The notes under the pieces are model-generated. The model was not told the DNA's origin. It saw nothing but the letters and a program-made list of their open reading frames with translations, and ran no database searches. From contig CALUIM010000008.1 of assembly GCA_944320725.1 (NCBI GenBank), positions 94,385 through 158,384 on the forward strand: a DNA stretch of 64,000 nucleotides. The letters are read 5' to 3'. The position numbers and the translations under genes are program-made. Shown here in pieces: positions 1 through 64,000 of the stretch (positions within the stretch are counted from its first letter, which is position 1; every line of letters starts with the position of its first letter). Origin of the DNA: an uncultured Coriobacteriaceae bacterium. GTDB taxonomy: Bacteria > Actinomycetota > Coriobacteriia > Coriobacteriales > Coriobacteriaceae.

Positions 1-578
1 CCCAGATCACCGCCATGTACGGCGAGCACCCACTCGATAACCCCGACTGGGGCCATATCGTCAACGAGAAGCACCTGAAGCGCCTCATGGGTCTCATCGA
101 TCCTGCCAAGGTGGTATGCGGCGGCGAGGTGAGCAAGGAAACGCTGCAGATTGCCCCTACCGTCATGGATCAGGTGTCTGCCGAGGATGCCGTCATGGGC
201 GAAGAGATCTTCGGGCCCATCATGCCCATCATCACGTATGCCTCCATCGATGAAGCAGAAGCCTTCATCAAGGCGCGTCCCAAGCCCTTAGCGCTGTACC
301 TGTTCACCCGCTCCAAAGAACTTGAGCAGCGCTTCCTTACGCATGTGCCCTTTGGCGGCGGCTGCGTGAACGATACGGTGGTGCACCTCGCCACGAGTGA
401 GATGGGCTTCGGCGGCGTAGGCGCCAGTGGCATGGGCAGCTATCACGGCAAGAAGAGCTTTGACACCTTCAGCCATGAAAAGAGCATCTTGAAAAAGCAC
501 CTCTGGATTGACATGCCCATGCGCTACCAGCCCTTCAGCAGCTGGAAGGATACGGCAATCCGCCTGTTCTTGCGGTAA
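1..578 (+). CDS. NAD(P)-dependent aldehyde dehydrogenase, C-terminal part (5' end lies outside the window)
   Basis: The frame is open from nt 3. Motifs EEIFGPI and FGGVGASGMGSYHGK are typical of the ALDH (class 3-like) C-terminus. Confidence 0.85.
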   Translation, partial: QITAMYGEHPLDNPDWGHIVNEKHLKRLMGLIDPAKVVCGGEVSKETLQIAPTVMDQVSAEDAVMGEEIFGPIMPIITYASIDEAEAFIKARPKPLALYLFTRSKELEQRFLTHVPFGGGCVNDTVVHLATSEMGFGGVGASGMGSYHGKKSFDTFSHEKSILKKHLWIDMPMRYQPFSSWKDTAIRLFLR

Positions 579-614
579 CAACATGGATAGAGGCGCCGGC
601 GTGCAATCTTTTCG

Positions 615-643
615 TTGCCGCACGGGCGAATTCCACGTATACT
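615..643 (+). promoter_or_regulatory. Putative sigma-70 type promoter for the tRNA-Pro/Gly pair
   Basis: TTGCCG (615-620), a 17-nt spacer, then TATACT (638-643), about 15 nt before the tRNA-Pro 5' end. Confidence 0.5.
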
Positions 644-658
644 ATCGCTTCAGGACGT

Positions 659-735
659 CGGGACGTGGCGCAGTTTGGTAGCGCGCCTGCTTTGGGAGCA
701 GGATGTCGCAGGTTCAAATCCTGTCGTCCCGACCA
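659..735 (+). tRNA. tRNA-Pro (anticodon TGG)
   Basis: Cloverleaf read by eye. Acceptor CGGGACG/CGTCCCG, anticodon loop CTTTGGGAG, T-arm GGTTCAAATCC, encoded CCA. Confidence 0.9.
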
Positions 736-738
736 TAC

Positions 739-812
739 GCGGGCGTAGTTCAATGGTAGAACCCCAGCCTTCCAAGCTGATGACGCGGGTTCGATTCCCG
801 TCGCCCGCTCCA
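739..812 (+). tRNA. tRNA-Gly (anticodon TCC)
   Basis: Acceptor GCGGGCG/CGCCCGC, anticodon loop CTTCCAA, T-arm GGTTCGATTCC, encoded CCA. Confidence 0.9.
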
Positions 813-821
813 GAGAACACA

Positions 822-861
822 GCAGGTCAGACGCTTACACGGTCTGGCCTGCTTTCATTTT
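822..861 (+). terminator. Intrinsic terminator after the tRNA pair
   Basis: An 11-bp stem, GCAGGTCAGAC/GTCTGGCCTGC with one G-U pair, followed by TTTCATTTT. Confidence 0.7.
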
Positions 862-900
862 CGGCAACCGTGCGCCAAGGCCGTGCACCAAACGTGCGCG

Positions 901-2094
901 TTATGAGCGAGCGCGACGCATCACGGCGTTCAGATGCTCGGCTGCAGCGATCATCACAACGAGGATGACCGCAAGATACAACGGGTACAGCTCGGCACCC
1001 ACCATCTGGGCAAGCACGCCAAAGAGCGGCGACATAACAAGAGAACCCACATAAGCGACGGCCATCTGCATGCCGGTGAGCTCGAGGGCGACATCCTCGC
1101 CAAACCGGTACGGCGTAGCGTGGATAATCGAGGGATAAATGGGCGCGCAGCCAGCTCCGATGAGCAACAGACCCGCTATGAGCGCACGATCCCCTGCCGG
1201 TACGATCACCAATACCACGCCAAGCGCAATGAGCAGCTGTCCCAAACGAATCATGTGATGATCGCGCAGGCGCATCGAAATAAACCCACTTACGGCGCGA
1301 CCCGCCGTAATGCCAATGTAGAACAGCGATGCCCAGCTCGCCGCAGTCTCGGCGTCGATACCGCGCGCCAGCGTGCAAAACGTCGCCGCCCAGTTGCCGC
1401 AGGTACTCTCAAGCGCGCAATAGCAGAAGAAGCAGATGAGAACCGAGGGGACACCGGCAACGCGCAGCAGCGCGCGGCGTGAACGGCGCTTATCCTGCAC
1501 GTCACCAGCGGCCTTCTCAACGCTCGGCAGCGCCCGATCGCGCCAGAGCGGCAGCGAAAGCGTCAAGACCACCGAAATGGCAACCTGGATGCCGCCAAGC
1601 ACGAGAAATCCCTGCGACCACGAGCCACCAGAGATGCACATCGCCATGATGAGCGGACCCGCGCTGGCACCGATGCCCCACATGCAATGAAGCCAGCTCA
1701 TATGCTGCGACTCATAATGCACTGCTACGTAGGTGTTGAGCGCCGCATCGACCGCGCCGGCACCCAGCCCGTACGGCACAGCAAGCAGGCAGAGCTGCCA
1801 AAACGAATCGGCAAGCGAGAAGCCGGCGAGCGCAAGCGCCGTTAACGCCACGCTCGCCGCGGTTACCTTGCCCGTGCCGAAGAGTTCCACCACGCGCACC
1901 GACATGAGGCTCGAAGCAATGGTGCCGCAGCAGATGATCATGTTCACCGCTCCGACCCACGAGATGCCGGCGCCGAGCGCAGGCGCCATAACCGGCCACG
2001 CCGACCCAATCGCAGAATCAGGCAAGCCGAGACTTATGAAGGCAAGATATATGATGGGCAGCAACCCCGCAGGCATGATACCCCCTCGAATCAT
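901..2094 (-). CDS. MFS transporter
   Basis: 397-aa polytopic hydrophobic protein with MFS-like 6+6 architecture and a basic central loop (DKRRSRRALLR). Confidence 0.8.
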   Translation of the reverse strand: MIRGGIMPAGLLPIIYLAFISLGLPDSAIGSAWPVMAPALGAGISWVGAVNMIICCGTIASSLMSVRVVELFGTGKVTAASVALTALALAGFSLADSFWQLCLLAVPYGLGAGAVDAALNTYVAVHYESQHMSWLHCMWGIGASAGPLIMAMCISGGSWSQGFLVLGGIQVAISVVLTLSLPLWRDRALPSVEKAAGDVQDKRRSRRALLRVAGVPSVLICFFCYCALESTCGNWAATFCTLARGIDAETAASWASLFYIGITAGRAVSGFISMRLRDHHMIRLGQLLIALGVVLVIVPAGDRALIAGLLLIGAGCAPIYPSIIHATPYRFGEDVALELTGMQMAVAYVGSLVMSPLFGVLAQMVGAELYPLYLAVILVVMIAAAEHLNAVMRRARS

Positions 2095-2193
2095 TCGACG
2101 TACGACCGAGATAGTCTAGCGCAAGACGCAGGCGCAATGGCCCACGCGCGGTATAATGCTCGCCAGCAAAACGAAGAGAAACGGACGAATCCG

Positions 2194-2670
2194 ATGAAGA
2201 AATCCCTTGTTATCAACCTCGTCCTTTGGATCGCTCTCGCCGCCGCGATGATCGCGTTTCTCGCGTGGTACCACCTCGCCGGCGGAGAGGCAGCAGCAGC
2301 GGAAGAAGCGGGCCCGCTGATGTTGGGAACCGTGCTCGCTGCCCCTGTGCTGCTCTACGCTATGGGGGCCGTCATGGGGCTGTTGCTCATCATGTTCAAA
2401 GATGTGCAGATGGGCCGCACCGCCAAACGCGTCGCACTTGTCTGCGGACTGCTCACGCTTGCGTTCATCCTCGCCGGCGGCCTACCCGCACTGGCACCAA
2501 GCACCACCGGGGAACTCGCCGCCTCGATTGTGATCGTCCACTACGTCACCGCCGCAGCACCCATCCTCATCATGATGTTCGGGTTTCTCTATGCACTCGG
2601 CTTCGCACCCACCGACACGAACAAACGCAGCCGCTTTGCCAAGTACCTGCCCAAAGATCACTTTGAGTGA
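2194..2670 (+). CDS. Small integral membrane protein, function unknown
   Basis: About 4 predicted TM helices. Start placed at MKKSLV; the upstream Met at 2137 is an alternative start. Confidence 0.45.
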   Translation: MKKSLVINLVLWIALAAAMIAFLAWYHLAGGEAAAAEEAGPLMLGTVLAAPVLLYAMGAVMGLLLIMFKDVQMGRTAKRVALVCGLLTLAFILAGGLPALAPSTTGELAASIVIVHYVTAAAPILIMMFGFLYALGFAPTDTNKRSRFAKYLPKDHFE

Positions 2671-2731
2671 ATCCGCACCGGAGTGGCAAACGACGTGTTG
2701 TCGCCCGCCACTCCGGCATCCGAGATAAACC

Positions 2732-3439
2732 TTAGAAGAACTTGGCGAGATCCCAGGCGGTAATGATGCCCAGCAATCGCTCGTCAGACGTGCCGTGCTC
2801 GGTCACGAACACCATGGCGAGACGATGCGCTTCACGCAGCGACGTTTGGAACAGCTCTGCCACGTCGTCGGCGGGCATCGTGCGAGCAACAAATGCGAAG
2901 CGACCTTGCTCATGCGCGTCGAGATCGAGCAGCTGCTTGATCTCGGCTAACGTCGCGGCCTCCGAGATACTTGAAGAGGAATGCTCAACGAGGTACGCAA
3001 GCAGCGTGCCCTCGCTCAGCACACCAGCAACGCGCCCGTCTTCGAGCACGGGCACATGCGCATACCCATGGTCGGCCATGTTGCGGAGCACATCGAGCAG
3101 TGCATCGTCGAACGTGGCAACGCTCAATTGGTCGCGGCGCGTGCACACGTCTTCGGCGCACCCCATCGCCTCGAACCGCTCAAGCGTCGTGCGGAGCACA
3201 TCAAGCATGGCATCGCTTGGGATAACGGCATACGATCCGTCGATGCGCTCGTTGTGTTGCAAGAAGTTGCGCACCTCGCGGCAGTAATCGAGCTCGTCGC
3301 GCAACGCACGAGGCGCTTTATCGCGATTGAGCAGCCATGCGATCGCCCCGCCATCACGTGAGAGGTGATACCGCTCGCGTATGAGGCGCTCAAGGCGGTT
3401 GTAGAGATCGAGAAACGTAACGGTGTTGTCGGCTGTCAT
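2732..3439 (-). CDS. CBS-pair protein with an N-terminal HEPN-like helical domain
   Basis: Two CBS repeats (HVPVLEDGRVAGVLSEGTLL; LLGIITAWDLAKF). The N-terminal domain carries RNFLQHNER (Rx4H). Start ATG 3439 is preceded by GAGGAGGGC; the longer ORF to 3520 would overlap the neighbouring gene. Confidence 0.8.
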   Translation of the reverse strand: MTADNTVTFLDLYNRLERLIRERYHLSRDGGAIAWLLNRDKAPRALRDELDYCREVRNFLQHNERIDGSYAVIPSDAMLDVLRTTLERFEAMGCAEDVCTRRDQLSVATFDDALLDVLRNMADHGYAHVPVLEDGRVAGVLSEGTLLAYLVEHSSSSISEAATLAEIKQLLDLDAHEQGRFAFVARTMPADDVAELFQTSLREAHRLAMVFVTEHGTSDERLLGIITAWDLAKFF

Positions 3440-3456
3440 ATGCCCTCCTCTGCGCG

Positions 3457-3975
3457 CTATGACGCCCACACCACGCGGCCGTCCCGGCGCGGCTTGGGCT
3501 CGGGCTCTTCTGCCGGCCAACCGAGAATGCAGTTACCGATACCCTCGTAATCGCCGTCGACGCCGAGCTCGGAGAGCACCTGCTTGAACTCAGGCAACTC
3601 GAAGGTCTCCTTGGCCCGATGAATCCAGCAGCTACCGAGGCCCACCGTGCTCGCCGCAAGCATGAGGTTGCCCATCACGAGCGAGCCGTCGTACACATGC
3701 GTGGGAACATCTCGCGGGGCCAGCACCACGAGCACCACGGGAGCACCGTAGAACGGGTCGGCCTCGACACCCATCACCTTCGCATTGGCGGCAGCGAGCG
3801 TATCGCGCAGCGCGCGATCGGTGATGGCAAGGATGATGGGCGACTGCTTGCCCATACCGCTCGCCGCCCAAAGCCCCGCCTCGACAACCTGCTCGATGAG
3901 CTCTCGTGGAACCTCGTCCTGCTTGTACACACGGACACTGCGCCGGTCACACATCGCCTTGATGATATCGTTCAT
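3457..3975 (-). CDS. Nitroreductase family protein
   Basis: RRSVRVY motif near the N-terminus and a size of 172 aa fit the small FMN nitroreductase fold. Confidence 0.85.
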   Translation of the reverse strand: MNDIIKAMCDRRSVRVYKQDEVPRELIEQVVEAGLWAASGMGKQSPIILAITDRALRDTLAAANAKVMGVEADPFYGAPVVLVVLAPRDVPTHVYDGSLVMGNLMLAASTVGLGSCWIHRAKETFELPEFKQVLSELGVDGDYEGIGNCILGWPAEEPEPKPRRDGRVVWAS

Positions 3976-4142
3976 AGCGTGCTCCTCTCTTCATTGCGCG
4001 GCGCCCATCGCAAGGCGACGGGCTCGCATGTAGCCACATGTGAATAGATACCCGTTCTTGGCACATGTTTGTTCTAGGAGTCGAACACGCTTCCCGCAGC
4101 TGTCATCGCCGCAGCGCTCGCATTTGAGCGCTCATGCAAGCG

Positions 4143-5213
4143 CTACGCACGAACGAGATGGATGCGGCGCGCATCGAAATGCATGCGCAGCACGTCGCCC
4201 TCGCGCGGCAGCTCGCGCTCGCCTGCACCCACGAGGTTGACCTTCCACTGCAGGCGGTTCGGCGAATCGGGGCGCGGCGGGTCGAGCAGCACAAGCCGCT
4301 CGAAGCGGGCATCGCTCACCCGCGCCACATGCAGATCATAGGTATTGCGTCCCGGTTCCGCACGGTTGTCGCGATGGAAATATGAGGCGCGCACGCCCAG
4401 ATACGCCACATCATCGGGCACCTCATAGCCCACATCGAACACCATGCCCCAATCGGTTGCCTCCACCTCGGTGGGAGACACCTTACGCGCGGGCGAGGTG
4501 TTCTTGCAGCCGGTGAGCCGCAGCGTCGAGAGCGTCTGGGGTGAACGCATGAGCTGAGCCGGCGCCCCATCTTCGACCACATGTCCTTCGTGCATCACCA
4601 CGATGCGTTCGCACAGTCGACATGCCTCGTCGATATCATGGCTCACGTAGAGCACCGTCGCATCGAGTACGTCGAACAAATCGAGTAGGTTTTGCTCAAG
4701 CGCGCTTTTCAAAAACGAATCGAGCGCCGAGAAGGGCTCGTCGAACATGTAGATACCGGGATGTGCGGCGATCATGCGCGCGAGCGCCACGCGCTGTTGC
4801 TGGCCGCCGGAAAGCCGTGCGGGATAGCGCTGCGCAAAGCGCTCCATCCCAAAGATGCCGAGATAGCGTTGCGCGCGCTGGGTGCGCGTCGCCCCATCGA
4901 GCGTGCGCGGCATGCCCGCACACACGTTTTCGAGTGCGGTGAGATGAGGGAACAGTTGGTAATTCTGGAACAGCAATGCGCATGTGCGCGCCTGCGGCGT
5001 GAGGTTGATGCCCCGGGCAGAATCGAAGAACGTGGTGCCGTTCACACGAATCACGCCCTCGTCCGGTGTTTCCACGCCGGCGATGCAGCGCAGCGTGCAG
5101 CTCTTGCCGCATCCCGAGGCCCCGAGCAGCGCCACGCGCTCCTCCCCCGCCTTAAGCTGCATGGCGAGCGTGAACCCCGGATACCGTTTGGTGATATCGA
5201 GCTCGAGCGACAT
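4143..5213 (-). CDS. modC: Molybdate/sulfate-type ABC transporter ATP-binding protein with a C-terminal TOBE-like domain
   Basis: Walker A GASGCGKS, signature LSGGQQQRV, Walker B IYMFDEP. Lies next to modB and modA. Confidence 0.85.
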   Translation of the reverse strand: MSLELDITKRYPGFTLAMQLKAGEERVALLGASGCGKSCTLRCIAGVETPDEGVIRVNGTTFFDSARGINLTPQARTCALLFQNYQLFPHLTALENVCAGMPRTLDGATRTQRAQRYLGIFGMERFAQRYPARLSGGQQQRVALARMIAAHPGIYMFDEPFSALDSFLKSALEQNLLDLFDVLDATVLYVSHDIDEACRLCERIVVMHEGHVVEDGAPAQLMRSPQTLSTLRLTGCKNTSPARKVSPTEVEATDWGMVFDVGYEVPDDVAYLGVRASYFHRDNRAEPGRNTYDLHVARVSDARFERLVLLDPPRPDSPNRLQWKVNLVGAGERELPREGDVLRMHFDARRIHLVRA

Positions 5214-6779
5214 CTAGCGCCTCCCCTCGGCTGTTGTGCTATCCGACTCGGCGATGAGCGAACGCAGCGCCTCGCGGTCGATGCGCAACGCGTCACCGCC
5301 CGCCTCGGGAGCAGCCAGCGGCTCAACATCGCACCCCCCACGCCGCGGCTGGGCGCCGCCGCGCTCACGATAGCGCTGGCTATGCGCCGTATAGAGGTTG
5401 ATGACCAGCACGACGATAAAGCTGAACAGGATGACCACGATGACCCAGAACAGCGCGACATCGGTGTTGCCGCTCATCCACTCGAAATAGATGGCGATGG
5501 GAATGGTCTGCGTTACCCCGGCATAGTTGCCCGCAAAAAACAGGGTGCACCCGAACTCGCCCATCGCGCGCGCAAACGCAAGCACCGTGCCCGCCGCGAT
5601 CGAGGGCCAGGCAAGCGGCATCATAAGCCGAGCGAAGATGCGCGTCTCAGACCATCCGAGCGTGCGCGCGGCATCGAGCATGGTGGCATCGAGCGACTCG
5701 AAGGCGCCGAGCGCCGTGCGGTACATGAGCGGAAAGCTCACCACGATAGCCGATATGACCGCGGCCTCCCACGTGAACACGAGCGAAATACCATGGTCGA
5801 CGAGCCATTGCCCCACCGGTGTCGACCGCCCAAACAACAACAGGAGCAGAAAGCCGCACACGGTGGGCGGCAAGACCATCGGGATGGTGAACACCGAATC
5901 AAGGATGCCCTTGAGTCTGCTCGACGTGCCCATGGTGCGCCAGGCGGCAAGAAGCCCCAACACGAATGTGATGACGAGCGCCACCGCACTTGTCTTGAGC
6001 GACACCCAAAACGGCCGATAGTCTACCCCCGAGAAAAACGTGTCCAGCTGCTCGAGGAGACCAGGCGCCGCCGCAACCGGCACCTCGGATGCCGGAACGA
6101 GACGTGCGCCGTCGCACCAAAGCGCGCCGGCAGAAAGATCGAGCCCTGCCGCTTCGGCGCCCGCGGTGGGCTCCTCGCCCTCACGAAGCGCCGCTGGCTG
6201 CACCGAGCAGTACCGCCCCTCGCCGGCATCAACTGCAAACCGGTACGTATACAACCCGATGGTCATAGTCTGCTCTTCGGTCACGATGACCTCGCGGCTG
6301 GCTGCGATATCCGCGATGAGCGTGCCCCCGCGCGAAGCCTCCTTGTCGAGGTGCTCAACAAGGGTGATGAGGGCATCGCGCTGCGCGGCATCCTCAAGAT
6401 CAAGCCCTGCGTCTTCTGCCGCCGCACGATCCACGTAGATGATGACCGCCTCATTGGTAGCAAGTGCAACCAGCGTCGCATCGTCGGGAAGCGGATAGCG
6501 ATAACCAAGGTCGATATCGCTAACGGGCCGCAGCGCGCCTTTCTGGTAGCGCTTGAACCCCACAAGGCCGATTCCGGCCTCCTCGTTCAGCGCAGACCCC
6601 TCCTCGGTCACCGCCGCCTCGGTCTTCGCCAACGCGACCATCGGCACGCTCAGGCACGCGCATGCAACCACCAGCACAGCGATAATCAGCGCGAACGCGC
6701 GCGCGGCACACGTGCCGAGCGGCCCCGGCACGAAACCGGAGCCGCTCTCGGGGTGCGTTTTGATCTTCGAGAAGCGCAT
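5214..6779 (-). CDS. modB: Molybdate ABC transporter permease with a long N-terminal extracytoplasmic extension
   Basis: The C-terminal roughly 230 aa match the ModB/CysTW permease core (EAA-loop-like LDAARTLGWSETRIFARLMMPLA). The N-terminal roughly 265 aa consist of one TM helix plus an unassigned domain. Confidence 0.85.
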   Translation of the reverse strand: MRFSKIKTHPESGSGFVPGPLGTCAARAFALIIAVLVVACACLSVPMVALAKTEAAVTEEGSALNEEAGIGLVGFKRYQKGALRPVSDIDLGYRYPLPDDATLVALATNEAVIIYVDRAAAEDAGLDLEDAAQRDALITLVEHLDKEASRGGTLIADIAASREVIVTEEQTMTIGLYTYRFAVDAGEGRYCSVQPAALREGEEPTAGAEAAGLDLSAGALWCDGARLVPASEVPVAAAPGLLEQLDTFFSGVDYRPFWVSLKTSAVALVITFVLGLLAAWRTMGTSSRLKGILDSVFTIPMVLPPTVCGFLLLLLFGRSTPVGQWLVDHGISLVFTWEAAVISAIVVSFPLMYRTALGAFESLDATMLDAARTLGWSETRIFARLMMPLAWPSIAAGTVLAFARAMGEFGCTLFFAGNYAGVTQTIPIAIYFEWMSGNTDVALFWVIVVILFSFIVVLVINLYTAHSQRYRERGGAQPRRGGCDVEPLAAPEAGGDALRIDREALRSLIAESDSTTAEGRR

Positions 6780-6799
6780 GGCACCTTCCCTCAGGCGTC

Positions 6800-7666
6800 T
6801 TAGGCGAGCTCGAACCCGTATTCAGCCCAGATAGCGAGCGCGTCCTCATCGGTCATGCAAAACTCGAGGAAGTCTGCCGCCTCCTCGGCATGCTCGGAGC
6901 TCGCCTCCACAGCACCGGGATACACAATGGCCTTGTGCGACTCCGCCGGCGTGGTGTACGCGACCTCGATGCCATCATAGCGGTACACATCGGAGGTGTA
7001 CACGAAACCGATGGCACAGTCGCCCGTGGCGACATACTGGGCAGCCGTGCCCACCTTATCGGCCTGGACCACCTTGTCGGCGATCGCGGCATCGTACTCG
7101 CCACCCTCGCCCTCGTCGCTTGAGTACAAGCCAACGCTCGCAAGCGCCTGGTTGGCGTACTTGCCAGCCGGCACGGCGCCGGGCTCGCCGATGGCAATGT
7201 TGCCATCGATGGACGCGACATCCTCGAGTGAGGTGATCTCGATATCGGAACCCTCGGCACGCACGATCACGAGCTCGTTAGTAAACATGTCCTGACGCGT
7301 ATCGGCGTCAACGAGCGAGGCCTCCTCGGCATCATCCATGGTGCCCGCGGATGCGGTGATGAGGATATCCACCGGCGCACCGCCGCGCATCTGCTCGACC
7401 AGATCGCCCGAGCCTTTGTACTGGGTGTCGGCAAAGGTGGTCCCGGTAGCCTCGGTATAGAGCGCCTCGACCTCGGGCATGGCCTTCTCAAGCGAGTTCG
7501 CGGCGAAGATCTGCAGCTCGACGCCGGACGTCGCTGCCGCAGAACCGGCTGCCGCAGGCGCGCTCCCCTGCGCCGTGGTATCGGCGTTGCACCCAGCCAG
7601 CACGGCTGCCGCCGCAACGGCACCGGTAGCAGCGAAGCTGCGCCGCGAGATATTCAGATCCATCAT
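6800..7666 (-). CDS. modA: Molybdate ABC substrate-binding lipoprotein
   Basis: TAT-like SRRSFA and lipobox LAGC. ModA-type periplasmic binding fold motifs and operon context with modB and modC. Confidence 0.85.
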   Translation of the reverse strand: MMDLNISRRSFAATGAVAAAAVLAGCNADTTAQGSAPAAAGSAAATSGVELQIFAANSLEKAMPEVEALYTEATGTTFADTQYKGSGDLVEQMRGGAPVDILITASAGTMDDAEEASLVDADTRQDMFTNELVIVRAEGSDIEITSLEDVASIDGNIAIGEPGAVPAGKYANQALASVGLYSSDEGEGGEYDAAIADKVVQADKVGTAAQYVATGDCAIGFVYTSDVYRYDGIEVAYTTPAESHKAIVYPGAVEASSEHAEEAADFLEFCMTDEDALAIWAEYGFELA

Positions 7667-7719
7667 CGATCATCTACCTTCCTCATAACGCTCACCAAAG
7701 GTGACCTATCCATGAGCGT

Positions 7720-7750
7720 ATTATACTCACTTGAGAATAATATTCTCAAG
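7720..7750 (-). promoter_or_regulatory. modA promoter with an overlapping perfect 21-bp palindromic operator candidate
   Basis: On the minus strand: TTGAGA (7749-7744), an 18-nt spacer, then TATAAT (7725-7720). The palindrome CTTGAGAATA-A-TATTCTCAAG spans 7730-7750 and covers the -35 element. Confidence 0.5.
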
Positions 7751-7797
7751 AAAGAATAATCTTTGATGAGGCGTCGGGCTGTACCGGCTACTCCTAT

Positions 7798-8277
7798 CTA
7801 CCGCTCGTGGCCGCCGCCGCGCGACATGGATACCGCATGTTCAAGCTGGTCGGCAACAGCCTCCCAGTTCTCGGTCGCAGCCTTGGTGGAACCAGGTAGA
7901 TTGATCACCAGCGTCCGTCCCCGCTGCATCACGCGTGCACGCGAGAGCATGGCGCGACGCGTCTTGAGCAGCGAAGAGGCGCGCATGGCCTCAGCGATGC
8001 CCGGAACGTCGCGCTCACACACCGAGGCAGTCGCCTCAGGCGTCACATCGCGCAGCGACAAGCCCGTGCCGCCGCAGGTAAGCACGATATCCACGCGAAG
8101 TTCGTCCACCGCGCGCACGATCGCATCCGCGATGGCCGGCGCATCGTCTTTTACAACCGCATGGTCGGTGCACGTCCAACCGGCCGCCGCGATGAGGCCC
8201 TCCAATGCAGCGCCCGCCTCATCTTGCGCGAGGTCGCGCGTATCCGAGCAGGTAATGATCGCGAACGTGATATCCAC
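7798..8277 (-). CDS. mog: Molybdopterin adenylyltransferase (Mog/MoaB family)
   Basis: Motif TCGGTGLSLRDVTPEA. GTG start overlaps the moeA stop (TAGTG). Confidence 0.85.
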   Translation of the reverse strand: MDITFAIITCSDTRDLAQDEAGAALEGLIAAAGWTCTDHAVVKDDAPAIADAIVRAVDELRVDIVLTCGGTGLSLRDVTPEATASVCERDVPGIAEAMRASSLLKTRRAMLSRARVMQRGRTLVINLPGSTKAATENWEAVADQLEHAVSMSRGGGHER

Positions 8278-9539
8278 TACAGCTCAACCCCTTCTGCCAC
8301 ATCGATGCGCACGACCTCGACCATATCGCCCGCCGCATAGCCCTTGGGTCCATCTGGGACCGTGAGCAGGCAGTTGGCATGGTGAAGGGTGCCGAGCAAC
8401 GCCGAGTTCTGCGAGCGCGCCGAGCGCACCTGGAGCTCGCCTGTCTGGGCGTCGCGCTCAACGTGGGCGCGATCGTAGAACCGCCGCGCCTGAGACTTCT
8501 TCACATCATGCATGACGCGCGCGCACTGACGCGGACGCAGTCCCGCAGGGTAGCCGAGCATCTTGCGAATCGCTGGGCGGGCGAGCATCTCGAAGCCCAC
8601 CGATGCGGCCGCCGGGTTGCCGGACAGGCCCAGGTACGGGACACCTTGCACAAGCCCGAAGGTGATAGCCTTGCCGGGCCGCATGGACACGCGATCGAAC
8701 AGGACCTCGCCCTCGCGGCGGGCAAGCGCCGTGACGTAGTCGTAATCCCCCGCCGAAGCGCCGCCGCTCGTTACCACGAAGTCGTACTCCGCGATTGCTT
8801 GCAGCACAAGCTCGCGGATGGCCACCTCATCGTCGGGCGCGATACCAAGGTACGTGGGCTCTGCACCGACATCGGCAGCTTGTGCCATGAGGGCAAACGC
8901 GTTGGCATCGCGGATCTGACCGCGCGCGGGCACGCAGTTGGGGGCAACCAGCTCGGTACCGAGCGAGATGATCGCGACACGCGGCGCGCGATGGACGGAC
9001 ACGCTCATGTGCCCCGCCGATGCAAGCAGGCCGCACCCGGCTGGCGTGCACACCTCGCCAGCGCGCATCACCACCTCACCGGCATGCGCCTCGAGGCCCG
9101 CCTCGCGAATGTTCTCGCCGAAATTCACCGGCGCCGTGAAGCGCACGCGGGAACCCTCGTTGCCGTCGCCTTCGAGCACCTCGACGACCTCGTACTTCAC
9201 CACGGCATCGGCGCCCGCGGGCACCGGCGCGCCCGTCATGATGCGCACCGCACAGCCTCGTTCGATGCAGCCTTCGAACACATGCCCCGCTGCTTCGTGC
9301 CCCACCACCTGAAGCGCAACCGGCGCATCGGAAGATGCGGCGGCGAGGTCCGCCGCATGGAGGGCGTAACCATCCATGGCGCTCGAGGCAAACGGTGCGA
9401 GATCGATGTCTGTGGCAGCATCGTGCGCGAGCGGACGCCCCGCTGCCTGCCACACCGGGATCTCGACCGTATCGGTGGGTTCCACGTGCGCGAGGATGAT
9501 CTCCTGCGCCTCCTCGACCAGAATCATATGCTCGTCCAT
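8277..9539 (-). CDS. moeA: Molybdopterin molybdenumtransferase
   Basis: SSAMDGYAL motif and MoeA four-domain length. Start placed at ATG 9539 after GGGAG; the ORF extends to 9587. Confidence 0.9.
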   Translation of the reverse strand: MDEHMILVEEAQEIILAHVEPTDTVEIPVWQAAGRPLAHDAATDIDLAPFASSAMDGYALHAADLAAASSDAPVALQVVGHEAAGHVFEGCIERGCAVRIMTGAPVPAGADAVVKYEVVEVLEGDGNEGSRVRFTAPVNFGENIREAGLEAHAGEVVMRAGEVCTPAGCGLLASAGHMSVSVHRAPRVAIISLGTELVAPNCVPARGQIRDANAFALMAQAADVGAEPTYLGIAPDDEVAIRELVLQAIAEYDFVVTSGGASAGDYDYVTALARREGEVLFDRVSMRPGKAITFGLVQGVPYLGLSGNPAAASVGFEMLARPAIRKMLGYPAGLRPRQCARVMHDVKKSQARRFYDRAHVERDAQTGELQVRSARSQNSALLGTLHHANCLLTVPDGPKGYAAGDMVEVVRIDVAEGVEL

Positions 9540-9718
9540 GTGAGCTCCCTTCATGACGGTCAATCGGGTCACGGCGTTCGCTGCCACGAACCATGACGTC
9601 GATAGTTGTGCTCCGCACTATTTTATTCTCAACTGGCTATAAAGAAGCGGCGAATTCTCGCGAACCGTTGTGAGGGGCATTGACGTATGCCGTCAGTGGG
9701 TCGCTTCTTGACCTGCGC

Positions 9719-9736
9719 TTTTCAAGAAGTTCACAA
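9719..9736. promoter_or_regulatory. Rex-box-like site upstream of adhE
   Basis: TTTTCAA-GAAG-TTCACAA compared with the known Rex consensus TTGTGAA-N4-TTCACAA. The right half matches 7/7 and the left half 5/7. Confidence 0.35.
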
Positions 9737-9870
9737 CTCAACACAAATTGAAGCGTTACAAAAAAATGAAACGTTTAAATCGACCGTTTACCGGAAATCG
9801 ACCGTTTACCGAGAAACCACTTGCTAAAATGTGCGCTGTAGGGTAAGTCACCATTCACAAGGAGAGACAC

Positions 9871-12516
9871 ATGGTGAAAAAACCAACGGCAGCCGCCGCC
9901 CCCGAGGTCATCGACTCGGTCGACGCCCTTGAGGCAAAGCTCGCGCAGATGCGCGAGGCTCAGAAGGTCTTTGCCACCTACACGCAGGAGCAGGTTGACA
10001 AGATCTTCTACGAGGCAGCTATGGCTGCCAACAAGGCGCGCATTCCGCTCGCCAAGCTTGCGGTCGAGGACACCGGCCGCGGCATTGTGGAAGACAAGGT
10101 CATCAAGAACCACTACGCCTCCGAGTACATCTACAACGCCTACAAGAACACCAAGACCTGCGGCGTCATCGAGCGCGACGAGGCCTATGGTGTCACCAAG
10201 GTCGCCGAGCCCATCGGCATCGTGGGCGCTGTGATCCCCACCACCAACCCCACCTCGACCGCGATCTTCAAGTGCCTCATCTGCCTGAAGACCCGCAACG
10301 CCATCATCATCTCCCCGCACCCCGCGGCAGCCAAGTGCACCATCGCCGCTGCCAAGCTGGTGCTCGAGGCCGCGGTGAAGGCCGGCGCCCCCGAGGGCAT
10401 CATCGGCTGGATCGACGTCCCCTCGCTCGACCTCACCAACATGCTCATGCGCGAGGTCGACATCATCCTGGCCACCGGCGGCCCCGGCATGGTCAAGGCC
10501 GCGTACTCCTCCGGTAAGCCCGCCCTCGGCGTCGGCGCCGGCAACACCCCCGTGGTGATCGACGACACGGCCGACATCAAGCTCGCCGTCAACTCCATCA
10601 TCCATTCCAAGACGTTCGACAACGGCATGATCTGCGCGTCCGAGCAGTCCGTGACCGCCCTCGACTCCATCTACGACGAGGTCAAGGCCGAGTTCAAGGC
10701 CCGCGGCTGCTACTTCGTGAAGAAGGGCAAGGAGCTCGAGGCCCTGCGCGAGGCCATGTTCAAGAACGGCGCGCTCGACCACCGCATCCCCGGTATGCCC
10801 GCGCCCAAGATCGCCGAGCTCGCCGGCATCAAGGTTCCGCCCAAGACCAAGATCCTGATCGCCGAGGTCATCTCAACCGATCCCACCAAGGAAGAGTTCT
10901 CCCACGAGAAGCTCTCCCCCGTCCTGGCCATGTACCACGCCAAGGATTACCAGGAGGCTGTCGACAAGGCCGAGCACCTCGTGCTCGCCGGCGGCCCGGG
11001 CCACACCGCCTCGCTCTACGTGCATCCCGCCGAGCGTGAGAAGATCGCGCTGTTCGAGGACACCATGAAGGCCTGCCGCATCGTCATCAACACGCCTTCC
11101 TCGCAGGGTGGCATCGGCGACCTCTACAACTTCGCCATGAAGCCCTCCCTCACGCTGGGCTGCGGCTCCTGGGGTGGCAACTCCGTCTCCGAGAACGTTG
11201 GGGTGAAGCACTTGCTGAACATCAAGACCGTAGCGGAGCGCCGCGAGAACATGCTGTGGTTCCGCGCTCCCGAGAAGATCTACTTCAAGAAGGGCTGCAC
11301 GCCCGTCGCCCTCGATGAGCTCGGCCGCGTGATGGGCAAGAAGCGTGCCTTCATCGTAACCGACTCCTTCCTGTACAAGAACGGTAACTGCCGCGCCATC
11401 GAGGCCAAGCTCGACGAGATGGGCGTCGCGCACGACGCGTTCTACGACATCTGCCCCGACCCGCGCCTGCAGGACGCCCAGAAGGGCGCCGAGCGCATGC
11501 GCCTGTTCGAGCCCGACGTCATCATCGCCGTCGGCGGCGGCTCCGCGATGGATGCCGGCAAGATCATGTGGCTCATGTACGAGCACCCCGAGGTCAACTT
11601 CGAGGATGCCGCCATGGACTTCATGGACATCCGCAAGCGCGTCTTCACCTTCCCCAAGCTTGGTGAGAAGGCGTACTTCGTCGCCGTCCCGACCTCTTCG
11701 GGCACCGGCTCCGAGGTAACCCCGTTCGCGATCATCACCGACGCCGAGACCGGCATCAAGTGGCCGATCGCCGACTACGAGCTGCTTCCTAACATGGCCA
11801 TCGTCGACGTGGACAACGCCATGACCGCGCCCAAGGGCCTCACCTGCGCCTCCGGTATCGACGTCATGACCCACGCCATCGAGTCCTACGTTTCGATCAT
11901 GAGCTCCGACTACACGCGCGGTCTGTCCATGCGCGCTGCCAAGCTCGTCTTCGAGAACCTGCCCGCGGCGTACGAGAAGGGCGCGGCCGATCCGCACGCT
12001 CGCGAGGAGATGCACAACGCTTCCTGCCTCGCCGGCATGGCCTTCGCCAATGCCTTCCTCGGTGTGAACCACTCCATGGCTCACAAGCTCGGCGCCTTCC
12101 ATCACCTGCCCCACGGCATCGCCAACGCTGTCATCCTCACGCGCATCATGCGTTACAACGCTGCCGAGAAGCCCGTTAAGATGGGCACCTTCTCCCAGTA
12201 TCAGTATCCGCACGCGCTCAAGGACTACGCCGACCTCGGCCGTTACTGCGGCTGCACCGGTGCCGACGATCGCGAGGTGTTCGAGAACTTCATCACCAAG
12301 CTCGAGAACCTCATGGAGACCATCGGCATCAAGAAGACCATCAAGGAGTACGGCGTCGACGAGCAGTACTTCCTCGATACGCTTGACGAGATGACCGAGC
12401 AGGCCTTCAACGACCAGTGCACCGGCGCCAACCCGCGCTACCCGCTCATGAGCGAGATCAAGGAGCTCTACCTCGACGCATACTACGGCCGTGAGCCGCA
12501 GTCCTACGAGGACTAG
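9871..12516 (+). CDS. adhE: Bifunctional acetaldehyde-CoA/alcohol dehydrogenase
   Basis: 881 aa with an N-terminal ALDH domain and a C-terminal iron-ADH domain (GGGSAMDAGK). SD sequence AAGGAGAG. Confidence 0.95.
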   Translation: MVKKPTAAAAPEVIDSVDALEAKLAQMREAQKVFATYTQEQVDKIFYEAAMAANKARIPLAKLAVEDTGRGIVEDKVIKNHYASEYIYNAYKNTKTCGVIERDEAYGVTKVAEPIGIVGAVIPTTNPTSTAIFKCLICLKTRNAIIISPHPAAAKCTIAAAKLVLEAAVKAGAPEGIIGWIDVPSLDLTNMLMREVDIILATGGPGMVKAAYSSGKPALGVGAGNTPVVIDDTADIKLAVNSIIHSKTFDNGMICASEQSVTALDSIYDEVKAEFKARGCYFVKKGKELEALREAMFKNGALDHRIPGMPAPKIAELAGIKVPPKTKILIAEVISTDPTKEEFSHEKLSPVLAMYHAKDYQEAVDKAEHLVLAGGPGHTASLYVHPAEREKIALFEDTMKACRIVINTPSSQGGIGDLYNFAMKPSLTLGCGSWGGNSVSENVGVKHLLNIKTVAERRENMLWFRAPEKIYFKKGCTPVALDELGRVMGKKRAFIVTDSFLYKNGNCRAIEAKLDEMGVAHDAFYDICPDPRLQDAQKGAERMRLFEPDVIIAVGGGSAMDAGKIMWLMYEHPEVNFEDAAMDFMDIRKRVFTFPKLGEKAYFVAVPTSSGTGSEVTPFAIITDAETGIKWPIADYELLPNMAIVDVDNAMTAPKGLTCASGIDVMTHAIESYVSIMSSDYTRGLSMRAAKLVFENLPAAYEKGAADPHAREEMHNASCLAGMAFANAFLGVNHSMAHKLGAFHHLPHGIANAVILTRIMRYNAAEKPVKMGTFSQYQYPHALKDYADLGRYCGCTGADDREVFENFITKLENLMETIGIKKTIKEYGVDEQYFLDTLDEMTEQAFNDQCTGANPRYPLMSEIKELYLDAYYGREPQSYED

Positions 12517-12534
12517 GCCTTCGCGCTCGTTCAC

Positions 12535-12582
12535 CGTCCGGAACGCGCCGTTCGCCGTGTCTGTGCACGGCGCGCCCGGACG
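12535..12582 (+). terminator. GC-rich nested hairpin after adhE (no U-tract)
   Basis: Outer stem CGTCCGG/CCGGACG and inner stem GCGCCG/CGGCGC. Confidence 0.4.
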
Positions 12583-12590
12583 CCGTTAAG

Positions 12591-13391
12591 ATGGAGCAAA
12601 CCGACAGAAAGGACGGTAGCGCCATGATTCTTCCCGATTCCAAGGTCGAGCTCGCCCACCGCGGCAACAAGGTCGTCTATGATCTCGGCGATAAGATCGT
12701 CAAGGTCTTCAACGAGTCCAAGCCCGTCTCCGACATCTTCAACGAGGCGCTCAACCTCGCCCGCATCAACGAGGCCGGTATCCGCAGCCCCAAGGCGCTC
12801 GAGGTCGCACAGGTCGAGGACGCTGACTACGGCTGGGCGCTCGTCACGAGCAAGGTTCCGGGCGTGACCCTCGCCGAGAAGATGAACGCCGAGCCCCAGC
12901 GCTTCGGTGAGTACCTGGAGCAGTTCGTGGACTTCCAGATCGAGATCCACGGATTCACCTGCACCCAGCTCAACCGTCAGTACGACAAGTACCAGCGCAT
13001 GATCAACTCGATCGACCAGATCAACGCCACCACGCGTTACAACCTGCTCGAGCGCCTGAACGGCCTCAAGAGCAAGGGCTTTGTGTGCCACGGCGACTTC
13101 AATCCGTCGAACGTAATCGTTGGTGAAGACGGTCAGCTCTATGCCTGCGACTGGGCGCACGCCACCCAGGGCTCCCCTGCTTCCGATGTGGCCATGACCT
13201 ACTTGCTGTTCGCCCTGAACAGCAAGGAGCAGGCCGACCAGTACCTCGAGCTGTATTGCGAGCGCGCCGACATGCCCATCCAGCTGCCGCGTCAGTGGAT
13301 GCCCATCGTGGCCGCCTCCGAGCTTGCGCGCAACCGCAAGAGCGATGAGGACTTCCTCCTCTCCTGGATCGACGTCTTCGATTACCAGTAA
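12591..13391 (+). CDS. Phosphotransferase (APH/choline-kinase-like) family protein
   Basis: Brenner-type catalytic motif HGDFNPSNV followed by ACDW. Size about 260 aa. The start is uncertain; Met at 12624 is an alternative. Confidence 0.75.
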   Translation: MEQTDRKDGSAMILPDSKVELAHRGNKVVYDLGDKIVKVFNESKPVSDIFNEALNLARINEAGIRSPKALEVAQVEDADYGWALVTSKVPGVTLAEKMNAEPQRFGEYLEQFVDFQIEIHGFTCTQLNRQYDKYQRMINSIDQINATTRYNLLERLNGLKSKGFVCHGDFNPSNVIVGEDGQLYACDWAHATQGSPASDVAMTYLLFALNSKEQADQYLELYCERADMPIQLPRQWMPIVAASELARNRKSDEDFLLSWIDVFDYQ

Positions 13392-13438
13392 GGACTTTCA
13401 GTAGGTCCACACATGAAGAATCCTCTTCATGTTCTCAA

Positions 13439-13481
13439 GGGGTTTGGTGCTAAGAATGGGCGCCAAACCCCTTTCTTTTTT
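13439..13481 (+). terminator. Intrinsic terminator
   Basis: GGGGTTTGG ... CCAAACCCC followed by TTTCTTTTTT. A second perfect 9-bp hairpin, ACATGAAGA/TCTTCATGT, lies at 13411-13432. Confidence 0.75.
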
Positions 13482-13818
13482 AAGCCCTCTTCGAAATGTA
13501 CTAAGGGGCGTATTGCAACATCAGTATTTTCAGCAGTAGCGCCCTATAAAAATGATACTCCGCTTGTTTCATATGCGAAATGTGGATGTTTCTCAAGAAA
13601 CCAAAAGCGCGTCCGATATGCATGAGTTTCATATACTCATTAACCTGCTAATTTAATAGCTCTATGGAACTGAGATTCGCGCTTCTCTATGCGATTCGCG
13701 ATTGTTATCCACACATCGCATATGATACCAACGGCGTCGCATTTCTTTCCCGTGGAATTACGCTCATACAAAACTACAAGCGCTTGAATTCATACACGAA
13801 ATACCAGATACAAAGAAA

Positions 13819-14487
13819 TTACGAGAAAAGGTACGTCGCGATACATCCTTCATGGCAGGCAATCGTCGCGCATGACGCGCGAACAACGTTTGAGACACCC
13901 AAATCGGAGAGTGCATCACACCGGCGATGATCGAGCTCCCATTCCATGCCCTGCTCTGAGACAACCGTATCGGGAAGCAACGGAACAAACGAGAATCCGC
14001 TTCCCGCGGCATCGACGATATCCCACTGCTCACCCGCGCGCAGGATGCGTCCTGAAAAGCCGTCCTCTTCAAGCGCGACGGTAAAGGGAGCGCGCGCAAG
14101 CGTTCCTATAACGGCGAGAAAATGATCGGGTCTGCCGCCGGAAAAACAGGTGAAGGTTACCCGAGCGCCCGGCCACCGCGCATCGACGGCGCGCAGCGCA
14201 AGCGCAAGGTCAGTGAAGTCCTTATACGGGTCATACCGCTCAAGCTCGCAGATCCCCGCAGCTACAAGGCAATCCAGGTGCAACGTCGCCGCGCGCGACG
14301 CCGTATCGCAGTCGCCGCAGAACAGATGAGGGTCGACACCTGCAGCGATAAGCGTATCGAGACCACGATCCACCGCCACCACGACATCCGCGTCTGCTGC
14401 AAGACGCAAGACAAGCTCAGGCGAAGACGGTTCCGGAGACCCGCCCACCATCAGCACGCGCGGACGACGCATCGCTTCAGATGACAC
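13819..14487 (-). CDS. thiN: Thiamine pyrophosphokinase
   Basis: Motifs GDCDT, KDFTDL and GGRPDH typical of the TPK catalytic domain, plus a C-terminal thiamine-binding domain. Confidence 0.8.
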   Translation of the reverse strand: MSSEAMRRPRVLMVGGSPEPSSPELVLRLAADADVVVAVDRGLDTLIAAGVDPHLFCGDCDTASRAATLHLDCLVAAGICELERYDPYKDFTDLALALRAVDARWPGARVTFTCFSGGRPDHFLAVIGTLARAPFTVALEEDGFSGRILRAGEQWDIVDAAGSGFSFVPLLPDTVVSEQGMEWELDHRRCDALSDLGVSNVVRASCATIACHEGCIATYLFS

Positions 14488-14489
14488 CG

Positions 14490-15197
14490 CTACTCCCCCG
14501 TCTGATAGCGCACAATATCGTCGAGCGCAAGATCGGTATACGACTCGATGTAGATATCGGAAAGCGCGCGAACCGTATCCGCCGCACCGCGGCCATCGGG
14601 GTCGAAAATACCCAGTAGGCGGTACCCCGCACCGCGCGCACTCCTCAATCCAAACTCGGCATCCTCGAACACCCAGACCGCATCATGTGGAGGCAGCTCC
14701 ATGCCACGCGCGGCGCACAAGCGCTCAAGGGCAAGGTTGTAGACATCGGGGAACTGCTTGGAACGCCCCGCCTCCGCCGTGGTTACCACAACATCAAAGA
14801 ACTGCTCCATGCCGTTGTGCCGCAGGCCCGCGCGTACCAGATGTTCAGGCGTCGAAGTTGCAATTGCCATCGGAATCCCCGCCGCGTGCGCCTCCTCCAA
14901 AAACGCGAGCGCTCCCGGTCGCGCGGAAATGTTCTCGCGGTACTCATGCTCCAAGATCTCCATGAGTTCGCGCAGCAACTCCTCGCCCGAAGCGCCCACG
15001 CCCCATTTGCGGTGGTAGCCCTCGCACTCCTCTTCGACTGAAAGATGCTCGAACTCGGCGAAATCATCTGCTGTTGCCTGGATCCCGTGGCGTGCGAGCA
15101 GCGCCGGCTGCGTTCGCAGCCACACGTCCATCGACAGCAGCAGCGTGCCGTCACAATCGAAAATGAACGCTGCCGGGAGGGCGGTCTCGCAGGTCAT
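14490..15197 (-). CDS. HAD-superfamily hydrolase (beta-phosphoglucomutase-like subfamily IA)
   Basis: DxDGT motif (FIFDCDGTLL), ATST and VFEDAEFG motifs. Confidence 0.8.
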   Translation of the reverse strand: MTCETALPAAFIFDCDGTLLLSMDVWLRTQPALLARHGIQATADDFAEFEHLSVEEECEGYHRKWGVGASGEELLRELMEILEHEYRENISARPGALAFLEEAHAAGIPMAIATSTPEHLVRAGLRHNGMEQFFDVVVTTAEAGRSKQFPDVYNLALERLCAARGMELPPHDAVWVFEDAEFGLRSARGAGYRLLGIFDPDGRGAADTVRALSDIYIESYTDLALDDIVRYQTGE

Positions 15198-15521
15198 GGG
15201 TATCCCTTCTCATACGCAAACGGTGCCGGCGCATCGCACAGCATGGCGCGGCAACCGAGCATCGCTGTTCAATCTCGACCATGCTACCACGCTCCACGTG
15301 CCGCACGCAGCGCATCTCGCATTTGGGCATACGTCTACCAAAAGATAGCTACCGTATCTCCGATACGCCTGAAAGAGTTATTCCGCTCAGTGGTATCCTC
15401 GACATGAGTTATGGCTCAGCAAACGCGCCGCGCATGTGCGTGGCGTGCCGCCGCCCGTGCACGAGGACGGCATACCTATCGGATGCGGCCACACGGTCGC
15501 CTGATCGATTGGAAGTGTAGC

Positions 15522-17789
15522 GTGGCTACGTCAACCAACGCGCCCAAGAAGGCAACGAGACGCACGAAGTCGGCAGCGAAGAAGACGGCGGAACCCTGCC
15601 TCATCATTACCGACGACGATCTGTATATGTTTGCCAACGGCACCTGGCAGCGCAGCTGGGAGAAGCTCGGCGCGCATAAGGACGTGCAAGACGGCGTCGA
15701 AGGCTGGCACTTCGCCGTATGGGCGCCCAAGGTGGCAAGCGTTCATGTGGTGGGCGACTTCAACGGTTGGGACGCCAACGCCAACGCGCTGTATCAAATC
15801 AAGCAAAGCGGCGTGTGGCAGGGCTTTGTCCCCGGCCTCGCTGAGGGCGACCTGTATAAGTACGTCATCGAGACCGACGACGGCAAGCTCCTCTACAAGG
15901 CGGACCCCTATGGGTTCTATGCTGAGAAGAACCCCGGCACCGCCTCGCGCCTCATGGATATCACCGGCTACAAGTGGACCGACGGTGTTTGGATGCGCAA
16001 GCGCGGACGCGCCGATCTCATGGCACAGCCCCTCAACATCTACGAGGTCCATCTGGGATCGTGGAAGCGCCACGGCGACGAGCCGCAGGGCGAGCCGCGC
16101 GAGGACGGCACCTATCCCGGCCCGGGCGATCCTTTCCCCGCGCAGCGCGGCGTCATGTACAGCTATGACGACCTCTCGACCGAGCTCGTGGACTATGTCA
16201 AGGACATGGGGTACTCCCATATCGAGATCATGCCCCTGATGGAGCATCCCTTCGACGGCTCCTGGGGCTACCAGCCCACCGGCTACTACGCCGCCACCTC
16301 GCGCTATGGCGAGCCCAAGCAGCTCATGCACTTCATTGAGTGCTGCCATAAGGCGAACATCGGCGTCATCCTCGACTGGGTCCCGGGCGGCTTCTGCGCC
16401 AACGACGAGGGCCTCGCCACCTTCAACGGCCACATGCTCTACGAGCGCGAAATCCATCCCAACTGGGGCACGCACAAGTTCGACTTCGGTCGCGGCGAGG
16501 TGCGCAGCTTCCTCGTCTCGAACGCGCTGTTCTGGATCGAGATGTTCCACGCCGACGGCATCCGCATGGATGGCGTCTCGAGCATGCTCTACCTGAACTT
16601 CGGCGTCGATGACCCCGGCCAGAAGAAGTTCAACAAGTACGGTACCGAAGAGGACCTCGATGCCTCCGCGTTCATTCGCCAGGTCAACTGCGCGGTGGGC
16701 CGCGAATTCCCCGACGTCATGATGATCGCCGAGGAATCCACCGCTTGGCCGCTCGTCACCTACCCGCCCGAGGATGGCGGTCTGGGCTTCCACTTCAAGT
16801 GGGACATGGGCTGGATGAACGACACCCTCCACTACATGCAGACCGACTTCCCGTGGCGTCCCGGCGCGCACCGGCTCCTCACGTTTTCGATGATGTACGC
16901 CTTTAACGAGAACTTCGTGCTGCCGCTCTCCCACGACGAGGTGGTAAACGGCAAGTGCTCGCTCATGGGCCGCATGCCTGGCGACCAGTGGCGTCAGTTC
17001 GCCGGCCTCCGCACGCTCATGATGTACCAGATGGCGCACTCCGGCGCGCAGCTCAACTTCATGGGCAACGAGATCGCACCCTTCATCGAGTGGCGCTACT
17101 ACGAGTCGCTCGAGTGGTTCCTGGCCGAGGACTTCGAGGATCATCGCCATCATCGTGACTTCGTGAAGGCCTTGAACCATCTCTACCTCGACCAGCCTGC
17201 CTTCTGGCAGAAGGCCTATACCGAGGATGGCTTCAAGTGGATCGACGCCGATAACAACCAGCAGTCAATCATCTCGTTCGCGCGCCACGGCAAGAAGGCG
17301 AGCGACGACCTTGCCATCCTCATCAACTTCGACCCCGCAAGCTATGAGACGTTCCGCATGGGCGTGCCGCGCGAGGGCGACTGGCAGGTCATCTTCGACT
17401 CCGACCGCCCCGAGTTCGGCGGCTCCGGCTACAAGCTCGACGAGCTCGACGGCGTGGTCTGCTCGAGCCAGCCCTACCCGTGGAACGGCTGCGACAACTC
17501 CATCCAGCTGCCGGTCCCCGGTCTTGCCGGCATCGTGCTCAAGCGCATCGGCAAGAGCTCCTACGTACCGCCCAAGCCTAAGAAGAAGCCTGCGGCGAAG
17601 CGCACCACGCGCAAGAAGACCACCTCGACCGCTGCTGCCAAAACTGCCAAGGCCAAGACCACCGCGGCCGCGGCCACAAAGGCGCCTGCTCAAAAAGCAG
17701 CTGCTACCCGCACCAAAGCTGTCTCCACGGCCAAGAAGACGGGAAAGGCCGCTCAGACGAAATCTACACAATCTGCCCCAGACGCGTAA
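15522..17789 (+). CDS. glgB: 1,4-alpha-glucan branching enzyme with a Lys/Ala/Thr-rich C-terminal tail
   Basis: GWHFAVWAP, VVGDFNGWD and GH13 regions (DWVPGGF, GIRMDGVSSM, IAEES). Start placed at GTG 15522 after GGAAG; the ATG at 15411 is an alternative start. Confidence 0.9.
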   Translation: MATSTNAPKKATRRTKSAAKKTAEPCLIITDDDLYMFANGTWQRSWEKLGAHKDVQDGVEGWHFAVWAPKVASVHVVGDFNGWDANANALYQIKQSGVWQGFVPGLAEGDLYKYVIETDDGKLLYKADPYGFYAEKNPGTASRLMDITGYKWTDGVWMRKRGRADLMAQPLNIYEVHLGSWKRHGDEPQGEPREDGTYPGPGDPFPAQRGVMYSYDDLSTELVDYVKDMGYSHIEIMPLMEHPFDGSWGYQPTGYYAATSRYGEPKQLMHFIECCHKANIGVILDWVPGGFCANDEGLATFNGHMLYEREIHPNWGTHKFDFGRGEVRSFLVSNALFWIEMFHADGIRMDGVSSMLYLNFGVDDPGQKKFNKYGTEEDLDASAFIRQVNCAVGREFPDVMMIAEESTAWPLVTYPPEDGGLGFHFKWDMGWMNDTLHYMQTDFPWRPGAHRLLTFSMMYAFNENFVLPLSHDEVVNGKCSLMGRMPGDQWRQFAGLRTLMMYQMAHSGAQLNFMGNEIAPFIEWRYYESLEWFLAEDFEDHRHHRDFVKALNHLYLDQPAFWQKAYTEDGFKWIDADNNQQSIISFARHGKKASDDLAILINFDPASYETFRMGVPREGDWQVIFDSDRPEFGGSGYKLDELDGVVCSSQPYPWNGCDNSIQLPVPGLAGIVLKRIGKSSYVPPKPKKKPAAKRTTRKKTTSTAAAKTAKAKTTAAAATKAPAQKAAATRTKAVSTAKKTGKAAQTKSTQSAPDA

Positions 17790-17846
17790 AATGGAATAGT
17801 GTTGACCTGCACCCTATCCGGGTTATGATCCGGCGGAAAGGAACCC

Positions 17847-20273
17847 ATGAGACAGATCTTCCACGACAAATATGACTTCATCACCCAGTACCGGGCGATG
17901 GTTCGCGCCAACACCGGCAAGGAGTTCGAGGCCTGCGGCTCGCACGACCGCTTCTATGCCCTGGCCGAGCTCATTGCCACGCGTGCGCGCCGCATCGCGA
18001 GCGAGAACGAGCTCGAGTTCGAGCGCACGGGCAAAAAGCGCGTGTACTACTTCTCACTCGAGTTCCTCATCGGTCGCTTGCTCGACAACTACCTACTGAA
18101 CTTCGGTATCCGCGACATGGTCGAGGAAGCGCTCGAGGAGATGGGCACCACCCTCGAGGAGCTCGAGGTCCGCGAGCCCGACGCCGCGCTCGGCAACGGC
18201 GGCCTGGGCCGTCTGGCCGCGTGCTTCCTGGCTTCCGCCGCGCATGAGAACATTGCCTTCTACGGCAACGGCATGCGCTATGAGTACGGCCTCTTCAAGC
18301 AGGAGATCGTCAACGGCCGTCAGGTCGAGGTTGCCGATAACTGGCTCAAGCACGGCTATCCGTGGGAGTCGCGTCGCCCCGAGAGCGCGGTCGAGATTGT
18401 CTTCGGTGGCAAGAGCGTGGGCTACGAGAAGGACGGCCGCACCATGTACCGCACCGAGGGCGGCCAGAAGATCCTCGCGGTCCCCTATGACATTCCCGTG
18501 GTTGCCTACGGCGGCGGCCTCGTGAACAAGCTGCGCGTCTGGAAGGCCGAGCCCAACGAGGACCTCTTCGACCTCGACGCCTTCAACAGCGGTAACTATG
18601 CCGAGGCGAACGCCGGTCGTGCCGAGGCCGAAGCCATCTCGACCATCCTCTACCCCGCCGACGGCGGCGAGCATGGCAAGATCTTGCGCCTCAAGCAGGA
18701 GTACCTGTTCGTGGCAGCCGGCATCAACTCCATCCTCAACACGTTCCGCAACGAGCATGGCACCGAGTGGGAGAAACTGCCGCAGTACGTGGCCATTCAC
18801 ACCAACGACACCCATCCGGCCATGTGCGGCCCCGAGCTCATGCGCGTTCTCATGGACGAAGAGGGCCTGGAATGGGACGAGGCTTGGGAGATTGTCACCA
18901 AGACCGTCTCGTTCACCAACCACACCGTCCTGCCCGAGGCGCTCGAGAAGTGGCCCATCACCACGTTCAAGCCGCTCCTTCCCCGCCTCTACCAGATCAT
19001 CGAGGAGATCGCCCGCCGCTTCCGCGAGTCCTTCCCCACCGATAACCCCGAGTGGCGCGAGATGTTCCAGAAGACCGCTATCCTGTGGGACGGCGAGGTC
19101 CGCATGGCGAACCTCTCGATCGTGTGCAGCCACTCGGTGAACGGCGTGGCCGAGCTCCACACCAAGATCTTGAAAGAGCAGGTCTTCAAGGAGTTCTACG
19201 AGCTCACGCCTGCGAAGTTCAACAACAAGACCAACGGCGTGACGCATCGTCGCTTCCTCGCCGAGGCCAACCCCAGCTACGCCAAGCTCATCACCGACAC
19301 CATTGGCAAGGGCTGGCTTGACGACGCCTTCGAGCTCAAAAAGCTCGAGGCCCACGTGGACGACGAGAAGTTCCTGCGCGCCATGGCAGCCTCCAAGCGC
19401 GAGAACAAGGTGCGCCTGGCCAAGTACATCGAAGAGGTCTCCGGCGTCACCGTCGACCCCGATTCGGTCTTCGACGTGCAGGTGAAGCGCTTCCACGCCT
19501 ACAAGCGCCAGCTGCTCAACATCTTCAAGGTGATGGACGTCTACAACCGCCTCACCTCCGATTCCACCTTCACCGTGCGCCCGACCACCTTCATCTTCTC
19601 GGGCAAGGCGGCGCAGAGCTACTACTTCGCCAAGGAGGTCATCCGCCTCATCAACTCGGTGGCCGACGTGGTGAACAACGACAAGCGCGTGAACGACCTT
19701 ATCAAGGTTGCGTTCATCCCCAACTTCCGCGTCTCGAACGCCCAGCTCATCTACTCCGCCGCCGAGATCTCCGAACAGATCTCCACGGCCGGCCAGGAGG
19801 CCTCGGGCACGTCGAACATGAAGCTCATGATGAACGGCGCGATCACGCTCGGCACGCTCGACGGCGCTAACATCGAGATCGCCGACCTCGCCGGGCGCGA
19901 CAACGTCAAGATCTTCGGTCTCACCGAGCCCGAGGTCGTTGCCCTGCAGCAGAGCGGCCACTACTTCTCGTGGGATGAGTACAACGCCGACCGCGACCGC
20001 TTGGGCCGCTGCGTCGACGAGCTCACCGACACCACGTTCTCCGGCCTCTCCGGCACGTTCGACTCCATCCGTCGCGAGCTCATGGACAACAACGACCACG
20101 ACCTCGTCCTCAAGGATTTCCACTCCTATGTGAAGGCGTGGGAGGAGCTGGTCGAGAGCTACGACGACACGCTCGCCTGGAACCGCATGGCGCTGTACAA
20201 CACGGCCAACTCGGGACACTTCTCGAGCGACCGCACCATTCGCGAGTATCGCGACGAGATCTGGGGAGCGTGA
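17847..20273 (+). CDS. glgP: Glycogen/maltodextrin phosphorylase
   Basis: PLP-site motif EASGTSNMKLMMNGA. 808 aa. SD sequence AAAGGA. Confidence 0.95.
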   Translation: MRQIFHDKYDFITQYRAMVRANTGKEFEACGSHDRFYALAELIATRARRIASENELEFERTGKKRVYYFSLEFLIGRLLDNYLLNFGIRDMVEEALEEMGTTLEELEVREPDAALGNGGLGRLAACFLASAAHENIAFYGNGMRYEYGLFKQEIVNGRQVEVADNWLKHGYPWESRRPESAVEIVFGGKSVGYEKDGRTMYRTEGGQKILAVPYDIPVVAYGGGLVNKLRVWKAEPNEDLFDLDAFNSGNYAEANAGRAEAEAISTILYPADGGEHGKILRLKQEYLFVAAGINSILNTFRNEHGTEWEKLPQYVAIHTNDTHPAMCGPELMRVLMDEEGLEWDEAWEIVTKTVSFTNHTVLPEALEKWPITTFKPLLPRLYQIIEEIARRFRESFPTDNPEWREMFQKTAILWDGEVRMANLSIVCSHSVNGVAELHTKILKEQVFKEFYELTPAKFNNKTNGVTHRRFLAEANPSYAKLITDTIGKGWLDDAFELKKLEAHVDDEKFLRAMAASKRENKVRLAKYIEEVSGVTVDPDSVFDVQVKRFHAYKRQLLNIFKVMDVYNRLTSDSTFTVRPTTFIFSGKAAQSYYFAKEVIRLINSVADVVNNDKRVNDLIKVAFIPNFRVSNAQLIYSAAEISEQISTAGQEASGTSNMKLMMNGAITLGTLDGANIEIADLAGRDNVKIFGLTEPEVVALQQSGHYFSWDEYNADRDRLGRCVDELTDTTFSGLSGTFDSIRRELMDNNDHDLVLKDFHSYVKAWEELVESYDDTLAWNRMALYNTANSGHFSSDRTIREYRDEIWGA

Positions 20274-20385
20274 TCGACGACAGGAGGACATACATAGGGG
20301 GCATCGCCGGAGCGCACCTGCCATGCGCATCCGTTCGATAGCAAAACACAGGTACGTTTGGCACGGGTTTTGAAGGAGAACACCG

Positions 20386-21531
20386 ATGAGTAAGAAAGAA
20401 TGCATCGCAATGCTCCTCGCCGGAGGACAAGGCAGCAGGCTGGGGGCGCTCACATCGAAGATCGCCAAGCCGGCCGTCTCCTTTGGCGGGAAGTACAGAA
20501 TCATCGACTTCACGCTGTCGAACTGCGCGAATTCGGGTATCGACACAGTGGGCGTGCTCACGCAGTATCGCCCCTACCGTCTCCATGCCTACCTTGGTTC
20601 CGGCGCTGCTTGGGACCTCGATGAGCTGGGCGGCGGCGTGTCGATCCTGCCTCCGTATGCTACGCAGGACGGTGGCGCGTGGTACGCCGGTACGGCCGAT
20701 GCCGTGACCCAGAACCTCGACTACATCAAGTCGCATGACCCCAAGTACGTGCTCATTCTTTCCGGCGACGCCCTCTATCGCATGGACTATCGCGCCATGC
20801 TCGCCACGCACGTCGATAACAACGCCGACCTGACCGTCGCGGTCATGCCCGTGCCGTGGGAGGACGCAAGCCGCTTTGGCATCCTCACGGCCGACGAGGA
20901 CAAGCGCATCCAGAAGTTCACCGAGAAGCCTGAGAAGCCCGATTCGAATCTCGCGTCCATGGGCATCTACATCTTCACCGCCGACTTCCTCATCAAGACG
21001 CTCGAGGAGGACGCGCTCGACCAGCGCTCCAGCCACGACTTTGGCGGCGACATCATCCCCAAGGCCCTCGCCGACGGCAAGCGCCTGTTCGTGCATGAGT
21101 ACAACGGCTTTTGGAAAGACGTGGGCACCATCGCGAGCTACCACGAGACCTCGATGGACCTCTTGGGCGCCGACCCGCTGTTCGACCTCTATGACAACGA
21201 GACGCCCATCATGTCCAACGACACGACGCGTCCTCCGCACTACATTGGCCCCGACGGCCGCGTCGACGACTGCCTGGTCTCCAACGGCTGCAAGATCATG
21301 GGCACCGCACGCCACTCCATCCTCTCCACCGATGCGGTGGTCGAGGAGCGCGCCATCGTCGAGGACTCGGTCCTGCTGCCCGGCGCCGTCGTGAAGAGCG
21401 GTGCGCACGTGAGCCGCGCCATCCTGGGCGAGAACTCCATCGTCGAGGAGGGCGTCAAGCTCGGAAGCGTCGATATCACGAAGGACACCGCCGTCGTTGG
21501 AAACGACGTCGTCATCGGGAAGGGGGAATGA
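20386..21531 (+). CDS. glgC: Glucose-1-phosphate adenylyltransferase, catalytic subunit
   Basis: [13 protein letters not shown] and [15 protein letters not shown] motifs. SD sequence AAGGAG. Confidence 0.95.
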
Positions 21532-21535
21532 ACCG

Positions 21536-22642
21536 ATGATCAACCGCAAGGCCATCGGCTACATCACTGCTAACTATTCCGGCAGCACCCCGAGCAAGCT
21601 GCTCGAGGATCGTCCGCTCGCATCCGTGCCGTTCATCGGACGCTATCGTCTCATCGATTTCCCGCTGTCCAACATGACCAACGCCGGCATCAAGACCGTC
21701 GGTCTCGTTATGCCGGGCAACTATCGTTCGATCATCGACCATGTGGGCCATGGCAAGGACTGGATGCTCGACCGCAAGAAGGGTGGCCTGTTCCTGCTGC
21801 CGGGTAACCCCTACGGCACCACGAAGCGCGGCATGCGCTTCCTGCTGCGCGACATCATCTCCAACAAGTCGCTCTTCCAGCGCTCCGACAAGCCCTATGT
21901 GGTGATGATGGGCTCCAACATCATCTTCAACATGGATCTCAACGCCATCATCGATGCCCATGAGGCGTCCGGCGCCGGCATCACGATGATCTATGTGAAG
22001 GCTGAGCGCGCGCACAACGACATCAACGCGCTCAACATCGGCGATCGTGGCCGCGTCCAGTCCATCAAGGTGGGCTGCGAGTACGGGGATAACAAGTTCC
22101 TCGATTGCTTCATCATCAACCGCGAGCTGCTCCTCGAGATCATCGAGAGCTACAAGAGCGCCGACTACCTCGACCTGTTCGAGGCCATCGCAGGCGACTT
22201 CGACCGCATCGATGTGTGCAGCTACGAGTTCAAGGGCCTCGCCGTGGGCATCTTCAACGAGGAGACCTACTATCACCGCAGCATGGAGATGCTCGATCCT
22301 GCCACGAACGACCAGCTCTTCATGAAGGATCGCCCCATCCGCACCAAGGCCCACGATGCGCCTCCGGCGAAGTATTCCTCGGGCAGCAACGCCACCAACT
22401 CCCTCATCTCGGCCGGTTGCCAGATCGAGGGCACGGTGCGCGGCTCGATCCTGTCCCGTGGCGTCACCGTCGCCAGCGGCGCGAGCGTCACGAACAGCAT
22501 CGTCATGCAGGGTGTGAAGATTGAGACCGGTGCGCGCGTTGAGAACGCCATCGTCGATAAGAACAACATCATCCCCGCCAACACCGAGCTTCGTGGAACG
22601 CCCGATTCGATCTTGGTCATCGGTAAGGCACCCATCGAGTAA
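21536..22642 (+). CDS. glgD: Glucose-1-phosphate adenylyltransferase, regulatory GlgD-type subunit
   Basis: Paralog of GlgC (GRYRLIDFPLSNMTNAGI) that lacks the GGxGxRL loop. ATG 21536 lies 4 nt after the glgC stop and is preceded by GGGAAGGGGGAA. Confidence 0.85.
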   Translation: MINRKAIGYITANYSGSTPSKLLEDRPLASVPFIGRYRLIDFPLSNMTNAGIKTVGLVMPGNYRSIIDHVGHGKDWMLDRKKGGLFLLPGNPYGTTKRGMRFLLRDIISNKSLFQRSDKPYVVMMGSNIIFNMDLNAIIDAHEASGAGITMIYVKAERAHNDINALNIGDRGRVQSIKVGCEYGDNKFLDCFIINRELLLEIIESYKSADYLDLFEAIAGDFDRIDVCSYEFKGLAVGIFNEETYYHRSMEMLDPATNDQLFMKDRPIRTKAHDAPPAKYSSGSNATNSLISAGCQIEGTVRGSILSRGVTVASGASVTNSIVMQGVKIETGARVENAIVDKNNIIPANTELRGTPDSILVIGKAPIE

Positions 22643-22768
22643 AATCTCGGTAAAAGATTGCGGCGTCTCACCCATCATGTGGCGGTGAATCGCTCATACT
22701 TGGATGAATCGCCGTCCGTTCACGCGGGCGGCGATTCTCGAACATCTAGCGTTCAGGGAGAGATGTAC

Positions 22769-24919
22769 ATGTCAAAGAAACTGCAGATTGCGTTCGCCTC
22801 GGCAGAGGCGGCGCCCTTCGTAAAGACCGGTGGCCTCGGCGACGTTGCGGGTGAGCTGCCCCGCGCACTTAAGAAGGCGGGTGCCGACGTGGTGGTGCTC
22901 GTGCCGAAGTACTCCACCATCCCGTCTGAGTACAAAGACCAGATGGAGCACGTGGGCGAGTTCTACGTAAGCCTGGGTTGGCGCAACGAGTACTGCGGCC
23001 TCGAGCGTCTCATGGTCGACGGTGTGCCGTACTACTTCCTCGATAACGAGCATTACTTCGATCGCAGCTATCCTTATGGCTTCTTCGACGACGGCGAGCG
23101 CTTCGCGTTCTTCTCCAAAGCTGTTACCGAGTGCCTCCAGTACCTGCCCGGCGACTTCCAATGCGACGTTCTGCATTGCAACGACTGGCACACCGCCATG
23201 GCGCCCGTGTTTTTGCGCGAGTTCTACCAGGGTCTGCCGCTCTATGAGCGCGTGAAGACGGTCTTCACCATCCACAACATCGCGTTCCAGGGCCAGTTCT
23301 CCGATAAGATGCTCAACGATGTGCTGGGTCTCGCCCACATTCCCGCCGCTGCCGGCCAGCTGCGCTGCGATGCGAGCTCCATCAACTTCATGCAGGGTGC
23401 CCTGCGCTACACCGATGCCATCACCACGGTGAGCCCCACCTACGCACGCGAGATCAAGTCGTCCGATTATGGCGAGGGCCTCGACTGGGTGCTGCGCCAG
23501 CGCTCCGATGTCCTGTCGGGCATCCTGAACGGCTGCGACCCCGCACTCAACGATCCCGAGACCGATACCAAGATCGCCGCGAACTACGGCGTGGGCAACA
23601 TGGCCGGTAAGGCCGCGTGCAAGCGCGCACTGCAGGAGGAGCTCGGCCTCGAGGTCCGCGACGACCGTCCGCTCATGGTTATGGTCACGCGCCTCACCCG
23701 CCAGAAGGGTCTCGACCTGGTGACCTACTCGCTCGATCGCATCCTCTCCGGTGGCGTGCAGGTAGCTGTTCTCGGTACCGGCGACCGCGCCTATGAGGAC
23801 GCCATGCACTACTTCGCGAACAAGTACCCCGGCACCATGGCGGCTCGCATCACCTTCGATTCCGCGCTGTCCCGCCGCATGTACGCCGGCGCCGACATGT
23901 TCCTCATGCCGTCGCTCTTCGAGCCCTGCGGCCTCTCACAGATTATCGCGATGCGCTACGGCACGCTTCCCATCGTGCGCGAGACCGGCGGTCTGCGCGA
24001 TACCGTGATCCCCTACAACTACGTCACCGGTGAGGGCACCGGCTTCTCGTTCGCTAACTTCAACGGCGACGAGATGGGCGATGCCGTCTTCCGTGGCGCC
24101 CGTCTGTTCTGGGACGATCACGAGGCGTGGAACAAGCTCGTCGAGCAGGCCATGAAGGCCGATTTCAGCTGGACGCGCTCCGCAGGCGAGTACATCGACC
24201 TTTACCTGCGCCTCCATCCCGACACCGAGGTCCAGCCCGAGCCGGAGCCCGCTCCCGAGCCGAAGGCCGAGCCCGAGGTGAAGCCCGAGGCCAAGCCGGA
24301 GCCGAAGGCTGAACCCGTTGCCAAGGCAGAGCCGAAGCCGGAGCCCAAGCCCGAGCCGAAGGCCGAGCCCAAGCCAGAGCCCAAGCCCGCTGAGAAGCCG
24401 GCTGAGGCACCGAAGGCTGCTGCCAAACCCGCAGCCAAGAAGGCTCCTGCCAAGAAGGCTGCGCCCACGAAGGCTACCGCCGCCAAGACGCCTGCTGCGA
24501 AAGCCACTGCCACGAAGGCTGCAGCCACCAAGACCGCTGCCGCCAAGACCACCGCGGCAAAGCCGGCTGCAACCAAGACGGCTACGAAGCCCACGGCGAA
24601 GCCGGCAACCGCTAAGGCGGCCGCGCCTAAGGCAACCGCTAAGGCGGCCGCGCCTAAGGCAACTGCGCCTAAGGCTGCGGCAACGAAGACCGCCGCGACC
24701 AAGACCGCGGCAAAGAAGCCTGCAGCAAAGACCGCGACCGCCGCGAAGCCGGCAGCTAAGACCGCTGCCAAGAGCACGGCAAAGGCTGCTGCCACTACAA
24801 CGGCGACCACCACGGCGGCCAAGGCAAAGGCGGCCGCAAAGCCTGCCACCAAGGCGGCTTCGGCTAAGCCTGCCACCAAGGCAACGCGCAAGCCGTCTTC
24901 ACGCAAGAGCAACGCCTAA
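22769..24919 (+). CDS. glgA: Glycogen synthase (GT5) with a roughly 235-aa low-complexity C-terminal tail
   Basis: [17 protein letters not shown] and [11 protein letters not shown] motifs. Start at MSKKLQ after GGGAGAG. The tail begins near nt 24214. Confidence 0.9.
24607..24660 (+). repeat. Perfect 27-bp tandem duplication inside the glgA tail
   Basis: AACCGCTAAGGCGGCCGCGCCTAAGGC occurs twice (24607-24633 and 24634-24660), followed by a partial third copy. It encodes TAKAAAPKA twice. Confidence 0.9.
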
Positions 24920-24954
24920 GGCACGCCTCGTACAACTCGCACGCATGAGCGTTT

Positions 24955-24984
24955 CGGGGTCTGGGAAACCGGACCCCGTTTTTT
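24955..24984 (+). terminator. Intrinsic terminator after glgA
   Basis: CGGGGTC ... GACCCCG followed by TTTTTT. Confidence 0.8.
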
Positions 24985-25117
24985 GCGTACACCGCGCCAG
25001 GAACGCTACGCGCAAATCGCCGCAGGTTTCTCCCCCGGTACGCTTTGCGATACTCGACAGTTTCCTTATACTTGTTGATTGCTGTCGAGACACATCGTCA
25101 TCATAGAGGGAACGACT

Positions 25118-28100
25118 ATGAGATTGATTCATAACAGCAGGCGGTCCTGCTTCCGCGCGCCGTACGGCGCCGTCGAGACGGGCACCACCGTCACGCTCTC
25201 CGTGCGCGTGGAGGATGCGCCGGCCGCGTGCACGCTCACGCTGCGCACGTGGGTCGACGAAGAGGGCGAGCGCCTGCATGAGATGCACCCGGGAGCTGAT
25301 GGCCTGTTCAGCGCTACGATAGACTGCGTACGTCCCGCCATCATTTGGTACAGCTTCCATGCAAGCTGGGAGGAGACCGTTGACGGCGAGACCGTGTGTC
25401 GCGCGCTTCACCTTGGTGCCCCCGAGGGCCATACCGGCGGCGAAGGCGTCATGTACGATTACGCCGACGTCCCATCATTTCAGATCACCGTCTACGAGCA
25501 CCGCGCAACGCGTCCCTCGTGGTATGAGAACGGCATGGTCTACCAGATCTTCCCCGATCGCTACCGCCGCGACGCCGCATGGCGCGAGCGCGCCGAGCGC
25601 GTGGTAGCCGAGCCGCGCGCCGGCATTGGCAAGCGTATCGTTGAAGACTGGAACGAGCCTCCCGTATACGACCGCGCGGAGGACATGTCGATCAAAACCT
25701 GGGACTTCTACGGCGGCTCGCTCAAGGGTATCACCGGTGACCTCGACCGACTCGCCGAGCTCGGCATCACCGCCATCTACCTCAATCCCATCTTCGAAGC
25801 TGCGAGCAACCACCGCTACGACACGGGCGATTACCTGAAGATCGACCCCATGCTCGGTACCGAGGACGATTTCCGCGAGCTCTGCCGCGAAGCCGAGCGG
25901 CGCGGGATCTCCATCATCCTCGACGGCGTGTTCAACCACACCGGCGACGACTCGCTCTACTTCAACCGCTACGGCAACTACCCCGGCGAGGGCGCGTGGG
26001 AGCATCCCGATTCGCCGTGGCGCGATGCGTTCCGGTTCCATGAGGATGGCACCTACGACTGCTGGTGGGGCATCACCAACATGCCCGCCCTAAACTCGGA
26101 GTCGCCGCGTGTGCGCGAGCTCTTGCTGGGCGAGGACGGCGTCATCCGTCATTGGACGCGCGCCGGCGCCCGCGGCTGGCGCCTCGATGTGGCCGACGAG
26201 CTTACCGACGACCTCATCGAGCAGATCAAGACGACGCTCATGGACGAGCGCCCCGATGGTCTCTTACTGGGCGAGGTCTGGGAGGACGCGTCGAACAAGA
26301 TCAGCTATAGCAAGCTTCGTCGCTATTTGCTGGGCAGCGAGCTCGACTCGGCGATGAACTACCCGTTCCGCGACATGGTCATCGGTTTTCTCATGGGCAC
26401 GATGTCGGCCGCCGATGCCGCCGAGGTCATCGAGTCGCTCAGCGAAAACTATCCGCCCGAAGCCCTCGCCTGCTGCCTCAACCTGCTAGGAAGCCACGAC
26501 CGGCCCCGCATCGCGTCGCTGCTTGGCGGCGGCCCCGACGAGTCGAAGCTCCCCGAGGAAGAGCGCGGGCGGTGGCGTCTCTCGCCCGAGGCCATGGGCC
26601 TTGCGAAGGGCCGCTTCTGGCTTGCCAGCCTCATGCAGATGACATTCCCGGGCGTGCCTTCCATCTACTACGGCGACGAGTACTGCTTGGAGGGTCTCTC
26701 CGATCCTGGCAACCGCCGCACCCTGCCGCTTGAGGAGGATATCCGCGACCGCGATATGCTCACCATCGTGAAGAATGCCGCCGCGGTGCGCCGTGCGCTC
26801 CCCTTCATGGTCAACGGCACCATCCAGGCGCAGGCGCTTAGCGAGCACGTGCTTGCCTACACGCGGCGCGGTGAGGACGGCGAGGCCGCAACGGTCATCA
26901 TCAACCGCAGCAACACCGAGGGTGCCTGCGTGCGCATCCCCTGCCTTAGCGAGGCGGCCACCGACATCGTCTCGGGCAACGAACTCCCGGTGCGAGACGA
27001 CGGCACCGTTGAGGTGCAGCTCTGGCCCTTCGGCTCGGCGGTCATCTACTTCCATGCGCACGACCGCCTGCAAAAGCCGCTAGAGCGCGGCGCGGGCGTC
27101 GTGTGCCACATCACCTCGGTTCCCAACGGCGACAAGCCGGGCACCTTGGGCAAACCCTCCAAGCGCTTCATCGACCACCTCGCTGCCATGGGCATGCGCT
27201 ACTGGCAGGTCCTTCCGGTGAACCCCACCGATATGTACGGCTCGCCCTACTCGGGTCCGTCTGCCTTCGCGGGTAACATCGCGCTCTTGCCACAATCCGA
27301 GGAGGAGCTGCGCGCCGCCTATGCGGCATGGGTTGCCGAGGGTGGCCCCGCGCAAGACGACGGCTACCGCATCTTCGTGCGCGAGCAGCGCGACTGGCTT
27401 GAGCCCTACTGCGCCTTCATGGCGATCAAGAAGCTCGAAGACGGCGTCTCGCGCCACGAATGGCCCGAGGAGTTCGCCAGCTATCGCCGCGAGCTGCTCC
27501 GCGATCCCCGCCTCGCCAAGGAGGCGGCCGCCCAGGCGTACCTGCAGTATCGCTTCGAGCTTGCCTGGCAAGATGTCGCGGCTTACGCCAACTACCGCAA
27601 CATCTCGATCATCGGCGACATTCCCATGTACGTCTCCGATGACTCCTCCGATGCGTGGAGCTCGCCTGAGCTCTTCAACCTCGACCGCGATGGCCGACCC
27701 ACCGAAATCGCCGGTGCGCCGCCCGATGGCTTCGCGCCCGAGGGCCAGGTCTGGGGCAATCCCACGTTCCGTTGGGACCGCATGCGCGAGACTGGGTACG
27801 CGTGGTGGCTGGGACGCCTCCGCCGTGTGTGCTCCCTCTACGACCGCGTGCGCCTCGATCACTTCCTGGGCTTCCACAACTACTTCAGCATTCCGGCGGG
27901 CCACCCCGGATCCGACGGTCGCTGGCTTCCCGGCCCGGGCAAGGAGCTCTTCGAGGCGGCGTATCGCGAGATGGGTCCGCTCCCCTTCATCGCCGAGGAT
28001 CTGGGCGTACTCACCCCCGGCGTGCGCACCCTGCTCGCCTCCTGCGGCTTCCCCGGTATGGATGTGCTCGAGTTCTCGGACTACGACGTGCGCTGCGGCC

Positions 28101-28423
28101 TGCATCCCCATGAGGGCAAGATCTTCTACACCTCTACGCACGATACCTCCACGCTGGCCGGTTTCTGCGAGCGCTCGTTTGTGGAGCCCGGTGATGTGCG
28201 TGGTGCGCGCGAGCTTGCTGCAAAGCTGGTACGCGATGCACTCGAGAGCCCTGCCGAGCTCGTCATGATGCCGCTGCAGGACATCTTGGGCCTCAACGAC
28301 GATGCGCGCATGAACGTACCGGGCGTGGCCGAGGGCAACTGGGCATGGCAGGCCCGCGAGGAAAACATCGTTGCCGCGGAGGCTTCAGTCGCCGCGCTCA
28401 TGCACGAAACCCATCGCGCCTGA
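25118..28423 (+). CDS. malQ: Fusion protein: GH13 alpha-amylase/neopullulanase-like domain plus GH77 4-alpha-glucanotransferase
   Basis: N-terminal half has GH13 regions DGVFNHT, GWRLDVADE, EVWED and LLGSHD. C-terminal half has GH77 motifs GDIPMYV, VRLDHFLGF, IAEDLG and YTSTHD. Start ATG 25118 after AGAGGGA. Confidence 0.85.
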   Translation: MRLIHNSRRSCFRAPYGAVETGTTVTLSVRVEDAPAACTLTLRTWVDEEGERLHEMHPGADGLFSATIDCVRPAIIWYSFHASWEETVDGETVCRALHLGAPEGHTGGEGVMYDYADVPSFQITVYEHRATRPSWYENGMVYQIFPDRYRRDAAWRERAERVVAEPRAGIGKRIVEDWNEPPVYDRAEDMSIKTWDFYGGSLKGITGDLDRLAELGITAIYLNPIFEAASNHRYDTGDYLKIDPMLGTEDDFRELCREAERRGISIILDGVFNHTGDDSLYFNRYGNYPGEGAWEHPDSPWRDAFRFHEDGTYDCWWGITNMPALNSESPRVRELLLGEDGVIRHWTRAGARGWRLDVADELTDDLIEQIKTTLMDERPDGLLLGEVWEDASNKISYSKLRRYLLGSELDSAMNYPFRDMVIGFLMGTMSAADAAEVIESLSENYPPEALACCLNLLGSHDRPRIASLLGGGPDESKLPEEERGRWRLSPEAMGLAKGRFWLASLMQMTFPGVPSIYYGDEYCLEGLSDPGNRRTLPLEEDIRDRDMLTIVKNAAAVRRALPFMVNGTIQAQALSEHVLAYTRRGEDGEAATVIINRSNTEGACVRIPCLSEAATDIVSGNELPVRDDGTVEVQLWPFGSAVIYFHAHDRLQKPLERGAGVVCHITSVPNGDKPGTLGKPSKRFIDHLAAMGMRYWQVLPVNPTDMYGSPYSGPSAFAGNIALLPQSEEELRAAYAAWVAEGGPAQDDGYRIFVREQRDWLEPYCAFMAIKKLEDGVSRHEWPEEFASYRRELLRDPRLAKEAAAQAYLQYRFELAWQDVAAYANYRNISIIGDIPMYVSDDSSDAWSSPELFNLDRDGRPTEIAGAPPDGFAPEGQVWGNPTFRWDRMRETGYAWWLGRLRRVCSLYDRVRLDHFLGFHNYFSIPAGHPGSDGRWLPGPGKELFEAAYREMGPLPFIAEDLGVLTPGVRTLLASCGFPGMDVLEFSDYDVRCGLHPHEGKIFYTSTHDTSTLAGFCERSFVEPGDVRGARELAAKLVRDALESPAELVMMPLQDILGLNDDARMNVPGVAEGNWAWQAREENIVAAEASVAALMHETHRA

Positions 28424-28515
28424 TTCGCCCACGGTGACTCAAGACGTGTGGAGCATGCAAGATGCCTTGCCATGCCGCCGCGCTTTTGGGTACAGTACGT
28501 AAGGTCAAACTGAAA

Positions 28516-28540
28516 GCGGCGCCCGCGCGCGCCGCTTCTT
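28516..28540 (+). terminator. Terminator-like hairpin after the glycogen cluster
   Basis: GCGGCGC-CCGCGC-GCGCCGC followed by TTCTT. It sits immediately before the SD of the next gene. Confidence 0.45.
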
Positions 28541-28555
28541 CCTGAGGAGATGTAC

Positions 28556-28831
28556 ATGGCACGTTATGACTATCGTTGCACAGCCTGCAACAAGGTGTTC
28601 GAGGTTGAGCACGGCATGACCGAGCATCCAGAGATCACCTGCCCGGACTGCGGCGCCGCCGCCACGAAGGTATTCAACGCGAGCGGCATCCGCTTCGAGG
28701 GCAGCGGTTTCTACAACACCGATCAGCGCGGTGGCAGCTCGTCCACCGAGGCAACCTCCGGCTCGACCGAAAGCGCAAGCTCATCTGAGAGCCATAGCTG
28801 CGAGAACTGCCCGCATCACAACGCGGAGTAG
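28556..28831 (+). CDS. FmdB-family zinc-ribbon protein
   Basis: YDYRCTAC ... CPDCG (CxxC-N-CxxC) with a Ser-rich C-terminus. SD sequence GAGGAG. Confidence 0.75.
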   Translation: MARYDYRCTACNKVFEVEHGMTEHPEITCPDCGAAATKVFNASGIRFEGSGFYNTDQRGGSSSTEATSGSTESASSSESHSCENCPHHNAE

Positions 28832-28834
28832 CGC

Positions 28835-30217
28835 TTACGCGCGCATCAACCGGGCGCAAAAGTGCCCGTCAAACCCATCGATGCACGGCACCGTCTGCAC
28901 GGTGCCGTTGTTGTTTTGAAGCCCCTCGCACCAGGCGCGTGCCCTCTCGAACCTCGCGCGGGCAAAGATCGGCGCGGCGGCAACCGGCTCCAGGCGAAAC
29001 GCCTGCCCCGCCTCGTGTGCGAGAAACGCACGCACCACATCCTCGTTTTCTGCACGCAGCACCGAACAGGTGGCATAGATGAGCGCACCTCCCGGCGCCA
29101 CCCGTCGCGCCGCCTCGCACAACAGCGCAAGCTGCAGCGCGGGAAGCTCCTCGAGCGCATCGGACGCGGTGAGGCGCCACGGAATCTCGGGGTGACGGCG
29201 CATCGTACCAGTGCCCGAGCAGGGCGCATCCACAAGCACGGTATCAAAGGCGCGAGGCAAACTCGTATCCTCAAGGGGTCGCAGCACCTCGTCGAGATGG
29301 CGCGCATCGCCGGTGGCAAACGAGATGCCCGTGGCGAGCCCCGCACGTTCTAAGCGCTCACGGTTTGCCTTGGCCTTACCCGGATAGAGGTCAACCGCAA
29401 CGTGTGCGCGCGTAAGTCCCGTGCGGCGCGCAAGCGCAGCCATGACATAGGTCTTGGTGCCGCGACCGGCACCAACCTCTAAACAGCTCCCCGCTGCAAG
29501 CGCTGCGGTGGCAACAAGCTGGGCATGCAGGTCAGACGCCACAGCGGCACCAGATGCCAACGCCGCCCGCACCTGCTCATCGTGGAGCGAGGCGTGTACC
29601 ACGCTGCCGGGTATCGGCCCCGCTACCGTGTCTGAGAAACCAGGCGCCTCGTGCTCCCCCATCACCTGTGCTCGGTGCAGCGCAAGCGGCGCAGGTTCAA
29701 GCTGTGCTGCGCACAGGTTTCGCGCACGATCGGACCCAAGCGATTCCCCGATCGCGCCTGCAAGCCAGCACGGCATACCCGCCGCACGCGCTTCTTGCAA
29801 CGCCGCGTCACCTTCTGTGAAATATGCCCCACGGGCATCTGCTACGCGGCGCAGTACCGCATTCGCCAGACCGGAGGCGCTCCGCGCACGCGAACGCACC
29901 AGCTCAACACCCTGGCTCACCGCCACGCGCGGCTCTCGCTCCAAATACATGAGTTCAAACGCCGCGATGCGCAATGCCCAGCGCACCGGCGCGGCAATGC
30001 GCTGTGGCTTATCGAGAAACCGGTTGAGCAGCTCGTCCAAACAGCCCCGCGTTGCCGTGGCCCCCAGCGCAAGGCGCGTGGCAAATGCACCGTCACGGGC
30101 ATCAAGGGACGCACGTTCCACAACTCCGGGCAGCACCTCGCGCACATACCCATGCGTGCGCTCCGCTTCAAGCAGCGCCTCGAGCGCACAGGCACGCGCC
30201 GACGAGAGCCTGCTCAC
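28835..30217 (-). CDS. rsmB: 16S rRNA (cytosine967-C5)-methyltransferase
   Basis: NusB-like N-terminal domain and DAPCSGTGTMRRHPE motif. GTG start overlaps the fmt stop (GTGA). Confidence 0.85.
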   Translation of the reverse strand: MSRLSSARACALEALLEAERTHGYVREVLPGVVERASLDARDGAFATRLALGATATRGCLDELLNRFLDKPQRIAAPVRWALRIAAFELMYLEREPRVAVSQGVELVRSRARSASGLANAVLRRVADARGAYFTEGDAALQEARAAGMPCWLAGAIGESLGSDRARNLCAAQLEPAPLALHRAQVMGEHEAPGFSDTVAGPIPGSVVHASLHDEQVRAALASGAAVASDLHAQLVATAALAAGSCLEVGAGRGTKTYVMAALARRTGLTRAHVAVDLYPGKAKANRERLERAGLATGISFATGDARHLDEVLRPLEDTSLPRAFDTVLVDAPCSGTGTMRRHPEIPWRLTASDALEELPALQLALLCEAARRVAPGGALIYATCSVLRAENEDVVRAFLAHEAGQAFRLEPVAAAPIFARARFERARAWCEGLQNNNGTVQTVPCIDGFDGHFCARLMRA

Positions 30218-31134
30218 GAGAGCCGCTCCCACGTGAGCTCGTGCTCGCGCTGGCCGGCCGCCCAAGCAGCCGCCTCCATCTCGCGCTTGCCATCGGGCTT
30301 CACAGCATGCAGCTCGAGCACGCCGTCGGCACACCCCAGATACACGCGCTTGCCCTCAATACGAAGGCTCCCTGCCGCAACGTCACATCCCGTAGCAACT
30401 GAGGCACGCATCACGCGCGCCGGCTTCCCGGCAAGCACGCAGCGCGCCGGCGCGGCATTCGAGGAGGCAAGCACGCGCCGCTCGTTCACCAAGGCCGACA
30501 CCGCAGGATCGAGCCATAGCTCGTTCTTCTCGATCTTGGCCGCATGCGTAACGAGCGACTCATCCTGCACCGTCCATGCAACGCTCCCGTCGGCAAGCGT
30601 GGGCAGCACGCGCACCAGCAGCTCGCCGCCCAACTGCGCAAGCTCGGCGGTGAGCTCGTCGGCGGTCTTGCCGGCAACCGAGCACGATGCCTGGGCGCAG
30701 TAGTCGCCCGTATCGACCCCATGGCCAATCCGCATGATCGATACGCCGGTCTCCGCGTCACCCGCAAGGATGCAGCGCTGAATGGGTGCCGCACCGCGCC
30801 AGTGCGGCAACAGCGATGCATGCACGTTCACACAGCCCAGCGGTGCCATGGTAAGCACCTCGTCGGGCAAGATGCATCCGTAGGCGGCAACGCAGAACAC
30901 ATCGGCTGCAGCCGCGCGCAGCGCCTCGAGCACCTCGGGCGTCATGCGGCGCGCCTCGAGCACCGGAAGCCCCAGCTCACGCGCAGCCTCTTTCACCGGC
31001 GAGGGCTCGAGCTTCTTGCCGCGCGAGCGCACAGCATCGGGACGCGTAAGAACCAGCACCACCTCATGCTCGGCAGCAAGCGCTCGCAGCGACGGAACGG
31101 AAAACGACGGCGTACCCATGAAAACAACGCGCAT
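30214..31134 (-). CDS. fmt: Methionyl-tRNA formyltransferase
   Basis: HASLLPHWRGAAPIQ motif. Conserved def-fmt-rsmB order. Confidence 0.95.
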   Translation of the reverse strand: MRVVFMGTPSFSVPSLRALAAEHEVVLVLTRPDAVRSRGKKLEPSPVKEAARELGLPVLEARRMTPEVLEALRAAAADVFCVAAYGCILPDEVLTMAPLGCVNVHASLLPHWRGAAPIQRCILAGDAETGVSIMRIGHGVDTGDYCAQASCSVAGKTADELTAELAQLGGELLVRVLPTLADGSVAWTVQDESLVTHAAKIEKNELWLDPAVSALVNERRVLASSNAAPARCVLAGKPARVMRASVATGCDVAAGSLRIEGKRVYLGCADGVLELHAVKPDGKREMEAAAWAAGQREHELTWERLS

Positions 31135-31149
31135 GGCGGCCTCCTTGTC

Positions 31150-31686
31150 CTACTCGGTGTCGCCCGGCTTCGCGCCGCGGGCGAGCGCCTCCTGATACTG
31201 GCACATAGCGTGCACGCGCTGGGCAGGCTTCAGGCGCTCGAACATCGTCATACCATGCAGGTGGTCGATCTCGTGCTGCAGGCACACGCAGAACAGATCG
31301 CCCTCCGCCTCATAGCGCATAAGGTTGGCGTCGAGATCATAGGCCTCGACCACCACGCGATCGGGACGCTCGATCTCGCAGCTGATGCCGGGAATCGACA
31401 GGCAGCCCTCGGAGGATGGCGCAAGCGTGTCCGACTGCTCCACGATAACGGGGTTGATGAGCACGAACGGATCGTAATCCTCGCGCGAGGTGTACGAGAC
31501 GTCGATCACCACGAGCTGCACGAGCTCGCCAATCTGCGGGGCCGCAAGGCCGCAGCCGCCGTTTGCGAACATCTCGTCCTTCATGCGCTGCGCCAGCTGC
31601 TCGATCTGAGGCGTGATCTCTTCGATGGGCGCGCACTCCTGCCGCAGGCGCGGATCGGGCGAGAGCACAATGCCGTTGACTTCCAT
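31150..31686 (-). CDS. def: Peptide deformylase
   Basis: Motifs GLAAPQIG, EGCLSIPG and HEIDHLHG. Start ATG 31686 after AAAGGA. Confidence 0.9.
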   Translation of the reverse strand: MEVNGIVLSPDPRLRQECAPIEEITPQIEQLAQRMKDEMFANGGCGLAAPQIGELVQLVVIDVSYTSREDYDPFVLINPVIVEQSDTLAPSSEGCLSIPGISCEIERPDRVVVEAYDLDANLMRYEAEGDLFCVCLQHEIDHLHGMTMFERLKPAQRVHAMCQYQEALARGAKPGDTE

Positions 31687-31724
31687 GTTCGTCCTTTCAT
31701 ATTCGCTACCAGGCACCGGGTGGC

Positions 31725-34259
31725 CTACATGAGGTCGTAGGCGTCGATATCGACGCTCACGCTTACGCCCTTCTGTGCACCGGCGCGCTGCAACGCATGG
31801 GAAATGGTATCTGAGATATGGTACCCCAGCGGGCTCTTTACCATCACGTGGAAGCGCCAGCGGTCCTTGGCGCGCTCGATCACGCAGCTCGACGGTCCCA
31901 GCACCACCGGTGTGCGCGTAGGATCAGACGCATCGCTCATAGCAGCAATCGAAGGAAGCTCATCTGCGATGCTGCGCGGCGCCCTGCCTGCCATGCCCGC
32001 TACCTGCGTCTCCTCGGCAATCGCACGCCGTAGCTCGCCCGCAAACCGCGCGGCTGCCTGGCTCACCTCGTCTTTGCGCGCTCCCCAGAACAGCACATTG
32101 GCGAGACGCACGAAAGGCGGGTACGCGGCGTCGGCACGCTGGGCGAAATCATGCTCGGTAAAGATCGCGCGATCGTGCGCCGCCACCGCGCGCATCACCG
32201 GATCGTGGGGCACATAGGTCTGGATGATCACCCGGCCCGGGCGGTCGCCACGACCCGCGCGGCCCGCCACCTGCTCGAGCAGGTCGTAGGCGCGCTCTTG
32301 GGCGCGAAAATCGGGCATCTTGAGCGCGTAATCGGCCATCACAACACCCGCGAGCGTCACCTCGGGAAAGTCGAGCCCTTTGGCGATCATCTGCGTGCCC
32401 AACAGCACCGCACACGGTGCGGCATCGAACTGCTCAAGCAGACGTTTATGGCCGTCCTTGCCGCGCGTAGAATCGGCATCCATGCGGATGACCTCCACAT
32501 GCGGCGGCAGCAGCTCAACGAGCGCGTCTTCCACCTGCTGCGTGCCGAGCCCCATCTTGGCGAGATACGGGCTTCCGCACTCAGGGCACCGCGCGCTGGG
32601 AGAGGGATAGGCCTGCACACGGTACTGGGTACCGCAGGTATGGCATGCGAGCGTATGCGTGCGCTCGTGATAGGTAAGCGCCGTCGAACAATGCGCGCAG
32701 GTGGGCACGCAGCCGCATTCTCGGCACATGAGAAACGGCGCGAAACCGCGACGGTTGTGCAGCAGCACCGCCTTCTCGCCGCGCTCCGCGACCTCGAGCA
32801 GCGCCTCGCGCAGCGGCCGCGAGAACATCGAACGGCTTCCCGAAGTAAAATCACGACGCAGATCGGCAATGTGAATGGTGGGCAGCACCGCATTGCCCGG
32901 ACGCTCTGGCATCTCGACCCGCTCCCAACGCTGGCCGGCGACCTCACCCTCGCGACAGCGAAATAGCGCTTCGGCAGACGGTGTGGCAGACCCGAGCACC
33001 AGCGGAATGCCGTGCATGCGCGCCATGCGCGCCGCCACCTCGCGCGCATGATAGCGAGGACTCGATCCCTGCTTATAGCTTTGCTCGTGCTCCTCGTCGA
33101 TGATGATGATGCCGAGGTTGCAGAACGGACAGAACAGCGCGGAGCGTGCGCCCACCACCACCCGCGCCGCGCCGGAGCGCACCATATCCCACTGGTCGAG
33201 CCGCTCGCCCGCCGACAAGCGCGAATGGAACACGGCGACGGTCTCGCCAAAGCGCGAACGGAAGCGCCCAACCGTCTGGGCGGTCAGCGAGATCTCGGGC
33301 ACGAGCACGCAGGCCGAGCGCCCAGCAGCAAGCGTGCGCTCGATGGCGGCGAGATATACCTCGGTCTTGCCCGAGCCCGTCACGCCGTCAACCACCACGA
33401 CATCGCCCGCGCCGCGCGTACGCGCCCGTTCGATGGCGTCAAGCGCGGCAACCTGCCCGCGTGTGAGCTCTTTTGGTGCGGTGGCACGTGCCGACGAGAG
33501 CGTGGTGCTATCGCTCGTGCCGCGCCAGGCACGGCGCTCATCGACCCGTACCACGCCGCGCTTCGCAAGTGCGCGGATGGCAGCCGACATATCGGTGTAG
33601 AGCAGGTTGAGCTCGCGCGTGGTCACCGGACCACAGGAGAGCGCCTCGATGAGCTGACGTTGCCGCGAGGCATGTGCCGCCGGCACGAAGTCGCGCCCCT
33701 CAGGCGTCAGCGAGACCACGCGCTCATGGATCTCGGGCACCGCGGGACGCTCCACATGGTAGCCATGCTCGTCGCGGCGCAGACGAGGTGTGCCGCCCGG
33801 CGGCAGAAACAGCCGCAGCACCTCGGCAAGGGGCGCCACGTATTCCGAGCTCATCCATGCGGCGAGCTGTGCCGCCTCGGGCGAGAACTCGGCTGCAGTC
33901 AGGCGCTGCGCAATCGGGCGGATGCGCCGTGCATCCAGCCCATCGGTACCCGGCAGATCCGAGAGCTCGCCGGCGAGCGCCACCACGTACCCCAGGGCGT
34001 GCCGCGCACCAAATCGCACGAGCACGATGCACCCCACCTCGATATCCTCGGCCATATGCGCAGGCACGGCGTAGGCAAACGGCTCGGACAGCGCGCGCGA
34101 TGCGATATCGACGATTACCGAGGCAAAGCCCGCCCATGGCTCGGGTGCGCTGTCCGCAGCGTCGGGAGCCCCGTCATCCGGGGCTCCCGTGTCGAGCGCC
34201 GCATCGTGCGGGCGCTCGTCATCAAATAACGTGAGCTGTTGGGGGTGGCGCGTCATCAA
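31725..34259 (-). CDS. priA: Primosomal protein N' (replication restart helicase)
   Basis: Walker A GVTGSGKTEVY, DEEH box, and the Cys-rich zinc region CRECG...CAHC...CHTCG...CPECG. Confidence 0.9.
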   Translation of the reverse strand: MMTRHPQQLTLFDDERPHDAALDTGAPDDGAPDAADSAPEPWAGFASVIVDIASRALSEPFAYAVPAHMAEDIEVGCIVLVRFGARHALGYVVALAGELSDLPGTDGLDARRIRPIAQRLTAAEFSPEAAQLAAWMSSEYVAPLAEVLRLFLPPGGTPRLRRDEHGYHVERPAVPEIHERVVSLTPEGRDFVPAAHASRQRQLIEALSCGPVTTRELNLLYTDMSAAIRALAKRGVVRVDERRAWRGTSDSTTLSSARATAPKELTRGQVAALDAIERARTRGAGDVVVVDGVTGSGKTEVYLAAIERTLAAGRSACVLVPEISLTAQTVGRFRSRFGETVAVFHSRLSAGERLDQWDMVRSGAARVVVGARSALFCPFCNLGIIIIDEEHEQSYKQGSSPRYHAREVAARMARMHGIPLVLGSATPSAEALFRCREGEVAGQRWERVEMPERPGNAVLPTIHIADLRRDFTSGSRSMFSRPLREALLEVAERGEKAVLLHNRRGFAPFLMCRECGCVPTCAHCSTALTYHERTHTLACHTCGTQYRVQAYPSPSARCPECGSPYLAKMGLGTQQVEDALVELLPPHVEVIRMDADSTRGKDGHKRLLEQFDAAPCAVLLGTQMIAKGLDFPEVTLAGVVMADYALKMPDFRAQERAYDLLEQVAGRAGRGDRPGRVIIQTYVPHDPVMRAVAAHDRAIFTEHDFAQRADAAYPPFVRLANVLFWGARKDEVSQAAARFAGELRRAIAEETQVAGMAGRAPRSIADELPSIAAMSDASDPTRTPVVLGPSSCVIERAKDRWRFHVMVKSPLGYHISDTISHALQRAGAQKGVSVSVDIDAYDLM

Positions 34260-34268
34260 ACGACAAAC

Positions 34269-35549
34269 CTACGCGTTGATGCCACAAGCATCGCGAAGCT
34301 CGTCCACGCGGTTCGTGCGCTCCCAGGTGAAATCGGGGTCCTCGCGGCCAAAGTGACCATAGGCTGCCGTCTTCTCATAGATGGGACGGCGCAGGTCGAG
34401 GTCGCGAATGATCGCCCCGGGACGCAGGTCGAATACCTGCTCGACCGCCTGCTCGATGGTTGTTTCGGCAACGTGCGCGGTGCCGAACGTATCAATCATG
34501 ATGGACAGCGGGCGCGCCACGCCAATGGCGTAGGCAAGCTGCACCTCGCAGCGATCGGCCAGGCCGGCGGCAACCACATTCTTCGCCACCCAGCGCGCGG
34601 CGTACGCGGCCGAGCGGTCGACCTTCGTGCAGTCCTTGCCCGAGAACGCGCCGCCACCGTGGCGGCCCATGCCGCCATAGGTATCGACGATGATCTTGCG
34701 GCCGGTAAGACCCGTGTCGCCCATAGGACCGCCCACCACGAAGCGCCCGGTGGGGTTCACGTACAACGCAGCATCGCGCCACGGAATATCGACCGACGCC
34801 ATGACCGGCGCGATCACGTGCTCGACCATATCGCGCTCGATGATGCTCATGTCCTCGATCTCGGGAGCATGCTGCGTGGAGATCACGATCGTCTCGACGC
34901 CCACCGGAGCCTCGTCCTCGTAGCGCACGGTGACCTGCGTCTTGCCATCGGGCCGCAGATACGCAAGCGTGCCGTTGTGCCGCACCTCGGCCAGACGCTC
35001 GGCCAGGCGGCTCGCGATGTAGTGCGCCATGGGCATATAGGATGCGGTCTCGTTGGTGGCATAGCCAAACATCATGCCCTGATCGCCCGCGCCGATCTTC
35101 TCGAGCGGATCGACGTCCGCCTCGCCGCGCACATCGTAGCTCTCATCGACGCCCTGAGCGATATCGGGGCTCTGACCGTGAATCATGTTGATAACGCCGC
35201 AGGTGGTGCCATCGAATCCGTATTTCGCGCGGTCGTAGCCAATGCGGCAGATCACGCGGCGCGCAATCTCCTGAACGTCAACGTATGCCTGCGTGCGAAT
35301 CTCGCCCGAGATCATCACCATGCCGGTGGTGAGCATCGTCTCGCAAGCGCAACGCACGTTCTCAAGCTTGGCGGGCACGCCGTCGGTATCTACATAGCCC
35401 TGCTCCTCGAGCACCGCCTCTTTGGCGATGATGGCATCGAGCACAGCATCGGAGATCTGATCGGCAATCTTGTCGGGATGTCCCTCGGTCACCGACTCCG
35501 ATGTGAACAAATACGTACGAGCGTGGTTGGTGGAACGATCATCTGGCAT
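34269..35549 (-). CDS. metK: S-adenosylmethionine synthase
   Basis: Motifs [24 protein letters not shown] and GGGAFSGKD. Confidence 0.95.
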
Positions 35550-35747
35550 GTCATGCCCCTTTCAGTGATGCACCCAGCGGCCGTTACCATTCCGCTGGGC
35601 GTGTACCGTCATCGCGCGGCCATAAAGCCACCTGCCGGCAGCGCCGCGCTCCCCACTATAGTACCCGTACGAACCTGCCGTTTGAGAGCGAATCTTTTGC
35701 CCCATCTATCCTGCAAACCACGGCACGACGCGCATGGTGCGGGACAT

Positions 35748-38384
35748 CTACGCTGCCACGCGCTCCGGCCGCACAAAGGGGCCGCGAAGCACGTGGCCGA
35801 CAACGAACACGATCGGCAGCACGAGAGCAACAAGCAGCGCACCCATCGCGGCGCCAACACCCGACGCTTGTCCCGCCATCGCCGCGCGCAACGCTTCCGC
35901 AAGAACCGGAAGCGGCAGGATACTACCCAGAGCGCTCGAGAAACCGTTGGAGAAATACGCAGGTAGAATGGCGCCCGCAACAAGCAGCTGGATAACGAGC
36001 GCGCCGAGCATGATGGGCACGGCCGCACGCGGCGCGATCGTGCGAACAGCGAAGGCGATGCTTGCCGCGGCAAGTGAGCCGCCTGCGAGCAGCGCCCAGA
36101 AGAGCACAGGGTCTTCGACCGGCAAGCCCAGCACCCCGATGCAGACGGCACCCAGCACCACAGTCTGCGCCAACGCGAAAACGGCGAACACCGCGCCCGT
36201 CGATACGGCCGCAACAAGCCCGCGACCCATCCATGCAGCGCGCGCATCGAGCGCAGGGATCATGCACATCGCGAGCGTCGCGCCCACCCACACGGCAACC
36301 GCAAGGCACACCGGCACCAGGGCCGCCGGGGCCGATGCCACCTTCGCATCACCCATGCGGAAGCGCACCGGGTTGGCGGCCACATCCGCACGCTCGTCAT
36401 AGTTCGAGCTTGCCGATCCCAGCACATCGGCTGCGTCCGACATTGTATCGGTCACGCCCTGCGAGGCCTCGCCCAGCTGATCGATGCCCGTGGCGATCTG
36501 ATCCTGCGCGCCAGCCATCGCGGAAAGCCCGGTCCCCAAACCCGACGCGCCCTGGCTCACCGCCGAAAGGGCCTGGCCGAGGGCTCGATTACCCGAGCCA
36601 ATGGTCGACGACGCCTCGGAGAGCACGTCGAGCGCCTGACCGAGCGACCCGGCCCCGGTCGCGATACCGGCCGCTCCTCCGCCGATGGCGCCATCGGCAC
36701 CCAGCTGCTCGCCGACGGTCGTCACGCCCTTCCCAAGCTCACGGGCTTGCATCGCAAGCACAGGCAGGGTCGCCATGGGGTCGGTCTCGTTGGTAAGCAC
36801 GCCGGCGACATCACCGGCCGCAGCGGCACCTGCCTTTCCCATCGAAGCCGCCGTCGAAGCGATGGTTCCCGTGGATTGCTCCATCGCCGCCAACGCCTCA
36901 TCGAAGCCGACGGCACCCTCGGTGCCCGCAAGCGCCTGCTCGAGGTTGTCACGCGCGGTCGCAACGCTCGTAAGGCCCTCGCTCGCGCTCGATGCAGAGG
37001 AGCTCAGGGTCTCCGCCTTCGCCGCGGCGGCATCAACGCGCTCGATAAGCGCCGTGCGACCTTCCTCAAGTTGTGCGAGCTGCTGCTGTGCCTCGGAAAT
37101 CTCCGTTGAAAGCGCTGCAAGCTCATCGGCTGCAGCAGCCGCATCAGACCCAGCAGCGAGCTCGGCAGTAAGCGCATCCAACCGATCCATCAACGTCCCA
37201 AGGAGCTCCGACAGCGCTGCCGTTTGCTCGTCGATCTGTACGAGTTGCTGCTTGATGCCCGGCGTCTCGGGCGCGTCGCTCGAAAGCTCGGTCGCGAGCG
37301 TGCCGGCATCGCGCGCCACGGACGCCACGCCGTCTGTTGCCGCCGTTGCTCCCTGTGCTATGGCATCGGCCTGCGTGCGAATATCTTCGCTCATGCCGCG
37401 TACCCGCTCAAGCGACGCAACAAGCGACTGCTGCTGCCCGACGATGGTAAGCGCGTCCTTGCCGAGCGATCCCAGATCCTGCGCAGACGCACTCAGCGTA
37501 CCGGTGAGCTCCATGAGCGTGTCACCCATGCCGCTCACCTGAGCACCGAGCGTCGTCGTTGCCGTCGAAACTCCGTCGAGCCCCTCCGCGAGCGCGGACG
37601 CACCCTGTGCGAGCAACCCTACGCCCTGCTCGGAGGTGGCGTCGATGCCAGCCGCCACGGCATCGGCGCCTGTCCCGGCAGCCGTGACGCCCTGCGCGAT
37701 CTGGTCGAGTCCGCTCGTAAGCGCGCCCGCGCCCGACGCCGTCTCACCCAGGGCATCGCCCACCGCACGCGTCCCATCCAAAAGCGCCGCGTAGGCGTCG
37801 TCGAGCATTACCGCGCCGTCCGAGGCAAGCGTGAGCTTCGATGCCTGCCCGCGCACATCCGAGAGCACGGAGACAATATAGTGCTCGCCCAGATCGCTCT
37901 TGAGCCGCGATTGCACCTGTCGCAGTGCCGCCGATGCGGTCTCGGTGGCAAGCACGTTGCCTGCGCCACTCGACGCAATGGTGATATCCGCCTGCTGGGG
38001 ATCGTCCGTACCTGCACTCGCAACCTTTTCCGAATAATCGGCCGGAATGGTAAGCACAAGCGCATAGGTGCCGTCGGCAAGTCCCGCTGCAGCCTCATCC
38101 TCCCCAACGGCGTGCCAAGCAAGATCGGCCGTGTCGAGCAGCGACTCGACAAGGTCCTCGCCATGGGCAACCTTGCGACCGGATGCGTCACGCGCCCCCT
38201 CGTCAAGATTCACCACGGCTACCGGCACGCGATCTGCCGCGTCGATAGCAGGCGAAAACGCCAGCACAAGCGCCAAGCACACCGCAAGCGGCACCATAAG
38301 GGCAAGCGCCAGGAAGGGACAGGCTTGGCGGTTACGCATGAGCGATGAGAGCGCAAGCCGCACCGACGCGGCGATATCGGTCAT
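35748..38384 (-). CDS. YhgE/Pip-domain membrane protein (ABC-2-like)
   Basis: N-terminal TM helix followed by the VAVVNLDEG motif, a long Ala/Leu/Gly-rich repetitive helical ectodomain, and a C-terminal cluster of 5-6 TM helices. Confidence 0.8.
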   Translation of the reverse strand: MTDIAASVRLALSSLMRNRQACPFLALALMVPLAVCLALVLAFSPAIDAADRVPVAVVNLDEGARDASGRKVAHGEDLVESLLDTADLAWHAVGEDEAAAGLADGTYALVLTIPADYSEKVASAGTDDPQQADITIASSGAGNVLATETASAALRQVQSRLKSDLGEHYIVSVLSDVRGQASKLTLASDGAVMLDDAYAALLDGTRAVGDALGETASGAGALTSGLDQIAQGVTAAGTGADAVAAGIDATSEQGVGLLAQGASALAEGLDGVSTATTTLGAQVSGMGDTLMELTGTLSASAQDLGSLGKDALTIVGQQQSLVASLERVRGMSEDIRTQADAIAQGATAATDGVASVARDAGTLATELSSDAPETPGIKQQLVQIDEQTAALSELLGTLMDRLDALTAELAAGSDAAAAADELAALSTEISEAQQQLAQLEEGRTALIERVDAAAAKAETLSSSASSASEGLTSVATARDNLEQALAGTEGAVGFDEALAAMEQSTGTIASTAASMGKAGAAAAGDVAGVLTNETDPMATLPVLAMQARELGKGVTTVGEQLGADGAIGGGAAGIATGAGSLGQALDVLSEASSTIGSGNRALGQALSAVSQGASGLGTGLSAMAGAQDQIATGIDQLGEASQGVTDTMSDAADVLGSASSNYDERADVAANPVRFRMGDAKVASAPAALVPVCLAVAVWVGATLAMCMIPALDARAAWMGRGLVAAVSTGAVFAVFALAQTVVLGAVCIGVLGLPVEDPVLFWALLAGGSLAAASIAFAVRTIAPRAAVPIMLGALVIQLLVAGAILPAYFSNGFSSALGSILPLPVLAEALRAAMAGQASGVGAAMGALLVALVLPIVFVVGHVLRGPFVRPERVAA

Positions 38385-39163
38385 CGGGCATCATCTCCAA
38401 CAGCGGGCGAGGTGCATGATGGCGAGGCGACACCAGCCGCAGCCACACCATCCAGCACCTCGGTAGATTCAAGATCAAGACCAACCGCGGTATCCGCCGC
38501 GCATGCAAGCGCGGGCTCGCACGTTCCCACGATCACGGCGGTGTCGTCTTCATGCGCGAGCGCCGAGAGCAGGCGAACGATTGCTTCGCCCTCAGCCGCC
38601 GAAAGCCCGGCCGCAAACGAATCGGCAAGATCCACGACCGCGATGTCACTCGATCCTGCCAGCGCCAGCGCACAGGAAAGCCGTGCGCGCACAGCAGCGG
38701 GGATCTGCTCGATGCGCTGCGCGGCAAACGTCGCGATCTCGAAGCGCGCGAGATGCTCCAAAGGATCTATCTTCGCACGCGCCAGCCGCAGCGCATGCGC
38801 TACCGCCTCTTCGACCGTCTGTTGGCAATCTTGGTCGAGCACCCCGGACACCACACCGATGCCCACATACTGGCGCCCGCGACGCCCCATGCGCGACCTG
38901 GCGGCGCGCTCCTCCCCTGCCACCACAAGCGATCCCTCCGATGGCCGCACGGCACCGGCGATGGCAAGCAACACATCGCGCTCGCACGCATGATCGCGCG
39001 AAAGCAGCGCACAGCAGCAACCATATGCCGCCTCGAAGGTTGCGAATTCAAACGAGCGGTACCCGCGCTGCACATAGGACGCATCGTGCGCCACCACCGC
39101 GGGCGCATCCTTTCCCTCAGGTATATGCTGCGCACCCAGGCGAGCGCGATCACGTTGAGACAC
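38381..39163 (-). CDS. Degenerate ABC-ATPase-like protein (Walker A, signature, catalytic Glu and H-loop all lost)
   Basis: Collinear with the ABC NBD fold (VLLAIAGAVRPSEGSLVVAGE; IAVVDLADSFAAGLS) but lacks the catalytic motifs. GTG 39163 after GGAAGGA. Its stop overlaps the yhgE start (ATGA). Confidence 0.6.
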   Translation of the reverse strand: MSQRDRARLGAQHIPEGKDAPAVVAHDASYVQRGYRSFEFATFEAAYGCCCALLSRDHACERDVLLAIAGAVRPSEGSLVVAGEERAARSRMGRRGRQYVGIGVVSGVLDQDCQQTVEEAVAHALRLARAKIDPLEHLARFEIATFAAQRIEQIPAAVRARLSCALALAGSSDIAVVDLADSFAAGLSAAEGEAIVRLLSALAHEDDTAVIVGTCEPALACAADTAVGLDLESTEVLDGVAAAGVASPSCTSPAVGDDAR

Positions 39164-39342
39164 GGAAATCCTTCCACAGAGTTTGCAAGAGCGGCGAGGA
39201 CGCACGCACCATTCGTTACCTGATACCCATTTCGCGCAGATTTTGCACGGTCATGGGCCATGTGCAGCCGCCATGTCTGGCCGATGCCCTATAATGCTGG
39301 ACGCATATGAACACGCAACCCAAGGTACACCGAGGAGTTTCC

Positions 39343-40830
39343 ATGAGCCAGAACGTACGCGTTCGCTTCGCCCCGTCGCCCACCGGCAAGCTGCATATTG
39401 GCGGCGCCCGCACGGCCATCTACAACTGGGCGTTCGCCCGCGCCAACGGCGGCACCTTCATCTTGCGCATCGATGATACCGACCCCACCCGCTCCACCGA
39501 GGAGAACACCCAGATCATCCTGCGCGCTATGCGCTGGCTGGGCCTCGACTGGGACGAGGGTCCCGAGGTTGGTGGCGCGGCTGGCCCCTATGCTCAGACC
39601 GAACGCCTACCGCTTTACCGCGAGGCCGCCGAACGCCTGCTCGCCGAGGGCAAGGCCTATCCGTGCTTCTGCACGCCCGAAGAGCTCGAGGCCGATCGTC
39701 GCGCCGCCAAGGAGCGCAAGGATCCTTTCCAGGGCTACCAGCGCCGCTGCCGCAACATTCCCGCCGATGAGGCCCGAGCCCGCATGGAGGCCGGCGAGCC
39801 CTATACCATCCGCATCAAGGTGCCCGAGGACCGTGGCGACGTGGTCATTAACGACGCGGTGCATGGCACGGTCACCTTCGCCGCCAAGGAGCTTGATGAC
39901 TTCGTGATCTTCCGCTCCGACGGCACCCCCACCTATAACTTCGCCACCGTGGTCGACGACGCCGCGATGGGCATCACGCACGTCATCCGTGGCGACGACC
40001 ACCTCTCCAACACGCCGCGCCAGGTTATGGTCTACGAGGCGCTCGGCGCACCGGTGCCCGTCTTCGCCCACATCTCCATGATTCTGGGCACCGACGGCAA
40101 GAAGCTCTCCAAGCGCCACGGTGCCACGAGCGTCGAAGAGTACCGCGACGCCGGCTACCTCTCCGATGCCTTCGTGAACTACCTGTCGCTTCTGGGCTGG
40201 TCGCTCGACGGCGAGACCACCATCATCCCGCGTGACGTACTGGCGAGCCGTTTCTCGCTCGACCGCATCTCCAAGAACCCGGCGACCTTCGACCCCAAGA
40301 AGCTCGATTGGATGAATGCCGAGTACATCAACGCGATGACGAACGACGAGTTCATCGAGAAGCTGCTGCTGCCCGCCCTCGTGCAGCAGGGCCTCATGGA
40401 CGCCGACCCGGCCGTGGGCGTCGACGGCGCCTGGATGGACAAGCTCGCCGCCATCGTGAAGCCCCGCACCAAGCTCGCCGGCGACATCGCTGGTATCTGC
40501 GCGCCCATCTTCGCCACGGCCTCGAGCCTGGTCTACGATGAGAAATCGGTGGCCAAGGGTCTTGCCAAGGACGGCATGGGCACCATCCTCGATGCCGCGC
40601 GCGTGGCACTTGGCACGCTGCCGGCTGATGAATGGGAGGCGGCCAAGATCGATGCCGCCCTGGAACCCCTGCCCGATGCCCTCGAGCTCAAGAAGCGCGT
40701 GGTCTTCCAAGCGGTGCGTGTGGCGGTGTGCGGCAATCTCGTGAGCCCGCCGCTCGGCGAGACCATGGAGCTCATCGGTCGCGACGACTGCATGGCCCGC
40801 ATCGAGCGCGCCCGCACGATGGCGCTCTAG
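39343..40830 (+). CDS. gltX: Glutamate--tRNA ligase
   Basis: HIGH motif (PSPTGKLHIGG) and KMSKS motif (KLSKRHG). SD sequence GAGGAG. Confidence 0.95.
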   Translation: MSQNVRVRFAPSPTGKLHIGGARTAIYNWAFARANGGTFILRIDDTDPTRSTEENTQIILRAMRWLGLDWDEGPEVGGAAGPYAQTERLPLYREAAERLLAEGKAYPCFCTPEELEADRRAAKERKDPFQGYQRRCRNIPADEARARMEAGEPYTIRIKVPEDRGDVVINDAVHGTVTFAAKELDDFVIFRSDGTPTYNFATVVDDAAMGITHVIRGDDHLSNTPRQVMVYEALGAPVPVFAHISMILGTDGKKLSKRHGATSVEEYRDAGYLSDAFVNYLSLLGWSLDGETTIIPRDVLASRFSLDRISKNPATFDPKKLDWMNAEYINAMTNDEFIEKLLLPALVQQGLMDADPAVGVDGAWMDKLAAIVKPRTKLAGDIAGICAPIFATASSLVYDEKSVAKGLAKDGMGTILDAARVALGTLPADEWEAAKIDAALEPLPDALELKKRVVFQAVRVAVCGNLVSPPLGETMELIGRDDCMARIERARTMAL

Positions 40831-40833
40831 CCC

Positions 40834-42423
40834 ATGCCCGCGCTCTCCGTATTCGAGATATTGGGCCCCATCATGGTGGGGCCCTCCAGCTCGCACACCG
40901 CAGGTGCCCTGCGCTGCGCCCGCGTTGCCGCCTCGCTCATGGAGGGGCACATCGTACGCGTGCGCTTCACGCTGCACAACAGCTTCGCACATACCTACCG
41001 CGGCCACGGCACCGACCGTGCGCTCGTGGCGGGCATCCTCGGGCTCGACACCAACGACGAGCGCATTCGCGATGCCTTCGCACTCGCTCGCGAGCGCAAT
41101 CTCTCCTACACCTTCGAGATTGCCGGCGATAACGAGCACCTGCATCCCAACACCGTCGATATCGAGATGGAAGATGCCGGCGGCATGCACTGCTCGGTGC
41201 GCGGCGAGAGCCTAGGCGGAGGACGGGTGCGCGTAAGTCGCGTGGGCGGCGTTGCCGTCGACATCTCGGGCGACTACGACACGCTCTTCGTAGCGCATCG
41301 CGACGCTCCCGGCGTGCTCGCCAACCTCACGCTGCTGCTTGCGCAGCACGGCATCAACATCGCCTTCATGCGCACCTACCGCACCGAACGCGGCGGGAAC
41401 GCCTACACGGTCTTCGAGCTCGACGAGTTGCCGCCCGCCACACTCCTCGACGAGCTGCGCGATAACGCTGCCATCTTCACCGCAACCTACGTGCGCGTTC
41501 CCGGTTCCACCCCAGCCAACGTGGCCGATGAGGGCGATGAGTTTTTCGAGACTGCCGAGCAGCTCCTCGAGCGCTGTTGCCGCCTCAAGATGAACATCGG
41601 CGCCGTCATGGCCGTACGCGAGGCACAGCTCACCGGCGAGGCCGAGACGGTTGCCGCCATGGAGCGCGTCATCGCGGTCATGCAGGCCGAGACACGCGAT
41701 CCCATCGAGCACCCGCGGCGGTCGCTGGGCGGGCTCATCGGCGGCGAGGCGCAGCGCGTTGCGCAGGCTGCCGCGACGTACGGCCCGGCACTCACCGGGG
41801 CGGTACAGACCCAAGCGATGGCACGCGCCCTCGCCGTGCTCGAGCGCTCCGCCTCCATGGGCGTGATCGTGGCGGCCCCCACCGCGGGTTCTGCCGGCGT
41901 GGTGCCAGGATGCGTACTTGCCGCATCCGAACATCTCGGCCTCGACGATGCCCATATTGGCGATGCGCTCTTTTGCGCCGCCGCCATCGGCATGCTGCTT
42001 TCAAGCAACGCGTGCGTGGCAGGAGCTGAAGGCGGATGCCAGGCCGAGGTGGGAAGCGCTGCCGCGATGGCAGCAGCGGCGCTCGTTCAGATGCTTGGCG
42101 GTACGCCCGCGCAGGCACTCGATGCCGCATCGCTTGCCCTGGCAAACCTGCTCGGGCTGGTGTGCGACCCCGTGGGCGGCCTTGTGGAGGTACCCTGCCA
42201 GACGCGCAACGCCATCGGTGTGGCCAATGCCTTCTCGGCCGCGCAGCTTGCGCTCTCGGGCATCACGAGCCTCGTCCCCTTCGACGAGATGGCCCGCACC
42301 ATGCTCGAGGTGGGCCGCGCCCTGCCGCCTAGCCTGCGCGAGACGGCGCGCGGTGGCATCGCTCAAGCACCAAGTGCGCAAGCTGCATGTTCTTCCTGCA
42401 GCGCCTGCGCAAAGCATGTATAA
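40834..42423 (+). CDS. sdaA: Iron-sulfur-dependent L-serine ammonia-lyase, fused beta and alpha domains
   Basis: N-terminal GPIMVGPSSSHTAGA with an ACT-like region, and a C-terminal alpha domain (AAPTAGSAGVVPG; CDPVGGLVEVPC). Confidence 0.9.
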   Translation: MPALSVFEILGPIMVGPSSSHTAGALRCARVAASLMEGHIVRVRFTLHNSFAHTYRGHGTDRALVAGILGLDTNDERIRDAFALARERNLSYTFEIAGDNEHLHPNTVDIEMEDAGGMHCSVRGESLGGGRVRVSRVGGVAVDISGDYDTLFVAHRDAPGVLANLTLLLAQHGINIAFMRTYRTERGGNAYTVFELDELPPATLLDELRDNAAIFTATYVRVPGSTPANVADEGDEFFETAEQLLERCCRLKMNIGAVMAVREAQLTGEAETVAAMERVIAVMQAETRDPIEHPRRSLGGLIGGEAQRVAQAAATYGPALTGAVQTQAMARALAVLERSASMGVIVAAPTAGSAGVVPGCVLAASEHLGLDDAHIGDALFCAAAIGMLLSSNACVAGAEGGCQAEVGSAAAMAAAALVQMLGGTPAQALDAASLALANLLGLVCDPVGGLVEVPCQTRNAIGVANAFSAAQLALSGITSLVPFDEMARTMLEVGRALPPSLRETARGGIAQAPSAQAACSSCSACAKHV

Positions 42424-42474
42424 TCGCCCTGACTGTCTATCGTATTCGTACCAGAAACGCACAACAAAGGAATC

Positions 42475-44292
42475 GTGAGCACGATGCCAGACAACGATTT
42501 GCAGAACACCGGTCAGCGCAATCCGCTTGACGCCAACCGGATTCCCTCGCTCGATACCCAAACCACCCGCGTGCAGGCGCCTACAGGCGCCCCGGCCGGC
42601 TCCAGCTCGCCCCAGGCAACGGGAGCTCAGCCGCCGCTTCAGGCCACGCGGGTCCAGGCACGCCCCGTGGACACCGAGCAGACGTCCGGCGCCCCGGGCG
42701 CTACCGGTGTGACCGGCGCGCTTCCTGTCGACCGCAAGGCGCGTCGCTCGGCAGAAGAGCATGCCAACCTCGCTCAGGCGGCGAGCGGCAAGCAGCCCAG
42801 AAAATCGCATCGCGGCATCAAGATCGCCGCCGCCCTCATCGTGCTCGCCCTCATTGGTGCCTACGCCGGTGGCGTGGTGTACTTCACCAATTACTTTTAT
42901 CCCAAAACCGAAGTCGCTGGTATCGACGTCTCGCTTGTGAACGCAGAGACCGCAACCGAGCGCCTGCGCGGCAAGACCGATGCCTACACGCTCACCGTTT
43001 CTGGCGGTGACTTCACCTGGACGTTCACACCCGATCCCGCCACGCCGGTCTATGATGCCGAAGCCGCCGTCACCTCGGTGCTCCATCGCAACAACGCCAT
43101 GCTGTGGCCTGTGCACCTCTACGAGCGCATGACCGGCCAGACTGTCTTGCCCGAAACCCAAGAGCTTACGGTCGAGACACCCGAGGGCGATATCGACCGC
43201 TCGCTGCTCTCGAGCGACTTCAACCAGCAGGCGTTCTGTGACAACATCGGTGCCGCGCTCGATGCCTATAACGCCAACCGCTCGGGCGTCTTCGACAAAG
43301 CAACCGCCTGGGATGAGACCACGGCGAGTTTCTCGGCCGATAAGGTGCTTGCCAACCGCAAGCTCAACCGCGACTACATCGTCAATCTTGCGCTGCAGGC
43401 CCTCTCTAACCTCGAAAGCGAGGTCATGTTCGACCCCGCCAGCGACGAGGCACTCGAGCCCCTTGCCGGCGACATCACCGTCGAGCAGATCCAGACCGCC
43501 TGCACCACCGCCAACGAGATGCTCGCCACCAACGTGACGTTCAAGCTGGGTGACTCGGTTGCCGGCACGCTCGACGCCTCCACGCTCTCGCAGTGGCTCT
43601 CGTTCGACGAGACCCTCTCCCCTGTGCTTGACGACAACGCCGTCACCACCTGGGCACGCCAGCTTGCAAGCAATATGAACACCGTGGGCACCACGCGCAC
43701 CTACACCCGCCCCGACGGCAAGCAGATCACCGTGGGCGGCGGCACCTTTGGCTGGACGGTCGACGAGGACGCGCTGGTGAGCACGGTGCGCGATGCCGTG
43801 GCCAACAAGCAGACCGGCGACATCCAGGTCCCCACCTCCACCGAGGGCGATACCTATGCCGGCCCCGGACAGCGCGACTGGGGTGCGTGGCTTGAGGCCG
43901 ACCTCACCGAGCAGATGGCGCGCTACTACGACGCCAACGGCAATCTCCTGTGGGAGTCGCACATCATCACCGGCCTGCCCAACGGCGAGCGCGACACCCC
44001 CACGGGCGTCTTCAAGGTGAACGGCAAGGCGCGCAACATCACGCTCGTGAGCCGCAATATCGATCCCGAGACCGGCGAGCCCGAGTACGAGAGCCCCGTG
44101 GACTACTGGATCGCGTTCAAGGGCAGCTCGTATGGCTTCCACGACGCCTCATGGCAGTCGGCCGCAAGCTTCGCCAACCCCAACGCCTACAAGAGCGTGG
44201 GCAGCCACGGCTGCATCAACACCCCGCACGATAAGGTCGAACAGCTCTACAACATGATCAGCGTTGGCACCTGCGTCATCGTGCACAAGTAG
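42475..44292 (+). CDS. L,D-transpeptidase (YkuD) family protein with an N-terminal TM anchor
   Basis: C-terminal YkuD motif FHDASW...GSHGCIN. Single TM helix (IAAALIVLALIGAYAGGVVYF). GTG start; the ATG at 42484 is an alternative. Confidence 0.85.
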   Translation: MSTMPDNDLQNTGQRNPLDANRIPSLDTQTTRVQAPTGAPAGSSSPQATGAQPPLQATRVQARPVDTEQTSGAPGATGVTGALPVDRKARRSAEEHANLAQAASGKQPRKSHRGIKIAAALIVLALIGAYAGGVVYFTNYFYPKTEVAGIDVSLVNAETATERLRGKTDAYTLTVSGGDFTWTFTPDPATPVYDAEAAVTSVLHRNNAMLWPVHLYERMTGQTVLPETQELTVETPEGDIDRSLLSSDFNQQAFCDNIGAALDAYNANRSGVFDKATAWDETTASFSADKVLANRKLNRDYIVNLALQALSNLESEVMFDPASDEALEPLAGDITVEQIQTACTTANEMLATNVTFKLGDSVAGTLDASTLSQWLSFDETLSPVLDDNAVTTWARQLASNMNTVGTTRTYTRPDGKQITVGGGTFGWTVDEDALVSTVRDAVANKQTGDIQVPTSTEGDTYAGPGQRDWGAWLEADLTEQMARYYDANGNLLWESHIITGLPNGERDTPTGVFKVNGKARNITLVSRNIDPETGEPEYESPVDYWIAFKGSSYGFHDASWQSAASFANPNAYKSVGSHGCINTPHDKVEQLYNMISVGTCVIVHK

Positions 44293-44301
44293 GCACAGCA
44301 G

Positions 44302-44997
44302 ATGAGTAACCGGCCGCGCATCCTGCTTGTAGAAGACGATCCCGCCATCGTCGAGGCGTTGAGCGAGCTCCTCGCCAGCGAGGGCTATGCTGTCGAGACC
44401 GTCTCTACGCAGCGTGCGGCCATTGCCGCCGTGGGAGATGCCACGGCCCATGCGCCCTACTCGCTCGTGCTGCTCGACGTAACCCTTGCCGAGGGCAACG
44501 GGCTCGCCGTCTGCAGCGCCATCAAGCAAACCGCGCCCGCCTTGCCGGTGATCTTCCTCACCGCGTCCGACGACGAGTTCACCTGCGTAACCGGTTTCGA
44601 GCTAGGCGCCGACGACTACATCGCCAAGCCCTTCCGCCCACGCGAACTCATGGCCCGCATCGCCGCGGTCATCCGCCGTGTGCAGCCTGCAACGCGCACC
44701 ATCTCGTTCGGCCCGCTCACCATCGATCCCGATCGCGCCCATGTGGCACGCGACGGTCGCGAGATCGTTCTTTCGGCACTTGAATATCGCCTGCTCATGC
44801 TCTTTGCCACCAACCAGGGCAAGCTCGTCACGCGCGAGCAGATCCGCGACGCGCTTTGGGATGACGCCGGCACCTACATCGAGGAGAACACGCTCTCGGT
44901 TTACATCAAGCGCCTGCGAGACAAGATCGAAGACGATCCAGCCCGCCCCGCGCTCATCACCACCGTGCGCGGCCTGGGCTACAAGGCGCTTGGATAG
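44302..44997 (+). CDS. OmpR-family response regulator
   Basis: Receiver domain (LLVEDDP...LLDVTL) and winged helix (TVRGLGYK). Confidence 0.9.
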   Translation: MSNRPRILLVEDDPAIVEALSELLASEGYAVETVSTQRAAIAAVGDATAHAPYSLVLLDVTLAEGNGLAVCSAIKQTAPALPVIFLTASDDEFTCVTGFELGADDYIAKPFRPRELMARIAAVIRRVQPATRTISFGPLTIDPDRAHVARDGREIVLSALEYRLLMLFATNQGKLVTREQIRDALWDDAGTYIEENTLSVYIKRLRDKIEDDPARPALITTVRGLGYKALG

Positions 44998-45001
44998 CAC
45001 C

Positions 45002-46108
45002 ATGTTGCTGAGAAACCGTCCTCTCGCGCGCACCGTGTGCGCCTGGCTCATCATCGCCGCCGCGCTTGCGGCCCTCGCTGCCGCGCTGTTTTCGCCGCGC
45101 GTGGCGCTTATTGTTGGCGGCGCGGCGCTGCTTGGCGGCATCCCCTTCCTCGCCCATACCTATCGGCGCTACCACGACCTCGCCCGTCTGGCCGAACGCC
45201 TCGACGCCGTGCTCCACGGCGAGCGCGAGCTGGCGTTCGAGCGCATGAACGAAGGCGAACTCGCCATCCTTGCCAGCGAGCTCGACAAGATGGTGCTGCG
45301 CCTCACCCTCACGGCCGATGACCTCGCCCGCGAGCGCCAGCAGCTTGCCGACGCACTCGCCGACATCTCGCATCAGCTCAAGACGCCGCTCACCGCGCTG
45401 TCGCTCACTACCGAGCTCGTGCGCAAGGACCTCGTACGGCGGAGCGACTGCGCGCCCGAGGTGGACCGCCTGCGGCGCATCGAGCAGCTCGAGGTGCACG
45501 TGCAGGAGCTCGTGGCCCAGCTGCTGCGCCTTGCCCGTCTTGATGCCGGTGCCCTCGCCTTTGCCCATGCGCCGGTTGAGGTGAGCGAGCTCGTCGATCG
45601 TGCGGCGCGTCCGCTCGCCATCGCATACGACCTCGCCGATGTCACGCTGGTCACCCATATCGACAATGGCTGCAGCTTCACCGGCGATATCGCTTGGACG
45701 GCCGAGGCACTCGGCAACATCCTCAAGAACTGCCTCGAGGCAACGCCCGCGGGCGGCGCGGTCACCGTGAGCGCGCACCAGGATCTCGTCGCCTGCCGCA
45801 TCCACATCACCGACACCGGGCCCGGTATCGCCGAGGCCGATCTGCCCCATATCTTCGAGCGCTTCTACCGTGGCACGCGCACCGGCAACGGCGAGGGCGC
45901 CGATGCGTCGCAGGTCGCCGCCTGCGAACCTGCCGGCACAGCCTCCAGCCCAGTCAATCCCTCGGGCATCGGCATCGGCCTTTCGCTCGCCCGCGCCCTC
46001 ATCTCCGCGCAGGGCGGCACCCTCACCGCCGGCAACGCCCACGACGCGGCGGGCAACGTCACGGGCGCATGCTTCGACATCACCTTCTTCAAAGACGTTG
46101 CCGTCTAA
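45002..46108 (+). CDS. Intramembrane-sensing histidine kinase (BceS-like)
   Basis: Two N-terminal TM helices with a very short loop, H-box ISHQLKTPLTAL, N-box and G-box (GIGIGLSLAR). The ORF-track start at 44678 overlaps the response regulator and is rejected. Confidence 0.85.
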   Translation: MLLRNRPLARTVCAWLIIAAALAALAAALFSPRVALIVGGAALLGGIPFLAHTYRRYHDLARLAERLDAVLHGERELAFERMNEGELAILASELDKMVLRLTLTADDLARERQQLADALADISHQLKTPLTALSLTTELVRKDLVRRSDCAPEVDRLRRIEQLEVHVQELVAQLLRLARLDAGALAFAHAPVEVSELVDRAARPLAIAYDLADVTLVTHIDNGCSFTGDIAWTAEALGNILKNCLEATPAGGAVTVSAHQDLVACRIHITDTGPGIAEADLPHIFERFYRGTRTGNGEGADASQVAACEPAGTASSPVNPSGIGIGLSLARALISAQGGTLTAGNAHDAAGNVTGACFDITFFKDVAV

Positions 46109-46245
46109 TCGCCACCATCTCATCGCCGCCTCCCCCGTAACCGCGCATGCGCCGGTGACAGATGTGTCACACAGCGGTCATCTGGCTGCAAGGTGGCAGG
46201 TCCAGTATCGTAGATGACATATCCCTCGTGCGAGAAGGGCCATCC

Positions 46246-46995
46246 ATGAACATCCTCACGGTCGAGCATCTCACCAAAGTCTATGGGTCGGGCGACACCG
46301 CCGTCACCGCGCTCAACGACGTTTCATTCACCGTTGAAGTGGGTGAGTTCATCGCCATCATCGGCAGCTCGGGTTCGGGCAAGTCGACGCTGCTGCACCT
46401 CATCGGCGGCGTCGATCGCCCCACCTCGGGCACCGTGAAGCTCCAGGGGCAGAACATCTTCGACCGCTCCGACGAGCAGCTGGCGGTGTTTCGCCGGCGC
46501 GAGGTAGGCCTGGTCTACCAGTTCTACAACCTCATCCCCGTGCTCGACGTGGTGGAGAACATGACGTTGCCGGTGCGCATGGATGGCCGCGCCGTCAACG
46601 AGCGGCGCCTTGCCGCGCTTCTGCGCGCGCTCAAGCTCGAAGGGCGCGAGCACTACCTGCCCAACCAGCTCTCCGGCGGCCAGCAGCAGCGCGTCGCCAT
46701 CGGTCGCGCCCTCATGAACGCACCGGCCATCGTGCTCGCCGACGAACCCACCGGCAACCTCGACTCCAAGAACTCCACGGAGATCATGGGGCTTTTGCGC
46801 AGCTCTAACCGCGAGCTCAAGCAGACGCTCATCGTGATCACGCACGATGAGGACATCGCGCTCATGGCCGACCGCGTCATCGCGATCGAAGACGGCCGCT
46901 TGGTGCGCGACGAGCGCCGGCGCGACGCGGCCGTATACGGCATGGGCGGCGCCGCGCGCACCGCTGCTCACCTGCGCCGCACAGGAGGTGAATAG
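46246..46995 (+). CDS. ABC transporter ATP-binding protein (MacB/BceA-like)
   Basis: GSSGSGKSTLL, LSGGQQQRVAIGRAL, LADEPTGNLD. Confidence 0.9.
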   Translation: MNILTVEHLTKVYGSGDTAVTALNDVSFTVEVGEFIAIIGSSGSGKSTLLHLIGGVDRPTSGTVKLQGQNIFDRSDEQLAVFRRREVGLVYQFYNLIPVLDVVENMTLPVRMDGRAVNERRLAALLRALKLEGREHYLPNQLSGGQQQRVAIGRALMNAPAIVLADEPTGNLDSKNSTEIMGLLRSSNRELKQTLIVITHDEDIALMADRVIAIEDGRLVRDERRRDAAVYGMGGAARTAAHLRRTGGE

Positions 46996-46996
46996 C

Positions 46997-49876
46997 ATGA
47001 GCGTCTTCACCCGTTACACGCTGCGGTCACTTGCCAAAAACCGCACGCGCACCGCGGTGTCCATCGTGGGCGTGGCACTTTCGGTCGCGCTCATCACCGC
47101 CGTGCTCACAAGCGTTGTCTCGCTTTCCAACCTGCTGCTCGTGCGCACCGCCGCCGATGAGGGCTGGTGGTACGGCGAGGTGGCGAATGTCGCGACAAGC
47201 GATTATGAGCGCCTGCGCACCAACCCCGATGTGACCGACCTCACCGGCATCGCCGACCTGGGTACGGTCTCGCTCGGCGAGGAGAACAGCAGCCTCTACG
47301 GCTCGTATCTCTATGTGAAAACGTGGCCCGAAGCGCGCGAGGGTGCCGAGCCGCTTGTCGAGGAACCAGAACTCGTTGCCGGCCGCGCACCTCAGGCTCC
47401 CGGCGAGATCGTGCTCCCCCACTACCTGCAAAACGTGCAGCTCGAGCCCTGTGGGCTCACCACAACCAACAACGAGGCGCTCGCCATCGGAGATACGGTG
47501 ACGTTTGATCTGGGCACGCGCACGGTCCAAAACCTCGATGACGGCTCGACCTACGTCGCGACGAGCATCAACGGCCAGTTCATCGACGAAGATCTTCAGC
47601 GCGAATCGTATGCCGCAGACCTTGGGCAGCTGAGCGGCACCGTCGTGGGCTTTTATCGCAGTTACGGGAGCTCCTCCACGGTGGCGCTGCAGGGCAACAG
47701 CGCCTACGTCTATGATGACGGCAGCGCCCTTGAGCGCGTTATGACCGACGATGCCGAGTCCACGTGGGCGTCATTCCTCTTCCGCACGCAAGACCCCGCC
47801 GACGCAGGACCGCTCGTCGGCGAGATCATGGCTGGCAACGATGCCGTAGGCGGCAGTGTGCACACCTCGCTTATCCGCTGGATGGGCGTCACCCCCGATA
47901 CCGCCATCTGGAACACGCTCTACCAGATCGCCGGCATCTTAGCCGCGATCGTCGTCATCGCAGGTATCTCACTCGTCTACAACAGCTTCGCCATCTCGGT
48001 TGCCGAGCGCACGCGGCAGTTTGGCCTGCTCTCGAGCCTGGGCGCGAGCCGCCGCCAGCTGCGGCGCACCGTGATCACCGAAGCGCTCATCATCGGCCTC
48101 GTGGGCATTCCTATGGGCCTCGCGTTGGGACTGGCCGGCTGCTTCATGGTCTTCACGCTGCTCGGCGAGGGCATCATGGCGTTCACCGGCGGCAGCGATG
48201 CCTCCGTCGTGGTAAGCCCCGTGGCCCTCGCGCTGGCTGCCGCGCTCGGCCTCATCACCATTCTCGTGAGCGCCTGGATTCCCGCTATCCGCGCAAGCCG
48301 CGTTTCGGCGGTCGACGCCATTCGCCAGAGCCAAGACGTGCGCCTCAGCCGTAGCGCGCAACGCGCCCTGCGCCGTCGCGCGCACAGCGCTGGCAAGCAC
48401 GGCAGCGCCACGCAGCGCTCGCTCGGCATCGCCGGCAAGCTCTTCGGCATCCCCGGCTTCATCGCCCACAGAAACCTCACGCGCAGCTCGTCCAAGGGCC
48501 GCGTCACCGTGGCCGCGCTCGCTGTCTCGGTTGCCCTCATCATCACCTCGGGCTCCATCGCCGATGTGATGAGCTATGCGAGCGACACCGCCGTGAACAC
48601 CATGGAGGGACAGGATCTGGCGCTCTACATCGATGCCACCGGCGCCGGGGCAGACCAGACGCTCGCGCTGGCGGACGGCAAGGTGGACGGCGCGGGCATG
48701 CAGCGCTCGCTCGCGCGCTTCTATGCCGACGCGTCCAAGGTTGAGGGCGCGACGCCCAACGGCTACGCCACGAACTATGTCGCCGATATGATCGTGCCGG
48801 CCGACATGCTCGATAGCGATATCACCGGGCTCGACGGCAGCAACGGCATCCTTTCCAACGGCACGTGGTTCGGACAGGCCTACGTCTACTTCGTGGACGA
48901 GGCGACATGGGAGGCCTATATCGCCGACCTCGGGCTCTCGCGCGACACGTTCTGCGACCCCGAACACCCCCGCGTCGTCGCCGTGAACACCTACACCACC
49001 AACGACGGCGAGACGTACGCCACCCGGCAGCCGTTCAAAGCCACCGGAAGCGTGGACTTCCTCGAATTTGCCGATCTCGATGGCCGATTCATCGCCGGCA
49101 TCCAAGACGGCCCCGATGGAGAACCGCAGGCGATGTACTACGACGACCATGGCGAGGAGCACTACCTCCCCTATGCCGAGGCGGTGGCAAGCGAGCGCCA
49201 TGTCGAGGTGGGCGCGCTCGCAGAGCACGCTCCCACCTGCGTCGACCGATCGGGCACGCTTCAGCTCATCCTGCCCGCCTCCGCCATCGCGCTTTCGGCA
49301 AACACCGGGTACGTGCGCGCCAGTCTCTCATTCAACACGAATGGTGACGCCGCCCAGGCCAGCAAGGTCGAGAACGCGCTCAAGAAGATCGCTAGCGACT
49401 ACCCCGAGCTCGATATCACCTACACGAATATTGCCGAGGCAAAGCTGCAGGCGCGCCTCATGGCGACCACGGTGAACACCTTCATCTACTGCTTCGCCAT
49501 CATCTGCGGCCTCATCGCTGTGACGAACGTCTTCAACACGCTCGCCAATGCCTTAATGCTCCGCCGTCGCGAGTTCGCCATGCTCAAGTCCATCGGCATG
49601 GGCAACCGGGCGTTCCGCCGCATGATCGCCTACGAGTGCGCGAGCTACGCGCTGCGCGGCTTCTGCATCGGCTGTGCGCTGGCGCTCCTCGCCTCGTTTG
49701 GGTTCTACCAGGCCATGATGCTCTCGTACTCCACCTACGAGTTCCACCTACCGCTCGTGCAGACCGGCGTGGCGCTGGCCATCGTGCTCGCCGTCATCCT
49801 CATGAGCGTGGTATACGCGCTGCGCAAGAGCCAGAGCACAAACATCGTCGAGTCGCTGCGCGCCGACGCCATCTGA
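46997..49876 (+). CDS. FtsX-family ABC permease with two FtsX modules and large extracytoplasmic domains
   Basis: 959 aa. The typical N-terminus RSLAKNRTRTAVSIVGVALS and two FtsX-type TM bundles. ATG 46997 after AGGAGG. Confidence 0.85.
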   Translation: MSVFTRYTLRSLAKNRTRTAVSIVGVALSVALITAVLTSVVSLSNLLLVRTAADEGWWYGEVANVATSDYERLRTNPDVTDLTGIADLGTVSLGEENSSLYGSYLYVKTWPEAREGAEPLVEEPELVAGRAPQAPGEIVLPHYLQNVQLEPCGLTTTNNEALAIGDTVTFDLGTRTVQNLDDGSTYVATSINGQFIDEDLQRESYAADLGQLSGTVVGFYRSYGSSSTVALQGNSAYVYDDGSALERVMTDDAESTWASFLFRTQDPADAGPLVGEIMAGNDAVGGSVHTSLIRWMGVTPDTAIWNTLYQIAGILAAIVVIAGISLVYNSFAISVAERTRQFGLLSSLGASRRQLRRTVITEALIIGLVGIPMGLALGLAGCFMVFTLLGEGIMAFTGGSDASVVVSPVALALAAALGLITILVSAWIPAIRASRVSAVDAIRQSQDVRLSRSAQRALRRRAHSAGKHGSATQRSLGIAGKLFGIPGFIAHRNLTRSSSKGRVTVAALAVSVALIITSGSIADVMSYASDTAVNTMEGQDLALYIDATGAGADQTLALADGKVDGAGMQRSLARFYADASKVEGATPNGYATNYVADMIVPADMLDSDITGLDGSNGILSNGTWFGQAYVYFVDEATWEAYIADLGLSRDTFCDPEHPRVVAVNTYTTNDGETYATRQPFKATGSVDFLEFADLDGRFIAGIQDGPDGEPQAMYYDDHGEEHYLPYAEAVASERHVEVGALAEHAPTCVDRSGTLQLILPASAIALSANTGYVRASLSFNTNGDAAQASKVENALKKIASDYPELDITYTNIAEAKLQARLMATTVNTFIYCFAIICGLIAVTNVFNTLANALMLRRREFAMLKSIGMGNRAFRRMIAYECASYALRGFCIGCALALLASFGFYQAMMLSYSTYEFHLPLVQTGVALAIVLAVILMSVVYALRKSQSTNIVESLRADAI

Positions 49877-49933
49877 CACATTGGGGACGGGTCCGTTTTT
49901 GCGGCTCGCTCGCACACCCGCGAAGCAACATCC

Positions 49934-50956
49934 CTACTGTGCGAGGTGGTACCCCATAAAGCCGCTCACCGCGCGCCAGTAACGGTCGGGATCGGTTGCC
50001 GAGGCAAGCGCGTGGCCCGCCCCCTCGATCACGAGCGCCTCCTTCACCGGGCTCGCGCATGCCTCGACCACGCGTCCGTGCATCCAATAGGGTACGAAGG
50101 CGTCTTCGGAGCCGTGGATGAAGAGCATGGGCACATGCGCCGCATGGAGGCGCTCGACAGCGCTCGCCTCCTTGAAGCCCCAGCCGGCACGGGCGCGGCA
50201 CACCGTGTTCGCGGCGTCGAGCAGCGGCGACACCGGCAGATGCAGCGTGTTGCCCATCTGAAAGGCAAACTCGTCCCACACGCTCGTGTAGCCGCAATCC
50301 TCCACGATGCAGCGCACCTGCTCGGGCAGGTCAAGGCCCGATGCCATCATGACCTCGGCACCGCCCATCGAGACGCCGTAGAGCGCGATACGCGCCGCAG
50401 GGTCGAACGAGCAGATGAGGTCGATCCACCCCAGCAGGTCGTCGGCATCGCGCCAACCCATGGTGATATCGCGATTGCTGTTGCGCTCGTGACCACGCGC
50501 CGCCGGCAGCAGCACGGAGATGCCCTCGCGGTGCGCCAGCTGCGCCTCAAGCGCCAGATCTGCCGGTTGGCCCACATAGCCATGGCAGAAAATGCCGTAG
50601 TGATGAGACGCCGTGTCCGCCCCGCGAACGAAGCTTCCGTCCTCGCGCGAAACCACGTTCACCCCGTCGGCGAAGACCGCCCAACCGAGCAGCGCACCGC
50701 CATCGCGTGCCTCGATCTGGACGCTTTGCCGGGTGCGCTCAAACCAAGTGCGCGCCGCATCGCGCGCGGGGTTGCCGGTGAACGGCGCCCCGTCGAGCCC
50801 CGCTGCCGCGCCGGCGTGGATCTGCGCCGCCATGGAGCGCTTCGCGCGCGGATTGAGTGCGAAATCGTAGAGCAGGTTGCCAACGGCACCGAGCCCCATC
50901 GCGCCAAGCGCCGCGACACCGCCCGCAGCAGCCCCGATCAAATGCACAGGATTCAT
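49934..50956 (-). CDS. Alpha/beta hydrolase with an N-terminal TM or signal anchor
   Basis: Nucleophile elbow GVSMGG, plus downstream Asp and His (HGSEDAFV; GAGHA). Confidence 0.75.
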   Translation of the reverse strand: MNPVHLIGAAAGGVAALGAMGLGAVGNLLYDFALNPRAKRSMAAQIHAGAAAGLDGAPFTGNPARDAARTWFERTRQSVQIEARDGGALLGWAVFADGVNVVSREDGSFVRGADTASHHYGIFCHGYVGQPADLALEAQLAHREGISVLLPAARGHERNSNRDITMGWRDADDLLGWIDLICSFDPAARIALYGVSMGGAEVMMASGLDLPEQVRCIVEDCGYTSVWDEFAFQMGNTLHLPVSPLLDAANTVCRARAGWGFKEASAVERLHAAHVPMLFIHGSEDAFVPYWMHGRVVEACASPVKEALVIEGAGHALASATDPDRYWRAVSGFMGYHLAQ

Positions 50957-50975
50957 GCTTCGCCTTCTATTCCCG

Positions 50976-52319
50976 TTATTTGGGGCGACGCTGCTTCAAG
51001 GCCTTCGGCGACACCGTGATACCGCCTTCCGCCTGCCGAACGCGCGTATAGCGGCTCCGGCTCCGCGCGCTCCGCTCCGCCTTCGTGCCACCCGTACCGC
51101 CAGAAGCTGCCGCCGCACCAGACGCAGCCCCCGCGTGCGACGAGCTCTCCGATGCTTTATGCGCACGCGCACCCTCGCGCTCGCGCTGCTGCGCCCGCGA
51201 CGGCATGAGACGCGCCACGAAGCGATCCCAACGAGCATGGATGCTCGCATGGCGCGGGCTCTTGAGGCCCAGCAAGGGCGCGGCCAGAATCGTGGGCGCG
51301 ATGAAGGTGATGAGACGCCATACCAGATAGCCCGCCGTGGCCGCCGAGCCAAAGAAGTGGCCCAAAAACAGCGCGAAGCCGCCCTCGGCACCGCCGGTAC
51401 CGCCCGGGGTGGGCATGGCAGACGACAGCAGCTGCACGAAGGCAGACGCCGCCATCACCGAGAAGAAGTCGACATCATGGTGCCCGAACGCCAGCATGAT
51501 GAAATACGGCACCAGGTAGAAGAAGCCCAGCTGAAGCATTGTGATGACCACGGTGAGCAGCATCGAGGAGAGATGCCCTGCTGAGAGCTTGAACTTCTCG
51601 GAGAAGGAATACACCTCGCCGTCCACGAAGGCACGCCACCCGTCGACCTTGCTCGTGGCAACGCCCACGCGCGCAAGCACCCGCAACCCCCAGTGCGCCA
51701 CGCGAATCACCGTCTTGGGCATGAGCGCAATCGCGAAAATGAGCAGGAGAATGCACACGTGCCCGCCGAAGCTGAACACGCACAACAGCGTGATGTCGCC
51801 GTAGCGCTCGGTGAAAAACGGCATGCGCGCAAGCAGCAGAATCGCGCCCCACACCACGAGACCAAACTGGTACACGATGAAGCGCGTGAACTGCGTGGCA
51901 CCGGCCTCGCCCACGTTCTGCCCCGCCTTGGTGAGGCGGTAGATCTGCGCGGGCGTGGAGCCCATCATCATGGGCGTGAGGTTGCCGAAGAAGATACCCG
52001 ATGCCTCGACGGAAATGAGGTCGCGAATGCCCACCGGCGAATCGGGATCGAGCCACACGGCGATGGCGTAGGCCGCGATGCCGAAGATGAGGTAGAGCAG
52101 CATGCACAAACACGCGACCACGATCCAGGAGATCTGCACGTTTTGCAGGGCGGCCACAAACTCGGCACCCTGCCCCGTCACGATGATGTAGATCACGAAG
52201 GCCAGAAGCGCGAGCCCGATGAAGATGGCGCCGCGGCGCGCGCTCTTATGATCGTCGCCTCCAGCGGGGGCGGCATCGACCTGCGGCGCAGGCACGGTAT
52301 GCTTGGGGGAATCCGACAT
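50976..52319 (-). CDS. Lysylphosphatidylglycerol-synthase-TM (flippase-like, UPF0104) family membrane protein
   Basis: Polytopic protein whose N-terminal pattern resembles MprF-flippase-like domains. Basic disordered C-terminal tail. Confidence 0.65.
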   Translation of the reverse strand: MSDSPKHTVPAPQVDAAPAGGDDHKSARRGAIFIGLALLAFVIYIIVTGQGAEFVAALQNVQISWIVVACLCMLLYLIFGIAAYAIAVWLDPDSPVGIRDLISVEASGIFFGNLTPMMMGSTPAQIYRLTKAGQNVGEAGATQFTRFIVYQFGLVVWGAILLLARMPFFTERYGDITLLCVFSFGGHVCILLLIFAIALMPKTVIRVAHWGLRVLARVGVATSKVDGWRAFVDGEVYSFSEKFKLSAGHLSSMLLTVVITMLQLGFFYLVPYFIMLAFGHHDVDFFSVMAASAFVQLLSSAMPTPGGTGGAEGGFALFLGHFFGSAATAGYLVWRLITFIAPTILAAPLLGLKSPRHASIHARWDRFVARLMPSRAQQREREGARAHKASESSSHAGAASGAAAASGGTGGTKAERSARSRSRYTRVRQAEGGITVSPKALKQRRPK

Positions 52320-52589
52320 GGGTCTCCTCTGGAATCTTTCCTATGCATCGGGCGGCACGCGCCCGGATTCGTTGCACTCGGTCCGCCGGAACGCTCCTGG
52401 CGCTCACGGACCGTCTCCATTGTACGGGTTCTCGGCATCCGCGCCCACCCACGCGAGCAACGCGCCAGAAACTCCAGACATGGCCGCGCAGCACCACCCG
52501 CCGGCATCGCCGCCAGCGGTTATGGGTACGATAGAGCAGACGATAAACCCACCCAATACCCTGCGGGCGCACCCGCACGAGGAGCAACT

Positions 52590-54032
52590 ATGCGTTCGGA
52601 CACCCCGGCACCCAACCGCATCCCCAGCTTCACCGGCTCGTTTCGCGAGAACCTCGATGCCCTCATCGACATCCTGGAACGCGGCGACAAAGACGCCGGT
52701 GGCAAGAAGATCGGCTTCGAGCTCGAGCGTATCCTCGTAGATTGCACCGGCACCACGCTGCCCTTCGCGGGCGAACGCGGTGTGTCGGCCCTCGTCCATG
52801 AGCTGGCGCACAACATCCCTGATGTTGAAACCTCCATCATCGACGGACATCTCCTCGGTCTCGCCTGGATCGAGCATACCGAGCTCGAGGATGTCGAGGT
52901 GAACCTCTCGCTCGAGCCCTCCGCCCAGCTTGAGATATCGGCTGGCCCCGCCCACACGGTCAAGGCGCTCTTTGATGCCGTAAGCGCATTCGACGCGCGT
53001 GTCACCCGCGCCCTCGAGTGCCTCGGCATCGATGCCGAACTCGTAGCGGCAGGCTACAACCCCTTCGTCATAAGCCCGCTCGACCTCGAGCTCATCCCCA
53101 AAGAGCGCTACCGCGACATGGACCGCTATCTCTCCCGCCGCGGCCGCTACGCGCGCGACATGATGCGCTGCACCGCCTCCACCCAAGTTTCGCTCGATTA
53201 CGAAAGCGAACAGGACGCGGCGCGCATCTACCGCATGGCCACGTTGCTGGGGCCGGTGTTTGCCTTCCTCTTCGACAACGCACCCGTCTTTCGCGGCGCG
53301 GCGTCCGCCGGCATGGCGCGGTCGCGCATCTGGCACCATGTGGACGTAGATCGCTGCGGCATCGTGCCCGGTTCGCTTGAAGGCCTCACGTTCGAGGACT
53401 ACATCCTGTGGGTTTCCTCGGTCAAGCCGATTCTTTTCACCGACGAGCACCACGTGACCTGCGCCACGGGCGACCGCTACACCCGCGACATCATGTCCGA
53501 GCGCCCCCTTACCCGCTCCGAGCTGCTGCATCTGCTCTCGATGGTCTTTCCCAACGTGCGCCTCAAGGGCTTTGTGGAGCTGCGCGAGATGGACTCCCTG
53601 CCGCCGCGCCTCGCCGCCGCGTGCACGAGTTTCACCGGCGCCCTCTTCTATGACAAATGCCTCGAGACCAAACTTGCGCATCGGCTGAGCGCATGGTTGC
53701 CAGACGGCTTTGCCGGCATCGACGAAAACGACGCGGTGTTGGCGCGCCTGCACCTCGAGGAACAGGGCTGGGATGCCACCGTGTACGGCATGCCCGTGTG
53801 TGCCATCGTGGATGCACTCGTGGCGATTGCGCGCGAGAACGTCGAGGAAGATGCCGGGTGCACCGCACCGGATAGCACGGTCGCCGATACCATCGAGGTG
53901 CCTGTCGTACGCGCCTCGGGTGTCGCTCGCGCCTTCGATCGGGAGAGCATCGATCTGCTTGAGCGCATGTGGTCGAAGCGCCTGCTGCCGCGCGACATCG
54001 ATGAGCAAGGTATTCTGCCGCGCCTGAGCTAA
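52590..54032 (+). CDS. gshA: Glutamate--cysteine ligase
   Basis: FELERILVD and NLSLEPSAQLEISAGP motifs of the gamma-GCS family. ATG 52590 after GAGGAG. The longer ORF from 51693 is antisense to the neighbouring gene. Confidence 0.75.
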   Translation: MRSDTPAPNRIPSFTGSFRENLDALIDILERGDKDAGGKKIGFELERILVDCTGTTLPFAGERGVSALVHELAHNIPDVETSIIDGHLLGLAWIEHTELEDVEVNLSLEPSAQLEISAGPAHTVKALFDAVSAFDARVTRALECLGIDAELVAAGYNPFVISPLDLELIPKERYRDMDRYLSRRGRYARDMMRCTASTQVSLDYESEQDAARIYRMATLLGPVFAFLFDNAPVFRGAASAGMARSRIWHHVDVDRCGIVPGSLEGLTFEDYILWVSSVKPILFTDEHHVTCATGDRYTRDIMSERPLTRSELLHLLSMVFPNVRLKGFVELREMDSLPPRLAAACTSFTGALFYDKCLETKLAHRLSAWLPDGFAGIDENDAVLARLHLEEQGWDATVYGMPVCAIVDALVAIARENVEEDAGCTAPDSTVADTIEVPVVRASGVARAFDRESIDLLERMWSKRLLPRDIDEQGILPRLS

Positions 54033-54128
54033 CCGCCGCGCGACGCCGCCGGTGCACACGCCAACACCCCGACCGCTCCACGGGATGCCCACAAGTTGCG
54101 CCATTCCACAACTTTCTGAAAAAAGTCC

Positions 54129-54157
54129 TTGCGCGAGCGCGGGTGTTTCCGTATTAT
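54129..54157 (+). promoter_or_regulatory. Putative promoter of tRNA-Glu copy 1
   Basis: TTGCGC, a 17-nt spacer, then TATTAT. Confidence 0.5.
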
Positions 54158-54191
54158 TCTTACTCGCACAAGGACAAGCGCCTTGTCACAT

Positions 54192-54268
54192 GGCCCGTTC
54201 GTCTAGCGGTTCAGGACGCCGCCCTCTCAAGGCGGAGATCACCAGTTCGAATCTGGTACGGGCTACCA
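54192..54268 (+). tRNA. tRNA-Glu (anticodon CTC), copy 1
   Basis: Acceptor GGCCCGT/ACGGGCT, anticodon stem CCGCC/GGCGG with loop CTCTCAA, T-arm AGTTCGAATCT, encoded CCA. Confidence 0.9.
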
Positions 54269-54277
54269 AGAACTTCC

Positions 54278-54300
54278 AGGCTCCCCCAGGGAGCCTTTTT
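54278..54300 (+). terminator. Intrinsic terminator after tRNA-Glu copy 1
   Basis: AGGCTCCC-CCA-GGGAGCCT followed by TTTTT. Confidence 0.8.
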
Positions 54301-54388
54301 CGTATCGCGAGTCAGCGCTGCCCATGCGCACCACAGGTGCCGGCAACTCAGACAGCCCATCTCCTCGCCACTTTTTTCAAATTAGGGC

Positions 54389-54417
54389 TTGCGCGGACCT
54401 GCAGCCTGCCGTAATAT
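54389..54417 (+). promoter_or_regulatory. Putative promoter of the tRNA-Gln/tRNA-Glu pair
   Basis: TTGCGC, a 17-nt spacer, then TAATAT. Same architecture as the promoter at 54129. Confidence 0.5.
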
Positions 54418-54457
54418 ACTTTCTTGCGCAAAGCCTCGCTTTGCGTGCATGGATCAC

Positions 54458-54531
54458 TGGGATGTCGTCTAATGGCAGGACAGCGGATTCTGGTTCCGTC
54501 AATGGGGGTTCGACTCCCTCCATCCCAGCCA
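54458..54531 (+). tRNA. tRNA-Gln (anticodon CTG)
   Basis: Acceptor TGGGATG/CATCCCA, anticodon loop TTCTGGT, T-arm GGTTCGACTCC, encoded CCA. Confidence 0.9.
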
Positions 54532-54540
54532 TTCGCATAT

Positions 54541-54617
54541 GGCCCGTTCGTCTAGCGGTTCAGGACGCCGCCCTCTCAAGGCGGAGATCACCAGTTCGAA
54601 TCTGGTACGGGCTACCA
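54541..54617 (+). tRNA. tRNA-Glu (anticodon CTC), copy 2
   Basis: Identical in sequence to copy 1. Confidence 0.9.
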
Positions 54618-54626
54618 AGAACTTCC

Positions 54627-54649
54627 AGGCTCCCCCAGGGAGCCTTTTT
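54627..54649 (+). terminator. Intrinsic terminator after tRNA-Glu copy 2
   Basis: Identical to the hairpin at 54278-54300. Confidence 0.8.
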
Positions 54650-54782
54650 CGTATCGCAACAACGCCATTCAGACCATAGTGCGCCCTCCAATCTATAACC
54701 GCTGCGCTGGAAGCACGGTCTATCGACTTCGACTCACTACGATGGCACACTGCGCCCCCGGCCCTCCAATCACGACACCCTC

Positions 54783-55186
54783 ATGGTCACGAGAAGAGGG
54801 ATATGGGCAACGGAAAGCCGAGCATTTCGCTCCGATGGTCATGACAGGCGAGGTATGGGTTGAAGCGACGTTGCATGGCGCAGGCAATGGTCACAGCAAT
54901 GGGGTTATGGGTGGAAATGACGTTGCATGACGCAAGTAGTGGTCACGGCGACGGGGTTATGGGCGGCTGAGATGCGCGCAGGCGGGCTTGACGTTCGTTA
55001 CGGCGCCTGAGAAGCCTGAAAAGAGCTTCTCAGGCGCGCTCAGTTGCATGCACTTCGCCCATACGTCTTACACGATGACCACAGGAACGCATGTGCTACG
55101 GCTGTGGCACCCATACGTGCCCTCTCGTGACCAGCAGCCGTGCTCTCCTACGCGTTTCTCACCCATATGTGTCTCTTCGTGACCAC
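54783..55186. repeat. Phased array of a 26-bp bipartite motif with a 52-bp period, 4 direct and 3 inverted copies
   Basis: Direct copies RTGGTCAY-N11-TATGGGY start at 54783, 54835, 54887 and 54939. Reverse-complement copies start at 55057, 55109 and 55161. Confidence 0.85.
55003..55037. other. Perfect 13-bp stem hairpin near the centre of the phased array
   Basis: GCGCCTGAGAAGC-CTGAAAAGA-GCTTCTCAGGCGC. No U-tract on either strand. Confidence 0.8.
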
Positions 55187-55235
55187 GCTTTCCGGTGAGG
55201 CTGAGAGCAAAGGGCTGAGAATAGAGAACTGTGCG

Positions 55236-55934
55236 TCACAAGTGCTCGATGCGCGTGGCAACGCGTGCAAGCAGCGCCGGCGAATGAGAGACGATCACGA
55301 GTCCCATGGCGCGCGCCGCAGCGATCTCCATGACCGCATGCCACACGCTCGCCTGCGTAACGGCATCGAGCATCGCCGTCATCTCATCGCAGATGAGGTA
55401 GCGCGGCTCGACCAAGAGGGCGCGCACGATGGCAAGGCGCATGAGCTCGCCGCCCGAGAGCTCGTGCGGAAAGCGGCTCAGCCATGCCGGCTGAACGCCA
55501 AGGGCGTCGAACAGCCCGCGATGAACCTCATGCAATGCAGCGGGTCGATTCCCGCTCCTCGCGCCATCATGCCATGCCTCCGCCAACGATGCGCCAAGCC
55601 GCATAGCAGGATCGAAGGCCTGCTCGGGATGCTGCCAGATGAGCTGCACCGGCCGCGGTGCAGCTGCATCGTTATGCCGAGAACCCGGAAGCACACCGCC
55701 GAAACGCGCGCCGCGCGGGTGCTGGCCGCCTGCAACCACCATGCCATCAACCGTAACGCTCCCCTGCCGCGGCGCGATGTAGCCTGCTAGGATGCGGCAG
55801 AATGTCGTCTTGCCCGCTCCCGAGGGTGCCGCAAGGGCAACGCGCTCGCTCGGCTCCACGCGCAACGAGAGGCCTCCATAGAGCTCACTGCCACCTGGAT
55901 AAGCAAAATGGATATCTTGGGCAACCAAACTCAT
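55236..55934 (-). CDS. ABC transporter ATP-binding protein (NikE/OppF-like)
   Basis: Walker A APSGAGKTTF, signature LSGGELMRL, Walker B ICDEMTAMLD. ATGA overlap with the upstream ATPase gene. Confidence 0.85.
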   Translation of the reverse strand: MSLVAQDIHFAYPGGSELYGGLSLRVEPSERVALAAPSGAGKTTFCRILAGYIAPRQGSVTVDGMVVAGGQHPRGARFGGVLPGSRHNDAAAPRPVQLIWQHPEQAFDPAMRLGASLAEAWHDGARSGNRPAALHEVHRGLFDALGVQPAWLSRFPHELSGGELMRLAIVRALLVEPRYLICDEMTAMLDAVTQASVWHAVMEIAAARAMGLVIVSHSPALLARVATRIEHL

Positions 55935-56884
55935 CGCGCATCGCCTCCCTGCGCCGCACATGCGCCCGCGCTGCCACCAACCGCTGCGAACCCATGCTCG
56001 GGCATTGCATGCCACAGCGCCCGCGAGAAGGGATGCTCCAAAAGATCGGGTGACGCGAAGTTCGCCGCGGCCGTCTCCTCGACCACCGTGCCCTCGCGAA
56101 AGACCGCGATGCGATCGGCCACGTGGAGCGCCAGCTCGATATCGTGCGTAATGAGCAGCACGCCGCCACCAGCATTGGCAAACGTGCGCAGGTCATCCAA
56201 CGCGTGAGCAGCAAGCTCGAGGTCGAGCCCGGGCGTGGGCTCATCTGCCACGATCACCCGCGGATCGTCCATGAGGGCGCACATGAGCAGCACGCGCCGC
56301 GCCATGCCGCCCGAAAGCTCGTGCGGATAGGACCGCATCGTCTCCTCAGGCAGCCCATAGGCTGCAAACAGCTGCCGCGCCCGCTCGCGCCGCCGCGCAC
56401 GCTCCTCCCGGCCCGCGTGCCCGTGCCCACACGCGCCCACAACCTGCTCGCCCACCGGCATGAGCGGGTCGAGATGATCGACGCTCTGCGGCACCAGCGA
56501 GATGCCGTGACCGCGCAGGCGCTCCACACCGCGCGCATCGCATCGCACGCCGTCAAACCAGATGGACCCCGTAACGCGCGCATTGGGCTCATTAAGGCCC
56601 AGGATGGCATCGGCGAGCAGGGTCTTGCCCGAGCCGCTCGCGCCCACCACCGCAACGATCTCGCCAGCATGCACCGAGATGGAGAGATCGCGGATCACCG
56701 GCTGCTCCACATGGCGTGCCGCGAAGAAGGACGCCGCGGGGTCATACATGCGAAAGCTCACCGAGAGGTGCTCCACCGTGAGTAGATGATGCCCACCCGG
56801 GTGCTGCGACGATCCCGCATGCGTATGGTGATGGTGGCGCTCGGCGTCGAGATGGCGCGCCGCGGCGTGGTCTTCACCGGCCAT
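55931..56884 (-). CDS. ABC transporter ATP-binding protein (NikD/OppD-like) with a His-rich N-terminus
   Basis: Walker A GASGSGKTLL, signature LSGGMARRV, Walker B IVADEPTPGLD. The N-terminus MAGEDHAAARHLDAERHHHHTHAGSSQHPGGHH has 10 His in 33 residues. Confidence 0.85.
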   Translation of the reverse strand: MAGEDHAAARHLDAERHHHHTHAGSSQHPGGHHLLTVEHLSVSFRMYDPAASFFAARHVEQPVIRDLSISVHAGEIVAVVGASGSGKTLLADAILGLNEPNARVTGSIWFDGVRCDARGVERLRGHGISLVPQSVDHLDPLMPVGEQVVGACGHGHAGREERARRRERARQLFAAYGLPEETMRSYPHELSGGMARRVLLMCALMDDPRVIVADEPTPGLDLELAAHALDDLRTFANAGGGVLLITHDIELALHVADRIAVFREGTVVEETAAANFASPDLLEHPFSRALWHAMPEHGFAAVGGSAGACAAQGGDAR

Positions 56885-57813
56885 CACAGCTGCACCTCCT
56901 GAGGCGTTATGAGGCGGCGAAGCGCTGCCGCAGCACGATCGAACAAGAGCACCACAACAACGAGCGCTACACCGGGAAAGACCGCGAGCCACCAAGCGCC
57001 CGCGGTAAGGTATCCCATGGCCTCGGAGAGAATTACGCCGATAGCCGGCTGCTCCGGCGACAACCCAAAGCCCAAGAAGGTAATCGATGCCTCATGGAGA
57101 ATCGCATGCGGAAAGAGCAGCACAAGCCCCACAAGGTACTGTGGCAGCACATGGGGCAGCATGTGCGTCACCGCAAGACGCACCGAACGCACACCCAGCG
57201 CGCGCGAGCAGGCGATGTACGGCTGGGCACGCACCTGCAGAATCTCGGCACGCAGCACGCGGGCAAGGCTCGGCCAGTGCGTGAGCGCAATGCCCACCAT
57301 CACGCCCAGCGTACCGCGCCCGAGCGCGTAGCTCACAAGTATGAGCAGCACGATATGCGGAATGCCCATAACAAGGTCGATGATCCACGCAACCGCCGCA
57401 TCGACGCGCGTCCCGCCAAGCGCTGCCGCCGCCGCGAGCACAAGCGCGATGACCGACGAGGCGGCCGCCGCACCCAGCCCCACCACCACCGAGGTGGCAA
57501 GCCCGGCCAGCGTGCGCGCAAGCATGTCGCGCCCCATCCAGTCCGTGCCAAAGATGTGCACAGGCGACGGCGCGAGGTTGCGCGCGGCGAAATCGGTTGT
57601 CTGGGCCACCGGTTCAACCAAGATGCCCCCAGCCACCACCGCGATAAGGACCAGCACGGTCACAGCAACCGACGCGGCAAGCGCCCGGCGCCCGCTCAAG
57701 ATGCCGAGATAACGCGGCTCATGCAGCACCTCGACCGCAGCGTCTTGCGCGCCCAGGCTCGCTGCCGCGCGGCAGGCAGCGCCATCGGTTGCGGCTTGCA
57801 TCTCAGGCTCCAT
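56884..57813 (-). CDS. ABC permease (NikC/OppC/DppC-like)
   Basis: BPD-transport inner-membrane component pattern, with an EAA-like loop YIACSRALGVRSVRLAVTHMLP. Confidence 0.85.
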   Translation of the reverse strand: MEPEMQAATDGAACRAAASLGAQDAAVEVLHEPRYLGILSGRRALAASVAVTVLVLIAVVAGGILVEPVAQTTDFAARNLAPSPVHIFGTDWMGRDMLARTLAGLATSVVVGLGAAAASSVIALVLAAAAALGGTRVDAAVAWIIDLVMGIPHIVLLILVSYALGRGTLGVMVGIALTHWPSLARVLRAEILQVRAQPYIACSRALGVRSVRLAVTHMLPHVLPQYLVGLVLLFPHAILHEASITFLGFGLSPEQPAIGVILSEAMGYLTAGAWWLAVFPGVALVVVVLLFDRAAAALRRLITPQEVQL

Positions 57814-58813
57814 GGGTCAGCTCACCTCGCATCCTGGGATCGACCACCCCATAGAGCACGTTGGCGAGCGCGTTGCCCGCAAACACGAGCGCCGCCGAGG
57901 CAAGGGCAATGCCCACGAGCAGCGGCGCATCGCCGCCAAGGCCCGCCGTCACGGCGGCCTGACCCAGACCGGGATACGAGAACACCTGCTCCACGAGCAC
58001 CGAGCCGCCAAAGATCTCGCTCACCTGTGCAAACTGCAGCGTAAGCGCCGGTAACACGAGGTTGCGCAGCCCATGGCGCACAGCCACGGCCCACGTGCCC
58101 TCACCGCGGGCGCGGGCAAGGCGCACATACGGGCTCGCCATGACATCGCAGGTCTTCTCCCGCGTATGCAGCGCCACGTTGGCAATGCCGGTCATGGAGA
58201 GCACGAGCGCTGGCAGCACCATGTGGTGCAGACGGGTGGCAAGCGACACCTCGGCGCTCGCGCCAATGGGTATCGAGAACCCCAGTGGGAACCACCCCAA
58301 GTACACGGCGAACACCATAAGCGCCACAAGCGCCAGCCAAAACGCCGGCGTAGCGGCAAGGACATAGCACCAGCCGCGCACCACACGATCAAAGAGGCTC
58401 CCGCGGGTCACGCCCGCCGCAACCCCCAGCGCAAACCCGATCACGCCCGAAAGCAGCCATGAGACGGCGAGCAGCGCCACGGAGTTGCCGAAGCGTTCCC
58501 CCACCACCTCGACCACCGGTGCATTGAAGCGCAGGCTCTCGCCCAAGTCCCCCTGCAGCGCATCACCCAGCCACGCCGTGTAGCGCTCCCACACCGGCGT
58601 CCCCACATCCCAACGCTCCGCCAGCTGCACGCGGCGCTCGGGCGTCATGGTCGCATACGCCGTCTGCCCCACATTGGCCTGAACGGGATCGATGGGCGAG
58701 CTGCTCACCAGCAGAAACGTCACGAAGCTCACCGCGAACATGAGGGTCGCGAAGCGAAGCAGCTTGCCGAGCAGGCGCGGCAGCGCGCGAGAACGCTGTG
58801 CGGCACGGCACAC
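57803..58813 (-). CDS. ABC permease (NikB/OppB/DppB-like)
   Basis: Typical N-terminus LLGKLLRFATLMFAVSFVTFLL and EAA-like loop YVRLARARGEGTWAVAVRHGLRN. The start is uncertain; GTG 58813 was chosen and the ORF is open to 59026. Confidence 0.75.
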   Translation of the reverse strand: MCRAAQRSRALPRLLGKLLRFATLMFAVSFVTFLLVSSSPIDPVQANVGQTAYATMTPERRVQLAERWDVGTPVWERYTAWLGDALQGDLGESLRFNAPVVEVVGERFGNSVALLAVSWLLSGVIGFALGVAAGVTRGSLFDRVVRGWCYVLAATPAFWLALVALMVFAVYLGWFPLGFSIPIGASAEVSLATRLHHMVLPALVLSMTGIANVALHTREKTCDVMASPYVRLARARGEGTWAVAVRHGLRNLVLPALTLQFAQVSEIFGGSVLVEQVFSYPGLGQAAVTAGLGGDAPLLVGIALASAALVFAGNALANVLYGVVDPRMRGELTHGA

Positions 58814-58893
58814 ATGAGGCGAACCCGCTATCGCGTCGCCCGCCGCCTCACCGTTCGCGACGCCGCGGTCTTCGATCCACCCGTCCGCCACAG

Positions 58894-60555
58894 CTACTCC
58901 CACGTCCAGCGGTCGACGTTGTTCACCAGCGACCAACCATGCCCATGGGGATGCGGCTTCTGCTCGGCAACCACCAAGCCATCGCGCTTGAAGTAGAGGT
59001 GGTCCACGTTGGCGATCCACGCCCACGTGGCGGCGCCGCAGGGCGCAAAGCCGTCCTCGCCATCCCAGGCGGCAAGCTGCCAGTGCGCATAGGCCTCCTC
59101 GACATCGCTCTCGGCAAGCGCCGCATCGAGATGCCCATCGATCGCCGCGCTCTCGTAGCAGGCATAATTACCCCAGCCAGTGGAGTAGTTGAGCGCATAC
59201 ACCTCGATCGGCGAGTTGGAGCCCCAACCCCACAGCACAAGGTCCTCGTACTGATGCGGATAGATCTCGTCCCAACTGCCGCCGTGCGGCACCAGTTCGA
59301 TGCCAATCTCGGCAAGTTGGTCGGCAAGCTCGTAGGCCATCGCCTGGCGCACCGAATCATCCGCGGCATACCAGATATCGAGCGAGGCACGCACCCCATC
59401 GCGCTCACGCACGCCATCGGCGCCCTCGACCCAGCCCGCCTCGTCGAGCAGCGCACGCGCGCCGTCGCGATCGAGCTCCACGTACATATCCGGGCTCGAC
59501 CACGGCATGTCGTCGCCCACGCTGTAGGCAGGCTTGCCATACCCCGCCAGCACGTGCTCGATCACCTGATCGCGGTCGATGGCCATGTTGATGGCGCGGC
59601 GCACGGCGATATCGCAGGTCACATCGTTGCCAGCAGGATATGCCATGTCGAGCTGCTCCACCTTGGTCGCGCCCGCCGGCACGCACGGCAACGAGATGCC
59701 GCGCGAATCCACCGTGGCATAGCTCACCAGCTCGTAGCCCGCATAGCGCGCAGCCGCATGCGTGGCGTACGTGTAGGCGATATCCACCTGGCCCGCCTGC
59801 ACCGCCGCAAGCGCCGCGTCCTCGTCCATAAAGACCACTACGACGCGCTCCATGACGGGCACCTCGCCGTAGTAATCGGAATTTGCGCGAAAGATCGCCT
59901 GCTGCCCGCGGTCCCAGCGCTCGAGAATGTAGCGGCCGGACCCCACGGGATGCTCGCCATAGCCCTCGTCGTAGGCGTGCTCGGGTACGATGCCCAGCAC
60001 CGCCAGCGTGTAGAGCAGCGCATTATAGGGCTTGTTGAGATGGAATTCCACGACGGTATCGTTTACCGCGACCGCCTCGTCCACCATGGAGAGATCGGCC
60101 TCAGATGCCGAGCTCGCGATGATCGAGTTCACCGTGAAGGCGACGTCAGACGCCGTGAGCGGCTCGCCATCGGTGAAGCACACGTCATCGCGTATGGTAA
60201 ACGTCCACACCAGGCCGTCGTCCGAGCAGCTGTAGCTCGTTGCGAGGTCGTTTTGAAAGGCAAGGTTCTCGTCGGTGGTGATGAGCGTCGACTGAATGAG
60301 CGGCTCGTGCACGTGCTCGCCGCAGCCCCAGGCAACGAGCGGGTCGAACCCCGCGGCGGGCTCGCTTCCGGTGTTCATCGCAACGACGACCTGCTTGGCG
60401 TCGCTGGCAGCCGAGCCGGCGCTACCGAGCCCCTTGCTCGTCACCTCGCCTGAGCAGCCTGTCAGCAGCGAGGATGCCGTCCATGCGGCGAGCCCGGAGC
60501 CCAACGCCCGAAGTGCCGCACGACGCGAGACACCCTCTCCAGCCAGCAATGACAT
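58894..60555 (-). CDS. Family-5 ABC substrate-binding lipoprotein (NikA/OppA/DppA-like)
   Basis: TAT-like SRRAAL and lipobox LTGC. About 550 aa, a size typical of cluster-C binding proteins. ATG 60555 after GGGGGA. Confidence 0.85.
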   Translation of the reverse strand: MSLLAGEGVSRRAALRALGSGLAAWTASSLLTGCSGEVTSKGLGSAGSAASDAKQVVVAMNTGSEPAAGFDPLVAWGCGEHVHEPLIQSTLITTDENLAFQNDLATSYSCSDDGLVWTFTIRDDVCFTDGEPLTASDVAFTVNSIIASSASEADLSMVDEAVAVNDTVVEFHLNKPYNALLYTLAVLGIVPEHAYDEGYGEHPVGSGRYILERWDRGQQAIFRANSDYYGEVPVMERVVVVFMDEDAALAAVQAGQVDIAYTYATHAAARYAGYELVSYATVDSRGISLPCVPAGATKVEQLDMAYPAGNDVTCDIAVRRAINMAIDRDQVIEHVLAGYGKPAYSVGDDMPWSSPDMYVELDRDGARALLDEAGWVEGADGVRERDGVRASLDIWYAADDSVRQAMAYELADQLAEIGIELVPHGGSWDEIYPHQYEDLVLWGWGSNSPIEVYALNYSTGWGNYACYESAAIDGHLDAALAESDVEEAYAHWQLAAWDGEDGFAPCGAATWAWIANVDHLYFKRDGLVVAEQKPHPHGHGWSLVNNVDRWTWE

Positions 60556-60595
60556 GCATCCCCCATTGGCACCGCGAAGCATGCGCCCCGCGTAA

Positions 60596-60623
60596 GTGTT
60601 ACGAAATTCAAAAACGTGTTACG
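60596..60623. promoter_or_regulatory. Direct 8-mer repeat GTGTTACG, two copies 20 bp apart, upstream of the binding-protein gene
   Basis: Copies at 60596-60603 and 60616-60623, which is 41-68 bp upstream of the start codon at 60555. Confidence 0.3.
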
Positions 60624-60791
60624 CCTTGGGTATGGTAGCACATCACGCACACGCCGACGCATCAGCTCCAGATGGCCAGCTCGTATTACACATGTAGAGG
60701 ACCACATTAATGTCCGGACGCCATGTGATGATAGTTATTGAGATAAGACAGTTGCCGAGGAGGCAGGTATGGGTAAAGATAGGACCAACAG

Positions 60792-60842
60792 GACCGGGAG
60801 CACCTCTCAACGAAGTGGCAATCTCCCGGTCGTTTCTTTTTC
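60792..60842 (+). terminator. Orphan intrinsic terminator on the plus strand
   Basis: A 9-bp stem, GACCGGGAG/CTCCCGGTC, with a 22-nt loop, followed by GTTTCTTTTT. No annotated plus-strand gene ends here. Confidence 0.5.
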
Positions 60843-61079
60843 TCGCACTTTTTCCCTCTTTCAAAACCTCCGGCCGCCCTTGCAGCCCTCGTGCCGCAGA
60901 AACGGTATTGGATAATACAACCAGCTCACTTTGCGAACACATCCTATTGAATTAAAGCTGTGTTTTGGGTACATTTAGTGCAGTGATGCAGTCGCCGTGG
61001 ACTCTACGTGAGGCGGTGACAAAGAAGGGTCGCTGCCCAGTTCCTGGACAGCGGCCCTTTGATTTTAAGGAGCATCGCC

Positions 61080-61994
61080 ATGGCAAAAGAATTTAAAACA
61101 TTCGAACAGCTCGTCGAACTCATGGAGAGCCGTGGCATTACTACCGACGAGCAAACGATCCCCACACTCAAGCGAGAAAGCTACTACGCCATTATCAATG
61201 GCTACAAGGACCCGTTCTTAGACAAAATGGTCATGCAACGATCCGCGGAAGACATCTATAGTCCAGGTACAACCTTTCGCCAAATATACAACCTATTCAT
61301 GTTTGACAGACAACTGAGACAGACGATGTTTAGCTATCTCACCGCTTCAGAAGCTGCACTGAAAAACGCAGTTGTCTATGCATTTTGCGAACGTCATCCC
61401 AAACCGAGCGAATATCTCGAGCGATCAAATTACGTAGATTCCAAAAATATGCTTGTTCCCAAAACCTACCGTGGGAACAAGAGCGAAGAATACGCTATCA
61501 ACATGGCGAACCTCATGCGAATCTTGAACGGAAAACTAACAAATACAAAACGCATGCGGCCATTTGTAAAGCACTATTTGAATTGCTATGGAAGCGTTCC
61601 GCTATGGGTGCTTCAAAATGATCTTACGTTCGGCAATATCGCCCATTTCTACCAACTTCAAACGCGGAATATCCAGAATGCCGCATGCAAAACAATTGGC
61701 GAGATTGCCGGAGGAAACGCACGACTCACGCCGCACGACCTTCTCAGGGTGTTTGATGTATTGGTAGGGTTTCGAAACATCTGCGCGCATGATGAACGGC
61801 TCTACTGCGCATCGGTAAAAGGCGCTCGTTTTGTAGATCTTATACGCTACATGAACCGCATCCTACCTCAAGCAGATATGAAGCGCTTGATGAATGATCT
61901 TGGGTCTCTCGTTCATGGCAACACGAGAAACATCGATGCGCATGTCCTCCTTCATGTCACCAGTGCGATGGGCGTGAAGAGCACCGGTAACTAG
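61080..61994 (+). CDS. Abi2 (AbiD/AbiF-like) abortive-infection family protein, HEPN-type
   Basis: YYAIINGYKDPF and FDRQLR N-terminal motifs. HEPN motif GFRNICAHDERLY. SD AAGGAG and ATG 61080. Markedly AT-richer than the flanking sequence. Confidence 0.75.
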   Translation: MAKEFKTFEQLVELMESRGITTDEQTIPTLKRESYYAIINGYKDPFLDKMVMQRSAEDIYSPGTTFRQIYNLFMFDRQLRQTMFSYLTASEAALKNAVVYAFCERHPKPSEYLERSNYVDSKNMLVPKTYRGNKSEEYAINMANLMRILNGKLTNTKRMRPFVKHYLNCYGSVPLWVLQNDLTFGNIAHFYQLQTRNIQNAACKTIGEIAGGNARLTPHDLLRVFDVLVGFRNICAHDERLYCASVKGARFVDLIRYMNRILPQADMKRLMNDLGSLVHGNTRNIDAHVLLHVTSAMGVKSTGN

Positions 61995-62056
61995 AGGCAC
62001 AAAACAGATCTTTCGAAAGAAGGCACGACCTTACCGCGAAATAAGCCTCCCGCACG

Positions 62057-63502
62057 TTAGAGATGCAGGTACGCGAGGAGTGCTTCGCGGCGGTTGGGTA
62101 CCACGCCTGCCATGGTACCTTTGAGGGCACGGCGCAGAAGGTTCCCGATGCGCGGACCGGGATCCACACCGGCGGCGATGAGGTCGCGCCCTTTGAGGTC
62201 GAGCGTATCGAGGCTGTACGCCTCATGCGCATCCATAAGGGCATGGACCATGGCGCGCATGCACTCGATATCCTCCACATACGAGAAGCACCCAGGAGCC
62301 TTGCCCAGCGCGTCGGCGCGCTTGAGGTCGAAGAGCTCATCCATAAGACGACGCGTGTCCATATCGGACCCTGCAAACAGCGCCATGGCCTTCAGCAGGC
62401 TCTGACGCTCGGCCTGCATGGGCCGATCGTGATGCCGAATGAGCAAGCAGACATCGCGCAGCAGCTTGCCGCCGCACGAGAGGCGGTGCATGATCTGCTC
62501 GGCCATCGTCGCGCTCACCGCAGGATGCTTATAGAAATGCCCGTTGCCGTGCTCATCGAGCGTGAAGCACCGCGGCTTGCCCACGTCGTGCAACAGCGCC
62601 GCCCACATGAGCGAGGGTGAAGGCGCACGGTTGGGGTCGCCGCCGTCGGTGCGCGAGAACGAGAGCTCCCCCGCCACCGTGAGCACGCGGGCGATGTGCT
62701 CGTACACGTCGTACGCGTGGTAGCGGCTATGCTGGTCGAACCCGCGGCACGGCGCGAGCTCGGGAATGGCGGCGCACATGATCTCGGGATAGCGCAGCAG
62801 CGCATCTCCTCCGTGGCCGGTGGCGAGGATCCCATCGAGCTCATGGCCGATGCGCTCGTGTGCCACCGCGTCGAGCAGTGGCGCGCAGGCAGCAAGCGCC
62901 TCGGCAGTCGGCGGATCCATGGTGAAGTCGAGCCGGCAGGCAAAGCGCACCGCGCGGAGCATGCGCAGCGCGTCCTCCTCGAAGCGCCGGCGCGGCTCCC
63001 CCACCGCGCGGATCACACCGCGCCGGATGTCCCCCTCGCCGTCGAACAGGTCGAGCAGCCCGCGCTCGGGATGCCACGCCATCGCGTTCACGGTGAAGTC
63101 GCGGCGGGCGAGGTCCTCGTTCACGCTCTCGGCGACCTCGATGCTCTCGGGATGGCGGCCATCGGTGTAGAACCCATCGAGCCGGTACGTGGTCACCTCG
63201 ATGCGCTCGCCATCGGCTACCGCCGTGATGCCGCCAAAGCGCGTACCGGTCTCTAGCACGCGGACATCGGCCGACTCGAGGACGCGTTTGCTTTCCTGCC
63301 AGGTGCCGGAGCAGCAGATATCAACATCGTGGCCGGCGGAGCCCATCAGGGCATCGCGCACCCAGCCGCCCACGACCCATGCCTCGAGACCGCCCGCCTC
63401 GAGCGCACGCAGCACGCGGAGCGCCGGAGCGCTCAGCGCTTGCCCGACGAGTGCAGGCGCGTCGACGCACGCAACCGTCGATATGTGGTTCTCTGCCGCC
63501 AT
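62057..63502 (-). CDS. cca: CCA-adding tRNA nucleotidyltransferase with a C-terminal HD domain
   Basis: VVGGWVRDALMG and DVDI polymerase-beta-type motifs. RLDGFYTDGRHP. HD motif LLHDVGKP. ATG 63502 after GAAGGGTG. Confidence 0.85.
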   Translation of the reverse strand: MAAENHISTVACVDAPALVGQALSAPALRVLRALEAGGLEAWVVGGWVRDALMGSAGHDVDICCSGTWQESKRVLESADVRVLETGTRFGGITAVADGERIEVTTYRLDGFYTDGRHPESIEVAESVNEDLARRDFTVNAMAWHPERGLLDLFDGEGDIRRGVIRAVGEPRRRFEEDALRMLRAVRFACRLDFTMDPPTAEALAACAPLLDAVAHERIGHELDGILATGHGGDALLRYPEIMCAAIPELAPCRGFDQHSRYHAYDVYEHIARVLTVAGELSFSRTDGGDPNRAPSPSLMWAALLHDVGKPRCFTLDEHGNGHFYKHPAVSATMAEQIMHRLSCGGKLLRDVCLLIRHHDRPMQAERQSLLKAMALFAGSDMDTRRLMDELFDLKRADALGKAPGCFSYVEDIECMRAMVHALMDAHEAYSLDTLDLKGRDLIAAGVDPGPRIGNLLRRALKGTMAGVVPNRREALLAYLHL

Positions 63503-63565
63503 CTGCACCCTTCTCGTCAAATGTCATCGCGCTTGGCATCAAGTATAGCGCGGGCACCTGCGCCA

Positions 63566-63600
63566 AATGAAGAACGGCCCCGCGCCAAAGCACGGGGCCG
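63566..63600 (-). terminator. Intrinsic terminator after the PfkB kinase gene
   Basis: On the minus strand: CGGCCCCG-TGCTTTGGCG-CGGGGCCG followed by TTCTTCATTT. Confidence 0.65.
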
Positions 63601-63640
63601 CAATGCCAGCGTATATGATGACGAGATGCTAGAGCAGTCG

Positions 63641-64000
63641 CTACTCGCGCGGAAGCTTGCGCACGGTGATGCGCTTGCTGTACTCGTCTACGTGGCCGAA
63701 GTCGCCCAAGCCGACGCTCTCGGCAACGTTCGCACCGGTAGCCATCGCAAGCTTCAGGGCCTCCTCGACGTTGTCGCGGTCGTGGTACCACGCAACGAGG
63801 AACGCGGCAAGCGTGCAGTCGCCGGCGCACACGGAGCTCACGAGCTTGATGTTGAACTCGCGCTTGGCGTACCAGATGTCCTCGCCGTTGGAGAAGTAGG
63901 CATCACCGCGGCTGCCGCGAGTAAGCAGGACGTTCTGGACGCCAGCCTCGTGGGCGAGACCCATGGCCACGCGCACCTGGTCGTCGGTATCGACCGGCAC
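63641..64000 (-). CDS. PfkB-family sugar kinase (1-phosphofructokinase/tagatose-6-P kinase-like), C-terminal part
   Basis: PfkB signature-2-like VCAGDCTLAAF. The ORF is open to the window edge. Confidence 0.75.
   Translation of the reverse strand: MPVDTDDQVRVAMGLAHEAGVQNVLLTRGSRGDAYFSNGEDIWYAKREFNIKLVSSVCAGDCTLAAFLVAWYHDRDNVEEALKLAMATGANVAESVGLGDFGHVDEYSKRITVRKLPRE

Follow-up and report, generated by a model that had tools for sequence, protein, structure and literature searches.

The stretch of DNA that was analysed (the window, 64,000 nt from an uncultured Coriobacteriaceae bacterium of the Collinsella/Enorma type, from chicken gut) carries a glycogen operon with the gene order glgB-glgP-glgC-glgD-glgA-amy/malQ. 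The same order was found in the related loci L001, L003 and L007, and the fusion gene downstream of glgA is syntenic in these three loci and in L008. The features are listed in Table 1. The ORF list gives glgA as 22658..24919 on the forward strand; the likely true start is ATG 22769 (MSKKLQIAF...), since it lies 7 nt past the Shine-Dalgarno sequence AGGGAGAG and agrees with the starts of the homologues. The stop codon occupies 24917-24919, and a strong terminator with a T-run lies downstream. Rfam and tRNA scans of the window found no RNA family in or near the 3' part of the gene described below.

Table 1. Features of the glycogen operon in the window
Feature	Position	Strand	Basis or remark
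glgB, branching enzyme (CBM48, GH13, Alpha-amylase_C)	15411..17789	+	Start uncertain: ATG 15411, ATG 15483 or GTG 15522
GlgB short N-terminal basic A/K/T/P extension before conserved ...LIITDDD	15522..15596	+	Compared with L001 and L003
GlgB C-terminal basic K/T/A/R tail, about 72-78 aa, no acidic spacer	17565..17786	+	Kept in L001, L003 and L007
glgP	17847-20273	+	Same operon, no tail
glgC	20386-21531	+	Same operon, no tail
glgD	about 21536-22642	+	Same operon, no tail
Shine-Dalgarno-like sequence AGGGAGAG	22754..22761	+	Read directly; 7 nt before ATG 22769
glgA coding sequence	22769..24919	+	716 aa plus stop; listed ORF opens at TTG 22658, homologues at MSKK...
GlgA catalytic domain, aa 1-485, GT5 N-lobe and GT1 C-lobe	22769..24223	+	Pfam, PDB alignment, invariant columns
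GlgA tail part 1, 61-aa Pro/Glu/Lys/Ala block (PEPK/EPKP repeats), net -5	24224..24406	+	Composition
GlgA tail part 2, 170-aa Ala/Lys/Thr/Pro polycation, no D/E, net +40	24407..24916	+	Composition
Perfect 27-nt direct repeat within the tail, 2.2 copies (TAKAAAPKA x2)	24604..24663	+	Repeat scan
Intrinsic terminator, 10-bp stem with 8 GC pairs, loop of 4, TTTTTTGCGT	24955..24988	+	36 nt after the glgA stop
GH13 alpha-amylase / GH77 4-alpha-glucanotransferase fusion (Amy-MalQ)	25118..28423	+	Downstream of glgA; no tail

The N-terminal two thirds of GlgA are a complete GT5 enzyme. Pfam placed Glyco_transf_5 (PF08323, E=9.6e-83, profile positions 1-239 of 239) and Glycos_transf_1 (PF00534, E=2.4e-12) on aa 7-440. 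In the search against PDB, residues 6-483 aligned end to end with the E. coli structures 2QZS/3D1J and the A. tumefaciens structure 1RZU (E=1e-87), and residues 4-482 with the SS4 catalytic domain 6GNE; residues 486-716 had no PDB match in this structure search. The motifs KTGGLGDV (aa 17-26 region) and PSLFEPCGL (aa 381-391 region) are intact, and both are invariant in an alignment of 23 sequences. With the complete fold, the KTGGL and (S/R)xFEPCGL motifs and the glg gene context, glgA is predicted to encode an ADP-glucose glycogen synthase that is otherwise ordinary.

Codon 485, the D of ...LRLHPD, ends at nt 24223, and the frame then continues through a tail of 231 aa (nt 24224-24916). ORF, Pfam, PDB alignment and composition agree in this respect with an earlier note on this DNA, which had described a complete GT5 catalytic domain followed in frame by a two-part low-complexity tail. 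That note let the tail begin at 24214 and gave it about 235 residues; the tail is present, but 24214 belongs to the Leu codon of LHPD. Its description of a first segment of about 60 residues, mostly P, E, K and A, and of a second of about 170 residues of A, K, T and P without an acidic residue was borne out by our counts, and the three peptide strings that it quoted were all found in the translation. Part 1 contains 20 Pro, 16 Glu, 11 Lys, 9 Ala and 3 Val, with PEPK occurring five times and EPKP four times. Part 2 contains 75 Ala, 38 Lys, 33 Thr, 16 Pro, 5 Ser, 2 Arg and 1 Asn, and the spacing between lysines is 4 or 5 residues in 30 of the 39 intervals; KPAA, AAKP and KTAA occur four times each and KAAA seven times. 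PAKKA was found once and AKKA twice in the tail of the window. Amphipathic and hydrophobic elements are absent, the 231 aa including 3 Val.

The tandem-repeat scan showed in-frame imperfect repeats with periods of 12, 18, 24, 30 and 42 nt in part 1, and all tandem-repeat periods in the tail are multiples of 3. The 27-nt duplication in part 2 is perfect, which suggests a recent in-frame duplication; short-read contigs break at it. AlphaFold2 run on the 23-sequence alignment returned a mean pLDDT of 45 and a pTM of 0.39, and modelled the tail as coil with pLDDT 32-44. Because the model as a whole is poor, this coil prediction is weak evidence of disorder; the tail is probably intrinsically disordered.

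It was considered whether a sequencing or assembly error had joined glgA to low-complexity DNA, or whether the antisense ORF 24202..24912 is the true product. The breaks of short-read contigs within the repeat favour such an artefact, as does the fact that GC-rich low-complexity DNA leaves open both this antisense frame and 24318..25106 on the forward strand. Contigs from independent chicken-gut runs, however, cover 24118-24633, 23915-24306, 24634-24995 and 24631-25050 with 0 differences and 0 gaps, and the junction between catalytic domain and tail was also matched in the independent assembly L004. Hundreds of homologues, from isolates as well as MAGs, share the fusion, and the terminator lies past the glgA stop. 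Since the junction is identical in independent metagenome assemblies, it is not a false fusion, and the sequencing error before the tail that the earlier note had envisaged is ruled out by these contigs, L004 and the homologues. The antisense ORF was rejected as a real product, its translation being a hydrophobic A/G/V/F/L mirror image of the Ala/Lys/Thr coding strand. The forward-strand ORF 24318..25106 was likewise rejected as a compositional shadow of GCN/AAG/ACN/CCN coding; other reading frames over the tail are also open, yet the A/K/T/P frame is kept by 120 of 120 homologues. The artefact reading is effectively refuted.

Compared with its closest relative, the window differs by an in-frame indel of 45 nt, and of the codon changes in the tail 11 are synonymous and 7 non-synonymous. 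Evolution is faster in the tail (18 of 216 codons changed) than in the catalytic domain (6 of 485). The tail is real, and we consider it to be probably translated to its end and selectively maintained.

A six-frame scan of the 64-kb window for K/A/T/P-rich segments found two only, the GlgA tail and the C-terminal tail of GlgB, and these are also the only long low-complexity segments among the 43 putative genes in the window. No such tails were found on GlgP, GlgC, GlgD or Amy-MalQ in the window and the syntenic loci. Within the window and the syntenic loci examined, the tail is restricted to the two polymer-building enzymes, in agreement with the earlier suggestion that it is a property of the glycogen-building machinery. 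GlgB had been credited with a similar tail, which is correct as to a basic tail of the length given in Table 1; it lacks the PEPK part, and GlgB additionally has a short basic N-terminal extension, which is absent in Fannyhessea vaginae.

The tail proved to be a family trait, and not one of this organism as the earlier note had supposed. All 120 nearest GlgA homologues (Collinsella/Enorma, Coriobacteriaceae) carry a tail of 173-337 aa, acidic first and basic second, and all 120 end in the conserved basic motif SVSAA[RK]K[RT]T.KR. In a purely descriptive comparison of 119 Coriobacteriaceae tails, which ignores relatedness, tail length was 173-334 aa, the number of basic residues 39-60 and the net charge +13 to +41; 83% of the D/E lie in the first half and the content of ILMFWYC is 0.3%. 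The spacer of the relatives is rich in A/P/E/V, versus PEPK in the window, and in a relative with 70% GC R replaces K and D/A/T/S replace P/E while the acidic-then-basic order is retained. These comparisons indicate that selection acts on the charge architecture of the tail and not on its sequence. In the sister family Atopobiaceae, GlgA is encoded in the same operon and is 59-60% identical, with 498-502 aa and no tail; the tail is thus absent from the nearest outgroup as it is from the solved structures, and the doubt expressed earlier that it is a standard part of GlgA was justified. A basic tail on GlgB is present in both families. In F. vaginae it comprises about 70 aa, at 45% GC, and GlgA is tail-less, which suggests that the tail of GlgB predates that of GlgA, that the basic tail needs no acidic block of GlgA as a partner, and that it is not merely a by-product of high GC.

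These data also bear on whether the tail is a neutral low-complexity expansion, produced by replication slippage at a GC-rich gene end and tolerated without being of use. The imperfect tandem array with its perfect duplication, the faster evolution of the tail, the indel polymorphism between near-identical strains and the range of 760 to 775 aa among the Enorma massiliensis proteins would be expected of such an expansion. We nevertheless regard it as very improbable: the tail is kept in every one of the 120 homologues above and of 74 others in a second phylum, it never became frameshifted into the equally open R/P/S/L frame, the order of its blocks, its positive charge and its terminal motif have been conserved, and it sits on exactly the two polymer-building enzymes, in F. 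vaginae at 45% GC.

The second phylum is Bacillota. From Oscillibacter/Dysosmobacter (Oscillospiraceae) 74 complete GlgA genes were recovered, and every one encodes an acidic spacer and a Lys-rich tail, in the form of an (EEPAPVV)n block followed by a Lys-rich block, on a catalytic domain that is 47% identical; their GlgB has a basic C-terminal tail of 20-100 aa. The mapping of lineages that the earlier note had proposed thus places the tail in Coriobacteriaceae and in Oscillibacter/Dysosmobacter, and not on the GlgA of Atopobiaceae. In a third small lineage, the GlgA tails of P0142 and P0373 have a net charge of +22 to +23; tails in this clade are limited to these two and to short ones in P0444 and P0457, and some members differ internally or N-terminally. 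By sequence comparison, the GlgA tail has at least three independent origins, in Coriobacteriaceae, in Oscillospiraceae and in a small lineage apart from these.

The Oscillospiraceae GlgA tails are near neutral (median net charge -4, range -28 to +16). Tails of this kind fit a pure polycation anchor less well than those of Collinsella do. With relatedness ignored, the acidic count in Oscillospiraceae follows tail length (rho 0.88) and not the basic count (rho 0.04), which fits a variable spacer joined to a constant anchor; in Coriobacteriaceae, likewise with relatedness ignored, acidic and basic counts are weakly correlated (rho 0.33).

The arrangement of charges would also suit a condensate scaffold, in which the acidic block on one GlgA molecule would pair, in trans, with basic blocks on the tails of further GlgA molecules and of GlgB. 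Such a scaffold would concentrate synthase and branching enzyme on or around glycogen, or glue small particles into larger rosettes, and DNA would be unnecessary. In its favour, the acidic-first, basic-second segregation holds in every Coriobacteriaceae and Oscillospiraceae tail, those of Oscillospiraceae are roughly charge-balanced, and the basic-only tail of GlgB could dock on the acidic block of GlgA. The basic tail of F. vaginae GlgB is kept, however, though its GlgA is tail-less, and in the window -5 in part 1 stands against +40 in part 2, which makes self-neutralisation of this tail impossible. Since the acidic and basic counts are uncorrelated or weakly correlated, charge stoichiometry is not maintained; for this reason autoinhibition by charge balance, or a stoichiometric coacervate, was rejected as the lead reading and demoted to a rival. 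We consider a condensate scaffold unlikely.

Searches with the tails alone against Pfam at E<=10 returned only sub-threshold compositional matches (HC2, Extensin, PARP and TonB_N), and the 170-aa part 2 searched against 5.8 billion proteins retrieved none at E<=0.001, itself included, as the composition correction of HMMER strips the signal. The earlier note had called the second segment histone-H1-like, which is apt for composition and charge spacing only. HC2 (PF07382) scored 9.1 bits against the whole tail and 11.4 bits against part 2 (E=0.34-1.8), far below the cut-off of 40; GlgA has no winged-helix Pfam match of a eukaryotic-type linker histone globular domain; and neither SPKK nor TPKK occurs. 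Precomputed Pfam annotation does put HC2 on some homologues, and according to PMC2848022 HC2/histone-H1-like proteins share the K/A/P/T composition, the disorder, the tetramer/pentamer periodicity of Lys and the polymorphism in repeat number. The likeness to H1/HC2 is compositional and is not demonstrable homology.

In part 1, Pro alternates with Glu/Lys as in the (Glu-Pro)n/(Lys-Pro)n region of TonB and in trypanosome EP procyclin. Trypan_PARP (PF05887) matched this part with E=0.002-0.004 and 17-18.5 bits, below its curated cut-off of 100, and TonB_N (PF16031) matched the GlgB tail only, with 7.4 bits versus a cut-off of 33. Pro-charged repeats of this type form extended, polyproline-II-like rods and act as spacers; those of TonB and procyclin are periplasmic or at the surface, whereas the GlgA spacer is cytoplasmic. 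Among GT5 enzymes, the plant and algal starch synthases SS3 and SS4 have a non-catalytic region that is thought to set the site of granule initiation and granule number, as opposed to acting on catalysis. Their extra region is N-terminal and folded (coiled coils, CBM53) and has protein partners, while the GlgA tail is C-terminal, disordered by prediction and polycationic.

Basic low-complexity C-terminal tails are a habit of the phylum, shared by HupB/Hlp, by TopA with its lysine repeats, by Ku with its PAKKA repeats and by HBHA. Such Lys/Ala/Pro tails of actinobacteria strengthen DNA binding or processivity (PMC5714199, PMC3553676). Their carriers are DNA enzymes, nucleoid proteins or a surface adhesin, whereas GlgA is a cytoplasmic polymeriser of sugar with no evident reason to touch DNA; moreover, the tail of the window is Thr-rich (33 Thr in 170 aa) and has the PEPK block, both atypical of them. 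A secreted or surface-adhesin GlgA of the HBHA kind was considered and rejected, because KTGGL begins at residue 19 and leaves no room for an N-terminal signal peptide.

The closest functional analogues are probably not HupB or HBHA but the storage-granule tethers AlgP, PhaF and PhaM. All three bind DNA without sequence specificity and keep PHB or polyP granules spaced out over the nucleoid (PMC9239181, PMC13052382). In AlgP of Pseudomonas aeruginosa the C-terminal domain, about 154 aa long, disordered and strongly positive, consists of KPAA/KPVA/KTAAA repeats with a Lys per 4-5 residues; the number of repeats varies between strains, and the protein is associated with storage granules (PMC9239181). 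The net charge of this domain is +55, versus +40 for part 2 of the window tail, and that of PhaF is +35 (PMC9239181, PMC13052382). By composition (170 aa, 40 K+R, 0 D/E) the window tail belongs with the KPAA-repeat domains of AlgP and PhaF, which were compared by description. AlgP differs from GlgA in being a separate, non-enzymatic protein whose N-terminal domain is helical and which acts on polyP instead of glycogen; an acidic or Pro-rich spacer is missing from it, and its repeats show much greater regularity.

PhaF (Pseudomonas putida) and PhaM (Cupriavidus necator) combine a granule-binding end with a Lys/Ala/Pro histone-like DNA-binding tail; they govern the number, dispersion and inheritance of granules, and PhaM complexes with and activates the synthase PhaC (PMC13052382). 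There a phasin-type protein of its own serves as the tether and the polymer is a hydrophobic polyester, whereas in the window synthase (GlgA) and branching enzyme (GlgB) each bear a directly fused tail, and the polymer is hydrophilic glycogen. Pfam found no phasin domain in GlgA, the N-terminal part being GT5, so GlgA falls outside the PhaM/PhaF families and can be a functional analogue only. The layout of a granule tether, a polymer-binding and a basic module in one polypeptide, is nevertheless present in GlgA and in GlgB (CBM48). The catalytic domain of GlgA binds glucan. Co-crystals of GlgA with oligosaccharides are cited in PMC4836754.

On this basis our preferred reading, offered tentatively, is that the GlgA tail joins a variable spacer to an anchor that binds polyanions non-specifically, nucleoid DNA being the likeliest of them, and that it organises glycogen granules. 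The Pro/Glu-rich first block would serve as an extended spacer of variable length, and the Ala/Lys/Thr/Pro second block, with about +40 and a Lys per 4-5 residues, as the anchor; the C-terminal KPAA-type domains of AlgP and PhaF are of matching size and charge density. GlgA and GlgB would remain on the growing glucan, and if so, nascent glycogen particles would be held at the nucleoid by the tails of the two enzymes. Such a tether may set the place where a granule starts, keep granules dispersed and not coalesced at the poles, and let both daughter cells inherit them; it would amount to a tether of the PhaM/PhaF/AlgP type incorporated into the enzymes that make the polymer. That the tail binds polyanions, and that it affects how granules are organised, we infer from these analogues. 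In E. coli, tail-less GlgA-GFP and glycogen gather at the old pole, for which the authors invoke nucleoid exclusion, and excess glycogen displaces the chromosome and can shorten replicative lifespan (PMC4836754).

A tail of +40 would bind DNA, RNA, polyP and acidic lipids alike, so the choice of DNA is a judgement by analogy, with RNA, polyphosphate and anionic membrane lipid as alternatives. The same anchor might hold polyP granules, ribosomes/RNA or the anionic inner face of the membrane, and would then co-position carbon and phosphate stores or give membrane-proximal glycogen synthesis. AlgP is enriched on polyP granules (PMC9239181), and the lysine-rich repeats of HBHA bind phosphoinositides and are needed for lipid storage inclusions to form (PMC6176652). 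In F. vaginae, the glycogen operon has a Ppx-GppA gene in its vicinity. Nothing in the window or the related loci, however, ties the cluster specifically to polyP or membrane, and the tail has neither an amphipathic nor a hydrophobic element. Among the polyanions of the cytoplasm, DNA and RNA predominate by far, which counts against a partner other than these. A partner other than DNA seems rather unlikely.

It is also conceivable, at a quite low probability, that the tail has no specific partner and acts as a colloid stabiliser or entropic bristle, a charged disordered brush keeping the enzymes or glycogen particles soluble and unfused. The extreme non-hydrophobic composition, the variable length, the fast sequence change with bulk properties kept, and the fact that in different lineages either GlgA or GlgB bears the tail are all compatible with a bristle. 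The acidic-then-basic order, the 39-60 positive charges and the basic terminal motif are, however, conserved beyond what a simple bristle needs, and a +40 segment could hardly remain unbound in a cytoplasm filled with nucleic acid.

If the preferred reading of a spacer and polyanion anchor is true, bacterial glycogen would have its first described positioning or inheritance system, and a tether inside the polymerase itself would likewise be a first. Positioning systems have been described for carboxysomes, magnetosomes and PHB and polyP granules, and glycogen is unmentioned in a 2025 review (PMC13052382). The available part of a 2024 review of prokaryotic alpha-glucan enzymes makes no mention of disordered tails, and no earlier description of the GlgA and GlgB tails was found in the searchable literature. 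The idea of a charged tail is known from AlgP, PhaF and PhaM; what appears to be new is its fusion to the polymer-building enzymes GlgA and GlgB. It is possible, although we hold it as doubtful, that an enzyme-borne tether couples nascent glycogen to the nucleoid or another polyanion in both Collinsella/Enorma and Oscillibacter/Dysosmobacter, having evolved convergently in Actinomycetota and Bacillota, and that it is the first such system for glycogen.

Automatic annotation names the protein plainly 'glycogen synthase GlgA' and leaves the extra third of it unflagged; GlgA tails are prone to mis-assembly in short-read MAGs, and for the most part they will escape tryptic proteomics. Bacteria that carry the tails are widespread commensals in the gut of humans and livestock, a setting in which glycogen storage is believed to matter to their persistence, and the tails on the two glycogen-building enzymes would offer a handle on how the number, placement and inheritance of glycogen particles are controlled.

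The true start of glgA is most likely the ATG at position 22769 (MSKKLQIAF...), which is favoured because it lies 7 nt downstream of AGGGAGAG at 22754-22761 and because the GlgA homologues have their N-terminus at the same position. Pfam analysis placed a complete Glyco_transf_5 domain (E=9.6e-83) together with Glycos_transf_1 in residues 7-440 of the product. The GlgA structures of E. coli and A. tumefaciens (477-485 aa) aligned end to end with residues 6-483, and no PDB match was found for residues 486-716. Since the motifs KTGGLGDV and PSLFEPCGL are also intact, the catalytic protein is complete at codon 485, and by every testable sequence criterion the enzyme is a bona fide GT5 GlgA. The frame then runs on through 231 further codons, which bears out the earlier note's description of a complete GT5 domain followed by an in-frame, two-part tail. 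A strong intrinsic terminator, with a 10-bp stem (8 GC pairs) followed by TTTTTTGCGT, is located 36 nt past the TAA of glgA. The AlphaFold model of GlgA was of poor quality.

The same note had allowed for a sequencing error joining the tail falsely to GlgA. Contigs from independent chicken-gut metagenome runs, covering 24118-24633, 23915-24306, 24634-24995 and 24631-25050, match with 0 differences and 0 gaps; most of the runs that share the window sequence are chicken-gut metagenomes. In P0001, the closest relative in the databases, which comes from another assembly (L004), the tail is the same except that 45 nt are deleted in frame; P0001 differs from the window in 11 tail codons synonymously and in 7 non-synonymously, the corresponding figures for the catalytic domain being 5 and 1. 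On the strength of the gap-free independent contigs and the P0001 tail, a false fusion is excluded, and we give practically no weight to an artefact. The only place where short-read (Logan) contigs of the independent runs break is the perfect 27-nt repeat, and many MAGs probably contain tails of this kind in truncated or collapsed form. As a separate observation, the exact sequence of P0138, a tailed GlgA on contig L005, was found on 1 contig, and the exact GlgP, GlgB and GlgC sequences from L005 on 366, 427 and 579 contigs, respectively; this means either that strains have hypervariable tails or that breaks within the tail are routine in assemblies.

Part 1 of the tail is 61 aa long (P20 E16 K11 A9 V3, net -5) and is built of PEPK/EPKP units. 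Part 2 comprises 170 aa (A75 K38 T33 P16 S5 R2 N1, net +40) with no Asp or Glu, and its Lys/Arg residues are spaced by 4 or 5 in 30 of the 39 intervals. Three Val are the only hydrophobic or aromatic residues of the whole tail, and Gly is absent from it. The tail DNA is an imperfect tandem array, every period of which is a multiple of three. Its codon choice for Lys, Glu and Thr is that of the neighbouring genes; for Ala and Pro, codon usage is more even than in the rest of the window (tail versus neighbouring genes: GCT 27% vs 9%, GCA 21% vs 7%, CCT 22% vs 8%), which may restrict perfect repeats in the DNA or the depletion of tRNAs.

The histone-like character proposed earlier for part 2 was retained with respect to composition, charge density and Lys periodicity, but not as family membership: HC2 scored 9-11 bits against the tail, below the Pfam cut-off of 40, and neither a linker-histone domain nor an S/TPKK motif is present in the GlgA tail. 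The PARP and TonB_N matches obtained by Pfam on the tails were sub-threshold. No curated family can be shown to include the tail. With a Lys every 4-5 residues and KPAA, KTAA and KAAA units, part 2 is physically very close to AlgP's C-terminal domain (154 aa of KPAA/KPVA/KTAAA repeats, protein net +55) and likewise close to PhaF (net +35); the domains of both bind DNA (PMC9239181). By composition, charge density and periodicity the tail may be classed as AlgP/PhaF-type, with putative DNA binding.

A six-frame scan of the 64 kb found two Lys/Ala/Thr/Pro-rich segments only, the GlgA tail and the GlgB C-terminus, and these are also the only long low-complexity stretches among the 43 putative genes of the window. 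GlgP, GlgC, GlgD and the downstream GH13-GH77 fusion have ordinary termini with no tail. GlgB ends in about 75 K/T/A/R-rich residues and has a short basic stretch ahead of the conserved LIITDDD; the likeness of the two tails noted earlier thus holds for the basic part, but GlgB has no acidic spacer. The start codon of glgB (15411-15596) is ambiguous: in the longest ORF the protein gains an Arg/Ala-rich leader (MAQQTRRACAWRAAARARG...) absent from relatives, and a start at ATG 15483 or GTG 15522 would give a short basic A/K/T/P N-terminal extension, as in the related loci L001 and L003.

Several other features of the window were recorded (see the table below). The gene directly downstream of glgA (25079/25118-28423) encodes a single 1,100-aa protein, a GH13 alpha-amylase-family domain fused to a GH77 4-alpha-glucanotransferase (MalQ), and is conserved in this position in Collinsella, Enorma and Fannyhessea. 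A glgC/glgD pair (20386-22642; two NTP_transferase + hexapeptide proteins), an arrangement typical of Bacillota, is present in this actinobacterial (Coriobacteriia) genome. After the Atopobiaceae, the next-best relatives of the GlgA catalytic domain are clostridial (Geosporobacter, Clostridia MAGs). Two patches, 12001-14000 (0.565) and 60001-62000 (0.529), are markedly low in GC (against about 0.64). The 881-aa ORF at 9871-12516 resembles by eye the bifunctional aldehyde/alcohol dehydrogenase AdhE; its GC3 of 0.92, the highest in the window, suggests that this putative AdhE is very highly expressed. An Rfam scan of the window detected no family besides the tRNAs.

Coordinates of the features (window positions, except those on the Fannyhessea vaginae locus L007)
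Feature	Position	Strand	Basis or remark
glgA ORF as listed	22658..24919	+	ORF list
Last catalytic codon of GlgA (codon 485)	24221-24223	+	structure alignment, Pfam, motifs
GlgA tail (231 codons)	24224-24916	+	in frame after codon 485
Perfect 27-nt x2.2 repeat	24604-24663	+	tandem-repeat scan of GlgA tail DNA
glgA stop TAA	24917-24919	+	ORF read
glgB	15411..17789	+	CBM48, GH13, Alpha-amylase_C (Pfam)
266-aa ORF	12591-13391		within low-GC patch 12001-14000
tRNA genes Pro(TGG)-Gly(TCC)	659-812		
tRNA genes Glu(CTC)-Gln(CTG)-Glu(CTC)	54192-54617		
F. vaginae glgB (with basic tail)	L007:2976-5162		GlgB
F. vaginae GlgA	L007:10001-11509		502 aa, tail-less

The comparison of GlgA orthologs showed that the tail is not limited to one organism. 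All of the 120 best GlgA homologues (660-823 aa; Collinsella or Enorma where named, which places the window in the Coriobacteriaceae) carry it, with a length of 173-337 aa (median ~270) and a composition of A ~0.35, K 0.15-0.22, T 0.10-0.22 and P 0.08-0.17. The Coriobacteriaceae tails contain 39-60 basic residues and have a net charge of +13 to +41, on average 83% of their acidic residues fall within the first half, and most lineages share the basic end motif SVSAA[RK]K[RT]T.KR. They are scarcely alignable to each other, and even in Enorma massiliensis GlgA is not of constant length (760-775 aa). At L008, the locus of a relative with 70% GC, P/E are replaced by D/A/T/S and part of K by R, and the acidic-then-basic order is kept. 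Conservation thus lies in the architecture, not in the sequence.

An exhaustive search with the catalytic domain alone against 50%-identity cluster representatives placed the Atopobiaceae, including Fannyhessea vaginae, next nearest (59-60% identity). Their GlgAs are tail-less (498-502 aa), ending 3-9 residues past the fold. The F. vaginae operon, glgB-glgP-glgC-glgD-glgA-amy/malQ, has the same order as that of the window, and its GlgB has a basic C-terminal stretch of about 70 residues (K/G/S/T/A), encoded in a part of the genome with 45% GC. Because Atopobiaceae GlgA is tail-less and F. vaginae GlgB is tailed at this GC content, we infer that the GlgB tail is older than the GlgA tail, that the latter is a Coriobacteriaceae innovation, and that high GC alone does not account for a basic tail on these enzymes.

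The 50%-identity representatives also held two unrelated tailed GlgAs. One, P0138, belongs to an operon of the order glgB-glgC-glgD-glgA-glgP, in which the neighbouring proteins carry the names Oscillibacter or Dysosmobacter. Its use as a query against one-genome-per-species contigs yielded 80 Oscillibacter, Dysosmobacter and Oscillospiraceae loci, and the complete GlgA ORFs there (L009-L088, ~3001-4900 of each; 551-693 aa) are tailed in 74 of 74 cases. In these tails (70-212 aa) an acidic block of the (EEPAPVV)n type precedes a Lys-rich block with the end ...KKKGTAGKKKSAE, and the catalytic domains share only 47% identity with that of the window; the tail is independent of the Collinsella tail. 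The 3' end of glgB, read from the first ~450-700 nt of these loci, encodes a basic tail past ...AFGAVFLRGEG, as short as about 20 aa (KPRKKKQAKELEKT) in some species and in other species a K/A/V/T stretch of 70-100 aa, with a conserved end ...KKQAKEL(E/K)(K/E)T. The third, small clade (P0142 at L006:208-2079, and P0373), 47% identical to both the window and the Oscillospiraceae GlgA, bears a tail of K/A/P/E repeats (KAPAKEKAPAAKK...) with a net charge of +22 to +23; among named taxa, its nearest relatives (Zongyangia, Anaerotruncus, Angelakisella) lack a tail (470-478 aa). As these three lineages are each tailed, a charged disordered tail on a glucan-building enzyme has arisen at least three times. 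This repeated origin is the strongest argument for some function of the tail, and neutral slippage seems very improbable to us.

In Oscillospiraceae GlgA, tail length correlates with the acidic count (rho 0.88) and acidic and basic counts are uncorrelated (rho 0.04), and in Coriobacteriaceae the basic count stays at 39-60 while length nearly doubles; these values are descriptive and uncorrected for phylogeny. Because length tracks the acidic count and the basic count is steady, the acidic Pro-rich block can be read as a spacer whose length is free to vary and the basic block as the functional end. The basic block is placed on GlgB alone in F. vaginae, on both enzymes in Coriobacteriaceae, and in Oscillospiraceae at length on GlgA and with variable length on GlgB. 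This lineage-dependent placement points to a property of the glycogen particle rather than to catalytic regulation. Electrostatic self-assembly or a condensate between acidic and basic blocks is unlikely; F. vaginae, which keeps the GlgB tail without a tailed GlgA, argues against an obligatory pairing of the GlgB tail with the acidic block of GlgA.

In PhaM, PhaF and AlgP, basic tails keep PHB or polyP granules attached to the nucleoid, and loss of these proteins leads to fewer, larger or clumped granules; PhaM also binds PHB synthase (PMC13052382). In E. coli, whose GlgA, unlike that of the window, has no tail, GlgA-GFP and glycogen gather at the old pole, for which the authors invoke nucleoid exclusion, and excess glycogen displaces the chromosome (PMC4836754). 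Because part 2 resembles the AlgP/PhaF tails and glycogen is polar in the tail-less E. coli, we tentatively propose, at somewhat less than even confidence, that part 1 would act as a variable-length spacer between the enzyme and part 2, a non-specific polyanion anchor. DNA is the most likely partner, chosen by analogy; an anchor of this kind directed at polyP, RNA or membrane is unlikely, and a passive colloidal brush quite unlikely. Through such a DNA anchor, the tailed enzymes would hold nascent glycogen to the nucleoid, and the tether would control granule number, dispersion and inheritance.

Full-text literature searches returned no description of charged tails on GlgA or GlgB, the accessible part of a 2024 review of prokaryotic alpha-glucan enzymes does not mention disordered tails, and a 2025 review of bacterial organelle positioning leaves glycogen unmentioned. 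Database entries name the tailed homologues simply 'glycogen synthase GlgA' or 'starch synthase'. K/A/P-rich basic tails are in themselves well known; the novelty lies in their fusion, both conserved and convergent, to the glycogen synthase and the branching enzyme, and in the diblock of an acidic, presumed spacer and a basic, presumed anchor.

Follow-up and report, generated by a model that had tools for sequence, protein, structure and literature searches.

The window analysed here, i.e., the whole 64-kb stretch of DNA, carries in a gap between genes a regular element, bordered on one side by a tRNA-Glu(CTC)/Gln/Glu cluster that ends in a terminator, on the other by the 3′ end of an ABC operon. 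A first-pass annotation had described in this gap seven units of the motif RTGGTCAY-N11-TATGGGY, four direct and three inverted, around a hairpin. All seven units were present, and the rest of the 64 kb was devoid of copies; six of them matched the pattern strictly (54783, 54835, 54887 and 54939 on the plus strand; 55057 and 55161 on the minus strand), but the copy at 55109 on the minus strand has C as its first base where the motif has R. The parts of the element and its closest neighbours are as follows:

54541–54645, plus strand: second tRNA-Glu(CTC) and intrinsic terminator, 3′ end towards the element and 138 bp from it
54784–55185, no strand assigned: whole element (left arm, centre, right arm), from outer TGGTCA to outer TGACCA; similarity to paralogues and orthologues begins and ends there
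54783–54808, plus strand: unit 1, outermost of the left arm, ATGGTCAC-GAGAAGAGGGA-TATGGGC; 32.6 bits, same in the orthologues L028, L030 and L031
54835–54860, plus strand: unit 2, ATGGTCAT-GACAGGCGAGG-TATGGGT; 39.0 bits
54887–54912, plus strand: unit 3, ATGGTCAC-AGCAATGGGGT-TATGGGT; motif match, 73% identical to unit 2 over 52 bp
54939–54964, plus strand: unit 4, innermost of the left arm, GTGGTCAC-GGCGACGGGGT-TATGGGC; 20.2 bits
55003–55037, no strand assigned: central hairpin, perfect 13-bp stem GCGCCTGAGAAGC / GCTTCTCAGGCGC with a 9-nt loop; equalled in 0 of 200 shuffles
55057–55082, minus strand: unit 5′, innermost of the right arm, GTGGTCAT-CGTGTAAGACG-TATGGGC; 30.7 bits
55109–55134, minus strand: unit 6′, CTGGTCAC-GAGAGGGCACG-TATGGGT, first base C instead of R; 40.6 bits
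55161–55186, minus strand: unit 7′, outermost of the right arm, GTGGTCAC-GAAGAGACACA-TATGGGT; 47.4 bits
55236–55934, minus strand: final gene of a peptide/nickel-type ABC operon (ATPase, 232 aa, PF00005), stop codon 50 bp from the element

With regard to the surrounding genes, this ATPase gene overlaps the upstream ATPase gene of the operon by an ATGA start/stop. The tRNA-Glu(CTC) and its intrinsic terminator are part of a 122-bp duplicate (54187–54308 and 54536–54657, 99% identical and 349 bp apart) which brackets tRNA-Gln. In the clade of the window, the tRNA cluster and a GCS2 glutamate-cysteine ligase-like gene run towards the ABC operon from the opposite strand; the cluster of Collinsella sp. 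An268 (L037) and that of another relative (L042) are co-directional with the operon (window 54032–55236 compared with L037 4669–5877 and L042 3633–3939). Since this orientation differs, the element sits at a junction of that rearrangement. A 566-aa ORF antisense to the GCS2 gene (52404–54104, minus strand), called as a gene on a public contig (L001 11831–13531), has no Pfam match on record and is almost certainly a high-GC artefact. Pfam scans of the window ORFs and of the neighbours of paralogous copies revealed housekeeping genes only, with no linked DNA-binding, transposase, integrase, rep or par gene. The gap had been described as free of credible ORFs, which agrees with the orthologous sequences, as these differ by indels of 1, 3, 19 and 52 bp. 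A promoter was also considered and rejected, given that TGGTCA and TATGGG are just 12 bp apart and a promoter scan returned no site.

Six exact matches to the motif were counted in the 64 kb, in comparison with 0.01 expected, and seven when up to two mismatches were allowed, with 0.37 expected; no shuffle equalled these values of six and seven, respectively. The 52-bp phase proposed at first pass proved exact in both arms. In a scan with a weight matrix built solely from the copies of another genome, the seven units scored 20–47 bits, the next best site in the 64 kb reached −3, and matches were confined to 54784–55185, so that the window holds a single element. The resemblance of units 2 and 3 over their full 52 bp is in line with the similarity noted previously between the segments that separate units 2/3 and 3/4. 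We also detected a third, weaker box, CGYRGCA, at unit positions 34–40, which was absent from the first description.

In order to find further copies, a pattern of two phased units was used to scan one genome per species in a collection of 185,579 species. It matched a single genome, the uncultured Coriobacteriaceae MAG BRZ_MF_bin44, at eight loci on eight different contigs. A metagenome scan added five human-gut contigs with the element; four other matches were unrelated tandem repeats, among them a 22-bp tandem array, GGGGTCACATAGTTGCTGGTAT, in 12–15 copies on lower-GC contigs (L020 2846–3190 and L022 2192–2475), which fits the pattern by chance. Neither plasmid and phage records, searched by similarity, nor viral contigs, scanned with the pattern, yielded an element. 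The species of the window contig is related to, but distinct from, that of BRZ_MF_bin44, and an identical locus was recovered from ten samples. As the material consists of one MAG in 8-kb pieces, short metagenome contigs and the 64-kb window, all copy numbers are lower bounds. The literature and Rfam gave no description of such repeats, and this is therefore apparently a hitherto undescribed family from uncultured gut Coriobacteriaceae.

At every true locus, plus-strand sites come first and minus-strand sites follow, so that sites always point inward. Complete copies have three or four inward-facing sites in each arm, usually three, while three loci have one and two. Same-arm spacings, by our count, were 52 bp in 46 of 52 instances, the others being 51 bp (four), 53 bp (one) and 84 bp (one), and both arms were contained within 260–405 bp at all 13 loci. 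The 84-bp value stems from an extra plus-strand unit in the paralogue L012 (2948–2973), which follows the hairpin at a distance of 84 bp from unit 3 and precedes the first minus-strand unit by 55 bp; it was the only site found off the 52-bp lattice, and about 130 kb of sequence contained no solitary site. Elements start with TGGTCA and end with TGACCA, with flanks unrelated between copies, and no target-site duplication was seen beside these termini in nine copies, although it could have decayed in old ones. All loci are intergenic and lie among housekeeping genes such as rpoC, clpX/valS, tyrS, the ribosomal protein L24 gene, engB and feoA, usually 38–166 bp past a stop codon and often between convergent genes. 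In one case, a relative (L021 1–1086) of L018 (1107–6142) lacks about 4 kb with PTS transporter genes some 90 bp upstream of the orthologous element, which places a rearrangement breakpoint close to the repeat.

These observations changed the view of the window array as specific to its tRNA-adjacent site, because the same architecture was found at at least eight unrelated intergenic loci, at none of which tRNA genes were found nearby. The first-pass annotation had also named a dispersed, unphased REP- or MITE-like motif as the finding that would speak against a phased array; the motif is dispersed, but its phasing is kept.

A profile of 54 units consisted of TGGTCAYGA (positions 1–9), TATGGGYG (19–26), the weaker CGYRGCA (34–40) and a semi-conserved GRSRS (13–17), with no information at any other position. 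The resulting asymmetric site of about 40 bp reads TGGTCAYGA-N3-GRSRS-N-TATGGGYG-N7-CGYRGCA; its part GA-N3-GRSRS accounts for the purine-rich central 11 bp pointed out earlier. The conserved boxes are non-palindromic, and the units lack internal pairing. Outside the boxes, paralogous arms showed a median identity of 31%, which is that of random sequences, and therefore no recent burst of copying has taken place. Within the unit, a 17.3-bp harmonic, corresponding to three boxes per unit, dominates the information-content spectrum, and the 10.4-bp harmonic is weak; contact with one face of the helix within a site was thus not supported.

The age of individual copies could be assessed at orthologous loci. 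Three loci of the MAG have orthologues in a species about 80% identical, and in these pairs 215 of the 224 box positions were identical (96%; Fisher p = 4e-18), compared to 78% for the central 11 bp, 70% between the boxes and 60% for the flanks. At the window locus, the array was present 50 bp past the stop codon, with the same inner distance between arms, in each of the orthologues, whose ABC ATPases have protein identities of 81, 75, 68 and 67%. Their boxes are 94–98% identical to those of the window, the non-box positions 79–80% and coding DNA 76–83%. Indels within the array were restricted to one single base and one whole 52-bp unit, the latter being an additional unit in the left arm of the window with respect to four orthologues (4+3 vs. 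3+3; gap at alignment columns 360–411), and the neighbouring spacer showed 3- and 19-bp indels. The array was absent next to ABC orthologues of 63% identity or less. As two of these have the tRNA cluster after the operon but turned the other way, such distant relatives do not provide a clean comparison of filled and empty sites. Across the contigs of the window locus, no presence/absence polymorphism was observed, and the orientation of the centre was the same in all 17 contigs, from many samples and four lineages, with no sign of inversion. Because the array persists across lineages with conservation specific to the boxes, the alignments mark the element of the window locus as old and vertically inherited, with boxes and lattice under purifying selection. 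Thus, the conservation of motif ends and 52-bp spacing in relatives, suggested as a check at first pass, was observed.

Other arrangements were noted on further contigs. Collinsella sp. An268 (L037), a relative that lacks the 52-bp element, has downstream of the same tRNA Glu-Gln-Glu cluster (approximately 5403–5580) six irregularly spaced copies of another motif, the 14-bp GGCRGATTGYATAC; three of them are direct and three inverted, and together they may represent an analogous cluster of protein sites. In L042 (approximately 3655–3745), also a relative without the element, a near-perfect palindrome with stems of about 40 bp directly follows the stop codon of the ABC operon. L039 (approximately 2615–2650) has a TGGTCT-TC-AGACCA palindrome, then TATAGGGT, upstream of an RDD-family gene; its likeness to the element boxes is superficial, and it is a single operator-like palindrome.

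Next to the 52-bp lattice, a further regularity emerged from the distance between arms, measured from first T to first T of the two innermost opposed sites. In ten paralogues, it amounted to 78, 89, 141, 141, 162, 162, 163, 202, 203 and 214 bp, i.e., values that differ by 11, 21, 41, 52 bp and so on. Their circular resultant peaked at R = 0.93 for a period of 10.4 bp, exactly 52/5. This R was never reached in 20,000 random Monte-Carlo sets (p < 1e-4 for the ten elements, some of which possibly share ancestry), and the six distinct classes alone gave p = 1e-4. Both quantisations, of 52 and of 10.4 bp, therefore indicate that the B-form helical turn is the unit of spacing within as well as between arms. 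For the choice between DNA and RNA we regard this result as decisive, as it suggests that a protein complex assembles on the duplex and requires the arms to keep a constant rotational register, the simplest form being a loop that joins them. The first-pass idea of proteins bound to phased sites along the duplex is in agreement with the conserved boxes and lattice and with the quantised inter-arm distance.

The centre of the element was more variable. Stems of 13–15 bp, never reached in 200 shuffles of the centre, were found in five of ten elements, weaker ones in two and none in three; hence, elements can do without a hairpin. In the window, the perfect 13-bp stem reported initially was verified at 55003–55015/55025–55037, 9.5 bp off the midpoint of the innermost sites. 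In three orthologous sets, substitutions on one side of the stem are compensated on the other, so that pairing is maintained; in the window set, the changes include one C-G to T-A double change, and one C-to-T change which pairs (U·G) solely on the minus, i.e., ABC-operon, strand. A T-run follows the stem of L018. The hairpins probably act as terminators or stabilisers for upstream genes. In addition, the window element and the paralogue L012 have nearly identical central hairpins, with similarity that stops at the outer TGGTCA, which suggests that whole elements, hairpin included, were once copied.

These hairpin features would also suit an element that works at the RNA level at gene 3′ ends, where an RNA-binding protein reads the boxes and the hairpin terminates or stabilises the mRNA. 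The strong stems in half of the elements, their compensatory changes, the wobble-compatible change on the operon strand, the T-run of L018 and the position of the copies 38–166 bp past genes, often convergent ones, are all in favour of this explanation; moreover, as sites point inward, a transcript from either side would have three sense copies of UGGUCAY-N11-UAUGGGY, then the hairpin. Nevertheless, we regard it as rather unlikely and, as a 3′-UTR role for the boxes, as a weaker rival than the DNA–protein explanation. The neighbours of L017 and L023 are co-directional, so that one arm at most would be sense, yet both arms are equally conserved, and in the 1+2 elements it is the upstream (sense) arm that is shorter. 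Quantisation of the inter-arm distance at 10.4 bp characterises B-form duplex DNA, as opposed to RNA, and a hairpin is missing from three of the ten elements. Among 85 units, the 52-nt unit showed no column pairs that covary or stack, compensatory change being confined to the central hairpin, and Rfam returned tRNAs only (the region at E up to 10; eight paralogous loci at gathering score). A long interrupted RNA duplex between the arms, also put forward in the first-pass annotation, or an equivalent DNA cruciform, is very unlikely. The folding energies of −199 kcal/mol on the plus strand (z = −5.5) and −178 kcal/mol on the minus strand (z = −3.9) and the complementary boxes of the two arms fit such pairing, but mirror complementarity fell from 89% in the boxes to 45% over the central 11 nt and 41% over the spacers, and the modest z-scores are explained because the boxes alone are complementary between arms. 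Furthermore, boxes are conserved in sequence and do not covary, and arm sizes are often unequal (4+3, 3+4, 1+2). The lack of complementarity outside the boxes and of covariation in the units contradicts this structure.

A different possibility is a selfish, still-mobile MITE, whose arms would be transposase-binding ends with no role for the host and whose conserved boxes would reflect that intact copies transpose. Dispersed copies with one architecture, TG…CA termini with three or four sites per end as in Tn7 or Mu ends, the whole-unit paralogy between the window element and L012, and helical phasing of a very short element, as expected for the synapsis of ends, are consistent with it. However, orthologous positions are kept where the neighbouring protein is 67–81% identical, and there the boxes alone are preserved; selection for transposability cannot protect a fixed copy. 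If transposon ends were purely selfish, fixed copies would not be expected to show purifying selection. Paralogues are, besides, saturated outside the boxes (31% identity), neither presence/absence polymorphism nor a target duplication nor an autonomous partner was seen, and the plasmid, phage and viral collections contained no match, for which reasons we consider current mobility quite improbable. One could also think of a unique array that goes with the tRNA cluster, be it a set of replication iterons, a partition site, an invertible switch or an attachment site flanked by arm sites for an integrase. In favour of this are the facts that the element adjoins tRNA genes, that arm-type sites of attP likewise stand in opposed groups around a core, and that more distant relatives have the tRNA cluster in the opposite orientation to the ABC operon. 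Yet at least eight other loci share the architecture with no tRNA nearby, integrase, rep and par genes were absent among the window ORFs and examined neighbours, and the constant orientation of the centre in 17 contigs gave no sign of inversion; we give very little credence to this explanation, in all of its forms contradicted by the dispersed copies. Finally, a layout of 26-bp repeats and 26-bp spacers, with inter-box segments unrelated among copies, recalls a degenerate CRISPR-like array. Here, though, a single array has variable repeat centres, the arrays come as a facing pair with an exact period, the ‘spacers’ are passed on together with their locus, just three or four units occur at many loci, and the annotated neighbours include no cas gene. 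These features contradict a CRISPR array, which we practically dismiss.

Taken together, the element seems, with a fair balance of probability on this side, to be a docking platform for a predicted sequence-specific double-stranded DNA-binding protein, belonging to a lineage-restricted dispersed family of probable transposon ancestry that is now under purifying selection. The window copy at 54784–55185 is one member of this interspersed intergenic family, in which each element consists of two facing arrays of three or four sites of about 40 bp on a 52-bp lattice (five turns at 10.4 bp), separated by a variable centre that often harbours a strong hairpin. Such an element would act as double-stranded DNA: one sequence-specific protein would occupy every unit, all units of an arm would present the same face, and the two arms, in fixed rotational register, would probably be joined in a looped nucleoprotein complex across the centre of about 80–215 bp. 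This geometry resembles that of paired transposon ends with several transposase sites (Tn7-like elements, Mu, IS607-type), so the family may well have begun as a non-autonomous mobile element that was copied whole. Its present copies are old, with fixed, vertically inherited chromosomal positions just past gene 3′ ends, and as boxes and lattice are under purifying selection, we infer that the complex may now serve the host or a resident, possibly domesticated, protein.

A further step would be to see the elements as host-maintained sites of chromosomal architecture or insulation, at which looped complexes of one sequence-specific protein, possibly a domesticated transposase, form on the helically phased arrays past gene 3′ ends. 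We put this forward tentatively, as a possibility that is more doubtful than the docking platform itself. If true, bacteria would have in them an equivalent of CENP-B-box or insulator-type elements, and Actinobacteria a class of interspersed functional repeat that is new. What is conserved here are three short boxes, a five-turn lattice and a quantised arm distance, everything else being randomised at fixed loci, which would be the signature of a precise DNA–protein machine in an uncultured human-gut lineage. Naming the binder would tell whether a transposon-end architecture has been recruited for 3′-end insulation, nucleoid anchoring or recombination control. The family also offers a clean natural data set on the constraints that helical phasing places on nucleoprotein assembly, and illustrates that searches by motif plus geometry find repeat families that similarity searches miss.

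Among known systems, close parallels in layout are the ends of Tn7-like elements including CAST, of Mu and of IS21, where three or four asymmetric direct sites of 20–40 bp stand at each end, with the ends inverted, the outermost site at the terminus and 5′-TG…CA-3′ tips. Several direct sites per inverted end were present in all complete copies of our family. Tn7-like ends carry three transposase sites each with a spacing dependence of about 10 bp, and their function depends on the helical phase between sites (PMC10201428). Likewise, IS607-type ends, which are bound by filaments of the serine transposase TnpA, have several helically phased subterminal direct motifs and no target duplication; TnpA assembles a cooperative filament on one end and then captures the second (PMC6188088). 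The differences are nonetheless considerable. Tn7 ends are asymmetric, whereas both arms of the element follow the same strict 52-bp lattice. In contrast to Tn7-like, Mu and IS21 elements, the copies showed neither a target duplication of 5 bp nor a transposase gene, and no autonomous partner came to light; at the 13 loci examined, no copy had a tnsB-, MuA- or istA-type gene or arms kilobases apart. Nor was recent mobility apparent: at orthologous loci, purifying selection acts on copies that are fixed and ancient, and paralogues are 31% identical outside the boxes. The motifs of IS607 measure 9 bp, recur in increments of about 10–11 bp within some 60 bp of the end and have unrelated termini, whereas the units described here are tripartite 40-bp sites at 52 bp in symmetric arms, with no tnpA gene nearby. 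With a MITE, the window element shares its short, gene-free constitution.

Plasmid iterons and centromeres (R1 parC, F sopC, pBtoxis tubC), which the first-pass annotation had brought up, are similar in that phased sites for one protein, sometimes in two clusters, build a co-operative nucleoprotein structure. Those arrays, however, are single-copy, linked to rep or par genes and have periods of 11–43 bp, whereas the window element is one of many chromosomal copies and no such gene is linked to it. An integrase attachment site would be expected to have an adjacent integrase or island and a tRNA target; neighbours of this kind were absent, and the other copies do not lie beside tRNA genes. As for structured ncRNAs, neither a covariance-model match, other than to tRNAs, nor covariation within the units was obtained.

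With respect to repeats, the REP/BIME and REPIN-RAYT families of proteobacteria are dispersed and intergenic, usually just past gene 3′ ends, with modular oriented units and a long vertical inheritance; they are targets of host or domesticated proteins, and in transcripts their hairpins can have effects of their own. REPs themselves are palindromes of 20–40 bp whose function lies in the hairpin. The element is equally dispersed, intergenic, mostly past gene 3′ ends and vertically inherited, but its conserved boxes are non-palindromic and set on an exact lattice, and its hairpin is variable and dispensable. Unlike REPIN-RAYT systems, it belongs to an actinobacterium, and no RAYT (IS200/IS605-like Y1) gene was seen in the 8-kb MAG pieces and the 64-kb window. 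Pneumococcal BOX and neisserial NIME/dRS3 elements have variable numbers of repeated sub-units, and eukaryotic foldback transposons have long inverted arms of short tandem repeats. Their sub-units are alike over the whole length, in contrast to three short boxes per 52 bp here, and to our knowledge helical quantisation of the arm distance has not been described for any of them. What usually defines REP, BIME, BOX and MITE repeats is a hairpin or similarity over the full sequence, whereas boxes, lattice and a quantised arm distance define the present family. It belongs with the bacterial interspersed intergenic repeats and MITE-like elements, from which it is set apart by the conservation of motif plus geometry and by selection in situ.
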